Part shown: positions 1-64,000 of the stretch, piece by piece | How the letters are laid out: each line of letters opens with the position of its first letter | How positions within the stretch are numbered: the stretch's first letter is position 1 | From: Betaproteobacteria bacterium | Lineage (GTDB): Bacteria > Pseudomonadota > Gammaproteobacteria > Burkholderiales > WYBJ01 | Length of the DNA: 64,000 nucleotides | Direction: 5' to 3' | NCBI GenBank assembly: GCA_009377585.1 | Contig: WHTS01000004.1 | Location: 11,874-75,873, forward strand | The notes under the pieces: generated by a model | Told to the model about the DNA's origin: nothing | Databases searched by the model: none | Seen by the model: only the letters and a program-made list of their open reading frames with translations | Position numbers and translations under genes: made by a program

Positions 1-1
1 C

Positions 2-1060
2 GGGGGTTTCACCCCGCTCGAGGGCTTCATGACATCGGCCGATTGGCGCAGCGTCTGCCGGGACATGTGCCTGGAAAACGGCTTGTTCTGGCCGATCCCG
101 ATCACGCTGTCCACCTCCCGTGCGCATGCTGGAGCGTTCAGCGAGGGCGCTGACATCGCGCTGGCGGACGCCTCCAGCGACGAAATCATGGCCACCATGA
201 CCGTGACCGAGAAGTATCCCATCGACAAGGTGTTCGAATGCCGCAGCGTCTTTCGCACCGAGGATTGCGAGCACCCGGGCGTGCGTATGGTCATGGACCA
301 GGCGGAGGTGAACCTCGCCGGTCCGGTGCGAGTGCTTTCCGACGGCGGTTTTGCACAACGCTACCCGGGGCTTTTCATGACCCCGGCGCAGACCCGCGCC
401 GCCTTCGAAAGCAAGGGCTGGTCGACGGTCGCCGCCTTCCAGACACGCAATCCGATGCACCGTTCGCATGAGTATCTGGCCAAGATCGCAATCGAAATCT
501 GCGACGGCGTGCTGGTTCATTCGCTCCTGGGCAATCTCAAGCCGGGGGACATCCCGGCCGAAGTGCGTACGCGCGCGATCGGCACTTTGCTCGACAAGTA
601 TTTCGTGGCCGATACCGTGCTGCAATCGGGCTATCCGCTCGACATGCGCTACGCGGGTCCACGAGAAGCACTGTTGCACGCGCTATTCCGGCAGAACTAC
701 GGCTGCGCCTACCAGATTCTCGGCCGCGACCACGCCGGGGTCGGCAGCTACTACGGTCCGTTCGACGCGCATCGCATCTTCGACCAAATCCCGCAGGGTG
801 CGCTGGAAACGAAGCCCTTGAAAATCGACTGGACGTTCTGGTGCTATCAATGCGGCGGCATGGCCTCGGACCGCACCTGCCCGCATGCACCCGAAGACCG
901 ACTGCTGCTATCCGGCACGAAGCTTCGCAAGATGCTTTCCGAGGGCGCGCCGGTCCCGGCCGAGTTCAGCCGGCCCGAGGTCCTGGACGTCCTGCGCGAG
1001 TATTACTCCGGACTGGACGAAAAGGTCGAAGTGAAGCTGACGGGTCACTCGGCACGCTGA
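2..1060 (+). CDS. sat: Sulfate adenylyltransferase (single-subunit ATP sulfurylase), 5' end truncated by the window edge
   Basis: Frame is open from base 2 ([10 protein letters not shown]...). Motifs [52 protein letters not shown]. Confidence 0.95.
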
Positions 1061-1076
1061 CCCGTGTAACCCTCGG

Positions 1077-2012
1077 TCAATACCCCCGGCCGATGTCGAT
1101 CAGATCGAGCAACGGCTGTCCGTCTCGCAGCCGGCGGATATTTTCCGCGATGGGCTCGATCGCAGTCTGCGGATTGGTAAGCCCGGCGATGTGCGGGGTC
1201 AAGCGCACGTTGGGATGGATCCAGAGCGGATGGTCGGCCGGCAAGGGCTCTTGCTCGGTCACGTCGAGGAAAGCGCCCGCGACCTGGCCGCTATCCAACG
1301 CCTGCAGCAAATCCGCTTCGACAACGAGCCCGCCCCGGGCCATATTGACGACGTAGCAGCCGCGCGGCAGCAAGGACAGCGTGCGCGCGTTCAGTATCCC
1401 CGCCGTGGCCGCTGTCTGCGGCAAGGCGACGACCAGTATTTCGGTTTCGCGGAGAAAGCGCGGCAGGTCGTCGGCGCCATGCAGGCACTCGACGCCCGCC
1501 ATATGCTTTGGGGTGCGGCTCCAGCCGAGCACGTTGAAGCCCAGCGCCGCCAGCTTGCGCGCGCAATCCGCGCCGTTGGCACCCAGGCCCATGACCCCGA
1601 CCCGTCGCGACCCCGTGTGCGGGAGCGGCAGTTCCTGCCAGCGCCGCTCGAGCTGAAAGCGCTCGTAAACATCGAAGCGGCGGTGGAAATGCAGGACCGC
1701 ATAGAGCGCGTATTCGCTCATCTGCTCGATCATGTTGCGGTCGACCAGACGCGCGATCGGTACGGCGCGCGGCAGATCGGGATCCGATAGCAGGTGATCG
1801 ACGCCCATGCCGAGCGAACAGATCAGCTCGAGCCGCGGGAACGTTGCCAGCAGCCCGTGCGGCGGTTTCCACGCCAGGACGACATCGACGTCGGCGGGGT
1901 TCCCCCCTTCGGGATGGATTCGAAAGTCAACGCCCGCAATACGCTCACGCAGCAGGCGACCCCACTCGGCTGCCTCATCGCTGCGCGGTGTAACCAGCAA
2001 GACCGCGCCCAT
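1077..2012 (-). CDS. ghrA: Glyoxylate/hydroxypyruvate reductase A-like D-2-hydroxyacid dehydrogenase
   Basis: GVMGLGANG Rossmann motif, GWSRTPK, NMARGGLV, LDVTEQEPLP, TPHIAG. Confidence 0.85.
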   Translation of the reverse strand: MGAVLLVTPRSDEAAEWGRLLRERIAGVDFRIHPEGGNPADVDVVLAWKPPHGLLATFPRLELICSLGMGVDHLLSDPDLPRAVPIARLVDRNMIEQMSEYALYAVLHFHRRFDVYERFQLERRWQELPLPHTGSRRVGVMGLGANGADCARKLAALGFNVLGWSRTPKHMAGVECLHGADDLPRFLRETEILVVALPQTAATAGILNARTLSLLPRGCYVVNMARGGLVVEADLLQALDSGQVAGAFLDVTEQEPLPADHPLWIHPNVRLTPHIAGLTNPQTAIEPIAENIRRLRDGQPLLDLIDIGRGY

Positions 2013-2021
2013 TGCCCCGTT

Positions 2022-2834
2022 CTATCCGCGCACGGGCTGGTTCGCTCGCGCGTCCGGGATGGCATCCGCCTGGGTGCTGGTTGCTCCAGTGTCCGGGATG
2101 ACATCCGCCTGAGTGTCCGATCCTGCTGCGTCCGGCTTGGCCGCCGCATCGGCATGTTCGCCAGGCAAATCGGCTTCCGCCGACATCATGCCCTCTCCGG
2201 CGCTGGCTGAACGTTCGTCACGCAGAGCCCGTTCCGAAGCCGGAGCGCTTTCGACCAGCGCCCCCAGATCCTCCAGCGCGGGCAGCTCCTCCAGCGATCG
2301 CAAGCAAAGGTCGTCCAGGAACTGCCGGGTCGTGGCATAGAGGGCGGGACGTCCCGGCACCTCGCGGTGCCCGATCACTTCGATCCAGCCACGCGCCTCG
2401 AGCGCCTTGACGATGTTGGTCGATACCACGACCCCGCGCACTTCCTCGATATCGCCGCGCGTGACCGGCTGCCGATAGGCGATGATCGCCAGCGTTTCCA
2501 GCACGGCCCGGGAGTACCTGGGCGGCTTCTGCGGGTTCAGGCGATCGAGAAAACCCTGCATCTCGGGCTTGGCCCGAAAGCGCCAGCCGCTTGCCACGCT
2601 CACCAGCTCCACGCCCCGACCTGCCCATTGCAGACGGATGTCTTCGAGCAGGCGGCGCAAGGTCTCGGCGCCGAGATCCTGGTCGAAGAGCCGGCGCAGC
2701 TCGTTGACCGATATGGGCTCTTGCGCCGTCAACAGCGCCGTTTCGAGAACGTTCTTGGCCCGGTCGATGTCCAGCCCCGTCTCGTCCGGGGGCTCGGCGG
2801 GTGATTGCTCTGGGATGAAATCCAAGCTATTCAA
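2022..2834 (-). CDS. scpB: SMC-Scp complex subunit ScpB with a low-complexity C-terminal tail
   Basis: [43 protein letters not shown] motifs. The probable TTG start at 2834 overlaps the scpA stop (TTGA). Confidence 0.93.
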
Positions 2835-3640
2835 GCAGCCTCCAACTCGTTGCCGTCTCCCGTGAGACGCACGTAGATCGGCGAGTAGGCCTCCTGTTGC
2901 GTCACGTCCACCAGCCCCTCGCGAGCAAGCTCCAGGATGGCAAGCAAGGTGACCACCAGTTCGCCCAACCCCGCGGCTGCATCGAACAGCGATTCGAATG
3001 CGACGAACTGGGCGCCGCGAAGCGCACGCAGCACCCGGGTCATACGTTCCCTGACCGAAAGCTGTTCGCGCGTGATCCTGTGGTGCTGGGTGATTTTCGC
3101 ACGCGCAACGATGCCGAGCCACGCCTCGCGCAGATCCTCGGGCCTCACCTGCGCCAGGCGCTGCGGCGAGACGTTTTCGATCCAGACCTGCACGAGCTGG
3201 AAATCGCGCCCGGCTTGCGGCAACTCGTTGAGCTTCTGCGCGGCGAGCTTGATTCTCTCGTATTCCATCAGGCGCCGAACCAGCTCGGCTCGCGGATCGG
3301 CCGCCTCGTCCTGCGCGGCTTTCGGCTTCGGCAGCAGCAGCCGCGACTTGATCTCGATCAGCACGGCCGCCATGAGCAGATACTCGGCCGCGAGCTCGAG
3401 CTGATTGGCCCGCATCATATCGACGTAGACGAGATATTGCGCCGTGAGCTTCGCCATCTGGATATCGAGCACGTCCAGATTGTTCTTGCGTATGAGGTAG
3501 AGCAGCAGGTCGAGCGGTCCCTCGAAGGTCTCCAGAAAGACCTCGAGCGCGTCGGGGGGGATGTAGAGATCCTCGGGAACTGCGAGGATCGGCTCGCCGT
3601 GGATTCGGGCGATGGGGGCAACCTCGGCGTGCGCAGTCAT
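2831..3640 (-). CDS. scpA: Segregation and condensation protein A
   Basis: [51 protein letters not shown]. Confidence 0.95.
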
Positions 3641-3750
3641 GCGCGAAATTTTACTTCATGTTCGAGCTCGCAGGACCGCGACACGTTTCAAGCCGGGAGG
3701 GCTCGACCTGGCCGGATTTCTCAGGCGGCGCGTCTTCAGTTCGGACTGTC

Positions 3751-5268
3751 TCAGAACAGATGTGCAATCCCGAACGAAAGCGCCAGGAACTCGAAGTGTT
3801 GCGCCAAGCTCACGTGGCGCTGAGGTCCATCGAAGAACGACAGGAAACAGAAGAATGCAGCAACGCCCAACGAAGGAAAGAACTGGTAGCGCAACCACCC
3901 CGCGTCCGGCGCAGGCCTGCGCGCACGAAGCTGGGAGACGATGATGCCGGCGGACAACAGCAGACAATAGAAAGCGTAGGTCTGCATACGGACCACGGCT
4001 TCGACAAACCCGTACTTGGCAATGGACGGTGTCTGCATGAGAAAGTGAAACAGGAAGTTGCCGATCCCGGCAGCCATCAACGTGGCAAAGGCGATTCGCA
4101 GCCTCGGATGGCGCTTGAAGCACCGCAAGAAGGTCGGATAAAAATAGACGTGGACCAGTATCTCTTTGAAGTAATACACGTACCGGTTCCAGAACTCGGC
4201 GATGGTACGCGAGGACAGCGGGCGATAGGTATTGCGCAAGAGCCTGAATCCGGCAAGCCGGGCCGTTGCGATGATGATGTGGCCCATGATCGCAATGAGC
4301 AGCAAGCGCTCCGGCAGGCTCGCAAGCACGCTGACGAGTGAGAACGGTGTCGGCGCATACTTCCCCTGCAGGAAGTGATCGAAGGCAACCTTGAGCTCCG
4401 GGATACCGAGCTCTACATACACCGACCAGCGAAAAGCCGAAAGAATGCCGCTGAGCAGCAGCGCCCACACCAACAGCTTGACCGCCTTCAACTGAGTCAC
4501 TGCCAGTTCTTCTGGTGTCGTAGCCTCCAGGCTGCGCCAATTGGCAGCTCCTTTGCCCATGGGAACGAGGGTTGGCCAAGCGAAGGGATTGAAGGTGGCC
4601 AGATGAAGCACCATGGGCGCCGGCTCCCTGCGTCGCTGGTCGATGAGCGCGTACGCCAGATACCAGAAGTACGCAGAAAACGTCGCCAACAAACTCCACG
4701 TTGCAACCTGCACATAATCCTCGAGCACGCCCGAGGTCGCCAGCCCGAGGAGACAGGCGTAGACGACGTGTTGCACGAGGACTGGAGCACGCCCAAGCGG
4801 ATGATTCCGAAAACAGCGCGCGAGGTAGATGAGCAGAATGGCGAGCGGAACGCAGGCGATCAGCGTGGCGGCTCGCAGCGTACCGAGATGGAAGATGCCG
4901 TACAGATATTCCTGCCTCAGCACCGTCTCGACTGCATCAAAGTCTAACCAGGTCGGATTGCGCGCCAGCAGTATCCCCGCACCGACAAGCAGGACGTAGT
5001 ATCGGTAGCGCCCCGCGACCGAAACCACGGCGGCGACCACGGTGAGAATCAGCCATGTCGCTCGACCTGCGACCCAGCCTTCGATCGCGTGCAGTTTCAT
5101 GAACGCCGCGAAAACGGCGAACAGAGTCAGCTTGCCGGGGATCGTCTGGACGAAGGCCACCGCCGCTGGATAGGTCTCGAGGGGCAGCAGACGCCATGCA
5201 CGCGGGTCGGCCCAGGCAGCTTGCGCGTGGCGCTTTGGCAACGAACTCTCAGATGCCACGGATTTCAT
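3751..5268 (-). CDS. MBOAT-family membrane-bound O-acyltransferase-like polytopic membrane protein
   Basis: Many hydrophobic helices. GFRLLRNTYRPLSSRTIAEFWNRY resembles the MBOAT signature (G...N...P..S....FW.RW). Candidate catalytic His in GNFLFH. Confidence 0.7.
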   Translation of the reverse strand: MKSVASESSLPKRHAQAAWADPRAWRLLPLETYPAAVAFVQTIPGKLTLFAVFAAFMKLHAIEGWVAGRATWLILTVVAAVVSVAGRYRYYVLLVGAGILLARNPTWLDFDAVETVLRQEYLYGIFHLGTLRAATLIACVPLAILLIYLARCFRNHPLGRAPVLVQHVVYACLLGLATSGVLEDYVQVATWSLLATFSAYFWYLAYALIDQRRREPAPMVLHLATFNPFAWPTLVPMGKGAANWRSLEATTPEELAVTQLKAVKLLVWALLLSGILSAFRWSVYVELGIPELKVAFDHFLQGKYAPTPFSLVSVLASLPERLLLIAIMGHIIIATARLAGFRLLRNTYRPLSSRTIAEFWNRYVYYFKEILVHVYFYPTFLRCFKRHPRLRIAFATLMAAGIGNFLFHFLMQTPSIAKYGFVEAVVRMQTYAFYCLLLSAGIIVSQLRARRPAPDAGWLRYQFFPSLGVAAFFCFLSFFDGPQRHVSLAQHFEFLALSFGIAHLF

Positions 5269-5564
5269 TGCGTGTCATGCTCGTACCGACCGTGAAGCCT
5301 ATAGCAGAAGAATTCGCGCTTCCCATACACAGCAAGCACCCAACAGGACGTCACGGAATGCCCTTGGCATCGCGATAGCGCCGCGTGCCGAACAACCGTA
5401 CAGTAGGCGTCTCAAGGAACTGAACCGGCGGAGCAGCAAGCGGCCGACAGCCCATGGGCTATAGCGGCTCAGTCCCGATGAGCTTGATCGCGGAGCAGAA
5501 GTCAAGCCGCCACGGTTCGCAGGCGTTGCTCGATACTTGAACCTTGCGTGGCGGCGTATCAACG

Positions 5565-5593
5565 ACAAACGCCAGCGCAAGGCTGGCGTTTGT
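5565..5593 (-). terminator. Intrinsic terminator downstream of the PEP-CTERM gene
   Basis: Perfect 12-bp stem ACAAACGCCAGC/GCTGGCGTTTGT with a 5-nt loop, about 20 bp past the stop at 5613. Confidence 0.75.
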
Positions 5594-5612
5594 TCATCGA
5601 GTATCGAGTGGA

Positions 5613-6377
5613 TCAAGCAGGCGTCGGCTCGGTACGGCCTCTCGTAATGGATGACCGACGCCGCAGGCCGAGCATTGCAAGCAGGCCGATCCCAATGAGA
5701 GCCAGCGATTGCGGCTCAGGTGCCTGCCCGTATCCGCCTGCCGAGCTGACCTTGAATTTTTCAAAACCATTGCTGGACGGTAATTGGCCCGAGACAACCA
5801 GGTAGCGCCCGGAATTATTGCCTGTGAGACTCATCGAGGATGCTAACCCCAGGACAGTCGATGAAGTAAAGCCGCTGCCCGCCGCCCCCAACACCGTGCC
5901 ACTGGAACACGTTGACCTCAGGCAGAAATCATTGAAATCACCGACATCAAACCCTGTGCCCCCATCGCCGGCCCAATATGTCAATTTATCTCCGGAGTAG
6001 ATGTAGCCAAGATCGAGCGAACTCCAATCAAAATTAGCCATCTGCGAATCAAAAACGAGTACTTGATCCTTACCCGAGTTGTCCAGCGTATAGTTGTCGG
6101 GCCAGTCGGACTCGCCGCTACCCCGAACCCCGAGACCCCAAGAGCCATCTGCAACGACCCGGGCATCTTCCAGCTTACCACTCCCATCGGAATAGTCTGT
6201 CTCGAACGCATACACCTTGAGCGTTTTACCAGTTGGACTGCTGCCGAAGTTCAGGGAATCCCCCAGCCCACTGGTGCCTGTAGTGTTAAGGTTCCATGAG
6301 TATTGAATTGCTGACGCCATCCCGCCTGCCGAAAGCAAGCCTAGGCCAAGCACTACGCACGCAGCCGTGTTTTTCAT
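5613..6377 (-). CDS. PEP-CTERM sorting-domain surface protein (alternative start 6389)
   Basis: N-terminal signal peptide MKNTAACVVLGLGLLSAGGMASA, Ser/Gly/Thr/Asn-rich body, C-terminal APEPQSLALIGIGLLAMLGLRRR. Confidence 0.93.
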   Translation of the reverse strand: MKNTAACVVLGLGLLSAGGMASAIQYSWNLNTTGTSGLGDSLNFGSSPTGKTLKVYAFETDYSDGSGKLEDARVVADGSWGLGVRGSGESDWPDNYTLDNSGKDQVLVFDSQMANFDWSSLDLGYIYSGDKLTYWAGDGGTGFDVGDFNDFCLRSTCSSGTVLGAAGSGFTSSTVLGLASSMSLTGNNSGRYLVVSGQLPSSNGFEKFKVSSAGGYGQAPEPQSLALIGIGLLAMLGLRRRSSITRGRTEPTPA

Positions 6378-6446
6378 TTGAGCATCCAAAATATGTGGTG
6401 CAAGCGGCCAGCTTACCCGCTGAACTATCCGATCTGCACGTCAATA

Positions 6447-6573
6447 AGCAACTTCCACACCAAATTGGTCGCAATCATACAAGATATTGTTTTAGAACAA
6501 GTTGTCTCAAGACAACAAGGCGTGCGAGTAAGAGCGGTCCTTCCGCGATAAATGTTTGTAAAAAAACTCGACA
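6447..6573 (-). promoter_or_regulatory. Putative sigma54 promoter with IHF-like site and upstream enhancer for the PEP-CTERM gene
   Basis: Minus-strand TGGTGTGGAAGTTGCT (6462-6447) has GG-N10-GC spacing. CAAGATATTGTTT (6480-6492) is one mismatch from the IHF consensus. TGT-N11-ACA (TGTAAAAAAACTCGACA, 6557-6573) lies about 95 bp further upstream. Confidence 0.6.
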
Positions 6574-6717
6574 CACCGAGACTGGCCGCTGTCTGTCAGT
6601 AATCAGCCGGGGACATACGCAATCCAAAGATGTATTTACAATTCAAGGAAAGAACGCACAACTCCACTCAAACCGGCTTACGCACAAGGAATAAGCCGCT
6701 GGTATCCGGACGACCAG

Positions 6718-9700
6718 TCAGAGTTTGTTCGCTAGCATTCGCGCCTCCGCGAGCTGAGGGAACAGCTTGCCCGTCGACAGCAACGCCGAAAGCTCGGTCC
6801 TCGCACGTTCGCGGTCCCCGATCTTGACTAAAGCCAGAACGTATTGATACCGGATCTCGCCATTCTCCGGATCGAGTGTCACTGCTTTTCGGAGAACCTG
6901 CAGCGCTTCAGCCACTTTCCCTTGGTTTAGAAATGCGATTCCCAAAGTCGAGGCGATTACGGGATCGTTCGGGCGAGTCTGGAACGCTTGCCGAGCGTAT
7001 TCCAACGCCCTTGGATCGCCCAGGCGCACCATTGCATCGGCCAGGTTGTTCAGGACGCGATAGTTATTCGGATCGCGCTCGAGCAGTGCCATGTACAAAT
7101 GAATTGCTTCGGGGATACGCCCAAATCGAACCAGCGCGTCTGCCGCATAGAGCTGTACCAGGCCATCGCTGGGATGCTTCTTGACCCAGTCGAGCAACGG
7201 TTCGATGGGCGCATCGCGTCCCAGTAGCCTGGATTCAGCCTGATGCAGGCGGACCTGCAATCGACCGATGGGCTCGAGCAGAATCGCTGACTTGAAGGCA
7301 ACAAGAGCCTGTTTTGCATCGCCTTGAGCCAAGTGAATTTCGCCCTCGAGCGCCAATCCGATGGCACGTTTTGGCAGTTGCTTCTTGGCCTTATCCGCTA
7401 CGTCGAACGCCTCGGTGTATTGATTTTCTTGCAGCAGGAGCTCGACAAGAAGCGCGAATGTATGGGCGTTTCCGGGGCCGAGTGCCAGCGCTTCCTGCAG
7501 CGTTACAATTGCGGCCCGCCGTTGACCGGAGGAATTCTGGACTTCCGCGAGCTGCAGGCGCCCCGGCAAGAAGCGCGGCCGCATATTCACCAAGGCCGTG
7601 AAGGACTGGACCGCGCCGGCGATATCCTTGGCTTCGAGCTGTAGTTTCCCGAGCAGCTCGGCCGCGGAGGGATTCAGCGGGTCGGCTTCTCTGGCACGGC
7701 GCGCCGTGCCAAGCGCGGCGTCGAGCTTGCCGGACCGGCGCTGCAATTCCGCAAGCAGGACCTGTCCCGTAACGTTATCGGGATAGGCGTCGACGATGCG
7801 TTGCACGCGGGAAAGCGCCTTATCCACCTTTCCGTCGGTTGCATCCAGCTTCGCCAGCGCAAACGAGGCATCCAAATTTGCCGGGTTCGCCTTCAGCAAA
7901 GCCTCGAAGCGAGCGCGAGCACCATCGGCATCGCCGTTCGACAGCGCCTGCTCCGCGAGCGCCACAGCCGCCGGGAAAAACGTCGGGTCTGCCTTGAGCG
8001 CCGTTTCATAGCTTTCGCGCGCCTTCACCGAATCCTTCTGCAATGAATACGCGAGCCCGCGGAGCCAATGATGCTCGGGGCTTTCGGGCATGCGCTTTTC
8101 CAGCTTTGCGGCGACGGCCAGGGCCTCGTCGATCCATCCTTTCGCCATCAAGGTTATCGCCAGGCGGCGGTACGGGAACGGATTCGCAGGCTCGAGGGCA
8201 ACTGCCTTTTCATACTCGCTGATTGCGCTGTCTTGAGCACCCGCGGCGAGTTGCGCTGTGCCAAGACTGGTCAGGATTGCAGGATTCGAGGAATCGAGGC
8301 GCGCGGCTTTGGTCAGCAGCGCGCGTGCGCGTTCAGTGCTTCCAATCTGAAGATATGCCTCGCCCGCGACCAATAGAAAACTTGCGTCCTTGATATCCAG
8401 CTCGGCCAACGGTGCGACAATGTCGACTGCCGCCTGAGGCCGCTGCTTTTTCAGCAATACGATAGCGAGCATTTTTCGCGCTTGAATGCTCCCGGGAAAC
8501 CTGACGAGGTAATCATTGAAGGCATCCTGCGCCTGTTCCAGATTCCCGACCGTCAAATTGAGCATTCCGGCCAGGTACACAGTGGGCATATGCTTTGGCA
8601 CTACGCTCAACACCGACTGCAGCCACTCGCGGCATTCGTCGTAGCGCTTCTCTCGCAGCGCCAGTACGGCGTTTGCGTAGCTGAGCAAATGACTGGAAGG
8701 AGAAATGGAGCGCGCCTTGCGCAATTCCCTGCGTGCCTCGACCAGCTCTTCCTGGCCAATCAGGGTGATCGCGCTGCTCAGTATGGCGTCCAGAGAGCTG
8801 GGCGCGAGTGACTCGGCCGCTCGGTACGCGGCAACGGCCTCGGTCGGCTTCTCCTGACTCCGAAGCAGATCCCCTTTGGCGAGCCACGCCTCGACGGTGC
8901 TCGGATGCTTGGCGATTACGTCGTCGAGCAACTTGCTCGCGCCATCCGTGTCGCCTTCTCGCAGCATCACACGGGCAAGACCGGCCATCGCCGGTCCCGG
9001 CAATTTGCTGCGCGCGATATTGAACTGTGTCCGCGCGTCGACAGTATTGCCGACGCCGAGATACGCCCGTCCAAGCAGCAACGCAATCGTCTCGCTCGGC
9101 ACCTTTGCGAGTAGCAGTTTCGAATCGCCAAGCGCTTTCAAGACCTCCTCGTGCCGGTCGAGGTCGATCAGAATCTGCATGGCGAGCGGCACCGTCTCGG
9201 CCGCTGGCACCCCGAGATCGCGGGCGCGCGTCAAGGCATTCTCCGCATCCAACAGCGCACCCGTGGCAACGTACGCCTTGCCCAGCAGCAAGTGCGCTTC
9301 GGAGTTTTCGGGCTCCCGATCTACGATGTTCTTGAACAGAATCGATGCCGCCACGTTGTCGCCGCGCGCCTGGTACGCCTTGGCCTCTTCCATCAATTCG
9401 GGAATGGGCTTTTGTGGTTTTAACGCGAGAAACGTTATCCAAAGGGTCAGTGCGAGCGCAACGAAGCCGGCACCCCATGCATACTTGTTCCACCCTCGAG
9501 ACTGTGGAACAGGCGGGCGCGGCAAAAGGGTCTCGGGGCTGACGAGCGCGCCGACACGCTCCTCCTTGGAATACGTATGCCGCGGCGGCTCGTCACCGAG
9601 GAGGCTGCTCGGACTGACCTGGCAAATGTCCGGATCAGCCCCGGGTCGGTCGGCCGGGACAGAGGCATCGGGCAGCAAGCTGCTCGGCCCCTTTTCGTCG

Positions 9701-9732
9701 TCCGATCGATTCAGTTTGCCGAATATTGCCAA
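6718..9732 (-). CDS. prsT: PEP-CTERM system TPR-repeat protein, PrsT-like
   Basis: About 1000 aa of tandem TPRs. Start of the repeat region (ELMEEAKAYQARGDNVAASILFKNIV...EAHLLLGKAY) and C-terminus (EIRYQYVLALVKIGDRERARTEL..LL....F) resemble PrsT. Adjacent to a PEP-CTERM gene. Confidence 0.75.
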   Translation of the reverse strand: MAIFGKLNRSDDEKGPSSLLPDASVPADRPGADPDICQVSPSSLLGDEPPRHTYSKEERVGALVSPETLLPRPPVPQSRGWNKYAWGAGFVALALTLWITFLALKPQKPIPELMEEAKAYQARGDNVAASILFKNIVDREPENSEAHLLLGKAYVATGALLDAENALTRARDLGVPAAETVPLAMQILIDLDRHEEVLKALGDSKLLLAKVPSETIALLLGRAYLGVGNTVDARTQFNIARSKLPGPAMAGLARVMLREGDTDGASKLLDDVIAKHPSTVEAWLAKGDLLRSQEKPTEAVAAYRAAESLAPSSLDAILSSAITLIGQEELVEARRELRKARSISPSSHLLSYANAVLALREKRYDECREWLQSVLSVVPKHMPTVYLAGMLNLTVGNLEQAQDAFNDYLVRFPGSIQARKMLAIVLLKKQRPQAAVDIVAPLAELDIKDASFLLVAGEAYLQIGSTERARALLTKAARLDSSNPAILTSLGTAQLAAGAQDSAISEYEKAVALEPANPFPYRRLAITLMAKGWIDEALAVAAKLEKRMPESPEHHWLRGLAYSLQKDSVKARESYETALKADPTFFPAAVALAEQALSNGDADGARARFEALLKANPANLDASFALAKLDATDGKVDKALSRVQRIVDAYPDNVTGQVLLAELQRRSGKLDAALGTARRAREADPLNPSAAELLGKLQLEAKDIAGAVQSFTALVNMRPRFLPGRLQLAEVQNSSGQRRAAIVTLQEALALGPGNAHTFALLVELLLQENQYTEAFDVADKAKKQLPKRAIGLALEGEIHLAQGDAKQALVAFKSAILLEPIGRLQVRLHQAESRLLGRDAPIEPLLDWVKKHPSDGLVQLYAADALVRFGRIPEAIHLYMALLERDPNNYRVLNNLADAMVRLGDPRALEYARQAFQTRPNDPVIASTLGIAFLNQGKVAEALQVLRKAVTLDPENGEIRYQYVLALVKIGDRERARTELSALLSTGKLFPQLAEARMLANKL

Positions 9733-9905
9733 GTTCGCACGCTCCGTTCACTTTCCGACACGTCCGTCGATAGATGCACGCGGGTCGTTCGTCCGTCGTA
9801 AAACCAGCGGACGCGACGACACCTCAGCTACGGACGGGTTTCTTGCTCTTCGGACATTAACGGTTGACAGGCCGTCATCTCAAGGAGGTTTGCAATCCTC
9901 TTGGA

Positions 9906-11111
9906 TCAATCCGACGTTAACCCCATCACACTTCGAACGTCCCGCATCGTCTCCTGCGCGAGTTTCCTGGCCCGCTCGCAGCCATCGGCGACGATGCTGT
10001 TGAGCAGCAGCGAATCCTTCACGTAGGGCTCGGCGCGCTCGCGCATCGGCTTCTGCTCTTCCAGAATGGCGTCGATCACCGGCTGCTTGCATTGCAGGCA
10101 GCCGATGCCCGCGCTGCGGCAGCCTTGCAGCACCCATTGCTTGCGCGGCTCGTCCGAATACACCAGGTGCAACTGCCAGACGGGGCATTTCTCCGGTTCA
10201 CCCGGGTCGGTGCGGCGCACGCGCGCGGGATCGGTCGGCATGGTGCGTATCTTCTTCACCACCGAATCCGGCGCTTCGCGCAGCCCGATCGTATTGTCAT
10301 AGGATTTCGACATTTTCTGGCCGTCGATTCCCGGCATGCGCGCTGCTTCCGTGAGCAGCGCCTCGGGCTCCGTGAGAATGATGCGTCCTCCGCCTTCGAG
10401 GTAGCCGAACAGGCGTTCCCGGTCTCCCAGGCTGACATTCTGCGCTTCGTCCAGCAAGGCGCGTGCCGACGAAAGCGCCTCGGTATCGCCCTGCTCGAGA
10501 TAGCGGGTGCGCAAATCCCGGTACACGCGCGCGCGGCGGCTGCCGAGCTTCTTGACCGCTTCCTCCGCCTTGTCTTCGAAACCGGGCGGCTTGCCGAACA
10601 AATGGTTGAAGCGCCGCGCGATCTCGCGCGTGAACTCCACGTGCGGGACCTGATCCTCGCCCACCGGGACCATGTTGGCCCGATAGATCAGGATGTCGGC
10701 GCTCTGCAGCAGCGGATAGCCCAGAAAGCCATAGGTCGAGAGATCCTTTTCCGACAGTTTCTCCTGCTGCTCCTTGTACGTCGGCACACGCTCGAGCCAG
10801 CCCAGCGGCGTGATCATCGACAGGAGCAGGTGCAACTCGGCATGCTCCGGCACTTGCGACTGCACGAACAGCACCGCCTGTGAAGGATCGACCCCGGCGG
10901 CGATCCAGTCGATCAGCATTTCCCGGGTGTTGTGCTCGATGCTGCTCGGCGCATCGTAGTGCGTCGTCAGCGCGTGCCAATCGGCAACGAAGAACAGGCA
11001 TTGGTATTCGTGCTGCAGCCTGACCCAGTTCTTCAGCACCCCGTGATAATGCCCGAGGTGCAGGTTTCCGGTCGGGCGCATGCCGGAGAGCACTCGGTCA
11101 GCGAACATCAT
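9906..11111 (-). CDS. trpS: Tryptophanyl-tRNA synthetase
   Basis: SGMRPTGNLHLGH (HIGH), VPVGEDQ, KMSKS; long betaproteobacterial-type insertion. Confidence 0.97.
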   Translation of the reverse strand: MMFADRVLSGMRPTGNLHLGHYHGVLKNWVRLQHEYQCLFFVADWHALTTHYDAPSSIEHNTREMLIDWIAAGVDPSQAVLFVQSQVPEHAELHLLLSMITPLGWLERVPTYKEQQEKLSEKDLSTYGFLGYPLLQSADILIYRANMVPVGEDQVPHVEFTREIARRFNHLFGKPPGFEDKAEEAVKKLGSRRARVYRDLRTRYLEQGDTEALSSARALLDEAQNVSLGDRERLFGYLEGGGRIILTEPEALLTEAARMPGIDGQKMSKSYDNTIGLREAPDSVVKKIRTMPTDPARVRRTDPGEPEKCPVWQLHLVYSDEPRKQWVLQGCRSAGIGCLQCKQPVIDAILEEQKPMRERAEPYVKDSLLLNSIVADGCERARKLAQETMRDVRSVMGLTSD

Positions 11112-11160
11112 GCGAATCGGACCTCGTCAATGACAGAAATTTCCCATACGCGCCCCCTTC

Positions 11161-11793
11161 CTAGTCGGTCGCGGGCAATCCGAGCCGGTCGATCGGCCCC
11201 TTTCCCTTGCGGATGACAACCGGCGCGACGCCGGTGAGGTCGACCACGGTGCTCGGCTCCATGCCGCACGGCCCCGCATCGAGGATCAAGTCGATACGTC
11301 CGGCCATGCGGGCGCGGATCTCGTCCGCATCGTTCATGGGATAGTCGTCGCCGGGAAGCTGCAGGGTCGTGCTGAGCAAGGGCTCCGCAAGCTCGGCGAT
11401 CAGCGCCGCCGCGACCGGGTGAACGGTCAGGCGCACGCCGATCGCTTTTTTTTGCGGATGCTGCAGGCGCCTCGGAACCTCCCGGGTTGCGGGCAATATG
11501 AACACGTATTCGCCCGAACCGGCCCGCTTGATCGTGCGGAAACGCATATCGTCCATCCGGGCGTACAGAGCCGCCTGCCCGATGCCGGAGCAGACGAGCG
11601 TCAGGTGGTGCTCCGGGGCGAGCGCCCGAATGGCGCGCATCCGGTCCGACGCATCCTTGTCGCCGATGCGGCAGCCCAGCGCGTAGGTGGTGTCGGTCGG
11701 ATATGCGATCACGCCGCCCGAGCGCACGCAGTCCGCGGCGCGGCGGATCAATCGGGCTTGCGGATCGGCGGGATGAATGGCGATGGAAGACAA
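11161..11793 (-). CDS. Sua5/YciO/YrdC family protein (threonylcarbamoyl-AMP synthase-like, YciO type)
   Basis: GGVIAYPTDTTYALGC, LPATREVPRRL..P.KKAIGVR, PSTVVDLT, R.GKG; TTG start. Confidence 0.88.
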   Translation of the reverse strand: MSSIAIHPADPQARLIRRAADCVRSGGVIAYPTDTTYALGCRIGDKDASDRMRAIRALAPEHHLTLVCSGIGQAALYARMDDMRFRTIKRAGSGEYVFILPATREVPRRLQHPQKKAIGVRLTVHPVAAALIAELAEPLLSTTLQLPGDDYPMNDADEIRARMAGRIDLILDAGPCGMEPSTVVDLTGVAPVVIRKGKGPIDRLGLPATD

Positions 11794-11939
11794 GTCAATC
11801 CGCCAGGAATCGAATATTCATCATAGCAGAGCGCATCTTCCCGCCTGCAGGCCCCTCCGGGGGCGGGCGCGGAGTTCCGGGTGTAGGTAGCGGCGCCGGC
11901 ACGGGCGCTGACAGCGCCGAGAGCGTGCCGGAGACCGGC

Positions 11940-12560
11940 TTACGCCGTCGCGCGCAGGCGGCTTTGGGCCGGCACGTGTTGCGAGAGGAATTCCATCTGA
12001 TCGAGCAGAATGCGCCGGTTGGTCAGTATCAAATATTCCGCGCGGTTGGGTACGTACGGCGCGTACAGCAGCTCCATCCCGGCTTGCTCGGGCGTCCGGT
12101 CGCTCTTGCGCTCGTTGCAAGAGCGGCATGCGGTCACGACGTTCATCCAGGTATCGCGCCCGCCGCGCGAAAAGGGCGTGATGTGGTCGCGCGTAAGCCG
12201 CGTGGTGCTGAATATGCCGCCGCAATAGGCGCACAAGTGCCTGTCGCGATGGAACAGTTCCCGATTGCTCAGCGGCGGAACGTTATTGAACGAGCGAATC
12301 GCCATCGCCTTGCCCTTGATGGCGATGATGCTCGAAGCCGAGATGTGCGAACGCTCGCCCGAGATGCGCGACAGACCGCCGTAGATCGTGAACGCCGTGG
12401 CGCCGAGAGACCAGGCGATGCGTTCCTTGGCGTAGTAGTAGCAGGCGTGCTGCCAGGTGATCCAGCGGTGTGGAACGCCGTGCATGTCGAGGGTCAGAAT
12501 CAACGGAAAGTTGACCGGATTCTGCGTCCCGCGAACAGGAACACTCGACTGGATCATCAC
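11940..12560 (-). CDS. HNH endonuclease (start uncertain)
   Basis: LFHRDRHLCAYCG, LTRDHITPFSRGG, WMNVVTACRSCNERK. Confidence 0.88.
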   Translation of the reverse strand: MMIQSSVPVRGTQNPVNFPLILTLDMHGVPHRWITWQHACYYYAKERIAWSLGATAFTIYGGLSRISGERSHISASSIIAIKGKAMAIRSFNNVPPLSNRELFHRDRHLCAYCGGIFSTTRLTRDHITPFSRGGRDTWMNVVTACRSCNERKSDRTPEQAGMELLYAPYVPNRAEYLILTNRRILLDQMEFLSQHVPAQSRLRATA

Positions 12561-12917
12561 GCCCTTCGCAGCTTGCGCGTCGATTGCTCGGCGAACCCCG
12601 GCACGCTGCAGCGTCTACCGGCTTCGCCACAGATGCCATTGTCGCTGCAGACGTGACCGGAAATCAATAGCTTGTAGGCTCTTCTTGCGCTTCACGGCCG
12701 CCCCGCACCATGGCAAGCAGGCGCGCGATCGCCAGGGGTGAAAGACGGTGGATCGACAAGCGCTGCCCGCGCAGGAACGTCAAGCCCTTGGTCCGCACCC
12801 GCAGCAGCGTCTATAATCGCCTTCTTTCATGTACTTTTCCGAGTCCGATCCCACACACGTGCGACTGCGATCCATCCGCTCTTCTTCGCGCCATCGGCAA
12901 TTGCGGTCGCCTGGAGT

Positions 12918-14375
12918 ATGACCGCGAATACCGCCACCGCCCCTCAAAGCACTGCCGCCACCTTCGACGCCCTCGAGCTCCTTCCCGAGCTCCTGCGCGC
13001 CGTTGCCGAGCAAGGTTACACCGAGCCCACCCCCATCCAGCGCCAGGCGATTCCCGCCGTGCTGGCCCGCCGCGACATCATGGGCAGCGCCCAGACCGGG
13101 ACCGGCAAGACAGCCAGTTTCGCGCTTCCCATCCTGCAATTATTGGCGCCACACGCCAGCACCAGCCCTTCGCCGGCACGGCACCCGGTGCGGGCACTCG
13201 TGCTTACGCCGACGCGCGAGCTTGCGGTGCAGGTCTTCGAGAGCTTCCGGGGCTACGGCAAGCACGTGCCGCTGCGAACCACCGTCGTCTACGGCGGTGT
13301 GGACATGAATCCCCAGATACGCGCCTTGCATGGCGGGGTCGAGATCGTGGTCGCCACGCCGGGACGGCTGCTCGACCACGTCCGCAGCCGCACCGCGAAC
13401 CTGAGCCGCGTCGAGATACTGGTGCTGGACGAAGCGGACCGGATGCTCGATATGGGCTTCCTGCCCGACATCAAGCGCATTCTCGCCACCATCCCGGCGC
13501 AGCGCCAGAACCTGCTGTTCTCGGCCACATTCTCCGACGAGATTCGCAAGCTGGCGGACGAGTTGCTCAATCGGCCGATTCTGATCGCGGTTGCACCGCG
13601 CAATACGGCGGCGGAAAGCGTGACCCACCAGGCCTACGCGGTGGGCGGCGAAGACAAGCGGCGCGCGCTCGCGCACCTGGTGAAGTCGCGCGAACTGCGC
13701 CAAGTGCTCGTGTTCACGCGCACGCGCCTGGGCGCGAACCGGCTGGCGCGAGGACTTGAGCGCGACGGCATCGATGCCACCGCCATTCACAGCAACCGCA
13801 CCCAGGCGGAGCGCGAGAAAGCGCTGGCGGATTTCAAGACCGGGGCAGTGCGCGTGCTGGTCGCCACCGATGTCGCCTCGCGCGGCATCGACATCGAAGA
13901 GCTGCCGATCGTCGTCAACTACGAGCTGCCCTATTCCCCGGAGGACTACTTGCATCGCATCGGTCGCACCGGCCGCGCCGGCAGCAGCGGCGAAGCGATT
14001 TCCCTGGTGGAGCCGGAAGAGTACAAGCTGCTCGCGGATATCGAGCGGCTGCTCAAGCGCGACATCCCACGCGAGGCGCTCGAATTTGGCGGCGCTGCAT
14101 CCGCACCGGGCGTACGGAGTGAACCGCGCGCGCATGCACGCGAGCGGCATGGCCGTGATCCGCGCAGCGAAAATCGCGTATCGGCTGCGCGCGGCCACCG
14201 CCCCGCGCCGGCAGCCAAGGCGGTGGCCGAGGATGGATTCGACTTCAGCAAGCCGTACGAGCCCGCCAACGACGCCACCGCCGCCAGCAAGCCGGCCGCC
14301 GAGGTGCAACCGGGGCGCAGGCGGCGGCCCAGCCGCGAGACGGCAGTCCTGCTAGGCGGTTCGCGCTCCAAATAG
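12918..14375 (+). CDS. rhlE: DEAD-box RNA helicase, RhlE-like
   Basis: Q motif [51 protein letters not shown]; basic C-tail; GGAG RBS before ATG 12918. Confidence 0.92.
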
Positions 14376-14391
14376 CGCCCGCGCGCGCCCT

Positions 14392-15063
14392 GTGCTCACG
14401 ATCCGGGGCTTGCGCAAATCGTTCGCCGGCACTGCGCCGCAGATGCTGTTCGACGGCCTCGATCTCGACCTGGCCGGCGGCGAATTCGTTGCCATCATGG
14501 GCGAGTCCGGAAGCGGCAAATCCACGCTCCTCAACCTCATCGCAGGGCTCGACCGGGCTGATGCGGGCTCGATTCGATTCGAGGCCACCGACATCGGCCA
14601 ATTGTCCGAAGACGATCGGGCCGCGTTTCGCCGCCGCCATCTCGGCTTCGTCTTCCAGGCCTTTCACCTTCTGCCCTACCTTAGCGTCGCCGACAACGCC
14701 GCTCTGCCTCTGGTACTGGCCGGCATCGCGGCTTCCGAACGCGCCGACCGCGTCGAGGCCATGCTCGCCCGGGTGGGATTGGCGCAGCGCGCGCAGTCCC
14801 GGCCGCACGAGCTCTCGGGCGGCGAGATGCAGCGGGTTGCCATCGCGCGCGCGCTGATCCATCGCCCGCGCCTGGTGCTCGCCGACGAGCCGACCGGGAA
14901 TCTCGATGTCGAGCACGCAGCCGACGTGCTGGCTCTGCTTCGCAGCCAGACGGACACAGCCGCAGCCGCATGCATCCTGGTTACGCATTCCGCGACTGCC
15001 GCGCGCAGCGCCGATCGGATCTACAACCTGAGCACCGCGGGACTCGAGCTCGCCGCACGCTGA
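14392..15063 (+). CDS. ABC transporter ATP-binding protein (LolD/MacB-like, AttE-like)
   Basis: GESGSGKST, LSGGEMQRVAIARAL, LADEPTGNLD. Confidence 0.92.
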   Translation: MLTIRGLRKSFAGTAPQMLFDGLDLDLAGGEFVAIMGESGSGKSTLLNLIAGLDRADAGSIRFEATDIGQLSEDDRAAFRRRHLGFVFQAFHLLPYLSVADNAALPLVLAGIAASERADRVEAMLARVGLAQRAQSRPHELSGGEMQRVAIARALIHRPRLVLADEPTGNLDVEHAADVLALLRSQTDTAAAACILVTHSATAARSADRIYNLSTAGLELAAR

Positions 15064-17579
15064 TGCCGCTTGCCGCCTTCGCTGCGCTCGCGCGCCACAT
15101 CATCTGGGGTGCATGGTCGGGAAATCGCGGCCGGCTTGCGCTCACGGTGCTGGCCATCGCACTCGGCGTCGCGCTCGCCTGCGCGGTGCATCTCATCAAC
15201 CACTCGGCAGCTGCGGAATTTACCGCCGCGGTCCGCGGCCTCACCGGAGCCGCAGATCTCAACGTGCGCGGGCCACGTTCCGGCTTCGACGAGATGCTCT
15301 ATCCGCGTCTCGCGCGCCGCCCCGAAGTCGCGGCGGTGAGCCCGGTCCTCGAGATCGACGCCAAGCTGGTGCAGCCTGCAGGTGTCCTGCGCATCCAGGG
15401 GATCGATCCGTTGCGCGCGCTGGAGCTGCAGCCCGGCCTGCTGGGGGAGGCGCAGGCGCACCTGATCGATTTGCTCGCCCCGAACACTGTCATGTTGAGT
15501 CTTGCCGCGGCGCAGGCGCTCGGCGCCGCCGCGGGCGACGTCCTGCGCGCGCAGTCGGGCCTGAGCAGCGTCGAGCTCCGCGTGATCGCGGTCTTGCCCC
15601 TGAACGACGCAACTCGCCAGCCGCTCGCCCTGATGGATATCGCCTCGGCGCAGTGGGCGTTCGATCGCCTCGGCGTGCTGACCCGGCTGGACGTCCGCTT
15701 GCGCCCGGGCGCCGAGCTCGGTCGCACCGTGGCGGCAATCAATGCCGAGCTGCCGCCCGGGGTCGTCGCTTCCAAGTCCGACGTTGCAGCCGAACAAGGC
15801 CTCGCTTTGTCGCGCGCCTACCGGGTCAATCTGAACATGCTGGCGCTGGTTTCGCTCTTCACCGGCGCGGTGCTGGTCTATTCGACCCAAGCCTTGTCGA
15901 TGCTGCGCCGGCGCACGCACTTCGCGCTGTTGCGGGCGCTCGGCCTGCCCGCGCGCATGCTGGGCGCCTTGCTCGCTGTCGAGACCGGGGTGCTCGGGGT
16001 CATCGGAACGATACTCGGTTTGCTGCTGGGCATCGTTACCGCCGGCATTGCGATCGCGCACCTGGGCGGCGACCTCGGTGCAGGCTTTTTTGCCGGCGTG
16101 GTTGCGCGCTTGCACATCGATCCGGTTGGCCTTACGGCGATCGCCGCCTGCGGCATCGTGGCAAGCGTGTTGGGCGGCTTGGCGCCGGCCATGGAAGCCG
16201 CGGCGGCCGCTCCGGCACCGGCGCTTCGCAGCGGGGCCGAGCAGCGCATTCACGTATACCGACCGCACTGGCTTCCGGCCGCGGCTCTGGCCGCGCTGGC
16301 AGGCGTGCTTGGCACCTTGCCGGCCGTCGACGGCCTGCCGCTATTCGGCTATGCCTCGCTCGCCTGCCTGCTGCTCGCAGCGCTCATGTTCATGCCGGCC
16401 TATGCACGCTTGGCGTTGAGCGATGTGCCGCTGCCGCAACGGCCTGCAAGCCGTCTCGCGCTCCAGCAGCTGCGCGGTGCACCGCGCTACGCCAGCATCA
16501 GCCTTGCGGCGATCCTCGCTGCGATGAGCCTCACGGTCGCGATGCTGATCATGATCGCCTCGTTTCGCCAGTCGCTGGATACCTGGCTGCACGCGGTGCT
16601 GCCGGCCGACCTGTATGCGCGCGGCGGCAGGGCTGCGAGCGCCTGGATCGACCCTGGCACGCAGGAGCGCATGCGAGCCGTGGACGGCGTGGACCGTATC
16701 GCGTTTTCGCGCTTCGATTCGATCGTGCTCGACCCGCGCCGCCCGCCGGTCACGCTCATCGCGCGCGATCTGGATCCGCAGCGGCCCGAGGCGCTGCAAT
16801 GGGTTTCGCCGCAACGCCTGCCGCAGGACGGCTCGGCGCCGATCTGGGTTTCCGAAGCGGCGCGTGAGCTGTTCGCGCTCGACATCGGCAAGCGCGTGGA
16901 AATTCCGCTGAGCGGCGAGACGGTCACCGCAACCGTGGCCGGAATCTGGCGCGATTACGTGCGCCAAGGCGGTGCCGTGCTCATGCCGCGCGCCGAATAC
17001 CTCCGTGCCGGGGGCGATGCGAGAGCGAACGAAGCGTGGATCTGGCTGCGTCCCGGCATGGATCCGTCGCGTGCGGCCGAAACGCTGCGCGCAACGCTCG
17101 GGTTGGGCCCCGAGCTCGAATTGCGCGAACCCCGCTCGCTGCGCGAGTCGTCGCTCGCACGGTTCGATCGAACCTTCGCCGTCACCTACCTCCTCGAAGT
17201 CGTAGCCGTCGTCATCGGGTTGTTCGGGATCAGCGTCGGCGCGAGCGCGCAGGCCTTGGCGCGCCGGCGCGAGCTGAGCATGCTGCATCACGTCGGCATG
17301 TCACGCAGGCAAATCGGCCGCTCGCTCGCGATCGAGGGCGGCGTCGTCGGCGCGCTCGGCGCGTTTGCGGGGCTGGTCGTGGGCGGCGCGATGAGCATCA
17401 TCCTGGTTCACGTCATCAACCGGCAATCGTTCCACTGGTCCATGGAGATCCATGTGCCGTGGATCCCGCTCGCCGCCCTGGCGGCGGCCTTGAGCGTGTG
17501 CGCTGCTCTGACTGCAGGCGTGAGTGTGCGCCGGGCGCTGGGCGAGGACATTGTCGTTGCCGTGAAAGAAGACTGGTGA
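15063..17579 (+). CDS. FtsX-like double-domain ABC permease (AttF/G-like)
   Basis: Two MacB/FtsX-type halves with periplasmic domains; ATG overlaps the upstream stop. Confidence 0.85.
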   Translation: MPLAAFAALARHIIWGAWSGNRGRLALTVLAIALGVALACAVHLINHSAAAEFTAAVRGLTGAADLNVRGPRSGFDEMLYPRLARRPEVAAVSPVLEIDAKLVQPAGVLRIQGIDPLRALELQPGLLGEAQAHLIDLLAPNTVMLSLAAAQALGAAAGDVLRAQSGLSSVELRVIAVLPLNDATRQPLALMDIASAQWAFDRLGVLTRLDVRLRPGAELGRTVAAINAELPPGVVASKSDVAAEQGLALSRAYRVNLNMLALVSLFTGAVLVYSTQALSMLRRRTHFALLRALGLPARMLGALLAVETGVLGVIGTILGLLLGIVTAGIAIAHLGGDLGAGFFAGVVARLHIDPVGLTAIAACGIVASVLGGLAPAMEAAAAAPAPALRSGAEQRIHVYRPHWLPAAALAALAGVLGTLPAVDGLPLFGYASLACLLLAALMFMPAYARLALSDVPLPQRPASRLALQQLRGAPRYASISLAAILAAMSLTVAMLIMIASFRQSLDTWLHAVLPADLYARGGRAASAWIDPGTQERMRAVDGVDRIAFSRFDSIVLDPRRPPVTLIARDLDPQRPEALQWVSPQRLPQDGSAPIWVSEAARELFALDIGKRVEIPLSGETVTATVAGIWRDYVRQGGAVLMPRAEYLRAGGDARANEAWIWLRPGMDPSRAAETLRATLGLGPELELREPRSLRESSLARFDRTFAVTYLLEVVAVVIGLFGISVGASAQALARRRELSMLHHVGMSRRQIGRSLAIEGGVVGALGAFAGLVVGGAMSIILVHVINRQSFHWSMEIHVPWIPLAALAAALSVCAALTAGVSVRRALGEDIVVAVKEDW

Positions 17580-18649
17580 TGAATCGACGCGAGTGCCTGA
17601 AAGGCGCGCTGGCCGTGATCGCGCTGCCTGCCACAGCCCGCGCGGCGCAAAGCGGCTTCGCCCCGGTGGTGCCCGGGCGCGTCTTGCGCTTTCCCGAGGA
17701 CGAAGGCAGTCATCCCGGATTTCGCACCGAGTGGTGGTACGTGACCGGATGGCTCGATGGCGCCGGCGAGCCGCTGGGGTTCCAGGTGACGTTCTTTCGC
17801 GCCCGCCCGCATCCGGCGAGCGGCAATCCGAGCCGCTTCGATCCGCGCGACATCCTTATCCTGCATGCCGCGGTGTCCGAGCGAGCCCACGGCCGGTTGC
17901 GGCACGTACAACGCGGTGCGCGCGCGGGTTTCGGCCTGGCGGAAGCGGCTACGGGCCGGACCGCCGTGCACATCGACGATTGGTACTTGCGAACGAACGC
18001 TGCGGGCTATGCAACACGCATCGATGCGGGCGATTTCACTCTCGACCTCCAACTCGATCCGACCCAGCCGCCGCTGCTGCAGGGCGATGGCGGCTACAGC
18101 CGCAAGGGCCCGCGGCCCGAGTCGGCGAGCTATTACTACAGCCTGCCGCATCTGCGCGTCGGCGGCCAGGTGCGCATCGAAGGCCGCACGCGCGACGTGC
18201 TCGGTTCGGCTTGGTTCGACCACGAGTGGTCGAGTGAATACATGGCGCCGCAAGCGGTCGGCTGGGACTGGACCGGGATCAATCTCGACGACGGCTCGGC
18301 GCTGATGGCGTTTCGCATGCGCACCCGCGACGGCAGAACGTTCTGGGCGGCGGCTACGCTGAAAAGGGCGCAACAGCGCCGCACGTTCGCGCCGGACGAG
18401 GTCGTCTGGAGCCCCAAGCGCACATGGCGCAGCCCACGCACCGGCGCAACCTACCCGGTGGCGATGGAGCTACGCGTCGGCGATCTGCGAGTCGAGCTCG
18501 TGCCGATGATGGACGACCAGGAGAACGACGCGCGCATCACCACCGGCGCGGTTTACTGGGAAGGCGCGGTGACGGCGCTCGTCCACGGCCAGCCCGCGGG
18601 GCGCGGCTACATGGAGCTCACCGGGTATGCCGGCAAGCTCGAGCTATAG
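17579..18649 (+). CDS. Lipocalin-like AttH/CrtC (carotenoid 1,2-hydratase-like) protein with probable Tat signal
   Basis: MNRRECLKGALA twin-arginine signal; HPGFRTEWWYVTGWL, ASYYYSLP, WFDHEWS, GWDWTGINL, YWEGAV, GYMELTGY. Confidence 0.85.
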   Translation: MNRRECLKGALAVIALPATARAAQSGFAPVVPGRVLRFPEDEGSHPGFRTEWWYVTGWLDGAGEPLGFQVTFFRARPHPASGNPSRFDPRDILILHAAVSERAHGRLRHVQRGARAGFGLAEAATGRTAVHIDDWYLRTNAAGYATRIDAGDFTLDLQLDPTQPPLLQGDGGYSRKGPRPESASYYYSLPHLRVGGQVRIEGRTRDVLGSAWFDHEWSSEYMAPQAVGWDWTGINLDDGSALMAFRMRTRDGRTFWAAATLKRAQQRRTFAPDEVVWSPKRTWRSPRTGATYPVAMELRVGDLRVELVPMMDDQENDARITTGAVYWEGAVTALVHGQPAGRGYMELTGYAGKLEL

Positions 18650-18682
18650 CCCCCTTCAGGCGCCACGCTGAACGCGATAAGC

Positions 18683-18715
18683 AAAGAAAAAGCGGCGTAC
18701 CCACGGATACGCCGC
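18683..18715 (-). terminator. Intrinsic terminator for the clpB transcript
   Basis: 8-bp stem GCGGCGTA/TACGCCGC followed on the minus strand by TTTTTCTTT. Confidence 0.7.
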
Positions 18716-18757
18716 GATGCGTGTGGCGGAGGGCCGATGATGTGCTCATGCGTGAGG

Positions 18758-19001
18758 ACCACCCCGTCCGCAACTTTGTCGCGTCCCGCCCCTCCTTGGC
18801 AGGAGGGGAACATCTTGGCTTTCCCAGTTCGATCCCACCGCCAAGCCGCTCAGCTACAACCCCCTTGGCAGGAGGGGAACATCTTGGCTTTCCCAGTTCG
18901 ATCCCACCGCAAGCCGCTCAGCTACAACCTCCTTGGCAGGAGGGGAATCTTGGCTTTCCCCTCCTCTCAGGAGGAGGGGTGGCGCGCAGCGCCGGGGTGG
19001 T
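18758..19001. repeat. REP-like element with an internal tandem amplification (69/68-bp unit, about 2.4 copies)
   Basis: CCTTGGCAGGAGGGGAA.. recurs at 18794, 18863 and 18931. Ends ACCACCCCG (18758) and CGGGGTGGT (18993-19001) are inverted. Confidence 0.85.
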
Positions 19002-19011
19002 GTGGGTCTCC

Positions 19012-21618
<2,607 letters not shown>

Positions 21619-21653
21619 CGGCTCAATCCCGTGGCTTCTAGGTTGGGGTCTAG

Positions 21654-21680
21654 ATGGGGGACTGCGACACCATTTCAACC
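21654..21680 (-). promoter_or_regulatory. Sigma32 (RpoH) promoter of clpB
   Basis: Minus strand GGTTGAAA-13 nt-CCCCATCT matches the RpoH consensus (TTGAAA / CCCCAT), 35 bp upstream of the ATG. Confidence 0.8.
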
Positions 21681-21818
21681 TGGCGCGCGCGGTGCCGCTC
21701 GGTCACGGTCCACCTATTGAGGCTTGGTCCGCAAATCCAAAACCCGAGCCCCTGCGATCAAATTCCGGGCCCGCGCAGAAACTGCATTGCGCGCCTGGAA
21801 GCAGCCGACCGTCCCGGC

Positions 21819-21936
21819 GGGGTCTTGCTCCTGCATCGCACGGCCGCCGGCGGGGTCAGGTCTTGCTCGTTGCATCGCGCGCCGAAATTTTCGGCACCTT
21901 GGGCAGCACGTGATGCAACGAGCAAGACCTGACCCC
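21819..21936. repeat. MITE/REP-like inverted repeat element
   Basis: Perfect 25-bp inverted repeats GGGGTCAGGTCTTGCTCGTTGCATC (21852-21876 / 21912-21936), plus a degenerate extra arm at about 21819-21842. Confidence 0.8.
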
Positions 21937-21943
21937 ACTTGCC

Positions 21944-23443
21944 TTACGAAGTTGCCCGCATCGCCGGCCGGCGCGCGCTGCCCGCCTCGGGATAGGGGTA
22001 GAGCATATTGAGCGCGACGCTGTTGTCGGCGCTGCGCACGATCCGGACATGCTCGCGGCGCAACTCGCGTGCATGGCCGCAGCCGCACGAGTGAGCGATC
22101 ATGTCGATTTCCTTGTTCATGTTGCGGCAGTAGTTCGCTACGCGCAGGTATTTCTCTTCGACCACCAGCCCGCGCTGCAGGCGCCGGTTGTGGGTGGAAA
22201 CCCCGGTCGGACAGGTGTTCTGGTGGCAGCGAAGCGCCTGGATGCAGCCGAGCGCGAACATGAAGCCGCGGGCGGTGTTGACGAAGTCGGCGCCGACGCA
22301 CAGCGCCCAGGCCGCCCTGGCCGAGGTGACGAGCTTGCCGGAAGCAACGACCCGCACGCGCTCCCTCAGACCCGCTTCGATGAGCGCGTCGACCACTCGC
22401 GGCAACGCTTCTGCGATCGGCAGGCTCATGTGATCGGCGAGCGTCTGGGGCGCAGCGCCGGAACCGCCTTCGCCGCCGTCGATCGCCAGGAAATCGGGCG
22501 CGTACTCCAGGCCGCGACTGAGAACCTGCTCGCACAATTCGTTGATGAACTCCCAGCCGCCGATCGCCGTCTTGATGCCCACCGGACGCCCGGTCAGATC
22601 GCGCACATACGCGACGCGGTCGAGCAGTGTGGCCATGTCGGCAATATCCGTATGGCGGTTAGGACTGATCGAGTCCACGCCGGCGGGAATGCCGCGGATG
22701 CGCGCGATCTCCTCGGTCACCTTCGCCCCCGGCAGCACGCCGCCCTTGCCCGGCTTGGCGCCCTGCGAAAGCTTGATTTCGAACGCCTTCACCACCTTGG
22801 CGAGCTCCCTGGCCCGCTGCGGCGAGAACTCGCCGTCCTCGGTACGGATACCGTACTTGGCCGTACCGATCTGCATGATGATGTCGCAGCCGCCCTCGAG
22901 ATGGTACGGCGCAAGCCCACCTTCGCCCGTATCCATCCAGCAGCCGGCTTCGGCCGCGCCCCTGGACAGCGCACGCACGGCGGGCTCGGAAATGGCGCCG
23001 AAGCTCATCCCGCTGACGTTGACGATCGAGCGGGCGCGAAACGGCTCCCTGCAATGGCCCCCGCCGATCGTGAGCGGCAGGCTGCACGAGCGCTCGGCGT
23101 CGAGCACCGGGAAGGGCGCGTTGACGAAGATGATCGAGCCGGGCTCGCGCAGATCGTTGGTGGAACCGAAACCGATCACGCCGCCTTCGTCCTTCGCCTC
23201 GCGATAGACCCAGGCGCGGGTGGCGCGATTGAAAGGCATCTCCTCGCGATCGCCCATGAAGAAGTACTGGCGGAAGTACTCGCCCTGGCGCTCGAAGAAA
23301 TAGCGCAGGCGTCCGATCACCGGGTAGTTGCGCAGGACCGAATGCTTCTTCTGGGTGACGTCCTGGACGAACCAGACGAGCAGCGTGCCGATCAGGACGA
23401 ACCCGATCGCGGTGCCGAGACCGTAGGTAATTACGGTCATCAT
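21944..23443 (-). CDS. FMN-binding glutamate synthase family protein
   Basis: N-terminal TM; SGMSFGAISE, DTGEGG, EIKLSQGAKPGKGG, DGGEGGSGAAP, CIQALRCHQNTCPTGV (3Fe-4S). Confidence 0.92.
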   Translation of the reverse strand: MMTVITYGLGTAIGFVLIGTLLVWFVQDVTQKKHSVLRNYPVIGRLRYFFERQGEYFRQYFFMGDREEMPFNRATRAWVYREAKDEGGVIGFGSTNDLREPGSIIFVNAPFPVLDAERSCSLPLTIGGGHCREPFRARSIVNVSGMSFGAISEPAVRALSRGAAEAGCWMDTGEGGLAPYHLEGGCDIIMQIGTAKYGIRTEDGEFSPQRARELAKVVKAFEIKLSQGAKPGKGGVLPGAKVTEEIARIRGIPAGVDSISPNRHTDIADMATLLDRVAYVRDLTGRPVGIKTAIGGWEFINELCEQVLSRGLEYAPDFLAIDGGEGGSGAAPQTLADHMSLPIAEALPRVVDALIEAGLRERVRVVASGKLVTSARAAWALCVGADFVNTARGFMFALGCIQALRCHQNTCPTGVSTHNRRLQRGLVVEEKYLRVANYCRNMNKEIDMIAHSCGCGHARELRREHVRIVRSADNSVALNMLYPYPEAGSARRPAMRATS

Positions 23444-23692
23444 GCGATGTGCCCTCCTCTGGCTGGATCGCGAATGCGTTTGTCGTACGCGCAAGGTCGG
23501 ACATTACCGCAAGCGCCCGTCGCGCGCACCGCCCGGGACTGCCTGGCTACGATAGGCTAGCCGATGGCGGGCGTTCGCAAGCCCCGAAAAAACGGGCGAA
23601 TGCCGCGGGATTTCGCTCTTGCGCACACAGTCATACCGAAGCCGGAACGCTGCACGCAAAGCTCGCTAGAATAAGCCACGTGAGGAGCCGTC

Positions 23693-24526
23693 ATGAATCT
23701 TACCCTTGAGATCGAACGCAATGTAGCCTCCGCGCTCGAAGAGGATATGGGCAGCGGCGATCTGACCGCGCTGCTGATCGCGCAGGAAGCGCGCGCGAAA
23801 GCTCGCGTCCTATCCCGTGTCGATGCCGTGCTGTGCGGCGCGCCCTGGTTCGAAGCCTGCTTCCGCCAACTCGACCAGAACGTCCGCATTGCCTGGCACG
23901 CGCACGACGGCGATGCCGTGCACGCCGGCCAGGCGTTGTGCGAGATCGAGGGCAACGCCCGCGCGCTTCTGACCGGCGAGCGCACCGCGCTCAATTTCCT
24001 GCAGCTCCTTTGCGCCGTCGCCACGGTCACGCGCGGCTACGTCGAAGCGGTACGCGGCACCCACGCGGCGATCGTCGATACGCGCAAGACGCTGCCGGGC
24101 CTGCGCCTCGCGCAAAAATATGCGGTCCGGGCGGGCGGCGGGTCCAACCATCGCATCGGCCTCTACGACGGCATCCTCATCAAGGAGAATCATATTGCGG
24201 CCTGCGGCGGCGTCGCGGCAGCGCTGGCCCAGGCCCGTGCGGCTGCGTCCGCGGGCGCGTTCACCCAGGTCGAGGTCGAACGACTCGATCAGCTGGAAGA
24301 GGCGCTTGCTGCCGGCGCGAACATGATCCTGCTCGACAACTTCGAGCTCGATGCGATGCGCGCTGCGGTCCGCATCAATGCCGGGCGAGCCAAGCTCGAA
24401 GCTTCGGGCGGGGTCACGCTCGAGAGCGTGCGCGCCATCGCGCAGACCGGAGTGGATCGCATTTCCATCGGCGCGCTGACCAAGGACATCAAGGCGATCG
24501 ACCTCTCCATGCGGTTCGAGGCATGA
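23693..24526 (+). CDS. nadC: Nicotinate-nucleotide pyrophosphorylase (carboxylating)
   Basis: ERTALNFLQ, DTRKTLPGLR, NHRIGLYDGILIKENHI, EVE, LLDN, LEASGG, ISIGALTK. Confidence 0.96.
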   Translation: MNLTLEIERNVASALEEDMGSGDLTALLIAQEARAKARVLSRVDAVLCGAPWFEACFRQLDQNVRIAWHAHDGDAVHAGQALCEIEGNARALLTGERTALNFLQLLCAVATVTRGYVEAVRGTHAAIVDTRKTLPGLRLAQKYAVRAGGGSNHRIGLYDGILIKENHIAACGGVAAALAQARAAASAGAFTQVEVERLDQLEEALAAGANMILLDNFELDAMRAAVRINAGRAKLEASGGVTLESVRAIAQTGVDRISIGALTKDIKAIDLSMRFEA

Positions 24527-24560
24527 GGCCATCCCCGGTCGCAGCGTCGCATTGCTTTCC

Positions 24561-25685
24561 ATGGCGATGAATGCGGACGCCATCGTCGTCGGCGGCGGGC
24601 TGGTCGGTTCGGCCATCGGCTACGGTCTGGCGTGCGAAGGCTTGCGCCCGGTCGTCCTGGACGAGGGCGATGTGGCGTTGCGTGCCTCGCGCGGCAACTT
24701 CGGGCTGGTATGGGTGCAAAGCAAGGGCCTCGGCAACCCGCCCTACCAGCGCTGGAGCCGTACCTCCTCCGAGCTGTGGCCGGAACTGGCCGAGCGCCTG
24801 CGCACCGAGACCGGTATCGGCGTCGGGCATCACCGCCCGGGCGGCGTTTGCGTGTGTCTCACCGACGAGGAGTTCGGCGCCCGCGAGCAGATGATGCACG
24901 CCATGCGCTCGCAGATGGGCGAGGATGGCTTCGACTATCGCATGCTCGATCGCGGCGAGTTGAAGGAACTGCTGCCCGGCATCGGGCCCGCCGTCGTTGG
25001 CGGCTCGTGGTCGCCTTATGACGGCCACGCCAATCCGCTCTACACGTTGCGCGCACTGCACGCCGGGCTGGCAGCCCGCGGCGGGCGCTATGTTCCGGAG
25101 GCCAAGGTGCAGACGCTCTCGGCGGCGTCCGGCATCTTCACCGCCGCGACCGCGCACGGCCGATTCCAGGCGCCGCGCCTGGTGCTCGCGGCCGGACTGG
25201 GCAGCGCCGCGCTCGCGGCGCAGGTCGGCTTGCACATCCCCGTCTTTCCGGTGCGCGGACAGATCATCGTGACCGAGCGCATCGCGCCGCTCTTACGCAT
25301 GCCGACGCTCATCCTGCGCCAGACCGACGAGGGCAGCGTCATGATCGGCGAGTCGCGCGAGGAGGGCCGCAACGACGACCAGAGCGGCATCGAAGTCGTG
25401 CATCGACTGGCCGCTCGTGCGGTGGCTACCTTTCCGCTGCTCGCGGGCGTTCGCATGGTGCGCACCTGGGCGGCGCTGCGGGTCATGTCCCCCGACGGCT
25501 ATCCGATATACGAGCAATCGGAATCCTGTCCAGGAGCCTTCGCCGCCACCTGCCACAGCGGCGTCACGCTCGCCGCCGCGCATGCGCTGCGCTATGCGAA
25601 GTACGTCGCGCAAGGGTCGCTGCCCGAAGAATTCCAGGTCTTCCACAGTCGCCGCTTCGGTTCCGATGTACGCCTCGCTTCCTGA
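24561..25685 (+). CDS. FAD-dependent oxidoreductase, DAO family (HcnC/OoxB-like subunit)
   Basis: VVGGGLVGS, ASRGNFGLVWVQSK, PVRGQ, WAALRVMSPDG, HSGVTLA. Confidence 0.85.
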   Translation: MAMNADAIVVGGGLVGSAIGYGLACEGLRPVVLDEGDVALRASRGNFGLVWVQSKGLGNPPYQRWSRTSSELWPELAERLRTETGIGVGHHRPGGVCVCLTDEEFGAREQMMHAMRSQMGEDGFDYRMLDRGELKELLPGIGPAVVGGSWSPYDGHANPLYTLRALHAGLAARGGRYVPEAKVQTLSAASGIFTAATAHGRFQAPRLVLAAGLGSAALAAQVGLHIPVFPVRGQIIVTERIAPLLRMPTLILRQTDEGSVMIGESREEGRNDDQSGIEVVHRLAARAVATFPLLAGVRMVRTWAALRVMSPDGYPIYEQSESCPGAFAATCHSGVTLAAAHALRYAKYVAQGSLPEEFQVFHSRRFGSDVRLAS

Positions 25686-25965
25686 CGCGGCCGGCCCGCA
25701 GGTGTCCGTCATAGTGGACGGCAAGCCCGTCGCGGTGCCGGCGGGCGCCAGCGTGGCGGCGGCTTTGCTGCTCGCGGGTGCGGTCCCGAGCCGGGCGAAT
25801 CCCGTGACTCACGCGCCGCGCGCGCCCTATTGCATGATGGGCGTGTGCTTCGAGTGCCTGGTTGAGATCGATGGCATTCCCGAGCGGCAAGCATGCATGA
25901 TCGCGGCCGCCGAAGGCATGCGGGTTCGGTGCGCGCCGCGATCGTCACCACCCGAGCGGTCATGA
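25666..25965 (+). CDS. 2Fe-2S ferredoxin-like subunit (HcnA-like)
   Basis: PYCMMGVCFECLVEIDG...QAC; overlaps both neighbouring genes. Confidence 0.88.
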   Translation: MYASLPDAAGPQVSVIVDGKPVAVPAGASVAAALLLAGAVPSRANPVTHAPRAPYCMMGVCFECLVEIDGIPERQACMIAAAEGMRVRCAPRSSPPERS

Positions 25966-27356
25966 GCGAACCGTACGATCTTGCCATCGTCGGCGCGGGT
26001 CCCGCCGGAATGGCCGCCGCAACCACAGCCGCGGAGCTCGGCTTGCGCACCGTCGTGCTCGACGAGCAGGAGGCACCGGGCGGTCAAATCTATCGTTCGA
26101 TCGAGCGCGTGGCACGCGACCATCCGCAACGCCTCGCCATGCTCGGGGAGGACTACGCCGCCGGGCTCGCGCTCGTGCGCGCATTTCGCGCATGCTCGGT
26201 CGACTACCGTCCCGGCTCGACCGTATGGCAGGTGGAGCAGCCGCTCGGCATCCTGTATTCGGCGCACGGCGAGTCGCACCGCCTGCGCGCGCGCCGCATC
26301 CTGATCGCGACCGGCGCGATGGAGCGTCCGATGCCGCTCGCGGGATGGACCTTGCCGGGCGTCATGACGGCTGGCGCGGCGCAGATCCTGTTGAAGACGG
26401 TCGGCGCGGTGCCGCAGGGACGGGTCGTGCTGGTCGGTTGCGGTCCTCTGCTGCTGCTGTTCGCCTGGCAGCTGCTGCAAGCGAATGTGCGCGTGTCGGC
26501 CCTCGTCGATACGAGCACGCCCGGCGCGCGCCGCCGAGCCGCACGCCATCTGCCGACCGCACTCATGGCGCCCGGCTACGTCGGCAAGGGACTGCGCTAC
26601 ATCCGCGTGCTGCGCGAGGCCGGCATTGCGATGCTCGACAACTTCGAGCACGTGCAATTGAATGGGAGCGAGCGCGTCGAGGAAGTGGTCGTGAAGCGTA
26701 GCGGTGCAACCGAGCGCCTGGCCGCCGATGTCGTGCTCCTGCATCAGGGGTTGGTGCCGAACGCGAACCTCGGCTGGGCGCTGCGCTGCGAGCACGAGTG
26801 GAACGAAAGCCAGCGCTGCTTCATCCCGCGCGTCGATTCCTGGGGCCTCGCGTCTCAAGCCGAAATCCAGTTCGCGGGCGATTGCGCCGGCATCGTCGGC
26901 GCCCGCTCCGCCGAACACGCCGGTCGGCTCGCGGCACTGGAATCGGCTTACCGCCTGGAGCGCATCGACGCGACGGCGCGTGATGCGAAGGCACGCGCGC
27001 CGATCGCCGAGTTGCGCCGGCATCGCCGCATCCGTCCGCTGCTCGAAGCCCTCTATCGCCCGGGCGATCGTTACGTGGCGCCTGAGCAGGACGACGTGAT
27101 CGTGTGCCGCTGCGAAGAAGCGAACGCGGGCGACATACGGCGCGCGGTCGCCCACGGCTGCCCCGGGCCCAACCAGATGAAAGCGTTCATCCGCTGCGGC
27201 ATGGGGCCGTGCCAGGGGCGCATGTGCGGCCTCACCGTGACCGAGCTGATGGCCGCCGCACGCAACGTGTCGCCGAACGAGATCGGCTACTACCGCATCC
27301 GGCCGCCGATCAAGCCGCTGGCCTTGGGCGAGCTCGCCGCGCTGCAACTCGAATAG
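25962..27356 (+). CDS. NAD(P)/FAD-dependent oxidoreductase with a BFD-like [2Fe-2S] domain (HcnB/OoxA-like)
   Basis: IVGAGPAGM, GGQIYR, ATGAMERP, VCRCEE, RCGMGPCQGRMC, RPPIKP. Confidence 0.88.
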   Translation: MSEPYDLAIVGAGPAGMAAATTAAELGLRTVVLDEQEAPGGQIYRSIERVARDHPQRLAMLGEDYAAGLALVRAFRACSVDYRPGSTVWQVEQPLGILYSAHGESHRLRARRILIATGAMERPMPLAGWTLPGVMTAGAAQILLKTVGAVPQGRVVLVGCGPLLLLFAWQLLQANVRVSALVDTSTPGARRRAARHLPTALMAPGYVGKGLRYIRVLREAGIAMLDNFEHVQLNGSERVEEVVVKRSGATERLAADVVLLHQGLVPNANLGWALRCEHEWNESQRCFIPRVDSWGLASQAEIQFAGDCAGIVGARSAEHAGRLAALESAYRLERIDATARDAKARAPIAELRRHRRIRPLLEALYRPGDRYVAPEQDDVIVCRCEEANAGDIRRAVAHGCPGPNQMKAFIRCGMGPCQGRMCGLTVTELMAAARNVSPNEIGYYRIRPPIKPLALGELAALQLE

Positions 27357-27401
27357 CCTATCGAAGGCGCGCAACGGTTGACGAACCGCCATGCGCTGAA
27401 G

Positions 27402-27590
27402 CTCCCCTCTCCCTCCGGGAGAGGGGCTGGGGGGTGAGGCTGGGAATTCGCGAACCATGGTTCGCGCCGGCCGAACGGCATCGGCATGCAGGCCGATGCA
27501 CGCACGGCAAGTGAGGGAGATCGTAAGCAAGACGCATAATTCCCTCACCCTCGATCCCTCTCCCGAAGGGAGAGGGAAGACAAGCATACG
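27402..27590. repeat. Inverted pair of CCCTCTCCC/GGGAGAGGG hairpin REP elements
   Basis: 27402-27439 and 27542-27590; each arm matches one arm of the 57230-57340 doublet in reverse orientation almost exactly. Confidence 0.85.
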
Positions 27591-29356
27591 TCGAGCGCGA
27601 GCGCCGCTTCGACCCGTTGCTTACCGTAAATCGCTTCGGCTCGCTCCCGCGATATCCGTTCATCGCGCAGATCGGCAGCCAGCGCGCGCAGATCGCGCTC
27701 CCCCGGGGCGCCGTAGCCGCCGCCGCCCGGCGTTTCGATCCGCATCGAATCGCCCGGCGCCATCTCGATGCGAGCGACCTTCGAGTAATGCGCCTGCGCC
27801 GCGGGCGTGCCGTGATTCTGAATCAGCTGCGCCCGGCGGCCGTCCTGGCCGCCGAAGACGCCGGTCGGAATCCCGACGGCATGGCTATCGGAGCGCACGG
27901 AGAAGATGGTGTTAGCAACCAGCGCCCGGATCTGGCGCGCGATGCCCATGCCGCCGCAGTGACGCCCGGCCCCGCCCGAATCCGGCACGAGCGCGTACTC
28001 GTCCACGCGCAGCGGGTACTCGTTCTCCAGCGCCTCCACCGGCAGGTTCGAGGTGTTGGTCATGTGCACGTGCACCGCGTGCATGCCGTCGCCGTCGTGG
28101 CGCGCGCCCGAGCCGCCGCCGAGCGTTTCGAGATAGACGTAGTATCCGCTGCGGCGCTCGAGCTCGCCCGAGAACACGATGGCCGGCACGACATCGTTGC
28201 CCGAAGCCATCACGCGTGCGGGCGGCAGCAGGTCGCGGAACGCGCCGAAAATGGCGCCGCACACCTTCTGGCAGGTGATCGAGCGCGCGCCGACTGCCGC
28301 CGGAGCGCGCGGATTGACGATACTGCCGAGCGGCGCCTCGATCTCGACCGTGTCGAACAAGCCGGCATTGGGCATGAGCTCCGGGTCGAGCAAGGCCTTC
28401 AGCGAATAGTAGACGCATGCCTGCAGGGCATTGATCGGCACGTTCATCGCGCCGCGCGCCTGCGCGCCCGAGCCGGCGAAATCGATCGCGAGCCGCTCGC
28501 CCGCCACGCGCACACAGGCCGAGATCGGCACCGGATCGCCGCCCATGCCGTCGTCGTCGAGATACTCCGTGTAGCGGTATTCGCCGGCCTTCAGCTGCGC
28601 GATGCGGTTGCGCATGCGCCGGCGCGTGTAGTCGATCACGTCGTCGATGGCCGCGCGCACGGCCTCGATGCCCATCTGCCGGATCAGGCGCTGCGTCTCG
28701 GCGGCGCCGCGCGCGTTGGTCGCGATCTGCACCTGCAGGTCCAGCTTGCGCTCCTCCGGATCGCGCGTATTCACGGCGATCAGCTCCAGCAGCTCCGTGT
28801 CCAGGCGCCCAGCCTTGCAGATGCGCGTCACCGGCAGACGGATGCCTTCCTCGAACACCGAGCGCGACCCGCCCGCGATCGAGCCCGGCACCGCGCCACC
28901 GACGTCGGCATGGTGGCCGATGTTGGCGGCGAAGAACTCGATCCGTCCTTGCCAGAAGATTGGCGTGATGAGGGTGATGTCGGGCAGGTGCGTGCCATTG
29001 GCGAGATAGGGATCGTTGCAGATGAAGACGTCGCCTTCGCGGATCGATGCCGGAGTTACGCGCTCGAGCAGGGCGCGGATGCCGCCGTCGAGCGAGCCCA
29101 GGTGCAGGGGAATCTGGGTACCCTGCGCCACCAGCCGGCCGCGGCCGTCGAACAGCGCCACGGAGCAGTCGCGCCGCTCCTTGATGTTGGTCGAGAACGA
29201 CGAGCGCACCAAGGTGTTGTTCATGTCCTCCGTGATCGACATGAGGCGGTTGCTGAAGACCTCCATCGCGATCGGGTCGAAGCTGCGCCGCTCCGCCTCG
29301 CGCCGAGCGTCCTCGCGAGGATCCTGGTCTCTGAGCGGCGGTGTCGTCGCCATCAT
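27545..29356 (-). CDS. Hydantoinase B/oxoprolinase family subunit
   Basis: SSFSTNIKERRDCS, NDPYL.GTHLPD, HHADVGG.VPGS, YLETLGGGSGA, TNTSNLPVEALE.EYP, ETPGGGGYG. Confidence 0.92.
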   Translation of the reverse strand: MMATTPPLRDQDPREDARREAERRSFDPIAMEVFSNRLMSITEDMNNTLVRSSFSTNIKERRDCSVALFDGRGRLVAQGTQIPLHLGSLDGGIRALLERVTPASIREGDVFICNDPYLANGTHLPDITLITPIFWQGRIEFFAANIGHHADVGGAVPGSIAGGSRSVFEEGIRLPVTRICKAGRLDTELLELIAVNTRDPEERKLDLQVQIATNARGAAETQRLIRQMGIEAVRAAIDDVIDYTRRRMRNRIAQLKAGEYRYTEYLDDDGMGGDPVPISACVRVAGERLAIDFAGSGAQARGAMNVPINALQACVYYSLKALLDPELMPNAGLFDTVEIEAPLGSIVNPRAPAAVGARSITCQKVCGAIFGAFRDLLPPARVMASGNDVVPAIVFSGELERRSGYYVYLETLGGGSGARHDGDGMHAVHVHMTNTSNLPVEALENEYPLRVDEYALVPDSGGAGRHCGGMGIARQIRALVANTIFSVRSDSHAVGIPTGVFGGQDGRRAQLIQNHGTPAAQAHYSKVARIEMAPGDSMRIETPGGGGYGAPGERDLRALAADLRDERISRERAEAIYGKQRVEAALALDVCLSSLSLRERDRG

Positions 29357-31422
29357 TCGCCCTCCCGCAAGTGAACCACTATGTTGCCCTGGACATCGAC
29401 CGTCGCGTGCGCGCCGGGCGCAAACACCAGGGTGGCGCTCATCTCCTCGATCACCGCGGGCCCCGCCACACGCTCGCGCGCGGCGATGCGGCTGCGGGCG
29501 TAGACCGGCGTATCGAGCCAGCCGTGGCCACGGCCGAAGTACACCGTGCGCGAGCCCACGAGCGCTCGAGCGAGCGCTCCACCCCCCGTGTACTCGGTCA
29601 AAGGCGCCTTGGGCACGGCGCCCACAGCCTGCAGGCGGCAGTTGACGATCTCGACCGGCCGGCCCTCGAGGCTATAGCCGTACTCGCGCTGGTGAGCCCG
29701 AGCGAAGTCGCTCAGGAATCGCGCGAGCTCCGTGTCGAATTCTTCGAGCGCGACCACCACTTCGAAATTCTGGCCCTGGTAGCGCGCGTCGATGTGGCAG
29801 CGGTACGAACGGTCCTGCACCGCCACCCGCTCCTGCTCGAGCCACTGCTCGGCTTCGGCGCGCATCGCGGTGAACAGATCGCGTACGCTCTGCCACGATT
29901 GAGGGGTCGCGGCGGCGATCAGGCTGCGGACGAAATCGAAGCTCACGTCGGTGAGCAGCATGCCGCGCGCGCATAAAGTGCCCGGTTCCTGCGGCACGAT
30001 CACGGCTCCGATGCCGCATTCCAGCGCCACGTCGAGCGCGTGCAGGGGACCGGCGCCCCCATAGGCGAACAGCGCGAATTGTCCGAGATCGTAGCCGCGC
30101 TCGGTGGACACGGCGCGAATCGCACGACCCATGTTCGCGTTCGCGATGCGGATGATGCCCTCGGCCGCGTCTTCGAGGCTCAAGCCGAGCGGGCGCGCGA
30201 CCTGCTCCGTGATGGCCGCACGGGCGCGCGCCTCATCGATCGGCAGCCGTCCGCCCAGCAGGTTCGAAGGATTCAACCGGTGCAGCACGATGTGCGCGTC
30301 GGTGAGGGTCGCAGCCGTACCGCCCCGGCCATAGCCGGCGGGCCCCGGTTCGGCGCCGGCGCTGCGCGGGCCGACCTTCAGCGCCCCGCCATCGTCGATC
30401 GCCGCGATGCTGCCGCCGCCCGCGCCGATCACATGGATGTCCACCATCGGCGTCTTCACCGGGTAGTCGGCGATAGCGCGCAGCGACGTGAACAAGGGCT
30501 TGCCGTCCACCACCAGCGATACGTCGGTGCTGGTGCCGCCGACATCGAAGGTCACGAGGTTGCCGAACGCGGCGGCCTTGCCCACTGCGGCGGCGCCGAC
30601 GACGCCGGCCGCAGGCCCCGACAGGCAGGTGCGAACCGGGAATGCACGCACCGAGCGCACCGACATGAGACCGCCGTTGGAATGGATGGTGAACGGCTCC
30701 ACCTCGATGCCGAGCGCTCGCACGCGTTCCAGGAAGTTGTCCAGGTAGGCCTGCATGCGCGGACCGACCACCGCGTTGAGCGCGGTCGTCGAAAACCGTT
30801 CGAACTCCCGGAACTCGGGCAGAACCTCGCTCGACACGCTGAGGTACACAGCGGGCAGCAACCGCTCGAGCGCCGCGCGTGCAAGCTGCTCGTGCACGGG
30901 GTTGCGATAGGCGTGGAGGAAGCAGACCGCGACGGACTCGACCTGGAGCTCGCGAAGCCGCCCGATCGCTGCTTCGAGCTCGCCCGGCGCGAGCGGCTGC
31001 AGCACGGCGCCGTGGGCATCGATGCGCTCATCGAGCTCCAGGCGATCGCGCCGGGCGGCGAGCGGTGGTGCTTTGCCGCGGCTGTAATCGCAAAGGTGCG
31101 GGCGAATCTGGCGCCCGATCTCCATGACGTCGCGGAATCCGCGCGTCGTCAGAAGGCCCGCGCGCGCTCCCCGCCGCTCGATGACGAGGTTGGTGGCCAC
31201 CGTGGTGCCGTGGCCGATATGGCGAACCGCTGCGGGCGAGAGATCATGTGCCGACAGCAGATCCGCGATGCCCTGCGCGATCGCTGCGGATGGATCGGCG
31301 GGCGTGGAGGCAACTTTGTGGAAATGCACCCGTGCGCCGGCTTCGGCCAGGAGCGTGAAGTCCGTGAAGGTTCCGCCGACGTCGATGCCTATCCGGTACA
31401 ACGCGCCACCATCGTTTAGCAT
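29353..31422 (-). CDS. Hydantoinase A/oxoprolinase family subunit (start 31422 ATG or 31401 TTG)
   Basis: RIGIDVGGTFTD, HGTTVATN, LSGPAAGV, DVGGTSTDV, GAGGGSIA, YGGAGPLHA. Confidence 0.93.
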   Translation of the reverse strand: MLNDGGALYRIGIDVGGTFTDFTLLAEAGARVHFHKVASTPADPSAAIAQGIADLLSAHDLSPAAVRHIGHGTTVATNLVIERRGARAGLLTTRGFRDVMEIGRQIRPHLCDYSRGKAPPLAARRDRLELDERIDAHGAVLQPLAPGELEAAIGRLRELQVESVAVCFLHAYRNPVHEQLARAALERLLPAVYLSVSSEVLPEFREFERFSTTALNAVVGPRMQAYLDNFLERVRALGIEVEPFTIHSNGGLMSVRSVRAFPVRTCLSGPAAGVVGAAAVGKAAAFGNLVTFDVGGTSTDVSLVVDGKPLFTSLRAIADYPVKTPMVDIHVIGAGGGSIAAIDDGGALKVGPRSAGAEPGPAGYGRGGTAATLTDAHIVLHRLNPSNLLGGRLPIDEARARAAITEQVARPLGLSLEDAAEGIIRIANANMGRAIRAVSTERGYDLGQFALFAYGGAGPLHALDVALECGIGAVIVPQEPGTLCARGMLLTDVSFDFVRSLIAAATPQSWQSVRDLFTAMRAEAEQWLEQERVAVQDRSYRCHIDARYQGQNFEVVVALEEFDTELARFLSDFARAHQREYGYSLEGRPVEIVNCRLQAVGAVPKAPLTEYTGGGALARALVGSRTVYFGRGHGWLDTPVYARSRIAARERVAGPAVIEEMSATLVFAPGAHATVDVQGNIVVHLREGE

Positions 31423-31496
31423 CCGGAAAGTGGCTGACAGCCGCTTTCCGCAGTGCCCGCCCCTCTCCCTTCGGGAGAGGGGCGGGGGGGTGAGGG
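31421..31496. repeat. Composite REP element (second hairpin + CCCTCTCCC hairpin), inverted copy of 57303-57378
   Basis: ATCCGGAAAGTGGCTGACAGCCGCTTTCCGCA is the reverse complement of 57346-57378 apart from a 1-nt indel, and is followed by the REP hairpin and its GGTGAGGG tail. Confidence 0.85.
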
Positions 31497-31528
31497 AAGC
31501 GAGCGGCAAGGCATTTAGCGGAAGCTCG

Positions 31529-32503
31529 CTAATCGAGCCTGATGCCGGCCTCGCGGATGACCTTGCCCCACCGCTCGTGCTCCTTTCGCACCCTTATTGC
31601 GAAATCGGCCGAGGTGCTGCCCACCGGCGTCAGACCTTGCAGACGGAATGCCTCCGTGAGCTTGGGGTGGCGCACGATGGTCGCCACCTCGCTGCTCAGA
31701 CGCGCGACGATATCGCTCGGCGTACCCGCGGGCACGAACAGACCGAACCAGACCAGCGCCTCGTAGCCCGGCAGGCCGCTTTCGGCAATGGTCGGCACTT
31801 CGGGCGCGACCTCGACGCGCTGCAGGCTGCTTACGCCCAGGACGCGAATCCTGCCGGCCTTCATGTGCGGAAGCGTCGTCAGCACGACATCGAACATAGG
31901 CGAAAGATGTCCGCCGAGCAGGTCGTTCATCGCCGGGCCGGTTCCCTTGTACGGCACGTGAACCATGTCGATCTTGGCCATAGAGCGAAACAGCTCCATC
32001 GCCATGTGCGCGGTCGTGCCCTGGCCGGCGGTGCCGAAGTTGAGCTCCCCCGGGCGCGCCCTGGCGAGCGCGATCAGCTCCTTCACGCTGCGCGCCGGGA
32101 TGGACGGATGGACGTCCAGGAACTGCGGGTTGTAGGCGACCTCCGAGATCGGAATGAAGTCGCGCAGTGGGTTGTAGGGCAGCTTGCTGTACAAGTGGGG
32201 CGCGACGGCATGCGTGGTGTTGGTGCCCATGAGCAGCGTGTAGCCGTCGGCCGCGGACTTCGCCACATGGTCCGCACCCACCACCCCGGCGCCGCCGGGC
32301 CGGTTGTCGACGATGACGGGCGAGCGCATCGACTCGTTCAGGCGCTGCGCGATGTTGCGCGCCAGGATGTCGGTCGAGCCGCCGGCGGCGAACGGGACCA
32401 CGATCCGTATCGGCTTCGACGGATAGGGCTCCGCCGCCTGCGCCGGAAGCGACGGCGGCAGAAAGGCTGCAGCAAATGCCAGCAGGATGCAGCGACGGGA
32501 CAT
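31529..32503 (-). CDS. Bug/TctC tripartite tricarboxylate transporter substrate-binding protein
   Basis: YPSKPIRIVVPFAAGGSTD, VDNRPGGAG, ADGYTLL, VPYKGTGPA, W.GLFVPAGTP. Confidence 0.93.
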   Translation of the reverse strand: MSRRCILLAFAAAFLPPSLPAQAAEPYPSKPIRIVVPFAAGGSTDILARNIAQRLNESMRSPVIVDNRPGGAGVVGADHVAKSAADGYTLLMGTNTTHAVAPHLYSKLPYNPLRDFIPISEVAYNPQFLDVHPSIPARSVKELIALARARPGELNFGTAGQGTTAHMAMELFRSMAKIDMVHVPYKGTGPAMNDLLGGHLSPMFDVVLTTLPHMKAGRIRVLGVSSLQRVEVAPEVPTIAESGLPGYEALVWFGLFVPAGTPSDIVARLSSEVATIVRHPKLTEAFRLQGLTPVGSTSADFAIRVRKEHERWGKVIREAGIRLD

Positions 32504-32670
32504 GGATACCCTCGGTGCCAAGCTTCGAGCCCATTCTCGCACAAAGCGCATGGCGCCTTCCCCGACTCGAAGTGCGCCCGCCGCTCCAGCGCCGAGCGCG
32601 GTGTATCATCGCCGCACGATTTCGCACCGCTGCGGCGCGCGCCGCCCGCATTCAATCGAGGTAACGCATC

Positions 32671-33519
32671 ATGCCTTCCCAGGACACCAACATCATGGCG
32701 CTTTTCTGCGACTTCGAGAACGTCGCGCTGGGCGTGCGCGACGCGCGCTATCCCAAGTTCGACATCGACAAGGTGCTGGAGCGCCTGTTGCTCAAGGGCA
32801 ACATCGTCGTCAAGAAGGCATACTGCGACTGGGAGCGCTACAAGGAGTTCAAGGCCGACATGCACGAGGCCTCGTTCGAGCTGATCGAGATCCCGCACGT
32901 GCGCCAGTCGGGCAAGAACTCGGCCGACATCCGCATGGTCGTGGACGCGCTCGACCTGTGCTACACCAAGGCGCACGTGGACACGTTCGTGGTCATCAGC
33001 GGCGATTCCGACTTCTCGCCGCTGGTGAGCAAGCTGCGCGAGAACAACAAGGTCGTCATCGGCGTGGGCGTGAAGAACTCCGCCTCCGATCTGCTGATCG
33101 CCAATTGCGACGAATTCATCTATTACGACGACCTGGTTCGCGGCCAGCAGAAACGCAAACCGAGAAAGAAGGCCGCGCCCGCCCAGGCCGAGAAAGCGCC
33201 AACAGCCAAGGAAGCGGCGCCGGCAGCCAAGGAACAGGCGCTACAAGACGACGAGGCCGATCGCAAGCCGCAGGCGCTCGATCTGGTGCTCGAAACCGTG
33301 GAAGCGCTCTTCGCCGAGCGCGGCGCCGAGGAAAAGATCTGGGGCTCGATGGTCAAGCAAGCGCTCAAGCGCCGCAAGCCGGGCTTCAACGAGGCGTACT
33401 ACGGCTTTCGCAGCTTCAGCAAGCTGCTGGAGGAGGCAGCCGCGAAGAAGCTGCTCGAGCTCGAGCACGACGACAAGTCCGGCGGCGTGATCATTCGAGG
33501 ATTCAATCCGGATTACTGA
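32671..33519 (+). CDS. NYN (LabA/DUF88) domain protein with C-terminal OST-HTH/LOTUS domain
   Basis: FCDFENV, KNSADIRMVVDA, SGDSDFSPL, and C-terminal MVKQALKRRKPGFNEAYYGFRSFSKLLE. Confidence 0.9.
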   Translation: MPSQDTNIMALFCDFENVALGVRDARYPKFDIDKVLERLLLKGNIVVKKAYCDWERYKEFKADMHEASFELIEIPHVRQSGKNSADIRMVVDALDLCYTKAHVDTFVVISGDSDFSPLVSKLRENNKVVIGVGVKNSASDLLIANCDEFIYYDDLVRGQQKRKPRKKAAPAQAEKAPTAKEAAPAAKEQALQDDEADRKPQALDLVLETVEALFAERGAEEKIWGSMVKQALKRRKPGFNEAYYGFRSFSKLLEEAAAKKLLELEHDDKSGGVIIRGFNPDY

Positions 33520-33599
33520 TTCGCGCGGCGCCACCGGAGCTGCGTTGCGCTGGCAGGCAGTGGCGCCGTTGGTCCGGAACCCTTGAACCGCAAGTCGCT

Positions 33600-34403
33600 T
33601 CAACGAAGCCGCAGGCCGTGACGCTCGAGGCAATCGAGCGCTACCAGGGCAGCATCGACCGTATAGGGCGCATCGCCTTCGAGCTCGCGGGCGACCTCCT
33701 GCAACGACAAGCGGCGGAATTCGGCCACCTCCCCGTCCTGGTTGAGCGGCGCGAAGTCGCCCGGCAGATCGAGGTCGTAGACATGAATGATCTCGGCATG
33801 CAATCCCTCGGGCACTTCGCGCAGCACGCGCAAGGTATTCGCTGCACGCGCCGCGCGTGCAAGCCGCTCGCCGATGCCCGCCTCTTCCCAGGCTTCCTTC
33901 ACCAGCGTCGCCTCGATCGAGAGTCCGCTCGCGAGCCCGCCGCCGACCATGTTGTCCAGCATGCCGGGATCGATCGCCTTGTGCGGGCTGCGGCGTGCGA
34001 TCCACATCGCCGCACGCCCGTCCGTTTGCGTCACCCCGTTCACATGCACCGCGCGGGCGGTGAAGCCGAAAAAGCGCACCGCGCAGCGTTCGAGCACAAA
34101 TGCAGCCGAGCCGCCATCCTCGCAGGCGATATCGTAGGTTTCGTCGCGCCACGCCGAAAGCCGGCCCTCGATGGCAAACCGATGCGCGATCCGAGCCATC
34201 GCTTCGCTGCGCTCGACATGCGTGGCGAGCGCGGGACGAAAGCCGATCCCGGCTTCGCCAACGACCAGGATCTCGTCGAAGCGGCGCAGCAACTCGGCAT
34301 GGTCGTGCCGGACATGGCCGAGAACCCGGCCGTCCGCCACGAACGGGACGAAACGCGAGGCATCGAACGACCGTGCGGCCTGGAGGCGTTCCTGTCGGCC
34401 CAC
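33600..34403 (-). CDS. NUDIX hydrolase with DUF4743-like N-terminus (start approximate)
   Basis: WRDETY, GFTARAVHVNG, WIARRSPHKAIDPGMLDNMVGGG, Nudix box KEAWEEAG, QDGEVAEF. Confidence 0.85.
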   Translation of the reverse strand: MGRQERLQAARSFDASRFVPFVADGRVLGHVRHDHAELLRRFDEILVVGEAGIGFRPALATHVERSEAMARIAHRFAIEGRLSAWRDETYDIACEDGGSAAFVLERCAVRFFGFTARAVHVNGVTQTDGRAAMWIARRSPHKAIDPGMLDNMVGGGLASGLSIEATLVKEAWEEAGIGERLARAARAANTLRVLREVPEGLHAEIIHVYDLDLPGDFAPLNQDGEVAEFRRLSLQEVARELEGDAPYTVDAALVALDCLERHGLRLR

Positions 34404-34419
34404 GTCGGACCAGCTCGCC

Positions 34420-34770
34420 CTATTTGGCCGCGCTGACCGTGATCTCGACCAGCGCGTCGGGCGAGAACAGGGCGACGCCGCCGACACAGGTTCGGGCGGG
34501 CGCCGCACCGGGCGCGGTCCAGGCATCCCAGACTTCGTTCATCGCCTTGTAGTCGTCCATCGACTTGAGATAGACGATGGCCGTGAGCAGCTTCGATTTG
34601 TCGCTGCCGGCACGCGCCAGCATCGAGTCGATATTCGCGAGCACCTCGCGCGTCTGCTGGCGTATGTCGCCTTGCAGATCGTCGGCGACCTGGCCGCACA
34701 AGTACACCGTGTCACCGTGCACGACTGCTTCACACAGCCGCTTGCTCACTTCGATGCGTTCGATCGTCAT
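34420..34770 (-). CDS. RidA/YjgF/YER057c/UK114 family protein
   Basis: VYLCGQVA, QQTREVLANID, MNEVWDAW...APARTCV, LVEITVSA; start overlaps the encapsulin stop (ATGA). Confidence 0.9.
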   Translation of the reverse strand: MTIERIEVSKRLCEAVVHGDTVYLCGQVADDLQGDIRQQTREVLANIDSMLARAGSDKSKLLTAIVYLKSMDDYKAMNEVWDAWTAPGAAPARTCVGGVALFSPDALVEITVSAAK

Positions 34771-35636
34771 CCTCGGCGTTCTCTATTTGCGGCTCGATTC
34801 GATGCGGCCGCTCCGGTGCGCCCTTCCGAAGCGCTCGGATACCGCAGCGGCACGGCCGCTTCCGGCGCCAGCACTCGGAATGTGAAGCTCTCCTGGAGGT
34901 ACAGCCGTACCGTGGTGGCCGTGTGATCGAGATAGCCGATCGAGAAATCCTGACCGACTGCAAGCTCGAAGTCGCCGCCGCGCAGGCTCATCACGATCGC
35001 GCCGTCCGCTGCGGGCGCCCACACGATCGGTCCGTCCAGCAGCCTGCGAACGTGCTCCATCACCGGATAACCGCCCTTGGTGGTACGGGTGAGACCCGCG
35101 AAGCAGCGTGGGCCGAGTGCGATCGCATAGGGACCGCCGACGCCCGCGCCGCGCAGCTTGTTGGTCGCCTCGGCGACCACTTGAGGATAAGCCTCGTAGT
35201 CCTCGCTCAACGTGAGATTGCTGGACGCCGACGCTTCCGCGATTCCCGCGATATGCGCTTGAGGATAGCCCAGGAATATGGCGCGATCCTCCGCGATGGC
35301 GGCGGCGCGCGCGGCATGGCGCACCGGATCGAGATTCGGATCCTGCGCACCGCGGCCGATCGCCTCCAGCTCCTGACGGGAGAGCTCGAACGGCACACGC
35401 AGCTCCACCAGCGTGCGCGCCTTGCGCAGCCGGCCCTCGACGCCCTTCTCGATCGGGCTCGCCAGGTCTTCGACGCGCCCGTCGCTCAACGCCGAGACAT
35501 CCGAGCCGAGCGGGCCGTTGAAGTCCACCAGCCGTCGCGCCGCCAGCATGAGCTTGAGCGTGCGTTTGGCTTCGTTGTCGATCTGCGCCCAGGCCTCGGG
35601 CGTGATGGGGGCGAGCTCGCGCAACAGGTTGTTCAT
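34767..35636 (-). CDS. Family 1 encapsulin shell protein (Linocin M18-like)
   Basis: MNNLLRELAPIT..AW.QID.EAKRTL...LAARRLVDF.GP.G, AIAEDRAIF.G, GPYAIALG, RGGDFEL.VGQD.SIGY, ESFTFRVL.PEAAV. Confidence 0.95.
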   Translation of the reverse strand: MNNLLRELAPITPEAWAQIDNEAKRTLKLMLAARRLVDFNGPLGSDVSALSDGRVEDLASPIEKGVEGRLRKARTLVELRVPFELSRQELEAIGRGAQDPNLDPVRHAARAAAIAEDRAIFLGYPQAHIAGIAEASASSNLTLSEDYEAYPQVVAEATNKLRGAGVGGPYAIALGPRCFAGLTRTTKGGYPVMEHVRRLLDGPIVWAPAADGAIVMSLRGGDFELAVGQDFSIGYLDHTATTVRLYLQESFTFRVLAPEAAVPLRYPSASEGRTGAAASNRAANRERRG

Positions 35637-36010
35637 CGCCCCGTCTCCTCGCGCAAGCTGCCGATGCCGAGCGAGCCATCGCCTGCGCCCGCTGCCTCCG
35701 ATTCGCCTTCCAGCTCGTGCTCGCGCTCGATCGGCGATTTCTGCTGGAAGAGGTAGTTGCGAAGGTGCTCGTCCAGTTTGGGATCGCGGCGGCGCAGCCA
35801 CTCGAGCACCATCGACGCGTGCTCTTTCTCCTCGTCGCGGTTGTGGGCGAGGATCGCGCGCAGCTCGTCGTCGTGCGCCGCCTTCACGCGCTGGTCGTAC
35901 CAGTCGACTGCTTCCAGCTCCTCGTTGAGCGAGGCGATCGCGCGATGCCGGTCGCGCGTTTCCGGATCGAGCAGGTCTTCGTTCTCGTGGAATCCGACGC
36001 TTTGCGTCAT
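35633..36010 (-). CDS. Encapsulin-associated ferritin-like protein (Flp/EncFtn cargo)
   Basis: HRAIASLNEELEAVDWYDQR, HNRDEEKEHASM; C-terminal targeting peptide DGSLGIGSLR; stop overlaps the encapsulin start; AGGAG RBS. Confidence 0.95.
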   Translation of the reverse strand: MTQSVGFHENEDLLDPETRDRHRAIASLNEELEAVDWYDQRVKAAHDDELRAILAHNRDEEKEHASMVLEWLRRRDPKLDEHLRNYLFQQKSPIEREHELEGESEAAGAGDGSLGIGSLREETGR

Positions 36011-36189
36011 GCTTGTTCTCCTGTCGGTCGGTCGTAGTGCCACACTTTATACGGCAGCAACCGAGGCTGCCAAGACTTATCACTTATCGTGCTCGAAGCG
36101 AGCCGCACTCGTACTTGCTTGAAAGCACTTCCCTTGACGTTGCTCGAAGCCGCCTGCCCGCACGGCTCCTGCCCAGGCGCAGCAGTGCT

Positions 36190-37356
36190 TCACCCCGTGA
36201 GCTGCGACAGGACCCGGTACAGGTCGGCCTTGACCTCGAAGCCGATGCCCGGTGCGTCGGGCAATCGCACCCGCCCATCCTCGACCGGCACGGCGTCGGC
36301 AAATCCGCCGAAGGGCTGGAACACGCCCGGGTACGATTCGTTGCCGCCGAGCCCCAGTCCGGCCGCGATGTTGAGCGACATCTGGTGTCCGCCGTGCGGG
36401 ACGACCCGCCGGCTCGACCAGCCGTGCTCGCTCAGCATGGCGAGCGTGCGCAGATACTCCACCAGGCCGTAGGAGAGCGCGCAATCGAACTGCAGCCAGT
36501 CGCGGTCGGGGCGCATGCCGCCATAGCGGACGAGATTGCGCGCATCCTGCATCGAAAAAAGGTTCTCGCCGGTAGCGAGCGGTCCTTCGTAGTGCCGCGA
36601 GAGCTCGGCGTGCAGGCGGTAGTCGAGCGGATCGCCCGGTTCCTCGTACCAGAACAGCTTGTACGGGGCGAGCGCCCGTCCATAGCGCAAGGCGGTTTCG
36701 AGATCGAAGCGGCCGTTCGCATCCACGGCCAGCCGCTCGCCCGAGCCGACCACCTCGAGCACTGCGTCGATGCGGCGCAGATCGTCCTCCAGGCTCTCGC
36801 CGCCGATCTTCATCTTGACCACGCGATAGCCGAGGTCGAGGTAACGGCGCATCTCGTCCTGGAGCGCCGAGACGTCCTTGCCCGGATAGTAGTAACCACC
36901 CGCCGCGTAGACGAACACGCTCGCATCGCATTCGCCGTTGCGATAGCGCTCGGCGAGCAGCCGGTACAAGGGCTTGCCTTCGATCTTGGCCACGGCATCC
37001 CACAGCGCCATGTCGAGCACGCCCACCGCCACCGAGCGCTCGCCGTGGCCGCCGGGCTTCTCGTTGATCATGAGCCGCTGCCACACCTTGTGCGGATCGA
37101 TGTTGTCGCGCTCGGAGTCGATCAGCGTTTCCGGCTCGGCGCTCATGAGCCGCGGTATGAAGCGCGTGCGCAGCAGGCAGCTTTGGTCGTAGCGGCCGTT
37201 GGAATTGAAGCCGAAGCCGACCACCGGCTTGCCGTCGCGCACGACATCGGTGACGACCGCGACGATGCTCGCGGTCATGAGGCTGAAATCGATGTAGGCG
37301 TTGCGAATGGCCGAGGCGATCGGTACAGCCGCCTCGCGGATGGCAACGATTCTCAC
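36190..37356 (-). CDS. tarD: Mandelate racemase-family enzyme, probable D(-)-tartrate dehydratase
   Basis: IRNAYIDF..MT.S.VAVVTDV, GFNSNGRY, INEKPGGHGERSVAVG, VYAAGGYYYPGK, KMKIGG, FWYEE, ATGENLFS, DWLQFDCALSYG, PHGGHQM match my recollection of Bradyrhizobium TarD along its length; 388 aa from a GTG start. Confidence 0.8.
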   Translation of the reverse strand: MRIVAIREAAVPIASAIRNAYIDFSLMTASIVAVVTDVVRDGKPVVGFGFNSNGRYDQSCLLRTRFIPRLMSAEPETLIDSERDNIDPHKVWQRLMINEKPGGHGERSVAVGVLDMALWDAVAKIEGKPLYRLLAERYRNGECDASVFVYAAGGYYYPGKDVSALQDEMRRYLDLGYRVVKMKIGGESLEDDLRRIDAVLEVVGSGERLAVDANGRFDLETALRYGRALAPYKLFWYEEPGDPLDYRLHAELSRHYEGPLATGENLFSMQDARNLVRYGGMRPDRDWLQFDCALSYGLVEYLRTLAMLSEHGWSSRRVVPHGGHQMSLNIAAGLGLGGNESYPGVFQPFGGFADAVPVEDGRVRLPDAPGIGFEVKADLYRVLSQLTG

Positions 37357-37631
37357 GCTGTGCTCCAGAGTATTGCGCCGATTATTGATGATCCGCAAAG
37401 CGGCTGGCAAGCCGCGGCACTGTCACGCCCTCGTCCGCCGACCGCCCCATCGTCCCAGCCCCGATGAAACATCCGGGCTAGTCCGGCAGCTAGTCCTTCT
37501 GCCGTATTCAGCGCCGTTCAGCGCTCTGCTGCAATGGCGCCGTGGTGCACGCAGCCAAAGCCGAATCGCGCAACGTCGGCATCGACCGGTGCACTGCGCC
37601 ATCCGATTATCAACGACGAAAGGAGCACGAC

Positions 37632-37934
37632 ATGAAACGCATCGTCATCGCAGCAAGCGCCCTCCTCATGGCCGCGGGCCACAGCGCCTTCGCGGCTGAA
37701 GGCGCGGGCAACAAGCCTCAGACCACACGCATGAGCCAATGCAGCGCCGACGCCAAGGGAAAGGGGCTCAAGGGCGACGCGCGCAAGGAGTACATGAGCC
37801 AGTGCCTGCGCAACCCGGCCGCGCGGACCGCGGCCAAGGAATGCGGCAGCGCCGCGGCCGAGAAAGGCTTGAAGGGCGCGCAGCGCAAGGCCTTCGTCAG
37901 CGACTGCGTCAAGAGCAAGGCCAGCGCGGGATAA
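37632..37934 (+). CDS. psiF: PsiF-repeat secreted protein
   Basis: Signal peptide; two repeats QTTRMSQCSADAKGKGLKGDARKEYMSQCL / ECGSAAAEKGLKGAQRKAFVSDCV; AGGAG RBS. Confidence 0.85.
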   Translation: MKRIVIAASALLMAAGHSAFAAEGAGNKPQTTRMSQCSADAKGKGLKGDARKEYMSQCLRNPAARTAAKECGSAAAEKGLKGAQRKAFVSDCVKSKASAG

Positions 37935-38047
37935 CGAAGAAGGCGTCAGGCACGGCGGGCGAGCGGGGGGACTCGCCGCCCGTCCGTTGCATGCCTGGCG
38001 CCGCTCAGGCGAGGATCACGCTGAACTGCGGCAGCCGTCGGCTGCGA

Positions 38048-39064
38048 TCAGGCGCTCTCTTGCGCCAGCATGACCCGGTTGCGGCCGGCTTGCTTGGCGT
38101 CGTACAAGGCGCGGTCCGCAGCCTGGATCAGCTCGTCCAGACTCCAGCCCTCGCGCCACTGCGCGATACCGATGGAGACGCTGACCCTGATCGTGGCGCG
38201 TTGCGCAATGGCCGTCTGGCATTGGCCGATCGCGAGGCGCAGGCGTTCCAGCGCCGCAACCGCTGCCGGCAATGCCGTTTCGGGCAGCAGGACCGCGAAC
38301 TCTTCGCCGCCGTAGCGCGCGATCAAATCGCTCGGGCGCAATTGCTTCAGCATGACGCGCGCGACCTGCGCCAGCACACGGTCCCCGGCCTGGTGACCAT
38401 AGCTGTCGTTGACCGACTTGAAGCGATCGATATCGAGCATCGCCAGGCACGACGGCAGGCGCGCACGCGCGCAACGATCGATCTGGCGGATGAACATGTC
38501 GTTGAGCCAGCGGCGATTGTGCAACCCCGTCACCGGGTCCATGGTCGAGATGGTGCGCAGCTGCGCCTGCTGGCGATAGCTTTCGAGCACCGCGACGTTG
38601 TTGCGCCGGATGCGCTCGGCCAGAATGTGCATCAGGTTCAATGCGACCGCGGGCTCGTCGGCCATCAGCTCCCACAGGTGCGCCGCATTCGTCACCAGCA
38701 GGCGCGAAGGCTCGAGCGCAACGACCGACGCGGAGGCCGCCTCGTCGTCGATGATGGAGATCTCGCCCACGCACTCGCCCGGCTCGACGTGCGCAACCGG
38801 AATGCGTGCGTCATCGTCGAGAAAAATGGCGAGGCGACCCGCGACCAGAAGGTAGATGTTGGCGTTGCGCTGTCCGTGCTCGAGCAGCACCGCGCCGGGA
38901 CGAAGGCTCACCTCGCCGTTGGGCTTCAAACGTTCCAGCAGCCGTTCGCGTGCCACGCCACGGAACAGGCGCGAGGCTGCCAACGTGCCCAGCTCGCCCG
39001 CATTGAGCGCGGGCCGAGCCTCGCCTGCTTCGAAAAACCGCGTTGCCAGCTCCTCCGCCCCCAT
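38048..39064 (-). CDS. Diguanylate cyclase with N-terminal cyclic-nucleotide-binding (Crp-like) domain
   Basis: GECVGEISII beta-barrel segment; DPVTGLHNRR, LDIDRFKSVNDSYGHQAGD, RPSD I-site, ARYGGEEF. Confidence 0.9.
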   Translation of the reverse strand: MGAEELATRFFEAGEARPALNAGELGTLAASRLFRGVARERLLERLKPNGEVSLRPGAVLLEHGQRNANIYLLVAGRLAIFLDDDARIPVAHVEPGECVGEISIIDDEAASASVVALEPSRLLVTNAAHLWELMADEPAVALNLMHILAERIRRNNVAVLESYRQQAQLRTISTMDPVTGLHNRRWLNDMFIRQIDRCARARLPSCLAMLDIDRFKSVNDSYGHQAGDRVLAQVARVMLKQLRPSDLIARYGGEEFAVLLPETALPAAVAALERLRLAIGQCQTAIAQRATIRVSVSIGIAQWREGWSLDELIQAADRALYDAKQAGRNRVMLAQESA

Positions 39065-39156
39065 GTCTCCCCTTGCGCACGGTTGTTGGTCCGAGCAGCA
39101 AAACTATCACCGGCGGCGCGCCTCGAACGGGTGAAATAGCGGGCGGATTGGGCGCT

Positions 39157-40551
39157 TCAGCCCAAAAAGGCGCGGGCGTCGGCCTGGTCGTGCAGATGCC
39201 AGATGCGTGCGATGACTGTGCGCATTTCGGCTTCGCTCGCGCCGCCCGCGTATGCCGCCAGCCGCATCGCCTTGTCCTCGAGCTCGGGACGCGACAGGGT
39301 GTTGTCCGGATCGCCCTTGGGCGTATCGACGCGCTGCGCCACGGTTCGGCCGTCGTGGGTGCGGATTTCGACCTTGCCGATCCAGCGCTTCGGATACGCC
39401 GTGTCGACCTCGCTGTCGAGCTTCATGCCGACCTTGTCGTGGAAGCTGCGCAGGCGCGGGTCGCGCAGTGCAGCGTCGGTGAATTCGCTCAAGCCCGCGC
39501 GCCCGTGCAGCGCGATGTTGGCCAGGACGAACCCCATCGAGAACTTGGACTGGTGCACCGTCTGCGGATCGGTGACCGGACCGAGCACGTCGATCGCGCC
39601 CTGGTGCACCAGCGCGGTGACGCGCGCAATGTCGTCCGCGCGCAGCCGCTCGCGCCGCATGCCTTCCAGCAAGGCGTCGGCCGCGGGGTGCGTATGGCGG
39701 CACGAAGCATGGAACTTGAACGAGGTCTCGGCGGTGGCCCAGCGGCTGCCCAGGCCGTCGACCAGCCGAGAAGGATCGGCGTCGGTCGACATGCCCGCGC
39801 CCATGCCCTGTGGCCCCTCGAAAATGCGGGCCGCTCCGGTGAAGCCGTCGCGGGCGATGTATGCCGCCATCAACCCGTCCGCCGCCGCTTTGGCGGTATG
39901 CAGCTGCTTGGAATCGGCGGCGTCGCGCAGGAACTCCCACAGCCCGGCTGCCATCGTTCCGGCCGAGCCCAGGCAATGATTCATGCGCTGCGCATCCAGG
40001 CCGAGCAGCCGCCCCACCGCGGCCGCCGCCGCGAGCTTGCCGGCCGTGCCGGTGGTGTGGAACACCTTGTAGTGCGAGCGGCCGAGGAATTCGCCGACGC
40101 GAACGCCGCACTCGTAACCCGCGACGGCCGCGGTGATCAGCGCCTTGCCGCTGGCGCCGATTTCCTGCGCTACCGCCAGCACGGCGGGAAAAACGACCGT
40201 GGCCGGATGCAGCACGGAGCTGTTGTGCAAGTCGTCCTGCTCGACGAAGTGCGAAGCCGCGCCGTTGACGAGCGCGGCGAACAGGGCCGAGGTCTTGCCG
40301 CGTGACGTGAACACCTCGGCGGGTCCGGTGGCGGGTCCCATGGTCGCCGCGAACCGTTGCATGACTTCGGTAGGTCGTGCGCCCTTGCCGGCGAGCGCGG
40401 ATGCGAACCAGTCGAGGAACAGGTCTTCGGTGCGCGCCACCACGGATTGCGGAATGTCGTCGAAGCGCAACCCGGCGAGGAATTCGGACAGGACGAGGCT
40501 GGGCTGCGCCGCAACCGGATGGATGGGATTCGCCTCGAGCGGCTGGGGCAT
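39157..40551 (-). CDS. MmgE/PrpD family protein
   Basis: NGAASHFVEQDDLH, LHPATVV, FHTTGTAG, SKQLHTAKAA, FKFHASCRHTHP, SKFSMGF, PKGDPDN. Confidence 0.9.
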   Translation of the reverse strand: MPQPLEANPIHPVAAQPSLVLSEFLAGLRFDDIPQSVVARTEDLFLDWFASALAGKGARPTEVMQRFAATMGPATGPAEVFTSRGKTSALFAALVNGAASHFVEQDDLHNSSVLHPATVVFPAVLAVAQEIGASGKALITAAVAGYECGVRVGEFLGRSHYKVFHTTGTAGKLAAAAAVGRLLGLDAQRMNHCLGSAGTMAAGLWEFLRDAADSKQLHTAKAAADGLMAAYIARDGFTGAARIFEGPQGMGAGMSTDADPSRLVDGLGSRWATAETSFKFHASCRHTHPAADALLEGMRRERLRADDIARVTALVHQGAIDVLGPVTDPQTVHQSKFSMGFVLANIALHGRAGLSEFTDAALRDPRLRSFHDKVGMKLDSEVDTAYPKRWIGKVEIRTHDGRTVAQRVDTPKGDPDNTLSRPELEDKAMRLAAYAGGASEAEMRTVIARIWHLHDQADARAFLG

Positions 40552-40969
40552 GATGGTAGGTCTCCTGACTGGCGGCCCCGGCTCGCGCGGGACTGCGGTG
40601 GTGCATTTGCGAATGATGGCGGCGGTCAGCACGATGTTAGCGCTTCGCTGCGGCCGGCGCCGAAGCCGGAGCCAGCGCAGCATTCTGGCAAGCCGCGCGG
40701 CTGCGCTCGGCACGCGCCTCTTTGACAGCTGCCGGGTAATAATGCATTGTATTTGCCTCGCTGGGCCATGAATTTACGACGCAATCGAAGCGCAAGCGTC
40801 CGCATTACGGGCACAGCGGTGAAGCCGCATCCTGCCCCCGGCGATCGTGGTGCGCCGTGACGCGCGCGATTGCCGAACCGGACCGAGCAAAAGCAAGGCG
40901 CCCGAATCGAGTCAACCCGGCGTGGCAGAATAGGGTGCTGGCGCAGCACCGGATTTTGGAGTTGATGAA

Positions 40970-41686
40970 ATGAAGACCCGTGGACGCTCGCGACGAACTG
41001 CGTTTGCCGCCGTATTCCATACCAAGGAGGAATACGTCGCCGATTTCCTGCGCGAAGGCATTCTTTCGGGCGAGATCCCGCGCGGCACGCGCTTGAAGCA
41101 GGCAGAGCTCGCCGAGGAGCTGGGACTGAGCATCACGCCCGTGCGCGAGGCGCTGAAGCTGCTGGCCGCGGAAGGTTATGTCCTTGGCGCCACCCACCGG
41201 GGCGCGATCGTCGCGCCGTTCGAGGTGTCGAGCGCATCCGAAGTGATCGAGCTGCGCGCGCTGCTGGAGACGCGGCTCACCGTGAGCGCCATGCGCCGCA
41301 TGACGCTGGGCGACATGGAGCAGATGCAGCGGCTGGGTCAGGACTTCGATCGCGCCTTCGAGATGGGCGACCGCAATGCGGCCCGCGGCGCCAACTATCG
41401 CTTCCACCGTTTTCTCTACGGGCTTGCGGGGCAGCCGCTGAGCTTTCATTTTGTCCAGGTGCTGTGGGCGAAATACCCGTTCGATATCATCAACCAGCTC
41501 GGCGGCCGCGTCGGCCGCGCGGCGCACGAGCATGCCCGCATCATCGATGCGGTGGTCTCGCGCAACGAGGAAGCGGCCGCGGCCGCGACGCGCGAGCACA
41601 TCTATGCGGGCTGGAACGAGTTGAAGGCGGCGATCGAAGCCGACCCCGCCCTGGTGGACCAGGGCACGGCGCAAGCCGCGGCTTGA
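40970..41686 (+). CDS. GntR family (FCD) transcriptional regulator
   Basis: LREGILSGEI..G.RLKQ.ELAEELGLSITPVREALKLL; FCD-type C-terminus (NYRFH, EH..IIDA). Confidence 0.9.
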   Translation: MKTRGRSRRTAFAAVFHTKEEYVADFLREGILSGEIPRGTRLKQAELAEELGLSITPVREALKLLAAEGYVLGATHRGAIVAPFEVSSASEVIELRALLETRLTVSAMRRMTLGDMEQMQRLGQDFDRAFEMGDRNAARGANYRFHRFLYGLAGQPLSFHFVQVLWAKYPFDIINQLGGRVGRAAHEHARIIDAVVSRNEEAAAAATREHIYAGWNELKAAIEADPALVDQGTAQAAA

Positions 41687-41772
41687 CCGCGCCCGCGATC
41701 ATCGTACCCATGCCGCACGCCGCCGCGCAGACGCGCCCCGGTCAGAGCAAGACAAATCCAAGGAGGAAGCAG

Positions 41773-42507
41773 ATGCGAATCGCATCCAAGGTGCTGCACC
41801 GCGACCAGGACGGCGTGTCGGGATTCTTAGCCTACCCTGCTACCGCGGCGCGCAGGCCCGGCGTGCTGGTGCTCCATCATGCCAATGGCGTGACCGCGGA
41901 TCTCAAGACCACGGCGGCGGATCTGGCTCGACTGGGCTACGCGACCCTGGTCCCGAATCTGTACCACATGCTCGGCGTAGCGGGCGACAGCCACATCGGC
42001 CGCGGCGCGGAACTGCAACAGCGGCTGAACGACAACGAGTTCCTGCGCGTGATCGGCGACGCATGGCGCTTCCTCGCCCGGCGCGCCGATGTCGATCCGA
42101 CCCGCACCGGCATCATCGCCCACTCCATGGGCGGCCGGCTCGCGGTCCCCTTCGCCGCCGATACGCCCGAGCTGCGCGCGCTGGTACTCTACTATCCTTC
42201 GGTGCGCGACGAGATCGAGACGGCGCTGCGGCCGCGACACGCATTCGACCTGGCGCGAACGATCAAGTGCCCCTCGATGCTGATCTACGGCGGGCACGAC
42301 CACATCGCCACCCCCGAGACGCGCAGGCGGCTGTGGGAAAGCTTCCACGCCAACGGCCAGCCGTTCGAGTGGCATTTCTACTCGCATGCCCGCCACGGCT
42401 TCGCCTCGCCCGATTCCGACGGCTATCAACCCGAGATGGCATCGATCGTGTGGCCGCTGGTAACCGAGTTCCTGCAGCGGGCGCTGGTGGAGCCGCCGGT
42501 GGCGTGA
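41773..42507 (+). CDS. Dienelactone hydrolase-family alpha/beta hydrolase
   Basis: PGVLVLHH.NG, ARLGY..LVPNLY, AHSMGG nucleophile elbow, GGHD, HGF; AGGAGG RBS. Confidence 0.82.
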   Translation: MRIASKVLHRDQDGVSGFLAYPATAARRPGVLVLHHANGVTADLKTTAADLARLGYATLVPNLYHMLGVAGDSHIGRGAELQQRLNDNEFLRVIGDAWRFLARRADVDPTRTGIIAHSMGGRLAVPFAADTPELRALVLYYPSVRDEIETALRPRHAFDLARTIKCPSMLIYGGHDHIATPETRRRLWESFHANGQPFEWHFYSHARHGFASPDSDGYQPEMASIVWPLVTEFLQRALVEPPVA

Positions 42508-42633
42508 ACGCCGCCACCCGCACGCAGCCTCGGCTTTCGCGTCGAGCGAGAATCCCGCACGCCTCGCGCAACGCTCGCTGCCCGGCAGCGGCGTCAGCCG
42601 TTACAATCGGCTGGTTGCCTGCGATCCGACGCC

Positions 42634-43347
42634 ATGATCCAACTGCTCACGATAGCCCACACTTCGGACGTTCATCTGCACGACGGGGACGATGCCGCGC
42701 CCATCCGGGCCGCATTCGAGCGCGTCGTCGATACGGTGCTCGACACCCGCTCGGATCTCTTTCTGATCGCCGGCGACCTGTTCGATCACACCCGCATCCA
42801 GGGCGACGTGATCGACTTCGTCTACGAGCAGCTCGCGCGCGTGGACTGCCCCACCGTCATCATTCCCGGCAATCACGATTGCTGGCAGGAGCGCTCGGTC
42901 CTGCAACGCATGGACTTTCGCCGCGCCGGCCACCATGTCGTCCTGCTCGACCAGCCCGACGGCGCCGTGGTGGAGTTTCCCGAATTGCATGCCACGGTGT
43001 GGGGACGCTGCATGCTCGACCACGCGCCCAGCAACAAGCCGATGGCGAACGCTCCTGCGCGCACGCGCGATCTGTGGCACATCGGCATGGCGCACGGACT
43101 GTACAGCGAGGATGGGGAGAGCGATCGCTCCTCGATCATCACCGCGCAGGAGATCGAGACGTCCGGCTTCGATTACCTGGCGCTCGGCCACGTGCATATG
43201 CACCGGCAGATCCGCCATGGACGCACAGTGGCCTGCTATCCCGGCGTTCCGGCGGCACAGCTCGGCACGCGGCCGAATGGCAGCATGGCGATCGTCGCAC
43301 TGGAGCCGGGCAAGCGCGCCCGAGTCACGGATCACATTCTGCAATAG
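42634..43347 (+). CDS. Metallophosphoesterase, SbcD/Mre11-like
   Basis: HTSDVHL, IAGDLFD, IPGNHD, AHG, DYLALGHVH, YPG. Confidence 0.85.
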   Translation: MIQLLTIAHTSDVHLHDGDDAAPIRAAFERVVDTVLDTRSDLFLIAGDLFDHTRIQGDVIDFVYEQLARVDCPTVIIPGNHDCWQERSVLQRMDFRRAGHHVVLLDQPDGAVVEFPELHATVWGRCMLDHAPSNKPMANAPARTRDLWHIGMAHGLYSEDGESDRSSIITAQEIETSGFDYLALGHVHMHRQIRHGRTVACYPGVPAAQLGTRPNGSMAIVALEPGKRARVTDHILQ

Positions 43348-43360
43348 CGCTCCGCGACGC

Positions 43361-44218
43361 TCAGGCGTCCGCGAGAAAACGGCCCATGCTGGCGGCGAAC
43401 GCATCGGGTTGATCGGTGAAGAGCGCGTGGCCGGCGCCTTCGATGCGCTCGATCCGGCAGCGCGGCATGGTCGACGCCATGCGCTGCGCCAGCTCCTCGT
43501 TCACCACGCGGCTCACGCCGCCGTACTGCAACAGCGTCGGCGCCTCGATACGCCGCACCGTCTCCCACAGGTCGACGGCGGGCCCACGTCCGCGCGTGCG
43601 CTGCAGGAGCGCCGGATCGTACTTCCAGGTGTAGCGGCCATCGTCGAGCCGGCGCATGCCGTGGCGCACGCTCTCCTCGATCATGGGGCGCGGGGCGCGG
43701 AACATGAGTTGCGCGAGGTATTCGCAAGCTTCTTCCTGCGAATCGAACGCACGTGGCGGGGGCGTCTCGGCAATGCGCGACAGATCGGCGTCGGGACCGA
43801 TGTTGGCCGGCCGCCCGGCGGCGATATCGACCAGCACCAGCCGCTCGACGTGGCCGGGATGGCGCTCGGTGAAGAGCATCGAAACGCGCCCGCCGAGCGA
43901 ATGGCCGACCAGCGTGAAGCGCCCGAGGCCGCGCTCGGCGACGGTCGCGCGCAGATCCTGATAGAAATCCTCCAGGGCGTAGCCCTGCTTCGCGCACCAG
44001 CTGCTGTCGCCGTGACCGCGCTGGTCGACCGCGACGATATGGTAGCGATCGCTGAAGCGGCGGCAGAAGTCGTTCCACACGTGCGCATGCAGGCGGCTGC
44101 CGTGCACCAGCACGATCGTGGGATGGTCCGGATTGCCCCAATCGAGATGATGCAGGCGGACGGCATCGCGAACGACGAAGTGGCTATCGGCGGGAACGGC
44201 GGCGGGAACGGTTGTCAT
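43361..44218 (-). CDS. Alpha/beta hydrolase (family 1/6)
   Basis: LVHGSR, DQRGHGDS, VGHSLGG, GAGHALF. Confidence 0.88.
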   Translation of the reverse strand: MTTVPAAVPADSHFVVRDAVRLHHLDWGNPDHPTIVLVHGSRLHAHVWNDFCRRFSDRYHIVAVDQRGHGDSSWCAKQGYALEDFYQDLRATVAERGLGRFTLVGHSLGGRVSMLFTERHPGHVERLVLVDIAAGRPANIGPDADLSRIAETPPPRAFDSQEEACEYLAQLMFRAPRPMIEESVRHGMRRLDDGRYTWKYDPALLQRTRGRGPAVDLWETVRRIEAPTLLQYGGVSRVVNEELAQRMASTMPRCRIERIEGAGHALFTDQPDAFAASMGRFLADA

Positions 44219-44360
44219 GGCGAGCGCGCTGTGATGAATCGGAATGTCCGATGCTACCTTAGCGGCCCGCATGCGCGGTAGCTATACTGCCGGCTGTTGC
44301 GCTCGGACTGACGGGGGTCGAGCGGCGACGTCAGATCGCAGAGCTCGAGAGGAGGCCGAC

Positions 44361-46505
44361 ATGCCCAGCCGCAAACTGAAGATCGCCGGTCGCGAGCTGA
44401 CGCTCGATGCGCGCCCCGACCGCCTGGATCTGCGCGACCTGCCGTTTCGTCCCGCGGTTCAGTCGCTGCCCGCCGTCTATCCGAGCGATGCCGGCGTGGC
44501 CGAATTGCTGCCGGCGTATCAGGGAGCCGATCTGGTCCTGGACCAGGGCCAGGAAGGTGCGTGCACCGGCTTCGGGCTCGCGGTCGTCATCAATTACCTC
44601 TTGTGGGTGCGTTCGAGCCACAAGATGACGTCCGCCGACAAGGTGAGCGAGCGCATGATCTATCACCTGGCGCGCTTCTACGACGAGTGGCCGGGCGAGG
44701 ATTACGAAGGCTCGAGCTGCCGCGGCGCGTTGAAAGGCTGGCATCGCCATGGCGTGTGCGGCGAATCGCTCTGGCCTTACCGCAACGCCGACGGCGAAGT
44801 GACGTTCGTCGCCCCGCAAAACGAATGGGAGCTCGACGCGGTGCGCCGCCCGCTCGGCGTGTACTACCGCGTGGAACGCGAGTCGGTGGTCGATATCCAG
44901 GCAGCGATCCGGCAGACCGGGGCGGTGTACGTTTCGGCCACCGTGCACGAAGGCTGGGACGTGAAAACCGTGACCAAGCCGATATGCCACGACGCGCTGC
45001 CGACCATCAAGCCCAGCCGCAAGGGTCTCGGCGGGCATGCGTTCGCGCTGGTCGGTTACAACAACGTCGGCTTCATCGTGCAGAACTCCTGGGGGAAAAC
45101 CTGGGCCGCGTCGGGGTTCGCGGTGCTTCCCTATGAGGAATGGGTGCTGTGGGGAACCGATGCCTGGGTGGTCGGATTGGGCGCCCCGATCACGGCCGGT
45201 ACCAGGACGCGCAGCAACGTGCGCTCGATCGCGCCGCCGCGGCGTCACTTCATTCCGCCCTCGGCCCGTAACGCGCCGGCGAGCTCCGGGCTGTCGAGCC
45301 TGTTCCGCGGCGCACGCGACAAGTTCGCCGACAAGAAAGGTGTGTGGAGCAGCGACTACGCCTACAACCACACGCTGGTCACAGCCAACGACGGGCGCAC
45401 CGTCAATCGCCTGCTGCACGTCGCCAACGAGGACAAGAACACCGAGTACGTGGCGCTCACCAAGCCGCTGGAGTGGTTCGGGCAGCGGCCGCAGGGCGAG
45501 CCGTGGCGCCTGCTGGTGTACGCGCACGGCGGCCTCAATTCGGAAGAAGACTCGATCCAGCGCATCCGGCTGCTGGGCCCGCAGATCGAAGCGAATGCAA
45601 TCTACCCGCTGTTCGTGACCTGGAAGAGCGGCTGGCAGGAAACGATCGCCAACATGCTCGAGGACGGCTTCCAGTCCGAGTTCGGCCAGAGGGCGCCGGC
45701 CGAAGGGCTCGGCGAGGCAATGAGCGAAGCGACCGATCGCGCCGTCGAAGTGCTCTCGCGTCAGGTGCTGGCACGCAGCCTCTGGTCGGAGATGAAGGAG
45801 AACGTCGCCCGCGCCGCAGCCTCGGACCGCGGATTCTGTCTGCTCGCAAATCGCATCAAGGAACTGGCCGCGAAGGCAGACGGCAAGCTCGAAATCCACC
45901 TCGTGGGGCATTCGGCCGGGTCGTACGTACTCGGGCGCCTGCTCGGCGAGCTGGGCGTCGATCCGGTCGTGAAGGCGGCGTCGTGCACGCTGTACGCGCC
46001 GGCGTGCGACCTGGAATTTGCGCTCACGTACTTCAAGCCCGCCGTCGAGGGCGGCTGCCTGCCGGGCTCGGCGTTTCGGGTGCACCTGTTGAACGACAAG
46101 CTCGAGCGCGCCGACAGCATCGGCCCCTACCGCAAGTCGCTGCTCTATCTGGTGAGCCGTGCGCTCGAGCGCTGGCACAAGACGCCGTTGCTCGGGCTGG
46201 CGATTGCTTGGGATTCGCAGTATGCGGGCGAGGAACACTGGCACAAAGACACCCTGGAGCACGTGCGGCAGTGGCAAGCCTTCGCCTGGCCCGGCGAAAC
46301 CCGGCCGGGCGATTTCGCCGAACAAGGCAAGCCCGCTCCGGGCGGCTATCTGGCAGTGTTGAATGCGAGGCAAGTCGACTGCGGACCGCGCAAGATCGCG
46401 TCCACTCACGGCTGCTTCGACAACAGCATCGAAGTCGTGGGCCGCACGTTGAAGTGCATCCTGGGCAGCGAGCTGACGAAGAATCTCGACGATCTCGATT
46501 TCTGA
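44361..46505 (+). CDS. Papain-like (C1) cysteine peptidase fused to a C-terminal alpha/beta-hydrolase domain
   Basis: DQGQEGACTGF, GGHAFALVGY, FIVQNSWG (Q/C/H/N present); AHGGLN, VGHSAGS, STHGCFD; GAGGAGG RBS; no signal peptide visible. Confidence 0.85.
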   Translation: MPSRKLKIAGRELTLDARPDRLDLRDLPFRPAVQSLPAVYPSDAGVAELLPAYQGADLVLDQGQEGACTGFGLAVVINYLLWVRSSHKMTSADKVSERMIYHLARFYDEWPGEDYEGSSCRGALKGWHRHGVCGESLWPYRNADGEVTFVAPQNEWELDAVRRPLGVYYRVERESVVDIQAAIRQTGAVYVSATVHEGWDVKTVTKPICHDALPTIKPSRKGLGGHAFALVGYNNVGFIVQNSWGKTWAASGFAVLPYEEWVLWGTDAWVVGLGAPITAGTRTRSNVRSIAPPRRHFIPPSARNAPASSGLSSLFRGARDKFADKKGVWSSDYAYNHTLVTANDGRTVNRLLHVANEDKNTEYVALTKPLEWFGQRPQGEPWRLLVYAHGGLNSEEDSIQRIRLLGPQIEANAIYPLFVTWKSGWQETIANMLEDGFQSEFGQRAPAEGLGEAMSEATDRAVEVLSRQVLARSLWSEMKENVARAAASDRGFCLLANRIKELAAKADGKLEIHLVGHSAGSYVLGRLLGELGVDPVVKAASCTLYAPACDLEFALTYFKPAVEGGCLPGSAFRVHLLNDKLERADSIGPYRKSLLYLVSRALERWHKTPLLGLAIAWDSQYAGEEHWHKDTLEHVRQWQAFAWPGETRPGDFAEQGKPAPGGYLAVLNARQVDCGPRKIASTHGCFDNSIEVVGRTLKCILGSELTKNLDDLDF

Positions 46506-46515
46506 GACGACGTTC

Positions 46516-48318
46516 ATGCCTGCAGCGGTGCACAACGCCGGCAACCGGGACGAAAGCCCGCGCTCGCTCGCCGAGCGCGTGCGCCGCGAGCAGATCCGCG
46601 CGCTTTACGAAGAGCTGCCCTTCTCCGCACTCGGGATGACGATCGGCGGCGTGATCGTGGTCGCGGGCCTGTGGCAATCGAATACCCCGCGCTCGCTCAT
46701 GATCCTGTGGCTGGGATTGATCGCCGCCAACCAGAGCTGGCGACTGCTGCTGTATCGGCAGTTCCAGCGCGCCGAGCCGGCAACGCGCAGCACCGGGCTG
46801 TGGGGGCGGCGCTGGGCGCTGGGTGCGCTCTATTCGGGCCTGACGTGGGGATCGAGCGCGCTGTTCATGTTCGATCCGGCCAGCGCGAACTACCAGGCCT
46901 ATCTGGTGATCTGCCTGGTCGGAGTCACTGCCGGCGCGCTGGCGCTGGTCACCATCGACCTGCGCTCGTTCTTCCTCTTCATCGTCCCTACCTTGTTGCC
47001 GATCACGGCGCGGCTGGTGGCCGAAGCCGATCGCATGCATCTCTGGATGGCGGCGGTCTGCGCGCTGGTGCTGTGCGTACTGATCAAGTTCGGCCTGAAG
47101 CTCAACCGCGAGCTCGAGCAATCGCTATACAACCGCTTCTTGCTCGACGACGAACGGCGCCTGGCCGAGCGCGCGCGCCAGCAAGCGGAAGTTGCGACGC
47201 AGGCCAAGTCGAAGTTCCTGCAGGCGACCAGTCACGATCTGCGCAACGACGTGCAGGCGATCAGCCTGCTCACCGACCAGCTGGCGCAGGCGAATCACGA
47301 TCCGAAGCAGCATGAGCGCGTGGCCGCCATCGCCGCCTCGGCGCGCACGGTGGGGCGGCTCGCCGACGACCTGCTGTCGGTATCGCGTCTGGATGCGGGC
47401 GATATCCAGCCGTTCGTGACCGCAGTCGCGCTGCAGCCGCTGTTCGACTCGATCGAGCTGGAGTTCGGCCACCTCGCCGCCCAGCAGGGCATCGCGCTTC
47501 GCATCCAACCGACGCCGCTCGCCGTGACGACCGATCGCATGCTGCTCGAACGCATCGTGCGCAACCTGGCGAGCAACGCCGTGCGCTATACGCGCTCCGG
47601 CGGCAGCGTCGAGATCGGCGTGCACGCCGAGGATAACGCAGTGCGGATCGAAGTCCGCGACACCGGCATCGGGATCGCGCCGCAGGACCAGCAACGCATC
47701 TTCGACGAGTTCTATCAGGTGGCGGGCAGCGCAGCCAGCAAAGGGCTGGGCATCGGATTGTCGATCGTGCAGCGCTTCGTCGAGCTGCTCGGCCACCGCT
47801 TGACGGTCGAGTCGATGCCCGGCCGCGGCTCCACCTTCGGCATCCACCTGGCGGCGGCCGCCGCTCCGGCGCCCGAATCGGTGCACGAGCCGGCGCTGCC
47901 CAATCCGCTGCGAGGACGGGTCGCCTTACTGGTGGACGACGATGCGGCGGTCCTGAGCGGCATGGCCGACAAATTGAGGAGCTGGGATCTCGAGGTGTTC
48001 GCGGCGACCGATGCCGACCAGGCGCTGGCTGCCCTGGAAGGCGCACGGCACGTCCCGGCGCTCATCGTCGCCGACTACCAGCTGGGCACGGACGAGAACG
48101 GGATCGCGCTGGTGGATCGTGTCCGCAGCCGTTTCGCGAGCCCGATCCCGGCGCTGCTGGTGACCGGCTACGGCGGCGACGAGCACCGCGCGCCGGCCGC
48201 GGCGCGCGGCATTCGCATTCTCGCAAAGCCGGTCAAGCCGGCCCAGCTGCGGCTCGCGCTGGAAGATGCGCTCAGAATCGAGGGCTCGCGCTGGGAGACG
48301 CGCTCAGTACCGAGCTGA
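46516..48318 (+). CDS. Membrane hybrid sensor histidine kinase/response regulator
   Basis: About 5-6 N-terminal TM helices; ATSHDLR H-box; NLASNAVRYT, DTGIGI, F, GLGIGLS boxes; C-terminal REC domain (VDDD, ADYQL, KPV). Confidence 0.92.
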   Translation: MPAAVHNAGNRDESPRSLAERVRREQIRALYEELPFSALGMTIGGVIVVAGLWQSNTPRSLMILWLGLIAANQSWRLLLYRQFQRAEPATRSTGLWGRRWALGALYSGLTWGSSALFMFDPASANYQAYLVICLVGVTAGALALVTIDLRSFFLFIVPTLLPITARLVAEADRMHLWMAAVCALVLCVLIKFGLKLNRELEQSLYNRFLLDDERRLAERARQQAEVATQAKSKFLQATSHDLRNDVQAISLLTDQLAQANHDPKQHERVAAIAASARTVGRLADDLLSVSRLDAGDIQPFVTAVALQPLFDSIELEFGHLAAQQGIALRIQPTPLAVTTDRMLLERIVRNLASNAVRYTRSGGSVEIGVHAEDNAVRIEVRDTGIGIAPQDQQRIFDEFYQVAGSAASKGLGIGLSIVQRFVELLGHRLTVESMPGRGSTFGIHLAAAAAPAPESVHEPALPNPLRGRVALLVDDDAAVLSGMADKLRSWDLEVFAATDADQALAALEGARHVPALIVADYQLGTDENGIALVDRVRSRFASPIPALLVTGYGGDEHRAPAAARGIRILAKPVKPAQLRLALEDALRIEGSRWETRSVPS

Positions 48319-48335
48319 CGCCGACGTAACGGCCA

Positions 48336-48403
48336 TTGACTGCGCCGAGCCCTGACCGCGCCGAATCCGGCTTTTGACTGCGCCGAGTCCGGCTTTTGAC
48401 TGT
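48336..48403. repeat. Short tandem repeat in a convergent intergenic region
   Basis: TGAC(T/C)GCGCCGA(G/A)... units start at 48337, 48353, 48375 and 48397 (periods 16, 22, 22). Confidence 0.75.
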
Positions 48404-48425
48404 AAATATCGCAGCCGCAGCGCGA

Positions 48426-48947
48426 TCAATCGAGCAGCTCCAGCTCGCCGATCAGCTCACCGCGCTGCGAAGAAACGACGAACCCGGCACGCGCGAGCAT
48501 CTCGCGTTCCGCATCGACCTCGGCCTTGGAGTACGCCACCAGGCTCGCCAGGCCCGACCGCCGCGCCCAGCGCACCGCCCGCCCGATACACTGCGCGCAG
48601 GCGCCATGCGCCCAATCTCCGGGCCAGGCGGTATACCACAGCTCCGCCCATCCGAGCAGGCGAGAAACCCGGTGCACCTGCGCGGTGGCGATGATCGGTC
48701 CCTGCCCGATGCGAGCGGCGACGACCTGGTCGGTCGAGAAGTCGGCCTGGCCGAATGCCGGCACGGTGCACAACTCGCCGAGCGTGCCCCAGCCGATGCT
48801 GGCACGCATTGCGGCGAGGCTGCGGCAGTGGGCCGTCAAGTCCTCGCGATCCGAAGCGCCGAGCGTGACCAGATCGTATCCGGCGGAATAGATCAGGCGC
48901 GGTCGGGATGCCCCGCCCTCGGCCGATATCATCGGACGCGCGCTCAT
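48426..48947 (-). CDS. Hypothetical protein, possibly a degenerate GNAT fold
   Basis: ATG overlaps the upstream stop (ATGA). C-terminal pattern AVRWARRSGLASL....AEREMLARAGF resembles GNAT motifs A/B. Confidence 0.55.
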   Translation of the reverse strand: MSARPMISAEGGASRPRLIYSAGYDLVTLGASDREDLTAHCRSLAAMRASIGWGTLGELCTVPAFGQADFSTDQVVAARIGQGPIIATAQVHRVSRLLGWAELWYTAWPGDWAHGACAQCIGRAVRWARRSGLASLVAYSKAEVDAEREMLARAGFVVSSQRGELIGELELLD

Positions 48948-49180
48948 GGCTGGTAGGCCGCGACCGCGATGCTCGCGCGTTGCGGCGCGATCGAATCGGC
49001 CGACAAGCCCGCCGCCGCCATCCGTTCCACGTCGCCCGGTCCGATGAGATAGATGCCGGTGGCGCACACGGCCCACAATCCGATTGCCGAACCGAGAAAA
49101 CGCAGCCGTTCGCTGCGCTGCGATTCATCCCGCCTGTCACGTCGTTTGTCACGTCGCCTGAACCTGTATTCCGTGTTCAT
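48944..49180 (-). CDS. Small single-TM hypothetical protein (78 aa)
   Basis: AAGGAGG RBS; Arg-rich N-terminus followed by hydrophobic FLGSAIGLWAVCATGIYLIG; coupled to the next gene. Confidence 0.7.
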   Translation of the reverse strand: MNTEYRFRRRDKRRDRRDESQRSERLRFLGSAIGLWAVCATGIYLIGPGDVERMAAAGLSADSIAPQRASIAVAAYQP

Positions 49181-49282
49181 GTCCGCCTCCTTGTTATCCG
49201 TTCGACGAGGGCTGCAGCATGGCCTTGCTGCAGGGCGTCATACTGCGGCGACAATTTGGCGGACACCATTGGACCGACGGGT

Positions 49283-49387
49283 TACGACCAAGGTCGAAAC
49301 ACGCATGCGAAGCGGTGCGTAGCGATATCTGCGAGCGTCCGAACCGCTGCGGGCTGAGGTGCCGGCTACCTGCCGACCTTGGTCGGC
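49283..49387. promoter_or_regulatory. Two palindromic operator-like boxes in a divergent promoter region
   Basis: TACGACCAAGGTCGAA (49283-49298) and GCCGACCTTGGTCGGC (49372-49387); the same core occurs at 58420-58435. Confidence 0.6.
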
Positions 49388-49476
49388 GGCGCAGCGGACA
49401 CGGATCCAGCCTCGCACCGTCCCCGCCTGCGGCCGAAATCGTCTAGACTTCGCGCAAACCAAGATTCGGGGGATGG

Positions 49477-50202
49477 ATGCAGGTTCTCGTGGTCGACGAC
49501 CACCCGCTGTTGCGCTCGGCGCTGAAGGAAGCGATCAAGGACCTCGATGACGAAGTCGATGTCATCGAAGGCCGCGACGCGGCGGACGCCCTGCGGCTCG
49601 CCCGCGACCATCCCGGGCTCGACCTCGTCCTGCTCGACTACGCCCTTCCGGATGCCGACGGGGCCACGGTGCTGGCGGAGCTGAAGGCCGCGCACCCGAC
49701 GTTGCCGATCATCGTCATCTCGGGCTTCGACGGGCGCGAGATCGTGACGGCAGCGATGAATGCCGGCGCCTCCGGTTTCATTTCCAAGGGCTCGACGCCG
49801 AAGCTCATCGTCACGGCCATCCGCCTGGTGCTCGACGGCGGCAAGTACGTGCCGGAGAGCATGATGCCTGGCTCCGGCACGGCGGCGGCGCGCGTGGTTC
49901 CGCTCGCGCGTGGCACGACCAATGCCGAGGCCCTGGCGCGCTTGCGCAACCTCCTCACGCCGCAGGAGCTGCGCGTGCTGGGTTTGCTGCTCAAGGGCTA
50001 CAGCAACAAGGAGATCGCGCGCGCCATCGGCAAGGAGATCCCCTCGCAGCGCGGCAGCTCCATCGCGGAATCGACCGTCAAGGCGCACATGACCAACATC
50101 CTGCGCGCGCTCGACGTGGAGCGGCGCACGCAAGCCGCGCTGGCGGTGGAGCGGCTCGGCGTGCACGCGCACGACCTGCTCGGCGGCGAGGACAAGGCTT
50201 GA
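49477..50202 (+). CDS. NarL/LuxR-family response regulator
   Basis: VVDDHPL, LLDYALPD, FISKG; C-terminal LTPQELRVL..L..GYSNKEIAR...ESTVKAHMTNILRAL.V..RTQA. Confidence 0.93.
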   Translation: MQVLVVDDHPLLRSALKEAIKDLDDEVDVIEGRDAADALRLARDHPGLDLVLLDYALPDADGATVLAELKAAHPTLPIIVISGFDGREIVTAAMNAGASGFISKGSTPKLIVTAIRLVLDGGKYVPESMMPGSGTAAARVVPLARGTTNAEALARLRNLLTPQELRVLGLLLKGYSNKEIARAIGKEIPSQRGSSIAESTVKAHMTNILRALDVERRTQAALAVERLGVHAHDLLGGEDKA

Positions 50203-50239
50203 GCCCGACGCTGCACCCGCGCGCGTAGTCCATCCTATC

Positions 50240-51769
50240 GTGCGTGTCGGCATCGTGTCCGCTTTCGTCGACTACCATCGGCGCGGCGCGCACCACCGCG
50301 GCGTGCTGCAACCCCAGGTCGGTCCCCTGCTCGCCGCCTTGCTGCCCGCCGGCGTCGAGGTCGACGTGGTCAACGACGCCTGGACCGACCCCGACTGGGC
50401 GCGGGACTACGATCTGCTGCTGATCTCCTGCCTGCACTCGGACTTCGATCGGGCGCGGCAGATCTCGCACTATTGGCGCCGCCGCGGGGCAAAGACCGTG
50501 CTCGGGGGCATCATGGCGAGCACTTTCCCCGGCGTATGCGCACCCTGGTTCGACGCTATCGTCATCGGCGATCCGGAAGACACGGTGCCGCGTCTGGTCG
50601 ACGATTTCGCCCGCGGCAACCTGCAGCCGGTGTACCGCTCGCGCGGCTACCGTCCGGCTGCCGTGCCCACGCCGAAAGTCGAATTGATGGCCGAGCAGCA
50701 GCTTCTGCCGCTCGGGCTCGAAGCCACCCGCGGCTGCAATTTCGCCTGCGACTTTTGCGCCCTGACCGCCGCCGGCACCCGCTTCGAAACCCGGCCGGCC
50801 GGCCACGTGGTCCGCGATCTGATCGCGATGCGCGCAGCACTCGGTGCGCGCGCGCGCTGGCCGCGCGATGCCATGGTGATCTTCTACGACAACAACATCG
50901 GCGGCAATCCGCGTTATCTCGCCAGCCTCGCGCAGGCGCTCTCGCGCCTGAACATCCGCTGGGGGTCGTGCATCACCTTCAACGCAGCCGACGATGAGCA
51001 GCTCATCGCCACGCTGGCGCGCTCCGGCTGCCGCTATCTCTACGTCGGCCTCGAAAGTTTCAACGCACGCACCTTACGCAGCATGAACAAGCGCCAGAAC
51101 GTGATCGCCCGCACCCACACCATGATCCGGCGCTGTCACCGGCTAGGGATTCTGCTCGATGCCGGCCTCATGCTGAGCCCGCTCGAGGACGACCTCGAGT
51201 ACGTGCGCGCCATCCCCCGCCTGCTGGACGAAAGCGGCTTGAAGGTGCCGAGTTACATCTGTTTCGAGACGCCGATTCCCGGCACGCCGCACTTCCACAA
51301 GCTGGCCGCGTCGAAGACGCCCGCGCTGCTGCCCAATGCGCTGCTGCGCGACTTCAGCACCTACACCCTGGTGACGCGGCCGCGGCATGCGCCGGCAGCG
51401 GAATTCATCGCCGCCTACAAGACGCTCATCGCGGAAGTTTTCGCGCCGGCACGGCGCGCGCGCAAGCTCGCGCACGACGCACGCAGGCTGCTCCCCGACG
51501 GCGGCTGGTTCGCCTGGGCGCTCGATTGCGCCGCGCAGTACTGGAACGCCTACCGGCCCGATCCCGATCGAACCTATCTCGCCGGCAGCGATCGGGCGCC
51601 GCCCGAGGCCGAACGTATCCCGTTCGCTCCGGACGACTTCCGCGACGAGGAGGAGCTCGAGGCCATCATGAAACCCTGGGCCGTAGCCGATTGCAACGGA
51701 TTCGTATTGCCGCAGTGGCTCGGCGCGACACCGGCTCATGAGCGCAAGCGCCGGGCGTCGGTCGCCTGA
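50240..51769 (+). CDS. Radical SAM protein with N-terminal B12-binding-like domain
   Basis: KTVLGGIMAS, IGDPE; EATRGCNFACDFC (CxxxCxxC); FYDNN, YVGLES, TPIPGTP. Confidence 0.88.
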   Translation: MRVGIVSAFVDYHRRGAHHRGVLQPQVGPLLAALLPAGVEVDVVNDAWTDPDWARDYDLLLISCLHSDFDRARQISHYWRRRGAKTVLGGIMASTFPGVCAPWFDAIVIGDPEDTVPRLVDDFARGNLQPVYRSRGYRPAAVPTPKVELMAEQQLLPLGLEATRGCNFACDFCALTAAGTRFETRPAGHVVRDLIAMRAALGARARWPRDAMVIFYDNNIGGNPRYLASLAQALSRLNIRWGSCITFNAADDEQLIATLARSGCRYLYVGLESFNARTLRSMNKRQNVIARTHTMIRRCHRLGILLDAGLMLSPLEDDLEYVRAIPRLLDESGLKVPSYICFETPIPGTPHFHKLAASKTPALLPNALLRDFSTYTLVTRPRHAPAAEFIAAYKTLIAEVFAPARRARKLAHDARRLLPDGGWFAWALDCAAQYWNAYRPDPDRTYLAGSDRAPPEAERIPFAPDDFRDEEELEAIMKPWAVADCNGFVLPQWLGATPAHERKRRASVA

Positions 51770-51866
51770 GCTAGCCCGGATATTTCACCGGGCCGGCTCG
51801 GAACGGGACCAATGCCCTGCGTAAAGAAATGCTTATCGAGCGTTCCCTATTTCATGTCACGCTCGT

Positions 51867-51903
51867 CCCTCACCCTCAACCCCTCTCCCGGGGGGAGAGG
51901 GGA
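51867..51903. repeat. CCCTCTCCC/GGGAGAGGG REP element
   Basis: CCCTCACCCTCAACCCCTCTCCC...GGGAGAGGGGA, same family as 27402, 31460, 57303. Confidence 0.8.
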
Positions 51904-52034
51904 GCGTCGCGTCCGTATTGGACTGTCGTCCAATACGGAACGATCAATAAGAAGTGATTGTCAGTTCCAACTTGTACGTCGGCCTGCACGGGCGCTGGCG
52001 GCTCGATGAAATGTCCGGGCTGGACGGCGATCGA

Positions 52035-52982
52035 TCATGTTTTCACTTCGTTCAGCAGCGGGTGTGCGTCGCGCAGCCGCCGGCAGTTCTCGATCGCGAC
52101 GTCGAGGCTGCGCGCGAGCGTTTCCGCTGTGAGCCACGCCACGTGCGGCGTCATCACCACGTTGTCGAGTCGTGCGAGCGCGAGCCCGGCGCCGGCCGGC
52201 TCGACCGCCAGCACATCCACGCCCGCCGCGCGCAGCCGCCCCGACTGCAGCGCCTGCACCAGGGCCGCCTCATCGACCAGACCGCCGCGGGCCGTGTTCA
52301 CGAGCACCGCGCCGGGCTTCATGCGCGCAAGGGCGGCTGCGTCGATCATGCGCTCTGTTTCCGGGGTGAGCGGCACGTGCAGCGATACGATGTCGGCTGC
52401 AGCCAGCAGCTGCGGCAGCGCGAGGAATTCGCCGCCGGCTTCGGCCTTGCGGCTTCGGGCGGTGTACAACACACTGGCACCGAGGGCCTGCAATACGGGC
52501 GCGAGCCGCCGTGGCACCTCGCCGTAGCCGATCAATCCGACCGTGCGGCCCGCGATCTCGCCGACCGGGTCGAGGTTTTCCGGCGGCAGCGTCCAGCCCC
52601 GGCATTCGCGCGTGGCGCGATCGAGCAAGGGAATGCGGCGCAGCGCCGCCAGCATGAGCGCCAGCGTCATCTCGGCCACCGCCTGGCTGTTGGTCCCGGG
52701 CATGTTGGCGACGGCGATGCCACGAGCGCGCGCGGCGTCGAGATCGATCGTGTTCACGCCGACCCCGATCTTCTGGATCAGGCGCAGCCGCGGCGCGGCC
52801 GCGATCATCGCCGCGCTGACCGGCGTCAGCACGTGCAGGAGCACTTCGGCATCCAGCATCTCGCGGCGAAAGGCGGCTTCGTCGGCTTCGTCGACGATTG
52901 CAACCTCCAACCAATCGGGCGCAGCGGCGAGCAGCTGCTGCCGAAATGCCGGGCTCGCGCGAAAGTGCAGCACCGCCTTCAT
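52035..52982 (-). CDS. D-isomer-specific 2-hydroxyacid dehydrogenase
   Basis: GVGVNTID, NMPGTNSQAVAE, GLIGYG, LHVPLTPET, NTARGGLVDE, DVLAVEP, TPHVAW; ATGA overlap with the enolase. Confidence 0.92.
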   Translation of the reverse strand: MKAVLHFRASPAFRQQLLAAAPDWLEVAIVDEADEAAFRREMLDAEVLLHVLTPVSAAMIAAAPRLRLIQKIGVGVNTIDLDAARARGIAVANMPGTNSQAVAEMTLALMLAALRRIPLLDRATRECRGWTLPPENLDPVGEIAGRTVGLIGYGEVPRRLAPVLQALGASVLYTARSRKAEAGGEFLALPQLLAAADIVSLHVPLTPETERMIDAAALARMKPGAVLVNTARGGLVDEAALVQALQSGRLRAAGVDVLAVEPAGAGLALARLDNVVMTPHVAWLTAETLARSLDVAIENCRRLRDAHPLLNEVKT

Positions 52983-54268
52983 GGCGTTCGCTCGCGCGGC
53001 GCGAGGACGCTACGTCCGGCATAACGGGCGGCCGGGCCGAGCGCCTGTTCGATGCGCAGGCCCTCGTTCCACTTCGCCATGCGCTCGGAGCGAGCAAACG
53101 ATCCGACCTTGAGCTGGCCGCAGTTCCAGCCCACCGCCAGATGCACGATGCTGGCATCTTCGGTTTCGCCCGAGCGCGCCGACACGATCGTTGCGAAACC
53201 GTGCGCCCGCGCGGCCACCAACGCTTGCTTCGTTTCGGTGATGGTTCCGGCCTGGTTGGGCTTGAGCAGCACGGCGTTGCACGCGCCCGCCCGGGCCGCT
53301 TGTGCGATGCGCTCGGCGTTGGTCACCAAGTAGTCGTCGCCGATGATCTGCACGCTCGCACCGGCCGCGCGCGTGAAGGCTTGCATGCCGGTTGCGTCGT
53401 CTTCCGCCACCGGGTCCTCGATGGAAACGATCGGATAACGTGCGAGCCACGCCAAAAGCTGGTCGAGCCATTCGCCGCTATCCAGCTCGCGCCCTTCCAG
53501 CCCCAGCCGATAGCGGCCGTCATGGCCGAATTCGGATGCGGCGATGTCGAGCGCGATGGCGACCTCGCCGTTGCGGTAGCCCGCGGCCTCGATCGATTGC
53601 GCCAGGGCCGCCAGCGCCTCCTCGTTGGAATCGAACTGCGGCCACCAACCGCCCTCGTCGGCCACGCCAGCCCGGCGCCCTCGCCGTTCCATCCAGACAC
53701 CGGCGTGGCGATAGACTTCGGCGCACATCACCAGCGCCTCGTCGAACGATGCGGCGCCCACGGGCATTACGAGGAAATCCTGGATGTCGACACGGCGGCC
53801 GGCGTGCGCGCCGCCGCCGAAGATCTGGATCTGCGGCAGCGGCAGCGTGACCTCGCCGTCGCTCGCGAGATAGCGCCACAACGGCTGCCCGGCCCCAGCG
53901 GCAGCCGCCTGCAGCACCGCGCACGAGGTCGCGATCGTCGCGTTGCCGCCCAGGCGCGCCTTGTTCGGCGTCGCATCGAGCGCGACGAGCACCCGGTCAA
54001 CGCCTTCCTGGTCCAAGGCGTCCAGTCCCTGCAGCGCCGGCGCAATCGTGGTGTTCACGTTCCGCAATGCGTGCGAGACGCCGAATCCTCCCAACGCCTC
54101 GCCGCCGTCGCGCAGATCGACCGCTTCGTGCGTGCCGCGGGAGGCCCCGGCCGGCGCCATGCCGCGGCCGCGTGCGCCGCATGCCAGCGCCACCTCCACC
54201 TCGACCGTGGGCCGCCCACGCGAGTCCCAGATCCGGCGGGCCGTGACCTGCTCGATTCTCGTGCTCAT
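52979..54268 (-). CDS. eno: Enolase paralogue with altered active-site residues
   Basis: DSRGRPTVEVEV, GASRG, GGAHA, DEGG, LDIAASEF, SIEDP, GDD, KPNQ, RSGETED, QLKVG, RSERMAKWN; QDF replaces QEF and SARSG replaces SHRSG. Confidence 0.88.
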   Translation of the reverse strand: MSTRIEQVTARRIWDSRGRPTVEVEVALACGARGRGMAPAGASRGTHEAVDLRDGGEALGGFGVSHALRNVNTTIAPALQGLDALDQEGVDRVLVALDATPNKARLGGNATIATSCAVLQAAAAGAGQPLWRYLASDGEVTLPLPQIQIFGGGAHAGRRVDIQDFLVMPVGAASFDEALVMCAEVYRHAGVWMERRGRRAGVADEGGWWPQFDSNEEALAALAQSIEAAGYRNGEVAIALDIAASEFGHDGRYRLGLEGRELDSGEWLDQLLAWLARYPIVSIEDPVAEDDATGMQAFTRAAGASVQIIGDDYLVTNAERIAQAARAGACNAVLLKPNQAGTITETKQALVAARAHGFATIVSARSGETEDASIVHLAVGWNCGQLKVGSFARSERMAKWNEGLRIEQALGPAARYAGRSVLAPRERTP

Positions 54269-55332
54269 GCTGCGCTACGCTCGGCCCAAAGTTCGCGGAT
54301 GGCACCGAGCCGCCCCACCGGATCGACCAACAACCCGCACGCAAACGTTCGCACCCGCGCGCGCTGCGCCTCGTCCGTCAGGTACTCCACCGGCGATTTG
54401 CCATCCACCCGCGCCAGCAGCATGCCGGCAAGCAATCGACAGGCGCGCGCTTCCAGGGCTGCCGGCGGCTCCCACGCCACGCCGGCGACATAGGACGCGA
54501 CGAACGTATCGAAGCAAGCCAGATAATCGGCGCGGTGCGCCGGACGCCACAGGCACTTCAACAGCAGGTGCGTCAGGCAGAACGCCGCGTCGAATGCCGG
54601 ATCGCCGTACCACGCGCATTCCGCATCCAGCAGCACAGGCCCGGCGGGTCCGACCAGGATGTTCTTCGGGCTCACGTCGCCGTGCACCAGTGCCAGTCGC
54701 GTCGCCGCGGTGGTCTCGATCAGCGCCAACAGCGCCGGCGCACAATCGGGATTGGTTTCGGCGGCCGCGGCGAAATAGGCAGACAGGCGCAGGGCGCGAA
54801 ACGCCGTGTCGTCGGCGAATCGATGCGCGATGTCGGCACGGCCCGCGGTCGCGGCCTGGATGTGCACCAGGGTTGCAGCAACCGCCGCAGCCGTGTCGGT
54901 GCGCACGCAGCCGTCGCGCAGCTGCTGCTTCCATACCGGGTAGGTCTCGGGCGGCAGATAGTGCATCGCGAACGCGCGAGCGAGCGGATCTTCGCCCAGA
55001 ATCTGCGGAACCGCTGCGGGTGCCGTTTGGGCGGCGACCCGGATCCAGGCAACTTCGGCGGCGTTGCGCTCGACCGGCGCGAACCAGGCGGCAGCCACCT
55101 TCAGGCGCGGCAGCGCGCGCTTGACGCACACGGGCCCGCGCGCAGTATCAGCGCGCACGATCCTGGACGAGACACCGCCCTCCAACTCGGTCAGTTGGGG
55201 CAACTCGTGCGCATCGACCAGCCCCATGCGCTTGAGCGACGCCACGAATTCGACGCCATCGTCCGCACGCTCCGCCGGCTTCTGCGCAACGCTATCGCGC
55301 GACTGAGCGTCCGGTCGATCACGCATCTCCAT
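54265..55332 (-). CDS. APH/choline-kinase-fold phosphotransferase (methylthioribose-kinase-like)
   Basis: LEGGVSS, VCVKRALPRLKV, LVHGDVSPKNILV, LLDAECAWYGDPAFD; stop overlaps the enolase start. Confidence 0.85.
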   Translation of the reverse strand: MEMRDRPDAQSRDSVAQKPAERADDGVEFVASLKRMGLVDAHELPQLTELEGGVSSRIVRADTARGPVCVKRALPRLKVAAAWFAPVERNAAEVAWIRVAAQTAPAAVPQILGEDPLARAFAMHYLPPETYPVWKQQLRDGCVRTDTAAAVAATLVHIQAATAGRADIAHRFADDTAFRALRLSAYFAAAAETNPDCAPALLALIETTAATRLALVHGDVSPKNILVGPAGPVLLDAECAWYGDPAFDAAFCLTHLLLKCLWRPAHRADYLACFDTFVASYVAGVAWEPPAALEARACRLLAGMLLARVDGKSPVEYLTDEAQRARVRTFACGLLVDPVGRLGAIRELWAERSAA

Positions 55333-55400
55333 GGTCCCGTCTCAGAAGCTACGCCCCTCTGAAGTAGATAACACACAGACGATTCGAGCAAGATCGGAGC

Positions 55401-55454
55401 GAAAATGGGGACGCACACACTTTCCGCAGCGAAATTGTGTGCGTCCCCATTTTC
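55401..55454. repeat. Long inverted repeat (MITE/REP-like)
   Basis: Perfect 18-19-bp arms GAAAATGGGGACGCACAC / GTGTGCGTCCCCATTTTC with an inner mini-hairpin. Confidence 0.8.
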
Positions 55455-55487
55455 CCGCGCGCCAGTACGCCGGGCGGACGGCGAAAG

Positions 55488-55522
55488 CAAAAAGTCCCTT
55501 GACCCGCGAGGACCAAGGGACT
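55488..55522 (-). terminator. Intrinsic terminator after the ThDP-enzyme gene
   Basis: Minus strand AGTCCCTTG-12 nt-CAAGGGACT followed by TTTT, 20 bp after the stop. Confidence 0.65.
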
Positions 55523-55541
55523 CTTGTCGGCGCAGCAGGTC

Positions 55542-57197
55542 TTACTCGTCGCGGCCGTAGTGGATGCGCCGGTAGGGGATGCTCGGCACGGTACGCGAGA
55601 TGCGCACGTCGATCACCATGGGGCCGGGCTTGGCGACCCATTCTTTCACCGCCGTGCGCAGCTGGTCGTTGTGCGTCACCAGCGATCCACGCCCGCCCAT
55701 CGCGACCGCCACCGCGCCCAGATCGGGCGTCGGAATGACCGAGGTCATGGCATCCATCTTCTTCGCATCGAGCTTGTAATACTCGGCGCCAAGACACTGG
55801 TTGTTCATGACCACCACCAGCAACGGCATCTTGTAGCGCACCGCCGTCTCGAACTCGGCCAGGTGCATGAGGTAGCTCGCATCGCCGTCGATCAAGCACA
55901 GCGGCGTGTAGTCGGAGGCGACGATCGCACCCATCGCCGCCGGCAGCATCTGGCCGATGCAACCGAAGAAATGGCCCGCCTGCGTGATGGCGCGCGGACG
56001 CGTCATCAGCATGCTCGAAATGCCCGAGGTCATGCCGCTGCCGGAGAGCACGCCGATGCTCGGCGGCAGCAGCTCTTCCAGCGCGATCATCGATTCGCGC
56101 GGGTCCACCGTGCCCGGATCGATCGGAAACTCGGTCCGATCGGCGTTGTGGTTCGCGAGCTTGTTCTTTACGTCGGGCGTGCGATAGCCGATGTTCTTGT
56201 GCGACTTCTCGGCCAGCAGCTTCTCCAGCGCCTCGACCGCGATGCGCGCATCCGACTGGATGTAGAGGTCGGAGAACTTGCCGTTGGCCATCGCCACGTG
56301 CTGCTGGTTGTCGATCTGAACGTACTTGGCGTTCGGATACAGATAGCCGTTTTCGAGCGTGTGGCGGTTCAGGCTCGCGCCCACGCCGATCACCACGTCG
56401 GCCTCTTCCAGCAGCTTCATCGCCGGGCGGGTTGCGTACAGGCCGGAAATGCCGGCGTGATATTCGGTCTGATCGGAGAGATAAGTCTTGGCCAGGAGCG
56501 ACGTTGCGATTAGGGCGCCGATGCGCTCGCCGAGCTTGAGCACGGCGGGGCCGGCTCCGGCCCATTGCGCGCCGCGCCCCACGATGATCACGGGGTGCTT
56601 GGCGGAAGCGATGAGATCGGCCGCACGCTCCAATTCCTTCGCGTCGGGCATTACCGTGCGCGCTTTGAACAGCTCCGACGTCGGCTGATACGGCTCGTCG
56701 GCATCCTCGAATTCCTTCTGCTGGATGTCCATCGGACAGCTCAGCATAATGGGACGGCGCTCGAGCTTGGCCAGATAGAACGCCTTGCGCACGCAGTCGT
56801 CGGTCTGCTCGGGGTTCTGCAGTCGCACGAAGCCGGCCTCGCACGCCTCGGCGAAGCGCGACTGGTCGAGGTATTGCGTGTACTCGGGATCGCTCCACGG
56901 ATATTCACCGCAGAACGCGACCACCGGCGAGTGCGCACGCGCGGCAGTGACGAACGCCGTGGCAAGCTGGGTCGTGCCCGGGCCGCAGGTGGCCGTCGCG
57001 ACGCCAGGTTTGTTGGCCGTGCGGGCGAAGCCGTCGGCCATTCCGAGCCCCGCGCCCTCGTGCCGCACCTCGTGCACCTTGACGCCGATCTTGTGCAGCT
57101 CGGAAATCCAGAACATGTTGCCGTCGCCCATCATGCCGAAGGTCGACGTGACGCCTTCGCCTTTGAATGCATGAGCCAGCCGCTGGTAGACCTTCAT
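55542..57197 (-). CDS. Thiamine-diphosphate-dependent enzyme (acetolactate synthase-like superfamily)
   Basis: FGMMGDGN, VRHEGAGLGMADG, TCGPG, IVGRGA, DGDASYLM...VVMNN. Confidence 0.9.
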   Translation of the reverse strand: MKVYQRLAHAFKGEGVTSTFGMMGDGNMFWISELHKIGVKVHEVRHEGAGLGMADGFARTANKPGVATATCGPGTTQLATAFVTAARAHSPVVAFCGEYPWSDPEYTQYLDQSRFAEACEAGFVRLQNPEQTDDCVRKAFYLAKLERRPIMLSCPMDIQQKEFEDADEPYQPTSELFKARTVMPDAKELERAADLIASAKHPVIIVGRGAQWAGAGPAVLKLGERIGALIATSLLAKTYLSDQTEYHAGISGLYATRPAMKLLEEADVVIGVGASLNRHTLENGYLYPNAKYVQIDNQQHVAMANGKFSDLYIQSDARIAVEALEKLLAEKSHKNIGYRTPDVKNKLANHNADRTEFPIDPGTVDPRESMIALEELLPPSIGVLSGSGMTSGISSMLMTRPRAITQAGHFFGCIGQMLPAAMGAIVASDYTPLCLIDGDASYLMHLAEFETAVRYKMPLLVVVMNNQCLGAEYYKLDAKKMDAMTSVIPTPDLGAVAVAMGGRGSLVTHNDQLRTAVKEWVAKPGPMVIDVRISRTVPSIPYRRIHYGRDE

Positions 57198-57229
57198 GAT
57201 TGCCCGCCCTCCGTGAAATGTGAAATCGA

Positions 57230-57378
57230 TTGTGCTTGTCTTCCCTCTCCCTTTGGGAGAGGGATCGAGGGTGAGGGAAATTATGCGCGATGCCGAAGAC
57301 TTCCCTCACCCCCAACCCCTCTCCCGGAGGGAGAGGGGAGCGTATTGCGGAAAGCGGCTTGTCAGCCACTTTCCGGAT
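57230..57378. repeat. REP doublet (inward-facing pair) plus second hairpin
   Basis: Arms at 57230-57279 and 57303-57340; CGGAAAGCGGC..GCCACTTTCCG hairpin at 57346-57378. Confidence 0.85.
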
Positions 57379-57380
57379 CG

Positions 57381-57851
57381 TCAATGAGCCGTCCCGACGC
57401 TCGCACAACGCGCCGCAAGCTGCTCCGAGAATTCCTTCGTCATGCGCTTCACCACCATGGAAGCGCCGGTTTCGATGAGCGACGCCAGCCGTCCGCTGAT
57501 CTCGACCTGAGCCTGGATGTCGATCGTTGAACCGGCCGCATCGCCTTCCCGGCCCTGAACCTTGAAGCCCATGGTGGTGTGAAAGCGCGCCCCGCCCTGA
57601 TTGTCCTTGCCCCTGGAGATCACCTTGCCGCTCATGCTCGGAGGGTCGTATTCGATCTCGACCTTGGCACGGAACGCGACCTTGGCCGGGCCGAACTTGA
57701 CCGTGATGCCGGCATCGTAGCTGCCGTCTTCGTGCTGGTCGCCGAGCGATGCGCCCGAGACGCATTCGACGACCGCGCGCGGATCGGACAGCAGCGACCA
57801 GACGGTCTTCGGATCCGAGGCTACCTCGATGGTCTCGCTGACTTCTATCAT
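57381..57851 (-). CDS. SRPBCC/CoxG-like ligand-binding protein
   Basis: VWSLLSDP..V.ECV.GA, G.ITVKFGP, ISGRLASL....A..V.KRMTKEF. Confidence 0.82.
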   Translation of the reverse strand: MIEVSETIEVASDPKTVWSLLSDPRAVVECVSGASLGDQHEDGSYDAGITVKFGPAKVAFRAKVEIEYDPPSMSGKVISRGKDNQGGARFHTTMGFKVQGREGDAAGSTIDIQAQVEISGRLASLIETGASMVVKRMTKEFSEQLAARCASVGTAH

Positions 57852-58031
57852 GACGGGGACAGCTCCGAACGGGAACGGGTGAAAAACGCACTGCGAAACG
57901 CACTGCGCTTGATCGCGCGATTGTAGCGGAGCGGCGCGGTTTTCACCCGCTTTCCGCGTGGCGATTCAGCCCGGATGTTCACGATGTGGTCGTTCGCGGC
58001 AAGCCCTCGCTGAAATCCGAACGGGCTGACT

Positions 58032-58337
58032 TGCAACTTCGATCCGTGGGATTCGATCTTCGAAGGCAACCCGCAGCGCATCCTCGAGCGGCGCGAAGCG
58101 GTGAGCCTGCCGCCGCTGCTCATCATGCAAGGCGAGCTGGACGACAACGTGCTGCCCGCTTTCCAGGAGAAATTCGCCGCGGCTTATCGTGCTGCCGGCG
58201 GCGAGTGCCAACTCGACATTTTCGCGGGCTGCGGCCACATCTGGGTCGCCGATCCGGGCCCGCAAACCGATCGCGCGCACGAAATGGTGAAAGCCTTCAT
58301 CGCGCGTAACCTGCGAGCGCTGCAACTCGCCGCGTAA
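58032..58337 (+). pseudogene. C-terminal remnant of an alpha/beta hydrolase (esterase/lipase-like)
   Basis: EGNPQRILER.E.V.LPPLLIMQGELDDNV, FAAAYRAAGG, GCGHIW; in-frame TGA at 58011; no nucleophile elbow and no good start/RBS. Confidence 0.65.
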
Positions 58338-58352
58338 CGCGCTTCACGAAGC

Positions 58353-58388
58353 TTCCCTCTCCCCCCGGGAGAGGGAAGACAACCATAC
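58353..58388. repeat. CCCTCTCCC/GGGAGAGGG REP element
   Basis: TTCCCTCTCCCCCCGGGAGAGGGAAGACAACCATAC shares its flank GAAGACAA.CATAC with the 27542-27590 copy. Confidence 0.78.
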
Positions 58389-58419
58389 CGCACGCAACGC
58401 ACCGGCGCAGCCGCAAGTG

Positions 58420-58435
58420 TTCGACCTTGGTCGAA
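58420..58435. promoter_or_regulatory. Palindromic operator-like box
   Basis: TTCGACCTTGGTCGAA; 15/16 identical to the reverse complement of 49283-49298. Confidence 0.6.
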
Positions 58436-58518
58436 CCTGAAATAGACCTCGGTGCAATTGTGTGCGCCGCGCCATGCTCTCAGTATCACAGCGTCATCCA
58501 CTGCAGGAGGACGCTGCG

Positions 58519-58641
58519 ATGTGGGATCTTCTGGTCGCGCTCGCCCAGGTGGTTTCGGCCCTGGCCTTGATCGCCGGCTTCGGGTTGATCGGCTGGTATG
58601 CGTGGTTTCGCTCGTTGGACGATCGTCTCGACGACCGATGA
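58519..58641 (+). CDS. Small single-TM protein (40 aa), not in the ORF track
   Basis: AGGAGG 8 nt before ATG; MWDLLVALAQVVSALALIAGFGLIGWYAWFRSLDDRLDDR*. Confidence 0.65.
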   Translation: MWDLLVALAQVVSALALIAGFGLIGWYAWFRSLDDRLDDR

Positions 58642-58783
58642 GCGCCGCCGCAGCGGGATCCGGGCGGCTGCGCTGCTCGGGGTCCCGCTGGAACATCCGC
58701 CCGCGCTGAAACGGGCACGCTCGACGCTAGCCGGCCAGGGACAGGCCGACAGCCCGGACGCCTGTCCGAAAACAGGAGCCCGC

Positions 58784-59443
58784 ATGTCCAGACCACTGGC
58801 CGGCGACGCCATGGACCAGCCGCTGAACGGCCGCAAGCATTTCAGCATGATTCGCAGTTTTCACCTGGCGGATTTCCTCACGCTCGGCAATGCTGCTTGC
58901 GGCGTGGCCGCGGTGTTGCTGGCGATGCATTACCTGACCAGCCACGACTTGCGCCACTTCTTCGCCGCTGCAGCGATGGCTCCGCTCGCATTCCTGTTTG
59001 ACGTGCTGGACGGAAAGGTCGCGCGCGCGCGCCACACCCATTCGGCGCTGGGACGCGAGCTCGATTCGCTCGCCGACGTGATTTCCTTCGGCGTGGCGCC
59101 GGCCGCGCTCGGATTCGCGGCCGGCTTGAGCGGCGGTTGGGATATCGCGGCTCTGATCTACTTCGTCTGCTGCGGCGTGAGCCGGCTCGCCCGCTTCAAC
59201 GTGACCGCCGAGGCGTTGTCCCAGGGCGGAGCGAAAGTCGCCTATTTCGAAGGCACACCCATTCCGACCAGCGTGATCCTGACCGCGGTGCTGGCCATCG
59301 CCGGCTGGCAGGGGCGTGTGGGCGAGGCGATCTACTGGGGCAGCGTCGGCATCGGCGGCTGGACGCTGCATCCGCTGGTATTACTGTTCGCGCTCTCCGG
59401 CACGCTGATGATCAGCAAGACCTTGCGTATTCCGAAGTGGTGA
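58784..59443 (+). CDS. pssA: CDP-alcohol phosphatidyltransferase (phosphatidylserine synthase type)
   Basis: ADFLTLGNAACG, FDVLDGKVAR, GRELDSLADVISFGVAP, RLARFN, FEGTPIP, LMISK; AGGAG RBS. Confidence 0.88.
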   Translation: MSRPLAGDAMDQPLNGRKHFSMIRSFHLADFLTLGNAACGVAAVLLAMHYLTSHDLRHFFAAAAMAPLAFLFDVLDGKVARARHTHSALGRELDSLADVISFGVAPAALGFAAGLSGGWDIAALIYFVCCGVSRLARFNVTAEALSQGGAKVAYFEGTPIPTSVILTAVLAIAGWQGRVGEAIYWGSVGIGGWTLHPLVLLFALSGTLMISKTLRIPKW

Positions 59444-59450
59444 CGGACGA

Positions 59451-62261
59451 TCACTTCCTGCCGCGTCGCGCCATCGCCGCAAAGATCCGCTGCAATCGCG
59501 CCCGATCGCGCGCTTCGAACACGCCTGCCTGAGCGCATAGATCGCACAACCGTTCGCCCGGATCCTGGGCAGCGGCGCTGACCGCGTTCTTGAACCGGTC
59601 GCGCAGCTGCTTCACCTGCAATGCGAGGCGCTCCGCCTGCAGCTCGGGCGGCGTATCGAGGCCGAGCAGCAGCTCCAGCGCGAGCAAATCTTCGAGCCGC
59701 TGCGAAGCCACCCGCGTCAGGCGCTTGTGGTGATCGCTGGCAACCACCGCATCGCCGAGCGCTCGCAATGCGGCATCGAGGCGCGCATTCATCTTCTGTT
59801 CGCAGGCACCGGAGAGCTTCGGCAGCTCGCTCCACTGCGCGCGCGCCGCTTCGGCCTGCCTGCCCGCCGCGTCCGAATCGAGCTCGTTTTGCAGCAGCGC
59901 ATCGAGCCGCTCGCATAATTGCTCCTTGAGCGCGAGCGTGTCCCACGCCGCCGTCTCGCGCGAGCGCGCGCGCGAACGCAGCAGCGCCTCGACCGCGCCG
60001 AGCGCGTGCCGGTAGCGAGCTTCCAGGCCACGCAGCGCCGGATCGGAGCCGCCGGCTTGCGACTTCCAGCGCGCCTGCAACTCGCGCAGCTCGCGCCGGA
60101 TCAGCTCGTCGCTCTTGTCCGAGGCCTGCGCGAGGCGATCCAGCTCGGTCGCGATGTCTTCCAGCGCGCGCGTGGCTTCCTGTTTGCGGCCGTCGGCCTC
60201 GCTGCGCTTGTCGTGCCGCGCCTTGAACACCGCGTCGCAGGCCGCGCGAAACTCCTCCCACAGCGCGCGCTCGTCGCGCTGCGGCAGCGGCATGGCCTTG
60301 GCGTTTTCCTGCCAGCGAGCCTGGATCGCCTTCACCTGCGAGGGCGCGTCGCGTTCGAGCGCCTTGGCCGCGAGCCCGCGCACCTCTTCGATGAGCGAGC
60401 GCCGCGTGGCTTTTGCCTGCTCGCGCGCTTCGCCCAGCACGCCGCGCAGCGGTGCCAGCGCGGCCTTGAGCCGGCCGTCGAGCTCCTTCCACAGCTTGGG
60501 CTCGATGCTGCCCAGGTCGCCCTCGCGCCACGTGTGATCGGTTTCGCGCAGCCAGCGCTCGATCGCGCGTCGATCGCGCGGCTCCTGCACGAGCAGCACC
60601 GCCTGGTCGGTGGCCGTGGCGATGAACGCTTCGCGCTTGTGCCGAGCTTCCTTGCGACGTACGGCCTGCTCGGCGAAATGGCGCGCAGCCGGAGCGTACC
60701 CCTTTTCGCAGGCGCGGTCGAAACGCTCCCACAGCGCCTTGGGAACGCCCGCGTATTGCTGATCCAGCGCCTTCCATTCGTTGCGCAGCGTCTGCACTTC
60801 CTGCGCGAGCTGGCGCATGTCGCCGCTGAACTGGGCAGCCGCCTCGGCCCGCTCGCACAACTGCACCCGAGCGTTGTGCTGGCCGAAAGCCTGCCAGCGT
60901 TCCAGCTCGACCAGCTGCTGCTGCAGCCGCCCCATGCGCTGCGTGGTCGGCTTCGGCAGTGTTCCCACAGCCACGCGCACGCGCTTCACTTCGTCCGCAG
61001 CCGTGCGCGCCTCTTTCAACTGGCCGGCCGCGAGCGCCAGCTCCGCGGTATGCAGCAAGGCGTGCAGATGCTGGCGGGCGGCGTTCGCTTCCTGCTGCGC
61101 GATCTCGGTGTGCGCGCGCCGCCGCTGCTCGACGGCGATCAGCGCGGCTTCGAAGCGTCGCGTGAAGGTGGGCGTGCGCAGCGAACGGTCGAGCCCTTCC
61201 CAGCGTTTGGGCAAATCGCCATGGTCGATGTAGGTGCCCGCGGCCAGTCGCTCCGCTTCCAGCACGAGCGCCTCGGCATCGGCCCGAGCCGCCACTTCCT
61301 GCTCGATGCCCTGCAAGCGCTCTTCCACCTGCGCCAGCTCCGCGAACACGCGCTCGTGCGACATCGATTCGGCTTCGGTGCGCAGCTCCGCCAGGCGATT
61401 GCGCAGCTCGAGCATGGCGCCCGAGTCGGGTTCGTTCAGCGCCTGCAGCGAGTCGATCCATTCGCGCACGGCGGCCTCCAGGCGGCTGCGCGCGCGCTGC
61501 TCTTCCTGCTCGCGTTCGAAGCGAGCCTGCACGGCGCGCCGGGCGGCCTGCGAGCGCGCGAGGCGCCCTGAATCGCCGTTCATGTCGAGCGCCTGCCAGC
61601 GACGGTTCAAGTCCACCACTTCGGTGAGGATGGGCCCTGGCTTGTGCGCGAGCGCCTCCAGCTCGATCAGGATGACGTCGGCCTCGGCAGCCTGGTCGGC
61701 TTGCGTCTTGATGGCATCGACGCGGCTGCGGGCGAGCCGGTATACGCCGTGATCCTTGTTGCGTGCCGCTTCGGCGAGCCGGTCCAGTGCCTGCGCATCG
61801 TGCACGCGTTCGGCCGCAGCCAGGCGCGTCTCCGCATTGCCCGCGGACAGCGCCAGCTCGATCAATGCCGACGGGTCGCGGATGGCCTCGACCGCCATCA
61901 ACCGGCGCTTCGCATCCGCGGCGCGGCGTGCCGCTTCGACCCGGATGGCATCGTCGGTCTCTTCCGCCTGCAGCAGCTGCTGCGCGATGGCCTCGTCTTC
62001 GGCTCCGGCGATACGATCGCCCAGCGTGGCTGCGATGGCTTCGCGCACCTGACCGTCGGATTCGCTGCGCCACGCCAGGGCGAGCACGGCGAGATCGGTG
62101 CAGCGCTGTGCCGCGGCCATGCGAACCTCGGGCGCAGGATCGCCGGTGAGCAGCGCTTTCAACTCGTCCGATTCCGGCGCCAGCTCGCCGACCGCCTGCG
62201 CGCGCTGCGCGGGTTCCGCGTGTTCGTGCAGTGCGCCGCGCGAAAAGAATCTCGTGATCAT
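59451..62261 (-). CDS. DUF349-type large helical protein
   Basis: Repeated L...W...G/P....LW.RF..AC..F units (ALWERFDRAC, ALWEEFRAACDAVF); helical Ala/Glu/Arg-rich composition. Confidence 0.8.
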   Translation of the reverse strand: MITRFFSRGALHEHAEPAQRAQAVGELAPESDELKALLTGDPAPEVRMAAAQRCTDLAVLALAWRSESDGQVREAIAATLGDRIAGAEDEAIAQQLLQAEETDDAIRVEAARRAADAKRRLMAVEAIRDPSALIELALSAGNAETRLAAAERVHDAQALDRLAEAARNKDHGVYRLARSRVDAIKTQADQAAEADVILIELEALAHKPGPILTEVVDLNRRWQALDMNGDSGRLARSQAARRAVQARFEREQEEQRARSRLEAAVREWIDSLQALNEPDSGAMLELRNRLAELRTEAESMSHERVFAELAQVEERLQGIEQEVAARADAEALVLEAERLAAGTYIDHGDLPKRWEGLDRSLRTPTFTRRFEAALIAVEQRRRAHTEIAQQEANAARQHLHALLHTAELALAAGQLKEARTAADEVKRVRVAVGTLPKPTTQRMGRLQQQLVELERWQAFGQHNARVQLCERAEAAAQFSGDMRQLAQEVQTLRNEWKALDQQYAGVPKALWERFDRACEKGYAPAARHFAEQAVRRKEARHKREAFIATATDQAVLLVQEPRDRRAIERWLRETDHTWREGDLGSIEPKLWKELDGRLKAALAPLRGVLGEAREQAKATRRSLIEEVRGLAAKALERDAPSQVKAIQARWQENAKAMPLPQRDERALWEEFRAACDAVFKARHDKRSEADGRKQEATRALEDIATELDRLAQASDKSDELIRRELRELQARWKSQAGGSDPALRGLEARYRHALGAVEALLRSRARSRETAAWDTLALKEQLCERLDALLQNELDSDAAGRQAEAARAQWSELPKLSGACEQKMNARLDAALRALGDAVVASDHHKRLTRVASQRLEDLLALELLLGLDTPPELQAERLALQVKQLRDRFKNAVSAAAQDPGERLCDLCAQAGVFEARDRARLQRIFAAMARRGRK

Positions 62262-62526
62262 GTGCCAGCCAAGATGCTATTCCCCGGCGCACATTCTACG
62301 ATGCGAGGGGCGTTGTCTCTAGCACCGCGTTGTTTGCGGTGCGCGCGTCCCGTTTCCGATTTCGCCTGCGGCGCGATCGGGCTATGATCGCATGCATGCG
62401 GGCCCGGCGGCAGCGTTCGTCGCTGGCAAAGTACCCAGCGGACAGGGAGCGACGCGAGTCCATGTGCGGCAGCGAGGCCGTCGACCGAAAGCGCAATGCG
62501 GCAGGCACGCCGCCGCGCACACCATT

Positions 62527-63783
62527 TTGAGCACCCTGCTGCGCGCCTCGACGCTGGCGCCGTTTCGCATCCGCAGCTATCGCTTCCAGTGGCCGGCCGA
62601 TCTGGCGACCTCGTGGGCGTTCGAGATGGAAACGCTCATCCTGGGCTGGTATGTCCTGGTCGAGACCGGGTCAGTGCTTCTGCTCACGGTATTCGCCTCG
62701 CTGCAGCATATCGGCACGCTGGTCTCGCCCATGGTCGGCGTGTTCGGCGACCGTGTCGGCCAGCGCAACCTCTTGTGCGCGATGCGCACGGTGTATGCGA
62801 CGCTCGCCACCACGTTGATGATCCTGGCCTTTAGCGGCATGCTGACTCCGGCATACGTGCTCATGATCGCCGGTGTGATGGGGCTCGTGCGTCCCTCGGA
62901 TATCGGCATGCGCGCAGCGCTCGTGGGCGAAACGATGCCGCCCGCGCACATCATGGGCGCGATGAGCATCCAGCGCACCACGCAGGATTCGGCGCGCATC
63001 GCCGGGGCGCTCACCGGCGCGGGACTCGTTGCCGTGCTGGGCATGGGGCCCGCCTACACCGTGGTCGCGAGCCTTTATGTCACCAGCGTCGTGCTCACGC
63101 TGCAGACCGGCGCGCGTCGCGCGCCGCGACATGACGCGCAGCGCGCGGCAGCGCCCTCGCCGTGGCGCGACCTGAAGCAAGGGCTCGTCTACGTGTGGCG
63201 GACGCCGCAGATCTTCAGCATCATGTGCCTCGCCTTCCTGCTCAATCTCACCGCCTTCCCGTTGATGACGGGGTTGATGCCCTACGTCGCCAAGGCGGTC
63301 TTCCAGGCCGATCAGACCTGGCTCGGATACATGGTGGCTTCGGCCGCATCGGGGGCGCTGCTGGGCTCGCTCGTCCTCAGCCGCTATGGCGGGTCGGTGC
63401 GGGCGGGCCGGATGGTGGTCGTGTTTTCGATCGGTTGGTATGCGATGCTGCTGCTGTTTTCGCAGCTCGAAAACCCCGCGCTCGGTCTGGGCGCCCTGGT
63501 GCTCGCAGGCTGCGCGCAGAGTCTGAGCCAGGTGCCGATGGCCGCCATGCTCCTGCGCGGCGCGGACGAGCAGTACCGCGGCCGCGTCATGGGCATTCGC
63601 ATGCTGGCGATCTACGGCAACCTGCCGGGCCTGCTGCTCTCCGGTCCGCTCATCTCGCACTTCGGTTATCCGCTCACGGCAGCTTTGTATTGCCTCGTCG
63701 GCGCCACGCTCATGATCGCGCTGACCGCCTATTGGCGCGCGCATCTGTGGCACCTGGACGCTGCCGCCAATCGGCGCGGATGA
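62527..63783 (+). CDS. MFS transporter (start approximate, TTG)
   Basis: About 12 hydrophobic segments; GVFGDRVGQR motif A; YRGRVMG. Confidence 0.88.
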   Translation: MSTLLRASTLAPFRIRSYRFQWPADLATSWAFEMETLILGWYVLVETGSVLLLTVFASLQHIGTLVSPMVGVFGDRVGQRNLLCAMRTVYATLATTLMILAFSGMLTPAYVLMIAGVMGLVRPSDIGMRAALVGETMPPAHIMGAMSIQRTTQDSARIAGALTGAGLVAVLGMGPAYTVVASLYVTSVVLTLQTGARRAPRHDAQRAAAPSPWRDLKQGLVYVWRTPQIFSIMCLAFLLNLTAFPLMTGLMPYVAKAVFQADQTWLGYMVASAASGALLGSLVLSRYGGSVRAGRMVVVFSIGWYAMLLLFSQLENPALGLGALVLAGCAQSLSQVPMAAMLLRGADEQYRGRVMGIRMLAIYGNLPGLLLSGPLISHFGYPLTAALYCLVGATLMIALTAYWRAHLWHLDAAANRRG

Positions 63784-63840
63784 GCACGGCGAACGACGCG
63801 CCCAGTCGTCGTCGGCCACGGCTGGGTGGCATATCCGGGC

Positions 63841-63999
63841 TCAAGTATCCCGACTGCGGTCGTAACGGGTATCGCGTTTCCATTCGACCATCACCTGCTT
63901 GAAGCCGTCGGCCTCGATTCTCGCTCCCCACGTCTCACGCGTATTGCTGAAATGCCCGGCCAGGCTCATCTCGAAATTGATCTCCATCATGTCGCGCAC
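63841..63999 (-). CDS. 3' end of a hypothetical protein running out of the window
   Basis: Open frame from the edge: VRDMMEINFEMSLAGHFSNTRETWGARIEADGFKQVMVEWKRDTRYDRSRDT*. Confidence 0.5.
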   Translation of the reverse strand: MRDMMEINFEMSLAGHFSNTRETWGARIEADGFKQVMVEWKRDTRYDRSRDT

Positions 64000-64000
64000 G

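Follow-up and report, generated by a model that had tools for sequence, protein, structure and literature searches.

Organization of the Locus

The window analyzed, a stretch of 64,000 nucleotides from a betaproteobacterial contig, carries the genes of a hybrid sensor histidine kinase and a response regulator and, divergent from the latter, two small genes for a 78-aa membrane protein and a 173-aa protein; a 40-aa open reading frame (ORF) and a pssA-like gene lie farther downstream (Table 1). The intergenic regions contain three copies of an inverted repeat, hereafter boxes 1 to 3. We refer to the putative promoters of the small-gene pair and of the 40-aa ORF as P1 and P3, respectively.

Table 1. 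Genes, boxes, and predicted promoter elements, in window coordinates. ACTU is the inverted repeat described for CrbR (see below)
Feature	Position	Strand	Sequence	Basis or remark
Hybrid sensor histidine kinase	46516..48318	plus		About 5-6 TM helices, HisKA, HATPase_c, REC (Pfam)
173-aa protein gene, weakly GNAT-like	48426..48947	minus		GC3 frame analysis
78-aa small single-pass membrane protein gene	48944..49180	minus		SD AAGGAGG; translation
Inverted repeat	49212..49233	minus	CTGCAGCA-N6-TGCTGCAG	Predicted 5' end of small-gene mRNA
-10-like hexamer of P1	49240..49245	minus	CAGTAT (plus strand ATACTG)	Conservation
Proximal degenerate ACTU-like site	49268..49284	minus	TAACCCGTCGGTCCAAT	About -51..-35 of P1; alignments
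Box 1	49283..49298		TACGACCAAGGTCGAA	7-2-7 dyad, distal site of P1
Variable spacer segment, 138 bp	49299..49436			Carries box 2; flanked by CGAAA microhomology
Box 2	49372..49387		GCCGACCTTGGTCGGC	89 nt upstream of regulator ATG; candidate autoregulatory site, facultative
Conserved core promoter block of regulator gene	49433..49457	plus	CGAAATCGTCTAGACTTCGCGCAAA	-10-like TAGACT at 49444-49449
Response regulator, REC + GerE/LuxR-type HTH, ErdR-like	49477..50202	plus		Pfam, NCBIfam
Box 3	58420..58435		TTCGACCTTGGTCGAA	Perfect 16-bp dyad, distal site of P3
Proximal degenerate ACTU-like site	58442..58458	plus	ATAGACCTCGGTGCAAT	About -51..-35 of P3
-10-like hexamer of P3	58481..58486	plus	CAGTAT	Sequence
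40-aa hydrophobic ORF	58519..58641	plus	MWDLLVALAQVVSALALIAGFGLIGWYAWFRSLDDRLDDR	SD AGGAGG at 58505-10
CDP-alcohol phosphatidyltransferase, pssA-like	58784..59443	plus		Pfam + NCBIfam

The 78-aa protein has a basic N terminus, a conserved transmembrane (TM) core (RFLGSAIGLWAVCATGIYLIGPG), and a variable tail, and its frame and TM core are retained in nine orthologues of 71 to 78 aa. The 173-aa gene is translationally coupled to it through an ATGA overlap at 48944-48947; the product, with orthologues of 168 to 173 aa, matches Pfam Acetyltransf_3 below the cut-off (E=0.013). The 40-aa ORF is hydrophobic and fast-evolving, and a homologue search with the peptide found only itself. It is plausible as a coding gene: it was called as such on one JGI contig, and its frame is intact in the relative G003, although 10 of the nucleotide differences are in nonsynonymous codons and 3 in synonymous codons. 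The pssA-like gene follows 142 nt downstream on the same strand, no terminator was predicted between the two, and it is a possible read-through target of P3.

The regulator matches the Pfam domains Response_reg (6.4e-24) and GerE (1.3e-12), both over the cut-off, and has the domain composition of the NarL/FixJ family, with Asp54 as the predicted phospho-acceptor. Its best NCBIfam family is ErdR (128.3-129 bits, 2e-37; NarL 96.6 bits, 1e-27), although the ~129 bits fall far short of the 390-bit cut-off of the ErdR/CrbR equivalog NF041830. No gene of this genome reaches that cut-off and neither does any protein among 200 class-level genomes, in which we found two 250-bit matches. Alignment to a paralogue revealed an insertion of ~10 aa (GKEIPSQRGSS) ahead of the recognition helix of the HTH; given the insertion and the far sub-cut-off score, the specificity of the regulator could differ from that of ErdR. 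The kinase begins with a hydrophobic region of ~225 aa, and its best NCBIfam match is the NahK/ErcS family C-terminal model (303 bits, cut-off 400). Pfam and NCBIfam searches found only HisKA, HATPase_c, and REC in it, and no SLC5 match. It is syntenic with the locus in all long contigs and is presumed to be the partner of the regulator.

The Box Is Rare in the Genome

The initial annotation reported three intergenic copies of a palindrome, CGACC(TT/AA)GGTCG, and we found exact matches at 49285-49296 (CGACCAAGGTCG), 49374-49385, and 58422-58433 (CGACCTTGGTCG), all of them intergenic. The arms are indeed inverted but the 2-bp center is asymmetric, TT and AA being one word on opposite strands. 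The arms reach 7-2-7 inverted repeats with the consensus TWCGACC-WW-GGTCGWA. Boxes 1 and 3 agree at 15 of 16 positions, as had been claimed, when box 1 is read on the minus strand (TTCGACCTTGGTCGTA vs. TTCGACCTTGGTCGAA).

The expected number of copies in the window is 0.01, in line with the earlier estimate of well under one, and 0 of 100 shuffles reached the 3 observed. A motif common in coding regions genome-wide had been named as evidence against a regulatory role; the TT/AA form occurs only nine times in 6.76 Mb, five of the six copies outside the window lying within ORFs. A rough estimate for three of nine genome copies falling within 9.2 kb by chance, C(9,3) x (9.2e3/6.76e6)^2, is ~2e-4. 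The 16-mer TWCGACCWWGGTCGWA has two perfect matches in the genome, boxes 1 and 3, none with one mismatch, and 19 with two mismatches, of which 17 are coding. Unrelated regulator loci totaling 1.35 Mb contained no match to the box word.

The predicted genome-wide intergenic enrichment was not borne out by a motif scan, nor was it seen among looser matches, and we reject a large genome-wide regulon; at most one further candidate site was identified, on contig C85. What looked like a second cluster, on contig C50, was discarded as coding sequence, e.g., of a P-type ATPase; this contig is low in GC3 and its coding regions had been missed by the coding mask. Matches with one mismatch to the word at 57677 and 62726 are within coding sequence and chance-like. 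The boxes do not belong to a mobile or REP repeat, which had been the other objection foreseen: in BLAST searches of the genome, the two spacers and the 138-bp segment matched only themselves, and an abundant REP element beside box 3 stops short of the box.

P1 and P3 Share a Promoter Module

As proposed initially, boxes 1 and 3 lie upstream of small membrane-protein genes, whereas the middle copy precedes the regulator gene. Box 1 is 102 nt away from the ATG of the 78-aa gene, and the 40-aa ORF starts 83 nt after the 16-mer of box 3, not 84 bp as first given. The degenerate copy reported at 58443 is present (TAGACCTCGGTGCA) and is the proximal site of P3. P1 and P3 have in common a perfect distal dyad, GGTsCAAT, 22 nt, and CAGTAT, the proximal site ending 22 nt before the hexamer in both; this module has no third intergenic occurrence in the genome. 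Transcription is predicted to start at ~49233 (minus strand) from P1 and ~58493 (plus strand) from P3. As a consensus scan found no sigma-70 promoters, the -10 elements were assigned solely by conservation.

The proximal site of P1 contains the block GGTCCAATGG, invariant or one base off in ten orthologous loci and reading GGTTGAATGG in L216. The hexamer of P1 is kept as CA(G/A)(T/G)AT in every locus covering it, at 45.5-46.5 nt from the box 1 center in the nine loci measured. The inverted repeat at the predicted 5' end of the small-gene mRNA forms a hairpin in the centroid fold, no better than in shuffles, and a double change in L193 preserves its pairing.

Boxes Are Conserved along with the Regulator

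We compared box 1 across 11 orthologous loci with regulators 78-97% identical; three JGI contigs were compared by gene order only. The box had been expected upstream of orthologues, and the dyad is recognizable in all 11, with the exact 12-bp core in nine, one mismatch in L193, and a degenerate form in L216, while the spacer around it has diverged and contains indels. In G003, box 3 is kept and the homology to the window restarts right at the box. The regulator, box 3, and the 40-aa ORF are all present in this genome (G000), in G003, and on one JGI contig. G002, G004, and G005 have neither the regulator and the 173-aa gene nor box 3 and the 40-aa ORF but keep pssA; among genus members, box 3 and the 40-aa ORF are restricted to regulator carriers.

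These patterns bear on two nonregulatory explanations. With any center allowed, TCGACC..GGTCGA is a common word in the coding sequences of this genome, whose GC content is 65% (six of its seven perfect matches are coding), and a functionless GC-rich word could in principle have clustered by chance. We consider this next to impossible: the expectation in the window is 0.01, the WW-centered 16-mer is unique to these sites, and the boxes, conserved in 11 loci, accompany the regulator. Chance clustering is effectively refuted by rarity, conservation, and spacing. Alternatively, the repeats might be conserved as recombination or deletion hot spots, as remnants of a duplicated promoter cassette, or as structural elements of RNA or DNA. 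P1 and P3 are similar across ~70 nt and could have arisen by duplication of a single cassette, and the 138-bp indel terminates at the edge of box 1, in the CGAAA microhomology. On the other hand, no stable hairpin can form from a stem of 5-7 bp with a 2-nt loop, terminator prediction was negative, and the folds do not surpass those of shuffles; a terminator or hairpin was rejected. The constraint on box 1 far exceeds that on its flanks, the spacing to the -10 is fixed, and the sequence fits a validated operator class (ACTU), which makes an origin of this kind highly improbable. The three near-identical boxes are real and nonrandom; they are conserved promoter elements of a type to which ErdR/CrbR-like response regulators bind.

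Box 2 and the Promoter of the Regulator

Boxes 1 and 2 are both inside the regulator's own divergent promoter region. The columns AATCGTCTAGACTT of its putative promoter are invariant in nine loci, and L215 and L216 retain TAGACT with small changes around it. The core of box 2 is perfect in the most divergent orthologue, L216, and without mismatch in L189, where the center is TC; L108 and L215 have one mismatch, and in the remaining loci box 2 is degenerate or absent. Its distance to the regulator's putative promoter varies from -58 to -87 across loci, which is inconsistent with helical phasing, and that idea was rejected. The 138-bp segment is unique within the genome and missing from G003, G001, and L194, so that close relatives have lost box 2 through this indel. 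In these short-spacer relatives, box 1 comes to lie at about -26 relative to the putative promoter of the regulator, which is a repressing and not an activating position. As these natural deletion variants place box 1 over the regulator promoter, box 2 is dispensable.

Relation to Known Systems

Apart from unrelated primers, a literature search for the exact word led to a study of CrbR (=ErdR), in which activation required the ACTU inverted repeat at -52..-36 of acs (Sepulveda & Lupas 2017, PMC5715377). The published motif is TACnACCWWnGTCGAAT, with sites TACTACCATCGTCGAAT, CGCTACCATGGTCGAAT, and CTAGACTTACGTCCAAT (PMC5715377), and ErdR binds promoters in EMSA (PMC9927353). Like CrbR of the CrbS/CrbR (MxtR/ErdR) pair, the regulator here is of the LuxR/NarL type with ErdR as its best family model. 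The CrbR operator and TACGACCAAGGTCGAAA are imperfect inverted repeats of the same sequence type, with 13 of 17 bases shared by box 1 and the published acs site, and the ACTU position is close to that of the proximal sites at about -51..-35 of P1 and P3, as counted from predicted start sites. P1 and P3 have, in addition, the perfect distal dyad upstream of the proximal site. Both CrbS and the kinase here are hybrid HK-REC proteins, but CrbS has an SLC5-STAC-PAS module whereas the kinase here has a short multi-TM sensor and a NahK/ErcS-like core. The targets also differ, acs and actP for CrbR and, as predicted, small membrane-protein genes here; neither acs homologue of this genome has a box or ACTU-like site in the 500 nt upstream, and we reject an acetate regulon.

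NarL belongs to the same regulator superfamily, and its sites are, like the boxes, inverted heptamers 2 bp apart, but the heptamer is TACYYMT and not TWCGACC, and the NarL model scores below ErdR. UhpA, a NarL-family activator, has strong upstream and weak promoter-proximal sites at the uhpT promoter. P1 and P3 would have the same layout, with the distal site of high affinity and the one near -35 of low affinity, although DNA sequence and regulon are unrelated and the analogy concerns mechanism only; it suggests that the sites of P1 and P3 may be filled cooperatively and upon phosphorylation. The boxes and the regulator are a further example of an already known type of system.

The Regulator as the Probable Binder

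The sites, their rarity, conservation, and fixed spacing, the shared module, the co-occurrence with the regulator, and the likeness to the CrbR operator were computed here. The boxes are probably operators of the adjacent ErdR/CrbR-like NarL/FixJ-family regulator, presumably phosphorylated by the neighboring kinase. The initial annotation had predicted the local regulator as the binder, and geometry, location, conservation, co-occurrence, and ErdR/ACTU likeness lend this computational support. Most likely the regulator would switch on the two genes for small membrane proteins and adjust its own expression.

The operators could instead be bound by an ErdR-like paralogue, 45% identical, encoded on contig C132, or by another LuxR-type factor, the local regulator then having other targets. 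The paralogue equals the local regulator on the ErdR model (132.8 vs. 128.3 bits), its HTH is canonical and lacks the 10-aa insertion, and ACTU-type sites reflect family-level specificity. However, its orthologues are present in all six genus genomes, the five relatives included, whereas the C85 boxes and the pair of box 3 and 40-aa ORF are found only alongside the local regulator. Four paralogue loci of the genus relatives lack the strict core word CGACCWWGGTCG, and it is the local regulator's own divergent promoter that holds two or three boxes. We consider a different binder unlikely.

We infer the identity of the binding protein, the direction of regulation, and the transcription starts, and propose the following mechanism. 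The multi-TM hybrid kinase would phosphorylate the ErdR-like regulator, and a phosphorylated dimer would occupy the distal dyad, which in P1 is box 1 (about -57) and in P3 is box 3 (about -65). The distal dimer may then assist the filling of the weaker ACTU-like site, which at about -51..-35 abuts a poor -35, and from there the regulator, acting as a class II activator, would recruit sigma-70 RNA polymerase. In this way it would activate the operon of the 78-aa membrane protein and the 173-aa GNAT-like protein as well as the 40-aa ORF, and P3 transcripts may extend into the pssA-like gene. Box 2, about -76 from the putative TAGACT promoter, would mediate autoregulation. The circuit would be of an ordinary kind, in an unstudied soil bacterium.

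MgrB and SafA are small membrane proteins induced by two-component systems. The proteins here have no sequence similarity to them but may be alike in being single-pass membrane proteins of 40-80 aa with putative response-regulator sites in their promoters and in being adjacent to or controlled by a two-component system; feedback on the kinase is pure speculation from this analogy. A fuller scheme, which we regard as quite unlikely, is a membrane-homeostasis loop in which the kinase would sense a membrane or lipid cue, the two induced small proteins would feed back on it as MgrB and SafA do, and P3 read-through would raise phosphatidylserine synthase. The facultative box 2 and the recurrent 138-bp deletion would then rewire autoregulation between lineages, and the regulon would be larger by the C85 site, which precedes a secreted 217-aa protein.

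The general view of how such systems work is unchanged by the finding, which provides an uncharacterized two-component system of an uncultured soil lineage with a concrete operator, a promoter architecture, and a mini-regulon that can be tested. It suggests that the ACTU-type recognition sequence is common to divergent ErdR/CrbR paralogues redeployed to other kinases and targets. The natural long- and short-spacer variants are a ready comparison of autoregulatory wiring. The closest named relative is a MAG labeled Burkholderiaceae bacterium AOB1.

Rarity and Placement of the Boxes

The 12-mer CGACC(TT/AA)GGTCG, whose TT and AA forms are one word on opposite strands, has exactly three exact copies in the window, as the initial annotation had claimed, where 0.01 copies are expected from shuffles and 0 of 100 shuffles reached three. 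All three extend to 7-2-7 inverted repeats, called boxes 1 to 3 (see table). Searching the whole genome (6.76 Mb, 65% G+C, 242 contigs), we found only nine copies of the 12-mer; five of the six outside the region fall within open reading frames whose GC3 is of coding type, and the sole noncoding one is in a spacer on contig C85. The symmetric 16-mer TWCGACCWWGGTCGWA matches the genome perfectly at exactly two places, boxes 1 and 3, and nowhere with one mismatch; at two mismatches there are 19 matches, 17 of them in coding sequence. Unrelated response-regulator loci totalling 1.35 Mb contained no site comparable to the boxes. A mobile repeat, the alternative named with the initial annotation, was rejected: neither of the spacers, nor the 138-bp middle segment, has a second copy in the genome, and the abundant REP-like element beside box 3 stops about 30 nt short of the box. 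A related but distinct perfect palindrome, TATGACC-AT-GGTCATA, lies in an apparently intergenic position elsewhere (contig C63:17181-17196) and is possibly the operator of another regulator.

Coordinates of boxes, genes, and neighboring elements in the window
Feature	Position	Strand	Description
Hybrid histidine kinase	46516-48318	+	Hydrophobic multi-TM N terminus, HisKA, HATPase, REC
173-aa ORF	48426-48947	-	Weakly GNAT-like
78-aa ORF	48944-49180	-	Strong SD
Inverted repeat	49212-49233	-	8-bp stem
Box 1	49283-98		TACGACC-AA-GGTCGAA (TACGACCAAGGTCGAAA); 12-mer at 49285-96
138-bp segment	49299-49436		Indel polymorphism
Box 2	49372-87		GCCGACC-TT-GGTCGGC; 12-mer at 49374-85
Block upstream of regulator	49433-49457		CGAAATCGTCTAGACTTCGCGCAAA
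Regulator	49477-50202		Divergent from the minus-strand pair; REC and GerE
HTH insertion of regulator	50029-50061		GKEIPSQRGSS, residues about 185-195
Radical SAM and protease fusion genes	50240-51769 and 44244-46505		
Further REP-like elements	57240-57345		Similar to CTTCCCTCTCCCCCCGGGAGAGGGAAG
Alpha/beta-hydrolase remnant	57927-58385		Peptidase_S9-like, 5'-truncated
REP-like palindrome	58350-58378		CTTCCCTCTCCCCCCGGGAGAGGGAAG
Box 3	58420-35		TTCGACC-TT-GGTCGAA; 12-mer at 58422-33
40-aa ORF	58519-58641	+	Hydrophobic, SD AGGAGG; begins 83 nt downstream of box 3
Hairpin	58651-58690		GC-rich, stem of about 18 bp, without U tract
pssA-like gene	58784-59443		CDP-alcohol phosphatidyltransferase, 142 nt past the 40-aa ORF

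Gene Neighborhoods

The kinase, whose best NCBIfam match is the NahK/ErcS family, is encoded convergently with the minus-strand pair of small ORFs, which are coupled via an ATGA overlap. Since its frame and TM core RFLGSAIGLWAVCATGIYLIGPG are kept in nine loci, we regard the 78-aa ORF as a real gene. The inverted repeat located where the small-gene mRNA is predicted to begin shows a double change preserving the pairing (TGCAAC...GTTGCA) in locus L193 and lacks one arm in L108 and L110. The gene after the regulator encodes a B12-binding radical SAM enzyme with weak matches to lipid and RiPP methyltransferase models; the conserved neighborhood includes this enzyme and also a papain-like protease fusion, and together with the small ORFs these could in principle form a peptide-modification cluster.

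Box 3 is preceded by the truncated hydrolase remnant, full length in the genus relative G003 (L022:619-1482), and by the REP-like palindrome inserted after it, an element with hundreds of similar copies genome-wide. The status of the 40-aa ORF as a gene is less certain than that of the 78-aa ORF. Its frame, SD, and hydrophobicity are retained in G003, where it is 89% identical (locus L195), compared with 97% in the promoter and about 98% in the spacer that follows; it is the fastest-evolving stretch of the locus, with mostly conservative hydrophobic replacements and 10 nucleotide changes in nonsynonymous codons versus 3 in synonymous ones, and no further homologues are on record. No terminator is predicted between it and the pssA-like gene. 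The hairpin right after the ORF and a second one (GGACAGGC...GCCTGTCC) immediately 5' of the pssA SD may be attenuator or translational elements; the folding energy of the hairpins downstream of the ORF is no better than that of shuffles.

Conservation and Phyletic Pattern

The regulator is rare: a full orthologue occurs in 1 of 30 relatives, the genus member G001 (a MAG labelled Burkholderiaceae bacterium AOB1), the copy in G003 is interrupted by a contig end, and 13 metagenomic proteins are 78 to 94% identical. On the longer contigs the conserved gene order is kinase, 168- to 173-aa gene, small ORF, regulator, radical SAM, COXG, 40-aa ORF, and pssA. Among eleven orthologous loci with DNA, box 1 is recognizable in all spacers: nine keep the 12-bp core unchanged, L193 departs from it at one position, and L216 has a degenerate but ACTU-like form (ACTU being the published CrbR operator motif). 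Outside the box the spacers have diverged and contain indels. The distance from the box 1 center to a -10-like CA(G/A)(T/G)AT is 45.5 to 46.5 nt in all nine loci measured. In ten loci the block GGTCCAATGG between them is unchanged or differs by one base, and in L216 it reads GGTTGAATGG.

Box 2, judged from these alignments, is facultative. Its core is perfect in the window and in L216, the most divergent orthologue, has zero mismatches with a TC center in L189 and one mismatch each in L108 and L215, and is degenerate in L190, L193, and L110 and absent in L126. In G003, whose 173-aa protein is 97% identical to the one here, in G001, and in L194, box 2 is lost along with the 138-bp segment, which is bounded by CGAAA microhomology; in these deletion forms the microhomology joins box 1 directly to the invariant core promoter block of the regulator, AATCGTCTAGACTT. 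As the same junction (GGTCGAAATCGTC) is shared by the very close G003 and by G001 and L194, which are more distant, the pattern suggests recurrent deletion or exchange of the segment. The block upstream of the regulator, of which the part AATCGTCTAGACTT is invariant in nine orthologous spacers, includes an 8-bp palindrome (GTCTAGAC) and may be just the -10 region or the site of another factor.

Box 3 and the 40-aa ORF are both present in this genome, in G003, and in a JGI contig whose regulator is 94% identical. The relatives G002, G004, and G005, which are without the regulator and the 173-aa gene, retain pssA (76 to 78% identity), but box 3 and the 40-aa ORF are both missing upstream of it. 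The same pattern is seen at a candidate fourth target, the C85 spacer (C85:9499-9527; L209:500-528), where overlapping box-like dyads in tandem (CCGACCTACGTCTAC and TACGACCAAGGTCGGG) precede, by 130 nt, the gene for a protein of 217 aa with a signal peptide and no assigned family: the dyads occur at the orthologous place (L209, L210, L211) in three of three regulator-bearing genomes and zero of three regulator-less ones. The main rival reading is that the boxes are bound by a 45%-identical ErdR-like paralogue encoded elsewhere in the genome. The co-occurrence of box 3 and the C85 dyads with the local regulator disfavors the paralogue as the binder, as does the fact that the strict core word is missing from all four of the paralogue loci searched in genus relatives. 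The proposal in the initial annotation that the boxes are operators of the local regulator, defining a small regulon, has computational support.

A Shared Promoter Module

Read in the direction of their genes, the predicted promoters of the 78-aa/173-aa pair (P1) and of the 40-aa ORF (P3) are alignable over about 70 nt, in the order perfect dyad, 5 or 13 nt, TCGGTsCAATkG, TGTsCGCC, 12 nt, and CAGTATsAC, and in both the second element is equally far from the -10. The composite GGTsCAA-N21-25-CA[AG][TG]AT is intergenic in the genome only at P1 and P3. This second element forms the right half of a degenerate dyad, TAACCCGTCGGTCCAAT in P1 and ATAGACCTCGGTGCAAT in P3, the latter being the degenerate copy already noticed near box 3. 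If CAGTAT is the -10, this proximal element spans about -51 to -35 and abuts a weak -35 (TTGTGT or TGGTGT). A consensus scan detected no sigma-70 promoter, as expected for activator-dependent promoters, and the assignments therefore rest on conservation. Transcription is predicted to start close to 49233 on the minus strand and close to 58493 and 49456 on the plus strand.

Under the mechanism that we propose, the phosphorylated regulator would first occupy the high-affinity distal dyad and then cooperatively fill the weak proximal site beside the -35 and activate P1 and P3. The regulator's own promoter would be modulated by box 2 or, where the spacer is short, by box 1. Which protein binds, in which direction it regulates, and where transcription starts are inferred.

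Relation to ErdR/CrbR

The best NCBIfam model for the regulator is ErdR (2e-37, 129 bits against a cut-off of 390), compared with 1e-27 for NarL. A full-text literature search for the box sequence led to Sepulveda & Lupas 2017 (PMC5715377), where the experimentally supported sites of CrbR, the same protein as ErdR, are TACTACCATCGTCGAAT, TAATACTAAGGTCGTCT, CTAGACTTACGTCCAAT, and CGCTACCATGGTCGAAT; binding of ErdR to target promoters is known from EMSA (PMC9927353). Box 1 and the proximal sites are of the same sequence type as ACTU and have the same predicted promoter position. However, the regulator scores below the ErdR cut-off, about 10 aa that the paralogue lacks are inserted in its HTH immediately ahead of the recognition helix, the kinase, unlike CrbS, is without an SLC5-STAC module, and neither of the two acs homologues in the genome is preceded by an ACTU-type site. 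For these reasons the system is not CrbS/CrbR itself; the computational evidence supports an ErdR/CrbR-like regulator with ACTU-type predicted operators, a sensor of another kind, and a regulon that is small and local. On contig C196 (about 15130-15230), four tandem units of about 21 nt (CCCGATGGAGACTTCCCAA/GG) sit between two REP-like palindromes that precede the second acs homologue.

Follow-up and report, generated by a model that had tools for sequence, protein, structure and literature searches.

An operon for an APH-fold kinase, a variant enolase and a D-2-hydroxyacid dehydrogenase with a probable role in converting glycerate or a closely related acid to phosphoenolpyruvate

Introduction

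Enolase is among the most conserved enzymes, and where a genome has a second copy, annotation routinely treats it as one more enolase of glycolysis. To our knowledge, the true-enolase family has otherwise been regarded as single-function. Catabolism of glyoxylate, aldarates and tartrate, and likewise the non-phosphorylative Entner-Doudoroff pathway, has a glycerate branch made up of a hydroxypyruvate or tartronate-semialdehyde reductase, a glycerate 2-kinase (GarK/GlxK or MOFRL/TtuD class) and the housekeeping enolase. Plant GLYK makes up a third class of glycerate kinases. Kinases of the APH fold are known from LvaA and ACAD10/11, which form phosphorylate-then-eliminate pairs in 4-hydroxy-acid catabolism and to which the genes described here can be likened.

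The present study deals with three genes in a stretch of betaproteobacterial DNA of 64,000 nucleotides, the whole of which is called the window. They encode a kinase of the APH/MtnK fold, a variant enolase and a D-2-hydroxyacid dehydrogenase, and the probable task of the operon is to make phosphoenolpyruvate (PEP) from glycerate or an acid closely related to it. The kinase-enolase pair is widely conserved yet unstudied. No published description of the module was found in the full-text literature on enolase paralogues, APH/MtnK-like kinases and glycerate kinases, nor in that on L-glycerate and the changed enolase residues.

Organization of the operon

The first-pass annotation had described the three genes as linked by ATGA overlaps, and the sequence bears this out at both junctions, with the open reading frames exactly where they had been placed (Table 1). 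These overlaps, a terminator upstream and hairpins downstream make kinase, enolase and dehydrogenase a single transcription unit. Its 5' boundary is the terminator-like hairpin, which sits directly 3' of the gene for a TPP enzyme and was not picked up by a simple terminator scanner. The 3' boundary is likely formed by two strong hairpins ~100-150 nt 3' of the dehydrogenase stop, before a convergent radical-SAM gene. The inverted repeat in the kinase leader is a REP-like dispersed element; its arm or core was found elsewhere in the genome, with 17 core copies. A search for RNA runs covering the operon stretch found none, only distant metagenome matches.

Table 1. Features of the operon and its borders (positions in the window)
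Feature	Position	Strand	Details
APH/MtnK-fold kinase gene	55332-54265	minus	355 aa; ORF and translation
Variant enolase gene	52979..54268	minus	429 aa; ORF and translation
D-2-hydroxyacid dehydrogenase gene	52035..52982	minus	315 aa; ORF and translation
ATGA stop/start overlap, kinase/enolase (translational coupling)	54265..54268	minus	gcATGAgc, direct sequence reading
ATGA stop/start overlap, enolase/dehydrogenase	52979..52982	minus	ccATGAag, direct sequence reading
Intrinsic-terminator-like hairpin, then UUUUUGCUUU	55484..55522	minus	-22.1 kcal/mol, z = -3.8
Perfect 19-bp inverted repeat with 16-nt loop, kinase leader region	55401..55454		-42.2 kcal/mol, z = -9.4
Two strong hairpins	51880..51938	minus	-43.9 kcal/mol, z = -7.3; without T-run

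It could be argued that the pathway has four genes and begins with the TPP enzyme, e.g. a carboligase making a 2-oxo or 2-hydroxy acid, as the TPP gene precedes the kinase by 210 nt in the same orientation and is also found upstream in the closest relative (L089). However, it is followed by the terminator-like hairpin with its U-run, it is parted from the kinase in the relative L088 by a nitrile-hydratase cluster on the opposite strand, and none of the 83 other loci has it. The enzyme reaches no equivalog cut-off either (glyoxylate carboligase, 149 bits against a cut-off of 791). On the terminator, the insertion in L088 and the absence from other loci the TPP enzyme was rejected as a fourth member, and a pathway of this kind is extremely unlikely.

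The kinase and the dehydrogenase

The sole Pfam match of the kinase is PF01636, APH (60 bits, cut-off 23), which together with an HGDxxxxN loop and an Asp-x-Glu site places it in the APH/choline-kinase-like superfamily. Its motifs are a catalytic loop HGDVSPKN, a metal-binding DAE and a C-terminal DGKSPVEY. Invariant residues were taken from alignments of 16 and 47 sequences, and in the latter H217-G-D219 through N224 and D236-A-E238 do not vary. The many invariant Arg and Lys residues suggest that the substrate may be anionic. In the structure predicted by AlphaFold2 (pLDDT 93) the first ~13 residues are probably unstructured. The top PDB matches of the kinase are methylthioribose kinases (TM 0.72-0.78, 14-15% identity); APH-family antibiotic phosphotransferases, e.g. 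the corramycin enzyme, match more weakly, and LxmK is also among the structural matches. The likeness to MtnK is one of fold alone, as the kinase scores 47 bits against TIGR01767, under the cut-off of 275, and has no methionine-salvage context. It had been claimed at first pass that the kinase is unlike the known GarK/GlxK and MOFRL glycerate kinases, and rightly so: since PF01636 alone matches, it lies outside both known glycerate-kinase folds (class I, PF02595; class II, MOFRL, PF05161).

The dehydrogenase belongs to the 2-hydroxyacid dehydrogenase family (PF00389 and PF02826, i.e. 2-Hacid_dh and 2-Hacid_dh_C; 179 and 91 bits), and its residues 17-296 align to 1YGY and other solved structures through the catalytic region. 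No equivalog cut-off was reached, the best NCBIfam match being PGDH (TIGR01327, 213 bits against 454), and the protein falls between the phosphoglycerate dehydrogenase and the glyoxylate/hydroxypyruvate reductase groups. A His-Val pair is aligned to Arg51-Ser52 of M. tuberculosis PGDH, which we take to be the phosphate-binding pair of the substrate domain. A true phosphoglycerate dehydrogenase (SerA) was rejected on the score below cut-off and the replaced Arg-Ser pair. The resemblance to hydroxypyruvate/glyoxylate reductases would favour reduction of hydroxypyruvate.

The variant enolase

The enolase has the domains Enolase_N and Enolase_C and is a member of the equivalog family TIGR01060 (cut-off 300), with 469 bits against 675 bits for the housekeeping copy of the same genome, to which it is 48% identical. 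Its residues were placed by residue-by-residue alignment to PDB enolases, with column counts over 70 orthologues. Retained, in yeast numbering, are S39, H159, Q167, E211, D246, E295, D320, K345, R374, S375 and K396; they are invariant in the 70 orthologues, the Arg374-Ser375 pair being read from the motif instead. In yeast enolase we take Asp246, Glu295, Asp320 and Ser39 to be metal ligands, Lys345, Glu211 and Lys396 to be catalytic, and His159, Arg374, Ser375 and Gln167 to bind phosphate and carboxylate. Since the ligands of both Mg ions are kept, along with those of the 2-phosphate and carboxylate, the base Lys345 and the acid Glu211, the enzyme is predicted to act on a carboxylic acid that has a 2-phosphate and an alpha proton.

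The QDF and SAR motifs singled out in the first-pass annotation are real and run through the variant family. Glu168 is replaced by Asp (IQDF) in 70/70 orthologues and His373 by Ala (SARSGETED) in 69 of the 70, whereas both residues are present in 82/82 canonical representatives, so the variant family lacks this pair of canonical enolase. In the wider variant group position 373 can be Ala, Gly, Thr, Ile and others while Asp168 is constant. Further family-specific changes lie beside the catalytic residues, namely A209W after Glu211 and KPNQAG for KxNQIG at Lys345. In a tree of 144 enolase representatives a single split parts the variant group from all 82 canonical sequences. Glu168 and His373 presumably handle the C3 hydroxyl together with Glu211 in yeast enolase. 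The invariant Glu168Asp change and the loss of His373 thus suggest, as read from the alignment, a C3 chemistry unlike the ordinary dehydration of 2-phosphoglycerate, and this would explain why the kinase is always accompanied by its own enolase.

These changes, the constancy of Asp168 beside a variable position 373 and the single split of the tree also speak for a second reading, in which the logic is the same and the acid is another than D-glycerate. The housekeeping enolase would then refuse the product of the kinase, which would again account for a dedicated enolase always travelling with it. Candidates are L-glycerate via L-2-phosphoglycerate, lactate with a different C3 leaving group, and four-carbon 2,3-dihydroxy acids such as L-threonate, D-erythronate, a tartrate or 2,3-dihydroxybutanoate. 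However, to judge by yeast enolase mutants, an enzyme with Glu168Asp or without His373 may still be active, and the alignment of variant and canonical enolases is almost gap-free, leaving little room for a much larger substrate. An L-configured 2-hydroxyl is disfavoured by the coupled dehydrogenase, which is of a D-specific family. We regard a substrate other than D-glycerate as a strong alternative, though a less likely one than D-glycerate itself. Sulfolactate, 2,3-bisphosphoglycerate and tartrate, raised by extra Arg residues in two active-site loops, were set aside as candidate substrates: one of these arginines, at loop position 43, is lineage-specific, human enolase is likewise basic at the second of the two loop sites, and no sulfite- or tartrate-specific genes recur near module loci.

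Conservation and genomic context

The kinase was found in >592 species. It had been proposed to look for co-occurrence of this kinase clade with variant enolases, and such an enolase lies within 3 kb of the kinase in 74/74 loci with room, across several phyla, and directly downstream of it in 70 of these. The arrangement is far beyond chance. Presence and absence of kinase and variant enolase coincide in 23 genomes, with a single departure, in G118, where a second enolase is cut off at a contig end. Two independent kinase-enolase fusion proteins occur, on 6 and 2 contigs, with kinase halves 43% and 38% identical to the kinase of this operon, and they point to consecutive catalytic steps. Conservation of the trio, as first supposed, holds in part: the pair is kept in hundreds of species, but the dehydrogenase, with orthologues 54-70% identical, adjoins it in just 23/83 loci (~28%), and also in L088-L091 and L100. 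The kinase-enolase pair is the invariant core of the module and the dehydrogenase is an optional third member. The module is patchily distributed and probably horizontally mobile.

The same observations bear on the simplest view of the locus, that the enolase is a spare glycolytic isozyme and that the kinase acts on methylthioribose, 5-deoxyribose or an antibiotic, their adjacency having no pathway meaning. It is true that the enolase scores above the curated eno cut-off, that methylthioribose kinases are the nearest structures and that antibiotic phosphotransferases match, if more weakly. But the universal pairing across phyla, the coincident presence and absence and the independent fusions argue against a spare isozyme, and the MtnK score far below cut-off, with no mtnA, mtnB or drd seen among the module neighbours, argues against methylthioribose. 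We consider this view very improbable.

Canonical eno (675 bits) is found on a different contig of the same genome, where it follows pyrG and kdsA, so the enolase of the operon is not the only one, as had been suspected at first pass; canonical enolase is also kept in 16/16 other carrier genomes tested. A MOFRL-type glycerate 2-kinase is encoded in the same genome (contig C10) and in 14/17 carrier genomes, against 49/104 non-carriers (Fisher p = 0.008), while GarK is absent from every carrier genome examined. The positive association speaks against the module being a substitute for a missing glycerate kinase. Genus g17 (G017, G075) has glyoxylate carboligase and the module and no known glycerate kinase, in assemblies 84-85% complete with contigs fragmented around the gcl cluster; this counts in favour of D-glycerate. 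That carriers keep the canonical enolase, and most of them a glycerate 2-kinase, again favours an acid other than D-glycerate.

The genes next to the module at other loci, called by a codon-usage scorer in high-GC DNA, are mostly those of sugar-acid and C3 catabolism. They include GlpK, divergent from the module in ~10 loci, FAH-type acylpyruvate hydrolases, SDRs, aldehyde dehydrogenase, KDG kinase and Eda, IlvD/Edd and MR_MLE acid-sugar dehydratases, TRAP, TctC and ABC carriers and GntR or LacI regulators, and they are heterogeneous among loci. Neighbouring sugar-acid pathways of this kind release C3 fragments, of which glycerate is the sole one with both a 2-hydroxyl and a 3-hydroxyl. The FAH-type hydrolases could also be read in favour of another substrate, because FAH-type routes as in L-fucose and L-rhamnose breakdown would give L-configured hydroxy acids. 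Across loci, however, no extra conserved enzyme stands beside the pair, such as one for a substituted PEP or its 2-oxo acid, and no genes handling sulfite, thiol or ammonia recur nearby. The lack of a conserved downstream enzyme is what one would expect if the product already belongs to central metabolism.

Proposed pathway and its significance

The reading we prefer, to which we give a probability of roughly one half, is that the module is an undescribed route from hydroxypyruvate through D-glycerate and its 2-phospho acid to PEP. The dehydrogenase would reduce hydroxypyruvate to D-glycerate, the MtnK-fold kinase would phosphorylate the 2-hydroxyl with ATP, and the private enolase would abstract the C2 proton and expel the C3 hydroxyl to give PEP. 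The module could thereby bring C3 hydroxy-acid fragments from non-phosphorylative sugar and sugar-acid breakdown, glyoxylate and glycerol into central metabolism. The logic proposed at first pass, to reduce, phosphorylate the 2-hydroxyl and eliminate, fits the gene order, the retained enolase residues, the fusions and the neighbourhoods, with substrate, phosphorylated position, product and direction of the dehydrogenase being what we infer from them.

Counted against D-glycerate are the MOFRL kinase and the canonical enolase already in the genome, and likewise the Glu168Asp change with the loss of His373, the adjacency of the dehydrogenase in ~28% of loci and the mixed neighbourhoods.

A deep and coherent enolase branch with two altered active-site residues always accompanies one uncharacterised kinase family, in some cases as a single fusion protein. 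Should glycerate be the substrate of the pair, the kinase would represent a fourth type of glycerate kinase, so far unrecognised and served by an enolase of its own, and the module would have to be added when the catabolism of sugar acids, glyoxylate and glycerol is reconstructed. If another acid is used, both the reaction, for the enolase family, and the catabolic route would be new. It is conceivable, though we would not put it at even odds, that the Asp168/Ala373 enolases are the first functionally distinct branch of true enolases, with a private kinase on an acid closed to the housekeeping enzymes; the kinase and lyase activities would then both be new, as would the PEP-level entry point, in hundreds of soil and water bacteria. 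Either way, thousands of entries named 'aminoglycoside phosphotransferase' and 'enolase' mislead.

Comparison with known systems

The variant enolase resembles canonical enolase (EC 4.2.1.11; TIGR01060) in its two-domain fold, metal ligands, both catalytic lysines, Glu211, His159 and the Arg-Ser pair. It differs in Asp168/Ala373 and the further fixed changes around both catalytic residues, and in that it is always a second copy beside an APH-fold kinase, branching outside the canonical sequences. With the known glycerate branch the module shares the proposed reaction sequence and similar neighbourhoods, whereas its kinase is of another fold, its enolase is its own and altered, and it coexists with a MOFRL kinase. 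MtnK (TIGR01767; PDB 2pyw, 2olc) offers the closest solved structures and shares the catalytic-loop and metal-binding motifs, but the module kinase is only 14-15% identical to it and has no methionine-salvage genes nearby. In lanthipeptide dehydration by LxmK/LxmY (PDB 9dk2), too, an APH-fold kinase activates a hydroxyl for elimination by a partner; in the module, unlike in that system, the phosphate would stay on the product, the 3-substituent would leave and the partner is a true enolase.

A conserved kinase-enolase module

The kinase and variant enolase genes are a real, conserved and uncharacterised module, and no published description of the pair was found in a literature search. The first-pass annotation had described three genes joined by ATGA overlaps; the open reading frames agree with it exactly, and ATGA was read directly from the sequence at both the kinase/enolase and the enolase/dehydrogenase junctions. 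A sequence search returned thousands of close relatives of the kinase, and a scan of species genomes found it in at least 592 species, including members of Burkholderiales, several alphaproteobacterial orders, Acidobacteria, Dehalococcoidia and Methylomirabilales. Cultured carriers include Paraburkholderia fungorum, Variovorax sp. and Inquilinus ginsengisoli. Neighbourhoods were sampled at 83 loci, 74 of which had sequence beyond the kinase. In all 74 a variant enolase (58–73% identical) lay within 3 kb of the kinase, directly downstream of it in 70. The expected conservation of the whole trio applies to this pair; a dehydrogenase orthologue (54–70% identical), either following the enolase or in divergent orientation ahead of the kinase, adjoins it in 23 of the 83 loci only. 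Apart from the dehydrogenase, no gene was consistently linked in the kinase-locus neighbourhoods.

At the phylum level about 2% of genomes carry the kinase, as do 17 of 121 genomes sampled from the window's order. Three genomes of the window's own genus gave no kinase match, so the distribution is patchy. The window enolase is not the only one in its genome, which has a canonical eno (675 bits) on another contig; the products of the genes directly upstream of that eno are recognisable as CTP synthase and KdsA. Canonical enolase is retained in every carrier, and the 16 other carriers tested all had, in addition, a lower-scoring enolase beside the kinase. A single enolase was found in six of seven genomes tested that lack a kinase match; the seventh (G118, one of the three congeneric genomes) has a second enolase as a contig-end fragment. 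The logic of the first-pass annotation thus holds in both tests that were run, conservation elsewhere and the presence of a second enolase.

Kinase and enolase were also found in one chain, in two representative proteins. The 770-aa fusion exists as two near-identical variants on 6 contigs in all and the 745-aa fusion on 2 contigs; the kinase halves of the two match the window kinase at 43% and 38% identity, respectively, and contain its motifs. These fusions are strong evidence that kinase and enolase catalyse successive steps, and they would make convenient single-polypeptide targets for biochemistry.

Coordinates of the features discussed (L088, locus of a close relative; L097 and L100, metagenome contigs)
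Feature	Sequence	Positions	Strand	Remarks
Kinase gene	window	55332-54265	minus	355 aa; ORF
Kinase N-terminal extension	window	55228-55332	minus	first 35 residues
Enolase gene	window	54268-52979	minus	429 aa; ORF
Dehydrogenase gene	window	52982-52035	minus	315 aa; ORF
TPP enzyme gene	window	57197-55542	minus	551 aa, acetolactate-synthase type; 210 nt upstream of kinase
Perfect 19-bp inverted repeat	window	55401-55454		operon leader region; -42 kcal/mol
B12-binding radical-SAM gene	window	50240-51769	plus	converges on operon
Nitrile-hydratase insert	L088	4928-6652
Kinase-enolase fusion gene	L097	7001-9313		770 aa
Kinase-enolase fusion gene	L100	5802-8039		745 aa

Features of the three proteins

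In profile searches the kinase matched PF01636 (APH) and gave a weak score with the methylthioribose kinase model (47 bits, cut-off 275). Its AlphaFold2 model is confident (pLDDT 93), and among solved structures it comes closest to methylthioribose kinases (TM 0.72–0.78, at 14–15% identity), followed by PsiK, LxmK and the corramycin phosphotransferase. The catalytic loop, the metal site and many Arg/Lys residues are invariant in alignments of homologues, which suggests an anionic substrate. The N-terminal extension is common only to the closest relative, and residues 1–13 are predicted to be disordered (pLDDT <50). Some homologues begin at the Met of RMGL, and the start annotated for the window kinase may lie too far upstream. 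The dehydrogenase, in which both D-2-hydroxyacid dehydrogenase domains are present, missed every equivalog cut-off.

The window enolase has both enolase domains, scores 469 bits with the curated eno model (cut-off 300) and is 48% identical to the canonical eno of its genome. It was compared with solved enolases and 70 orthologues (yeast numbering). The metal ligands, Lys345, Glu211, Lys396, His159, Gln167 and the Arg-Ser phosphate site, whose roles we take to be those published for the yeast enzyme, are unchanged. Glu168 is replaced by Asp in 70 of 70 orthologues and His373 by Ala in 69 of 70; further fixed changes (GGFAP to GG(W/Y/F)WP, KxNQIG to KPNQAG and QIKTG to QLKVG) adjoin both catalytic residues. 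In a search of 1.8 billion representative proteins, about 45 of the best 150 matches combine Asp168 with Ala/Gly at position 373, in two subtypes, and one tree split sets these apart from all 82 canonical Glu/His sequences.

Limits of the transcription unit

The TPP enzyme gene upstream reached no NCBIfam equivalog cut-off (best 217 bits, cut-off 538; sulfoacetaldehyde acetyltransferase 205 bits, cut-off 620). Its membership in the kinase unit is ruled out by a strong hairpin and U-run directly 3' of it (computed fold energy -22 kcal/mol), by its absence beside the kinase in the 83 other loci, and by L088, the locus of a 78%-identical relative. There an opposite-strand cluster that is not in the window separates the TPP gene from the kinase (nitrile hydratase alpha, beta and accessory genes, CbtA/CbtB cobalt transporters and hemerythrin). 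In relatives the TPP gene still adjoins a COXG-domain gene and a DUF349 gene, and hence it belongs to the local backbone. Two strong hairpins lie 3' of the dehydrogenase before the convergent B12/radical-SAM gene; with flanking hairpins and the TPP gene set apart, the trio is a transcription unit of its own. The inverted repeat in its leader is a REP-like dispersed element, the full arm of which is also on at least 5 other contigs of the genome and its 14-nt core at 17 places in the genome. The radical-SAM gene, a response regulator and a hybrid histidine kinase keep their position in the relatives L088 and L089, which places the trio in a stable backbone of the lineage despite the three kinase-negative congeneric genomes.

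A candidate route through glycerate

The operons around both fusions are sugar or sugar-acid routes giving pyruvate and a small hydroxy acid or aldehyde. One fusion gene closes an operon of GntR, SDR, DHDPS, KDG kinase and Eda genes, in that order; the other has a LacI gene on one side and an FAH hydrolase gene on the other, and past that LacI gene, on the opposite strand, are genes for an acid-sugar dehydratase, an acetoacetate-decarboxylase-family protein, a 2-hydroxyacid dehydrogenase and an SDR. Recurrent neighbours of the kinase loci are FAH-family hydrolases (closest to 2,4-didehydro-3-deoxy-L-rhamnonate hydrolase), SDRs, IlvD/Edd or MR_MLE acid-sugar dehydratases, aldehyde dehydrogenase, TRAP, TctC, ABC and EamA carriers, and GntR, LacI and LysR regulators; a divergent, bona fide glycerol kinase is present in about 10 Burkholderiales loci. 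Glycerate is the sole fragment from these neighbourhoods with both a 2-OH and a 3-OH.

The variant enolase keeps the machinery for the carboxylate, the 2-phosphate and the alpha-proton, so its substrate would be a 2-phospho acid, of which the coupled or fused kinase is the obvious source. As no further conserved enzyme accompanies the pair, the product is probably already central, i.e. PEP. The best reading, to which we give a probability of about 0.5, is that the D-specific dehydrogenase would reduce hydroxypyruvate to D-glycerate, the kinase would supply the 2-phospho acid and the variant enolase would remove its alpha-proton to form PEP. By the same logic, a strong but less probable rival reading is that the kinase product would be L-2-phosphoglycerate, a four-carbon analogue or a 3-substituted lactate. 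Against the glycerate route, the kinase always comes with an enolase of its own in which two otherwise universal residues are altered, suggesting a product that the housekeeping enolase cannot use, and carriers already have a canonical enolase and mostly a MOFRL glycerate 2-kinase (14 of 17 carriers against 49 of 104 non-carriers, p = 0.008), the window's genome included. The glycerate route is favoured by two genomes of another genus in the same order (G017 and G075), which have glyoxylate carboligase and the kinase-enolase module and in which, as fragmented assemblies 84–85% complete, no MOFRL or GarK glycerate kinase was found. Should complete genomes bear this pattern out, they would offer natural evidence for the module's ability to do the glycerate kinase step. 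Against the rival reading, an enzyme to process a substituted product is not conserved nearby, the dehydrogenase family is D-specific, and the variant enolase of the window aligns with canonical enolase almost without gaps.

Follow-up and report, generated by a model that had tools for sequence, protein, structure and literature searches.

A kinase-coupled enolase paralog with two altered C3-hydroxyl contacts: a candidate route from a glycerate-like acid to phosphoenolpyruvate

We argue that the enolase paralog encoded in the 64,000-nucleotide stretch of Betaproteobacteria DNA analysed here (the window) works together with the product of the kinase gene directly upstream of it. The two would form a two-step module from a glycerate-like acid to a phosphoenolpyruvate (PEP)-type product. 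We put the chances of this at about even. The paralog belongs to a deep and widespread branch of enolases in which two residues near the C3 group of the substrate are Asp and Ala, and in which the kinase is an obligate partner among the genomes sampled. A broader claim goes with it, and to us it is evenly balanced between right and wrong: this branch would be the first in the enolase family proper whose job differs from the dehydration of 2-phospho-D-glycerate (D-2PG), and the pair would be an undescribed two-enzyme route with a private kinase, taking to PEP a hydroxy acid that is out of reach of ordinary enzymes. The window gene and all of its named relatives that we encountered are annotated as 'phosphopyruvate hydratase'. 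A full-text literature search found no paper on the Asp/Ala branch, and we found no solved structure and no curated family for it.

The variant is a full-length protein of the enolase fold and the enolase subgroup, and its 2-phosphate site is intact. In a profile search the ORF scores 469.3 bits against TIGR01060 (curated equivalog cut-off 300), and Pfam Enolase_N and Enolase_C are both matched across its full length. Its AF2 model is confident (pLDDT 94.8) and superimposes on solved enolases with a TM of 0.95-0.97 and an rmsd of 1.1-1.6 A, at an identity to the solved canonical enzymes of up to 50%. Residue equivalences were taken from an alignment to solved enolases and to the canonical enolase of the same genome. 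The preliminary description listed ten yeast catalytic and ligand residues as present, and the alignment confirms every one. In yeast numbering the Mg2+ ligands are S39 (S43 in the variant), D246 (D241), E295 (E284) and D320 (D311). Catalytic K345 (K336), E211 (E205) and K396 (K387) are kept too, as are H159 (H155), R374 (R365) and S375 (S366) of the phosphate site.

Two other active-site residues of canonical enolases are replaced (Table 1). Glu168 becomes Asp164 and His373 becomes Ala364. Both changes had been pointed out before and are real, although QDF was placed one nucleotide off and the range given for SARSG covered only S-A-R rather than the full motif. Two bases of the Ala364 codon would have to change to give any His codon. 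The preliminary description also put E168 and H373 next to the C3 hydroxyl, and the contacts of E. coli enolase with SF2312 uphold this. The SF2312 hydroxyl, described as an analogue of the C3-OH of 2-PGA, hydrogen-bonds Glu167, Lys392 and His369, the equivalents of yeast E168, K396 and H373 (PMC6863902).

Table 1. Genes, altered motifs and codons at the enolase locus, in window coordinates.
Feature	Position	Strand	Remarks
D-isomer-specific 2-hydroxyacid dehydrogenase, 315 aa	52035..52982	-	Pfam 2-Hacid_dh and 2-Hacid_dh_C
Asp/Ala-type enolase paralog, 429 aa	52979..54268	-	TIGR01060, Pfam Enolase_N and Enolase_C, AF2, tree side
Val388 (after catalytic Lys387, i.e. after yeast K396)	53105..53107	-	group-wide column
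SARSG, aa 363-367 (canonical SHRSG)	53168-53182	-	
Ala364 codon GCG (yeast His373 position)	53177..53179	-	Ala in 119/120 close homologues
GGWWP (canonical GGFAP)	53639..53653	-	subclade feature
QDF, aa 163-165 (canonical QEF)	53774-53782	-	
Asp164 codon GAT (yeast Glu168 position)	53777..53779	-	Asp in 120/120 close homologues
Gly151 (Asn of canonical NGGxHA)	53816..53818	-	group-wide discriminating column
GASRG (canonical GASTG)	54134..54148	-	subclade feature
APH-family, MtnK-fold small-molecule kinase, 355 aa	54265..55332	-	Pfam APH, AF2
Strong hairpin	55392-55464		between the TPP-enzyme gene and the kinase gene
Thiamine-diphosphate (TPP) enzyme, acetolactate-synthase-like, 551 aa	55542..57197	-	Pfam TPP_enzyme N, M and C

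Among the 120 nearest homologues (69-96% identity to the window enolase), Asp is found in 120/120 and Ala in 119/120, and WW and KPN in 120/120 each. A more diverse comparison set 45 members of the Asp/Ala group against 86 canonical rows. Position 168 is Asp in 40/45 members versus Glu in 85/86 canonical rows, and position 373 is Ala or Gly in 41/45 versus His in 81/86. At the Asn of NGGxHA, 41/45 members of the group have Ser or Gly and 79/86 canonical rows have Asn. The residue after Lys396 is Val or Ile in 41/45 (Thr, Ala or Ser in canonical enolases). A change of Gly to Ala in GDEGG also belongs to the group-wide signature, so that five columns near the active site shift together. We define the Asp/Ala type operationally by Asp168, Ala or Gly at 373, Ser or Gly for the Asn of NGGxHA, Val or Ile after K396, a place on the noncanonical side of the tree and an adjacent or fused kinase. 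The window protein carries the whole operational signature (G151, D164, A364, V388). GASRG and GGWWP had been noted as further departures. They are present, but they mark only the window's own subclade and not the Asp/Ala group. The Arg of GASRG is found in 99/120 close homologues and is Thr in many other group members, and the WW that is invariant in the close set is variable across the wider group.

In unrooted trees from quick searches, a branch with SH-aLRT support of 100 (131 rows) and 95 (84 rows) sets the canonical Glu/His enolases apart. All of the Asp plus Ala/Gly sequences fall on the opposite side, the window protein among them. Going by these trees the Asp/Ala branch may be an old sister branch of canonical enolase, and it could be a grade since the trees are unrooted. 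The changes to Asp and to Ala are essentially one old event. The substitutions are clade-conserved rather than sporadic: they are fixed in the 120 nearest relatives and mark one side of a supported split. The preliminary description had named sporadic substitutions as a ground for refutation, and on that ground it is not refuted. The branch is found in at least the Alphaproteobacteria, Betaproteobacteria and Acidobacteriota, and in a balanced sample about one in five Burkholderiales species has the variant. It is missing from two genomes of the same genus as the window source. Cultured and harmless carriers of the pair include Paracoccus seriniphilus DSM 14827, Roseibium aggregatum, Azospirillum brasilense Sp7, Cupriavidus necator and Rhizobium spp.

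The most informative feature of the locus is the kinase. The preliminary description missed it. The stop of the kinase gene overlaps the enolase start in an ATGA at 54265-54268. The protein scores 47 bits against the MTRK model (TIGR01767), below the equivalog cut-off of 275. Its AF2 model (pLDDT 91.5) has MtnK as the nearest fold, with a TM of 0.76 (2pyw) at 14-15% identity. The likeness to MtnK is one of fold only. LxmK comes after MtnK among the fold neighbours, and the corramycin kinase is among both the sequence and the fold matches. The catalytic motifs HGD...N and DxE are conserved in the partner kinase. Many Arg and Lys residues are invariant, which would suit an acidic substrate.

The kinase lies directly upstream in 99/107 Asp/Ala loci versus 0/30 canonical loci (Fisher p = 3e-23, a value that counts loci rather than independent events and is without phylogenetic correction). 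The overlapping pair recurs far away in the group, in a subclade (47-50% identity) made up mostly of Acidobacteriota. Natural kinase-enolase fusions occur in two deep subclades (P0125, 770 aa; P0147, 745 aa). Co-occurrence was examined across 251 Burkholderiales genomes, 48 of which carry the kinase. An Asp/Ala enolase stands beside it in 48/48. Among the kinase-less genomes 14 have two or three enolases, and all 29 of these copies are canonical.

The pair does not fill a gap. The source genome has a canonical eno on another contig (675 bits against TIGR01060) as well as a MOFRL-type glycerate kinase, and all 48 kinase carriers have at least two enolase-family matches. One can imagine the paralog as the sole enolase of some cells, but it is never the sole enolase-family match in the 251 Burkholderiales genomes. 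One can also imagine the pair replacing a missing glycerate kinase, but a known type is present in 39/41 carriers versus 37/39 non-carriers. The window paralog is probably not a housekeeping protein and probably has no role as the glycolytic or gluconeogenic enolase of the cell.

The gene downstream of the enolase encodes a D-2-hydroxyacid dehydrogenase (D-2-HADH) at the family level, and its start overlaps the enolase stop in an ATGA at 52979-52982. Its best models are PGDH (213 bits versus a cut-off of 454) and glyoxylate/hydroxypyruvate reductase, and all 22 models are below their cut-offs. An ortholog adjoins about 20-25% of Asp/Ala loci versus 0/21 canonical loci. ORFs from 127 loci were clustered in search of a third conserved partner, and besides the kinase only the dehydrogenase reaches about a quarter. 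SDR, FAH, acyl-CoA ligase, glpK, EamA and ABC components each appear in 7-15% of loci, some from single lineages. Since every neighbour other than the kinase is confined to about a quarter of the loci or fewer, the input may differ among lineages. Upstream, the TPP enzyme has no model above cut-off, and its best PDB match is at 129 bits. It is conserved there only in relatives of 85-90% identity and is absent from the 82 other genome loci, and it plays no part in our reading for this reason. It possibly belongs to the same block as the kinase and enolase, an uncertain assignment. A riboswitch scan of the window's intergenic regions gave only hairpins matching miRNA models by chance.

In cultured isolates the pair sits at the end of non-phosphorylative sugar-acid clusters. 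Roseibium and Paracoccus plasmids have a LacI regulator next to kinase-eno-FAH-SDR-sugar ABC transporter. A Burkholderia plasmid has SDR-UxuA-SDR-lactonase-FAH-kinase-eno-sugar ABC transporter, and an Acidobacteriota contig has MFS-acid-sugar dehydratase-DHDPS-kinase-eno. Rhizobium plasmids have a ppc-2-HADH-kinase operon, and its ppc points towards PEP as the product. A true glpK stands beside the pair in 9 loci. Many loci hold the pair alone.

The route we propose starts with the MtnK-fold kinase, which would put a phosphate on the 2-hydroxyl of a small 2-hydroxy acid resembling glycerate. The variant enolase would then take the proton from C2 and drive out the group at C3 by way of its two-Mg2+ site, Lys345, Lys396 and Glu211, and the product would be PEP or a close analogue of it. 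In other organisms an FAH-type enzyme would release pyruvate and the hydroxy acid upstream of the module. In the window this role could fall to the D-2-hydroxyacid dehydrogenase, which would make the hydroxy acid from a 2-oxo acid. The phospho-intermediate is probably private and unusable by ordinary enolase, because the pair is never found apart in the genomes sampled, and the carriers checked all possess an ordinary enolase and, with few exceptions, an ordinary glycerate kinase. It may be 2-phospho-L-glycerate or a C3-modified 2-phospho acid, and such a substrate would account for the replacement of both residues that grip the C3 hydroxyl. The preliminary description had suggested a C3-substituted or opposite-stereochemistry substrate. 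This idea stays alive because, among the 251 Burkholderiales genomes, the kinase is found only beside the variant while the 14 kinase-less genomes with more than one enolase have canonical copies only, and because the carriers checked already possess a canonical enolase and nearly all of them a standard glycerate kinase. We favour L-glycerate or a C3-modified acid over the ordinary route through D-2PG. The candidate substrates are, in order of preference, L-glycerate (from non-phosphorylative hexose or sugar-acid breakdown), 3-sulfolactate and a C4 2,3-dihydroxy acid. Sulfite-handling genes are not among the recurrent neighbours, so sulfolactate stays a low-ranked candidate. The neighbouring dehydrogenase is of a D-specific family, and for loci with this gene that argues weakly against a substrate of L configuration.

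It is worth considering the simplest alternative, an ordinary dedicated module. Here a new D-glycerate 2-kinase would feed a true phosphopyruvate hydratase that works on D-2PG, perhaps by channelling, and the Asp and Ala would be neutral or compensated. The variant clears the curated enolase cut-off (469 versus 300 bits) and retains all residues known to be indispensable for the chemistry. The many pair-only loci fit this too, since no additional dedicated enzyme is required for PEP. Contexts such as the hydroxypyruvate-reductase-like D-2-HADH, the hexonate-type clusters with UxuA-type or gluconate/galactonate-type dehydratases, and the neighbouring glpK of one lineage fit plain D-glycerate just as well, and the neighbours in the first two would make it. 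However, the canonical enolase of the carriers checked would suffice for D-2PG, yet the kinase is accompanied by the variant in 48 of 48 genomes. A standard glycerate kinase is already there in nearly all carriers, without complementarity. Glu168 and His373 contact the C3-OH and are almost invariant in canonical rows, and they are not alone, since five active-site-proximal columns have shifted jointly. We consider this reading doubtful, though it is the strongest competitor of the private route. A dead or decaying eno duplicate, on the other hand, is next to impossible to reconcile with what is seen. Two nearly invariant active-site residues are indeed replaced. However, the frame is intact, and a dN/dS of 0.13-0.24 (0.13 versus the nearest relative) shows purifying selection. 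Hundreds of species share the substitutions as fixed changes, every metal ligand and both catalytic lysines are retained, and the structure model is confident. The preliminary description came to the same judgement on decay.

Two further scenarios keep the kinase and the enolase active but change what they do. The variant could catalyse a different reaction on the kinase product, for example racemising or epimerising C2 of a 2-phospho acid that has no leaving group, or eliminating a phosphate that the kinase has put on the C3 hydroxyl, as in LxmK/LxmY. The loss of two helpers of hydroxide departure matters less if no hydroxide leaves, and LxmK, a fold neighbour of the kinase, phosphorylates hydroxyls for later elimination. 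Still, most members retain Glu211, which acts as general acid towards the leaving group, and S39, H159, R374 and S375 of the 2-phosphate and second-Mg2+ site are kept. There is no evident second base for a two-base racemase, elimination of a 3-phosphate would waste ATP relative to the standard route, and the ppc of the Rhizobium operon points towards PEP. We find this scenario improbable. Somewhat less probable again is a resistance pair, in which an enolase insensitive to 2-PGA or carbanion mimics such as SF2312 would be coupled to an APH-family kinase that inactivates the inhibitor. The SF2312 hydroxyl hydrogen-bonds exactly the two residues that have changed (PMC6863902). Antibiotics are frequent targets of APH-family kinases, the partner has the corramycin kinase among its matches, and in each genome checked the variant is an extra copy alongside the canonical target. 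Against this, kinase-enolase fusions exist, the frequent operon partners are metabolic (2-HADH, FAH, SDR, sugar transporters, LacI regulators), and no link to biosynthetic clusters is seen at the loci. A deep and diverse branch also fits a metabolic role better. The private route to a PEP-type product is the reading we prefer.

To our knowledge enolase proper has been treated as a one-function family. If the substrate is not D-2PG, a new reaction joins a textbook enzyme family, non-phosphorylative sugar-acid pathways are supplied with a missing last step, and many metabolic reconstructions need correcting. If the novel role is true, thousands of 'phosphopyruvate hydratase' genes are mis-annotated. 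There is a precedent in PhpH of phosphinothricin biosynthesis, an enolase-family member that acts on a modified phosphoglycerate.

The nearest known system is canonical enolase itself (EC 4.2.1.11; TIGR01060; PF03952 and PF00113), as in E. coli, M. tuberculosis and yeast. The variant has in common with it the fold, the Mg2+ ligands, Lys345, Lys396, Glu211 and the phosphate-site residues, and probably the chemistry of proton abstraction and beta-elimination. It differs in Glu168 to Asp, His373 to Ala, the Asn of NGGxHA to Ser or Gly, Thr to Val or Ile after Lys396, and a Gly of GDEGG to Ala. It also differs in being a second copy where this was checked, in being paired with or fused to a kinase, and in having catabolic rather than glycolytic contexts. 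The MR and ManD acid-sugar dehydratases of the enolase superfamily likewise abstract an alpha-proton from a metal-bound carboxylate and then carry out a beta-elimination. However, their substrates are unphosphorylated acids and their subgroups are different ones, whereas the variant is in the enolase subgroup. The nearest solved fold to the partner kinase is MtnK (TIGR01767), of the APH/choline-kinase fold, but the genomic partner here is an enolase and not the methionine-salvage genes. The glycerate 2-kinases (MOFRL/GckA/TtuD, PF05161; GlxK/GarK, PF02595) follow the same logic together with enolase, in which a hydroxy acid becomes a 2-phospho acid and then PEP. Their fold is unrelated to that of the partner kinase, and the standard kinases are not coupled to a private enolase.

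At the level of pathways the comparison is with the non-phosphorylative 'diketo-hydrolase' sugar-acid routes, namely L-rhamnose LRA1-6, L-fucose and pentose route III. These end at pyruvate and L-lactate or glycolate, with neither a kinase nor an enolase. In several isolates the pair is surrounded by genes that fit this scheme: a sugar dehydrogenase (SDR), a lactonase, an aldonate dehydratase, a second SDR and an FAH-family hydrolase. We know of no earlier description of a kinase and enolase step appended to such a route. Here the kinase and the variant enolase are appended, as expected if the released acid is glycerate bound for PEP.

The paralog scores 469 bits on the curated enolase model TIGR01060 (cut-off 300) and matches both Pfam enolase domains end to end. 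Its AlphaFold2 model, built from an input alignment of 32 diverse relatives, has a pLDDT of 94.8 and fits solved enolases with TM 0.95-0.97 and rmsd 1.1-1.6 A at no more than 50% identity. There is no solved structure from the Asp/Ala branch (Asp at yeast E168, Ala or Gly at H373), and the best PDB sequence match is a canonical enolase at 396 bits. Aligned to solved enolases and to the canonical enolase of its own genome, the paralog has every residue that the preliminary description listed as kept: S43, H155, E205, D241, E284, D311, K336, R365, S366 and K387. They coordinate two Mg2+, bind the carboxylate and the 2-phosphate, take up the C2 proton and supply a proton to the leaving group. The four altered motifs (QDF, SARSG, GASRG and GGWWP) are real as well; QDF had been placed one base off and the range given for SARSG spanned S-A-R only. 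In E. coli enolase crystals an inhibitor hydroxyl "analogous to the C-3-OH of 2-PGA" hydrogen-bonds Glu167, Lys392 and His369 (PMC6863902), the equivalents of yeast E168, K396 and H373. It was right, then, to treat the position of E168 and H373 beside the 3-hydroxyl as established.

Features of the window around the enolase paralog and elsewhere
Feature	Position	Strand	Remark
Papain-like C1 peptidase domain protein	44244-46505	plus	753 aa; unrelated to enolase finding
Hybrid histidine kinase gene	46516-48318		follows the peptidase gene; unrelated to enolase finding
LuxR/GerE-type response regulator and B12-binding radical SAM enzyme	49477-51769	plus	convergent with enolase block
D-isomer-specific 2-hydroxyacid dehydrogenase	52035-52982	minus	downstream; start overlaps enolase stop (ATGA)
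Enolase paralog ORF	52979-54268	minus	429 residues
SARSG	53168-53182	minus	Ala364 = GCG
GGWWP	53639-53653	minus	
QDF	53774-53782	minus	Asp164 = GAT
GASRG	54134-54148	minus	
APH-family kinase	54265-55332	minus	upstream of paralog; stop overlaps enolase start (ATGA)
Hairpin	55392-55464		between ThDP-enzyme and kinase genes
Acetolactate-synthase-like ThDP enzyme	55542-57197	minus	
REP-like element, copies	27480-27620, 51800-51940, 57240-57340		at least 3 copies
DUF349-repeat protein	59451-62261	minus	936 aa; unrelated to enolase finding

A canonical enolase (QEF, SHRSG) is found in the same assembly on a different contig (675 bits). The dN/dS of the paralog is 0.13 against its closest relative and 0.23-0.24 against two relatives at about 72% identity, which supports the earlier claim that the altered pocket is not decay. 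Of 251 Burkholderiales genomes in a balanced sample (completeness 90% or more), a minority have the paralog, and it is missing from the two further genomes of the same genus. All carriers show two or more enolase-family matches. We take the paralog to be neither the housekeeping enolase nor a decaying gene.

The 120 nearest homologues (69-96% identity) all have Asp, WW and KPN, and 119 have Ala; the named members are all called "phosphopyruvate hydratase" or "enolase". Among the best 150 matches from a search of 1.84 billion cluster representatives, residues 168 and 373 co-vary almost perfectly, Glu with His and Asp with Ala or Gly, and GASRG and GGWWP are confined to the subclade of the window paralog. 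A quick, unrooted maximum likelihood tree of 131 full-length sequences has a branch (SH-aLRT 100) that parts the Glu/His enolases, with Glu/His in 80 of the 86 rows on the canonical side, from all the Asp plus Ala/Gly sequences. The same split has a support of 95 in an 84-row tree, also quick and unrooted. The best-discriminating columns are His373 to Ala/Gly, the Asn of NGGxHA to Ser/Gly, the Thr/Ala after Lys396 to Val/Ile, Glu168 to Asp and the Gly of GDEGG to Ala. The substitutions at 168 and 373 are conserved in the nearest homologues, mark off one side of the tree split and define the clade. The change was essentially one old event.

Nothing curated or solved is more than a remote relative of the kinase. 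It reaches 47 bits on the MtnK model (cut-off 275), and its structure model (pLDDT 91.5) is nearest to methylthioribose kinase (TM 0.76, 15% identity), followed by PsiK, corramycin kinase and LxmK. The scan covered 82 loci from genomes and 45 Asp/Ala-type loci from metagenomes, of which 107 had enough upstream DNA. In 99 of these 107, counted as loci and not as phylogenetically independent events, the kinase gene immediately precedes the enolase on the same strand, and it is elsewhere in the locus in 6 of the remaining 8. Not one of 30 canonical enolase loci picked up in the same scan contains the kinase. The overlapping pair recurs in a distant, largely Acidobacteriota subclade. P0125 and P0147, two long proteins that belong to separate deep subclades, carry kinase and enolase in one natural fusion; where canonical enolases are long, the fusion partner is an unrelated domain.

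The 251 genomes give the same picture. The kinase is present in 48, of which 41 were already scored as paralog carriers. Inspection of the DNA of the other 7 found an Asp/Ala enolase adjoining the kinase in each; 3 were cut by contig ends, and in 4 the enolase comes before the kinase. In 14 kinase-less genomes with 2-3 enolase matches, all 29 copies are of the canonical Asn/Glu/His/Thr type. With 48 of 48 on one side and 29 of 29 on the other, the kinase and the Asp/Ala enolase occur together, and never apart, in every case checked.

Some individual loci must be noted. The reversed order is that of L172-L174 and L178 (genomes G113, G120, G189 and G092); several kilobases and other genes separate kinase from enolase at loci of Trinickia and Rhizobium. 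Two Asp/Ala loci, L096 and L118, have no kinase in the DNA examined there; at L118 a family III CoA-transferase gene lies some 1 kb upstream, and the 2-hydroxyacid dehydrogenase gene is downstream. These two may be exceptions or degraded copies. In one Burkholderiales lineage (L031, L037, L038, L042, L045, L052, L056, L058 and L063) a genuine GlpK glycerol kinase (765 bits) is encoded divergently from the pair, with an EamA transporter, a thioesterase and an aldo-keto reductase downstream. L009, L016, L013 and L031 are contigs with a 70%-identical betaproteobacterial-type pair labelled as Bifidobacterium, Dehalococcoidia or Bordetella parapertussis MAGs, probably through binning or labelling errors.

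Since the binding and catalytic residues are retained, the paralog most likely still acts on a 2-phospho-carboxylic acid with a C3 leaving group, and the kinase is the most likely source of that acid. We consider it quite probable that the kinase would phosphorylate a hydroxy acid and the variant enolase would convert the phospho-acid to a PEP-type product. One can imagine the same scaffold carrying out a different reaction, which is improbable. Decay is hardly credible given the dN/dS values. An inhibitor-resistance pair has some appeal because SF2312 binds exactly the two altered residues and antibiotics are often modified by APH kinases, but the kinase-enolase fusions and the metabolic operons contradict it, and we regard it as very improbable.

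Within the general scheme of kinase followed by variant enolase, the plainest route is D-glycerate to 2-phospho-D-glycerate (D-2PG) to PEP. It is parsimonious, and the D-specific dehydrogenase and the hexonate-type contexts agree with it. The pair does not fill a gap in D-glycerate use: a known glycerate kinase is present in 39 of 41 carriers tested versus 37 of 39 size-matched non-carriers, and the window's own genome has one of the MOFRL type. If the kinase made D-2PG, the canonical enolase that the checked carriers have would suffice, and each of the two genes should then also turn up without the other. Neither case was seen in the 251-genome check. This is our main argument for a private intermediate, and it leaves the plain route doubtful. 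A private, non-D-2PG intermediate, to which we give an even chance, is favoured by the strict co-occurrence, by the rebuilding of the C3-OH pocket and by the presence of the standard enzymes alongside. Among such intermediates 2-phospho-L-glycerate is the candidate that best fits the sugar-acid contexts and an achiral product, but it is at odds with the D-specific dehydrogenase that a quarter of the loci have. An acid modified at C3, such as 3-sulfolactate or a C4 dihydroxy acid, may serve instead. The pocket for a C3-substituted or opposite-stereochemistry phospho-acid proposed in the preliminary description may thus still prove right.

That dehydrogenase is the sole recurrent neighbour besides the kinase. 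It adjoins about one fifth to one quarter of Asp/Ala loci and none of 21 canonical loci, and every other neighbour is found in less than about 15%. The window's ThDP enzyme is conserved in near relatives only, so it is given no weight in the functional reading. It matches no curated family above cut-off (best solved relative 129 bits), and the catalytic Glu of its "HEG" motif rules out the glyoxylate carboligase type. The hairpin between its gene and the kinase gene has a perfect 22-bp stem (-47.4 kcal/mol, z -6.2), no U-run and weak miRNA-model matches by shape only; it may act in attenuation, stabilize RNA or bind a protein. Two copies of the REP-like palindromic intergenic element, a small CCCTCTCCC/GGGAGAGGG hairpin plus a long GGGTGAGGGA/TCCCTCACCC hairpin, flank the block of ThDP enzyme, kinase, enolase and dehydrogenase; for the copy at 57240-57340 the folding energy is -79.9 kcal/mol (z -9.3). 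The radical SAM enzyme weakly matches HpnJ and PhpK-type methyltransferases, and the arrangement of this gene and the LuxR/GerE regulator convergent with the enolase block is retained in relatives at 85-90% identity.

Annotated records of cultured isolates are more informative than these neighbour counts. Plasmids of Roseibium aggregatum and Paracoccus seriniphilus have a divergent LacI, kinase, enolase, a fumarylacetoacetate-hydrolase-family (FAH) protein, 1-2 SDRs, a sugar ABC transporter and further SDRs, with a TctCBA transporter upstream. An environmental Burkholderia plasmid has SDR, UxuA-type dehydratase, GntR, second UxuA, SDR, SMP-30 lactonase, FAH protein, kinase, enolase and sugar ABC transporter. 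An Acidobacteriota contig has an MFS transporter, a gluconate/galactonate-dehydratase-like enzyme, a DHDPS-family enzyme, kinase and enolase. On Rhizobium plasmids the kinase shares an operon with PEP carboxylase and a 2-hydroxyacid dehydrogenase, which points to PEP as the product of the pair; the enolase belongs to the cluster next to that operon, which is under LacI control and also has FAH, cupin, VOC and dehydrogenase genes. The window block differs from these isolate clusters in its ThDP enzyme upstream and dehydrogenase downstream. Under a diketo-hydrolase scheme a hexose would yield glycerate, its configuration set by the sugar, and conversion of this glycerate to PEP would fall to the kinase and the variant enolase. 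In the non-phosphorylative routes of this kind (L-rhamnose, L-fucose, pentose route III) the sugar is oxidized to an aldonate, dehydrated, oxidized again at C4 and cleaved by an FAH-type enzyme to pyruvate and a short hydroxy acid. The Roseibium/Paracoccus, Burkholderia and Acidobacteriota contexts match the gene sets of these routes.
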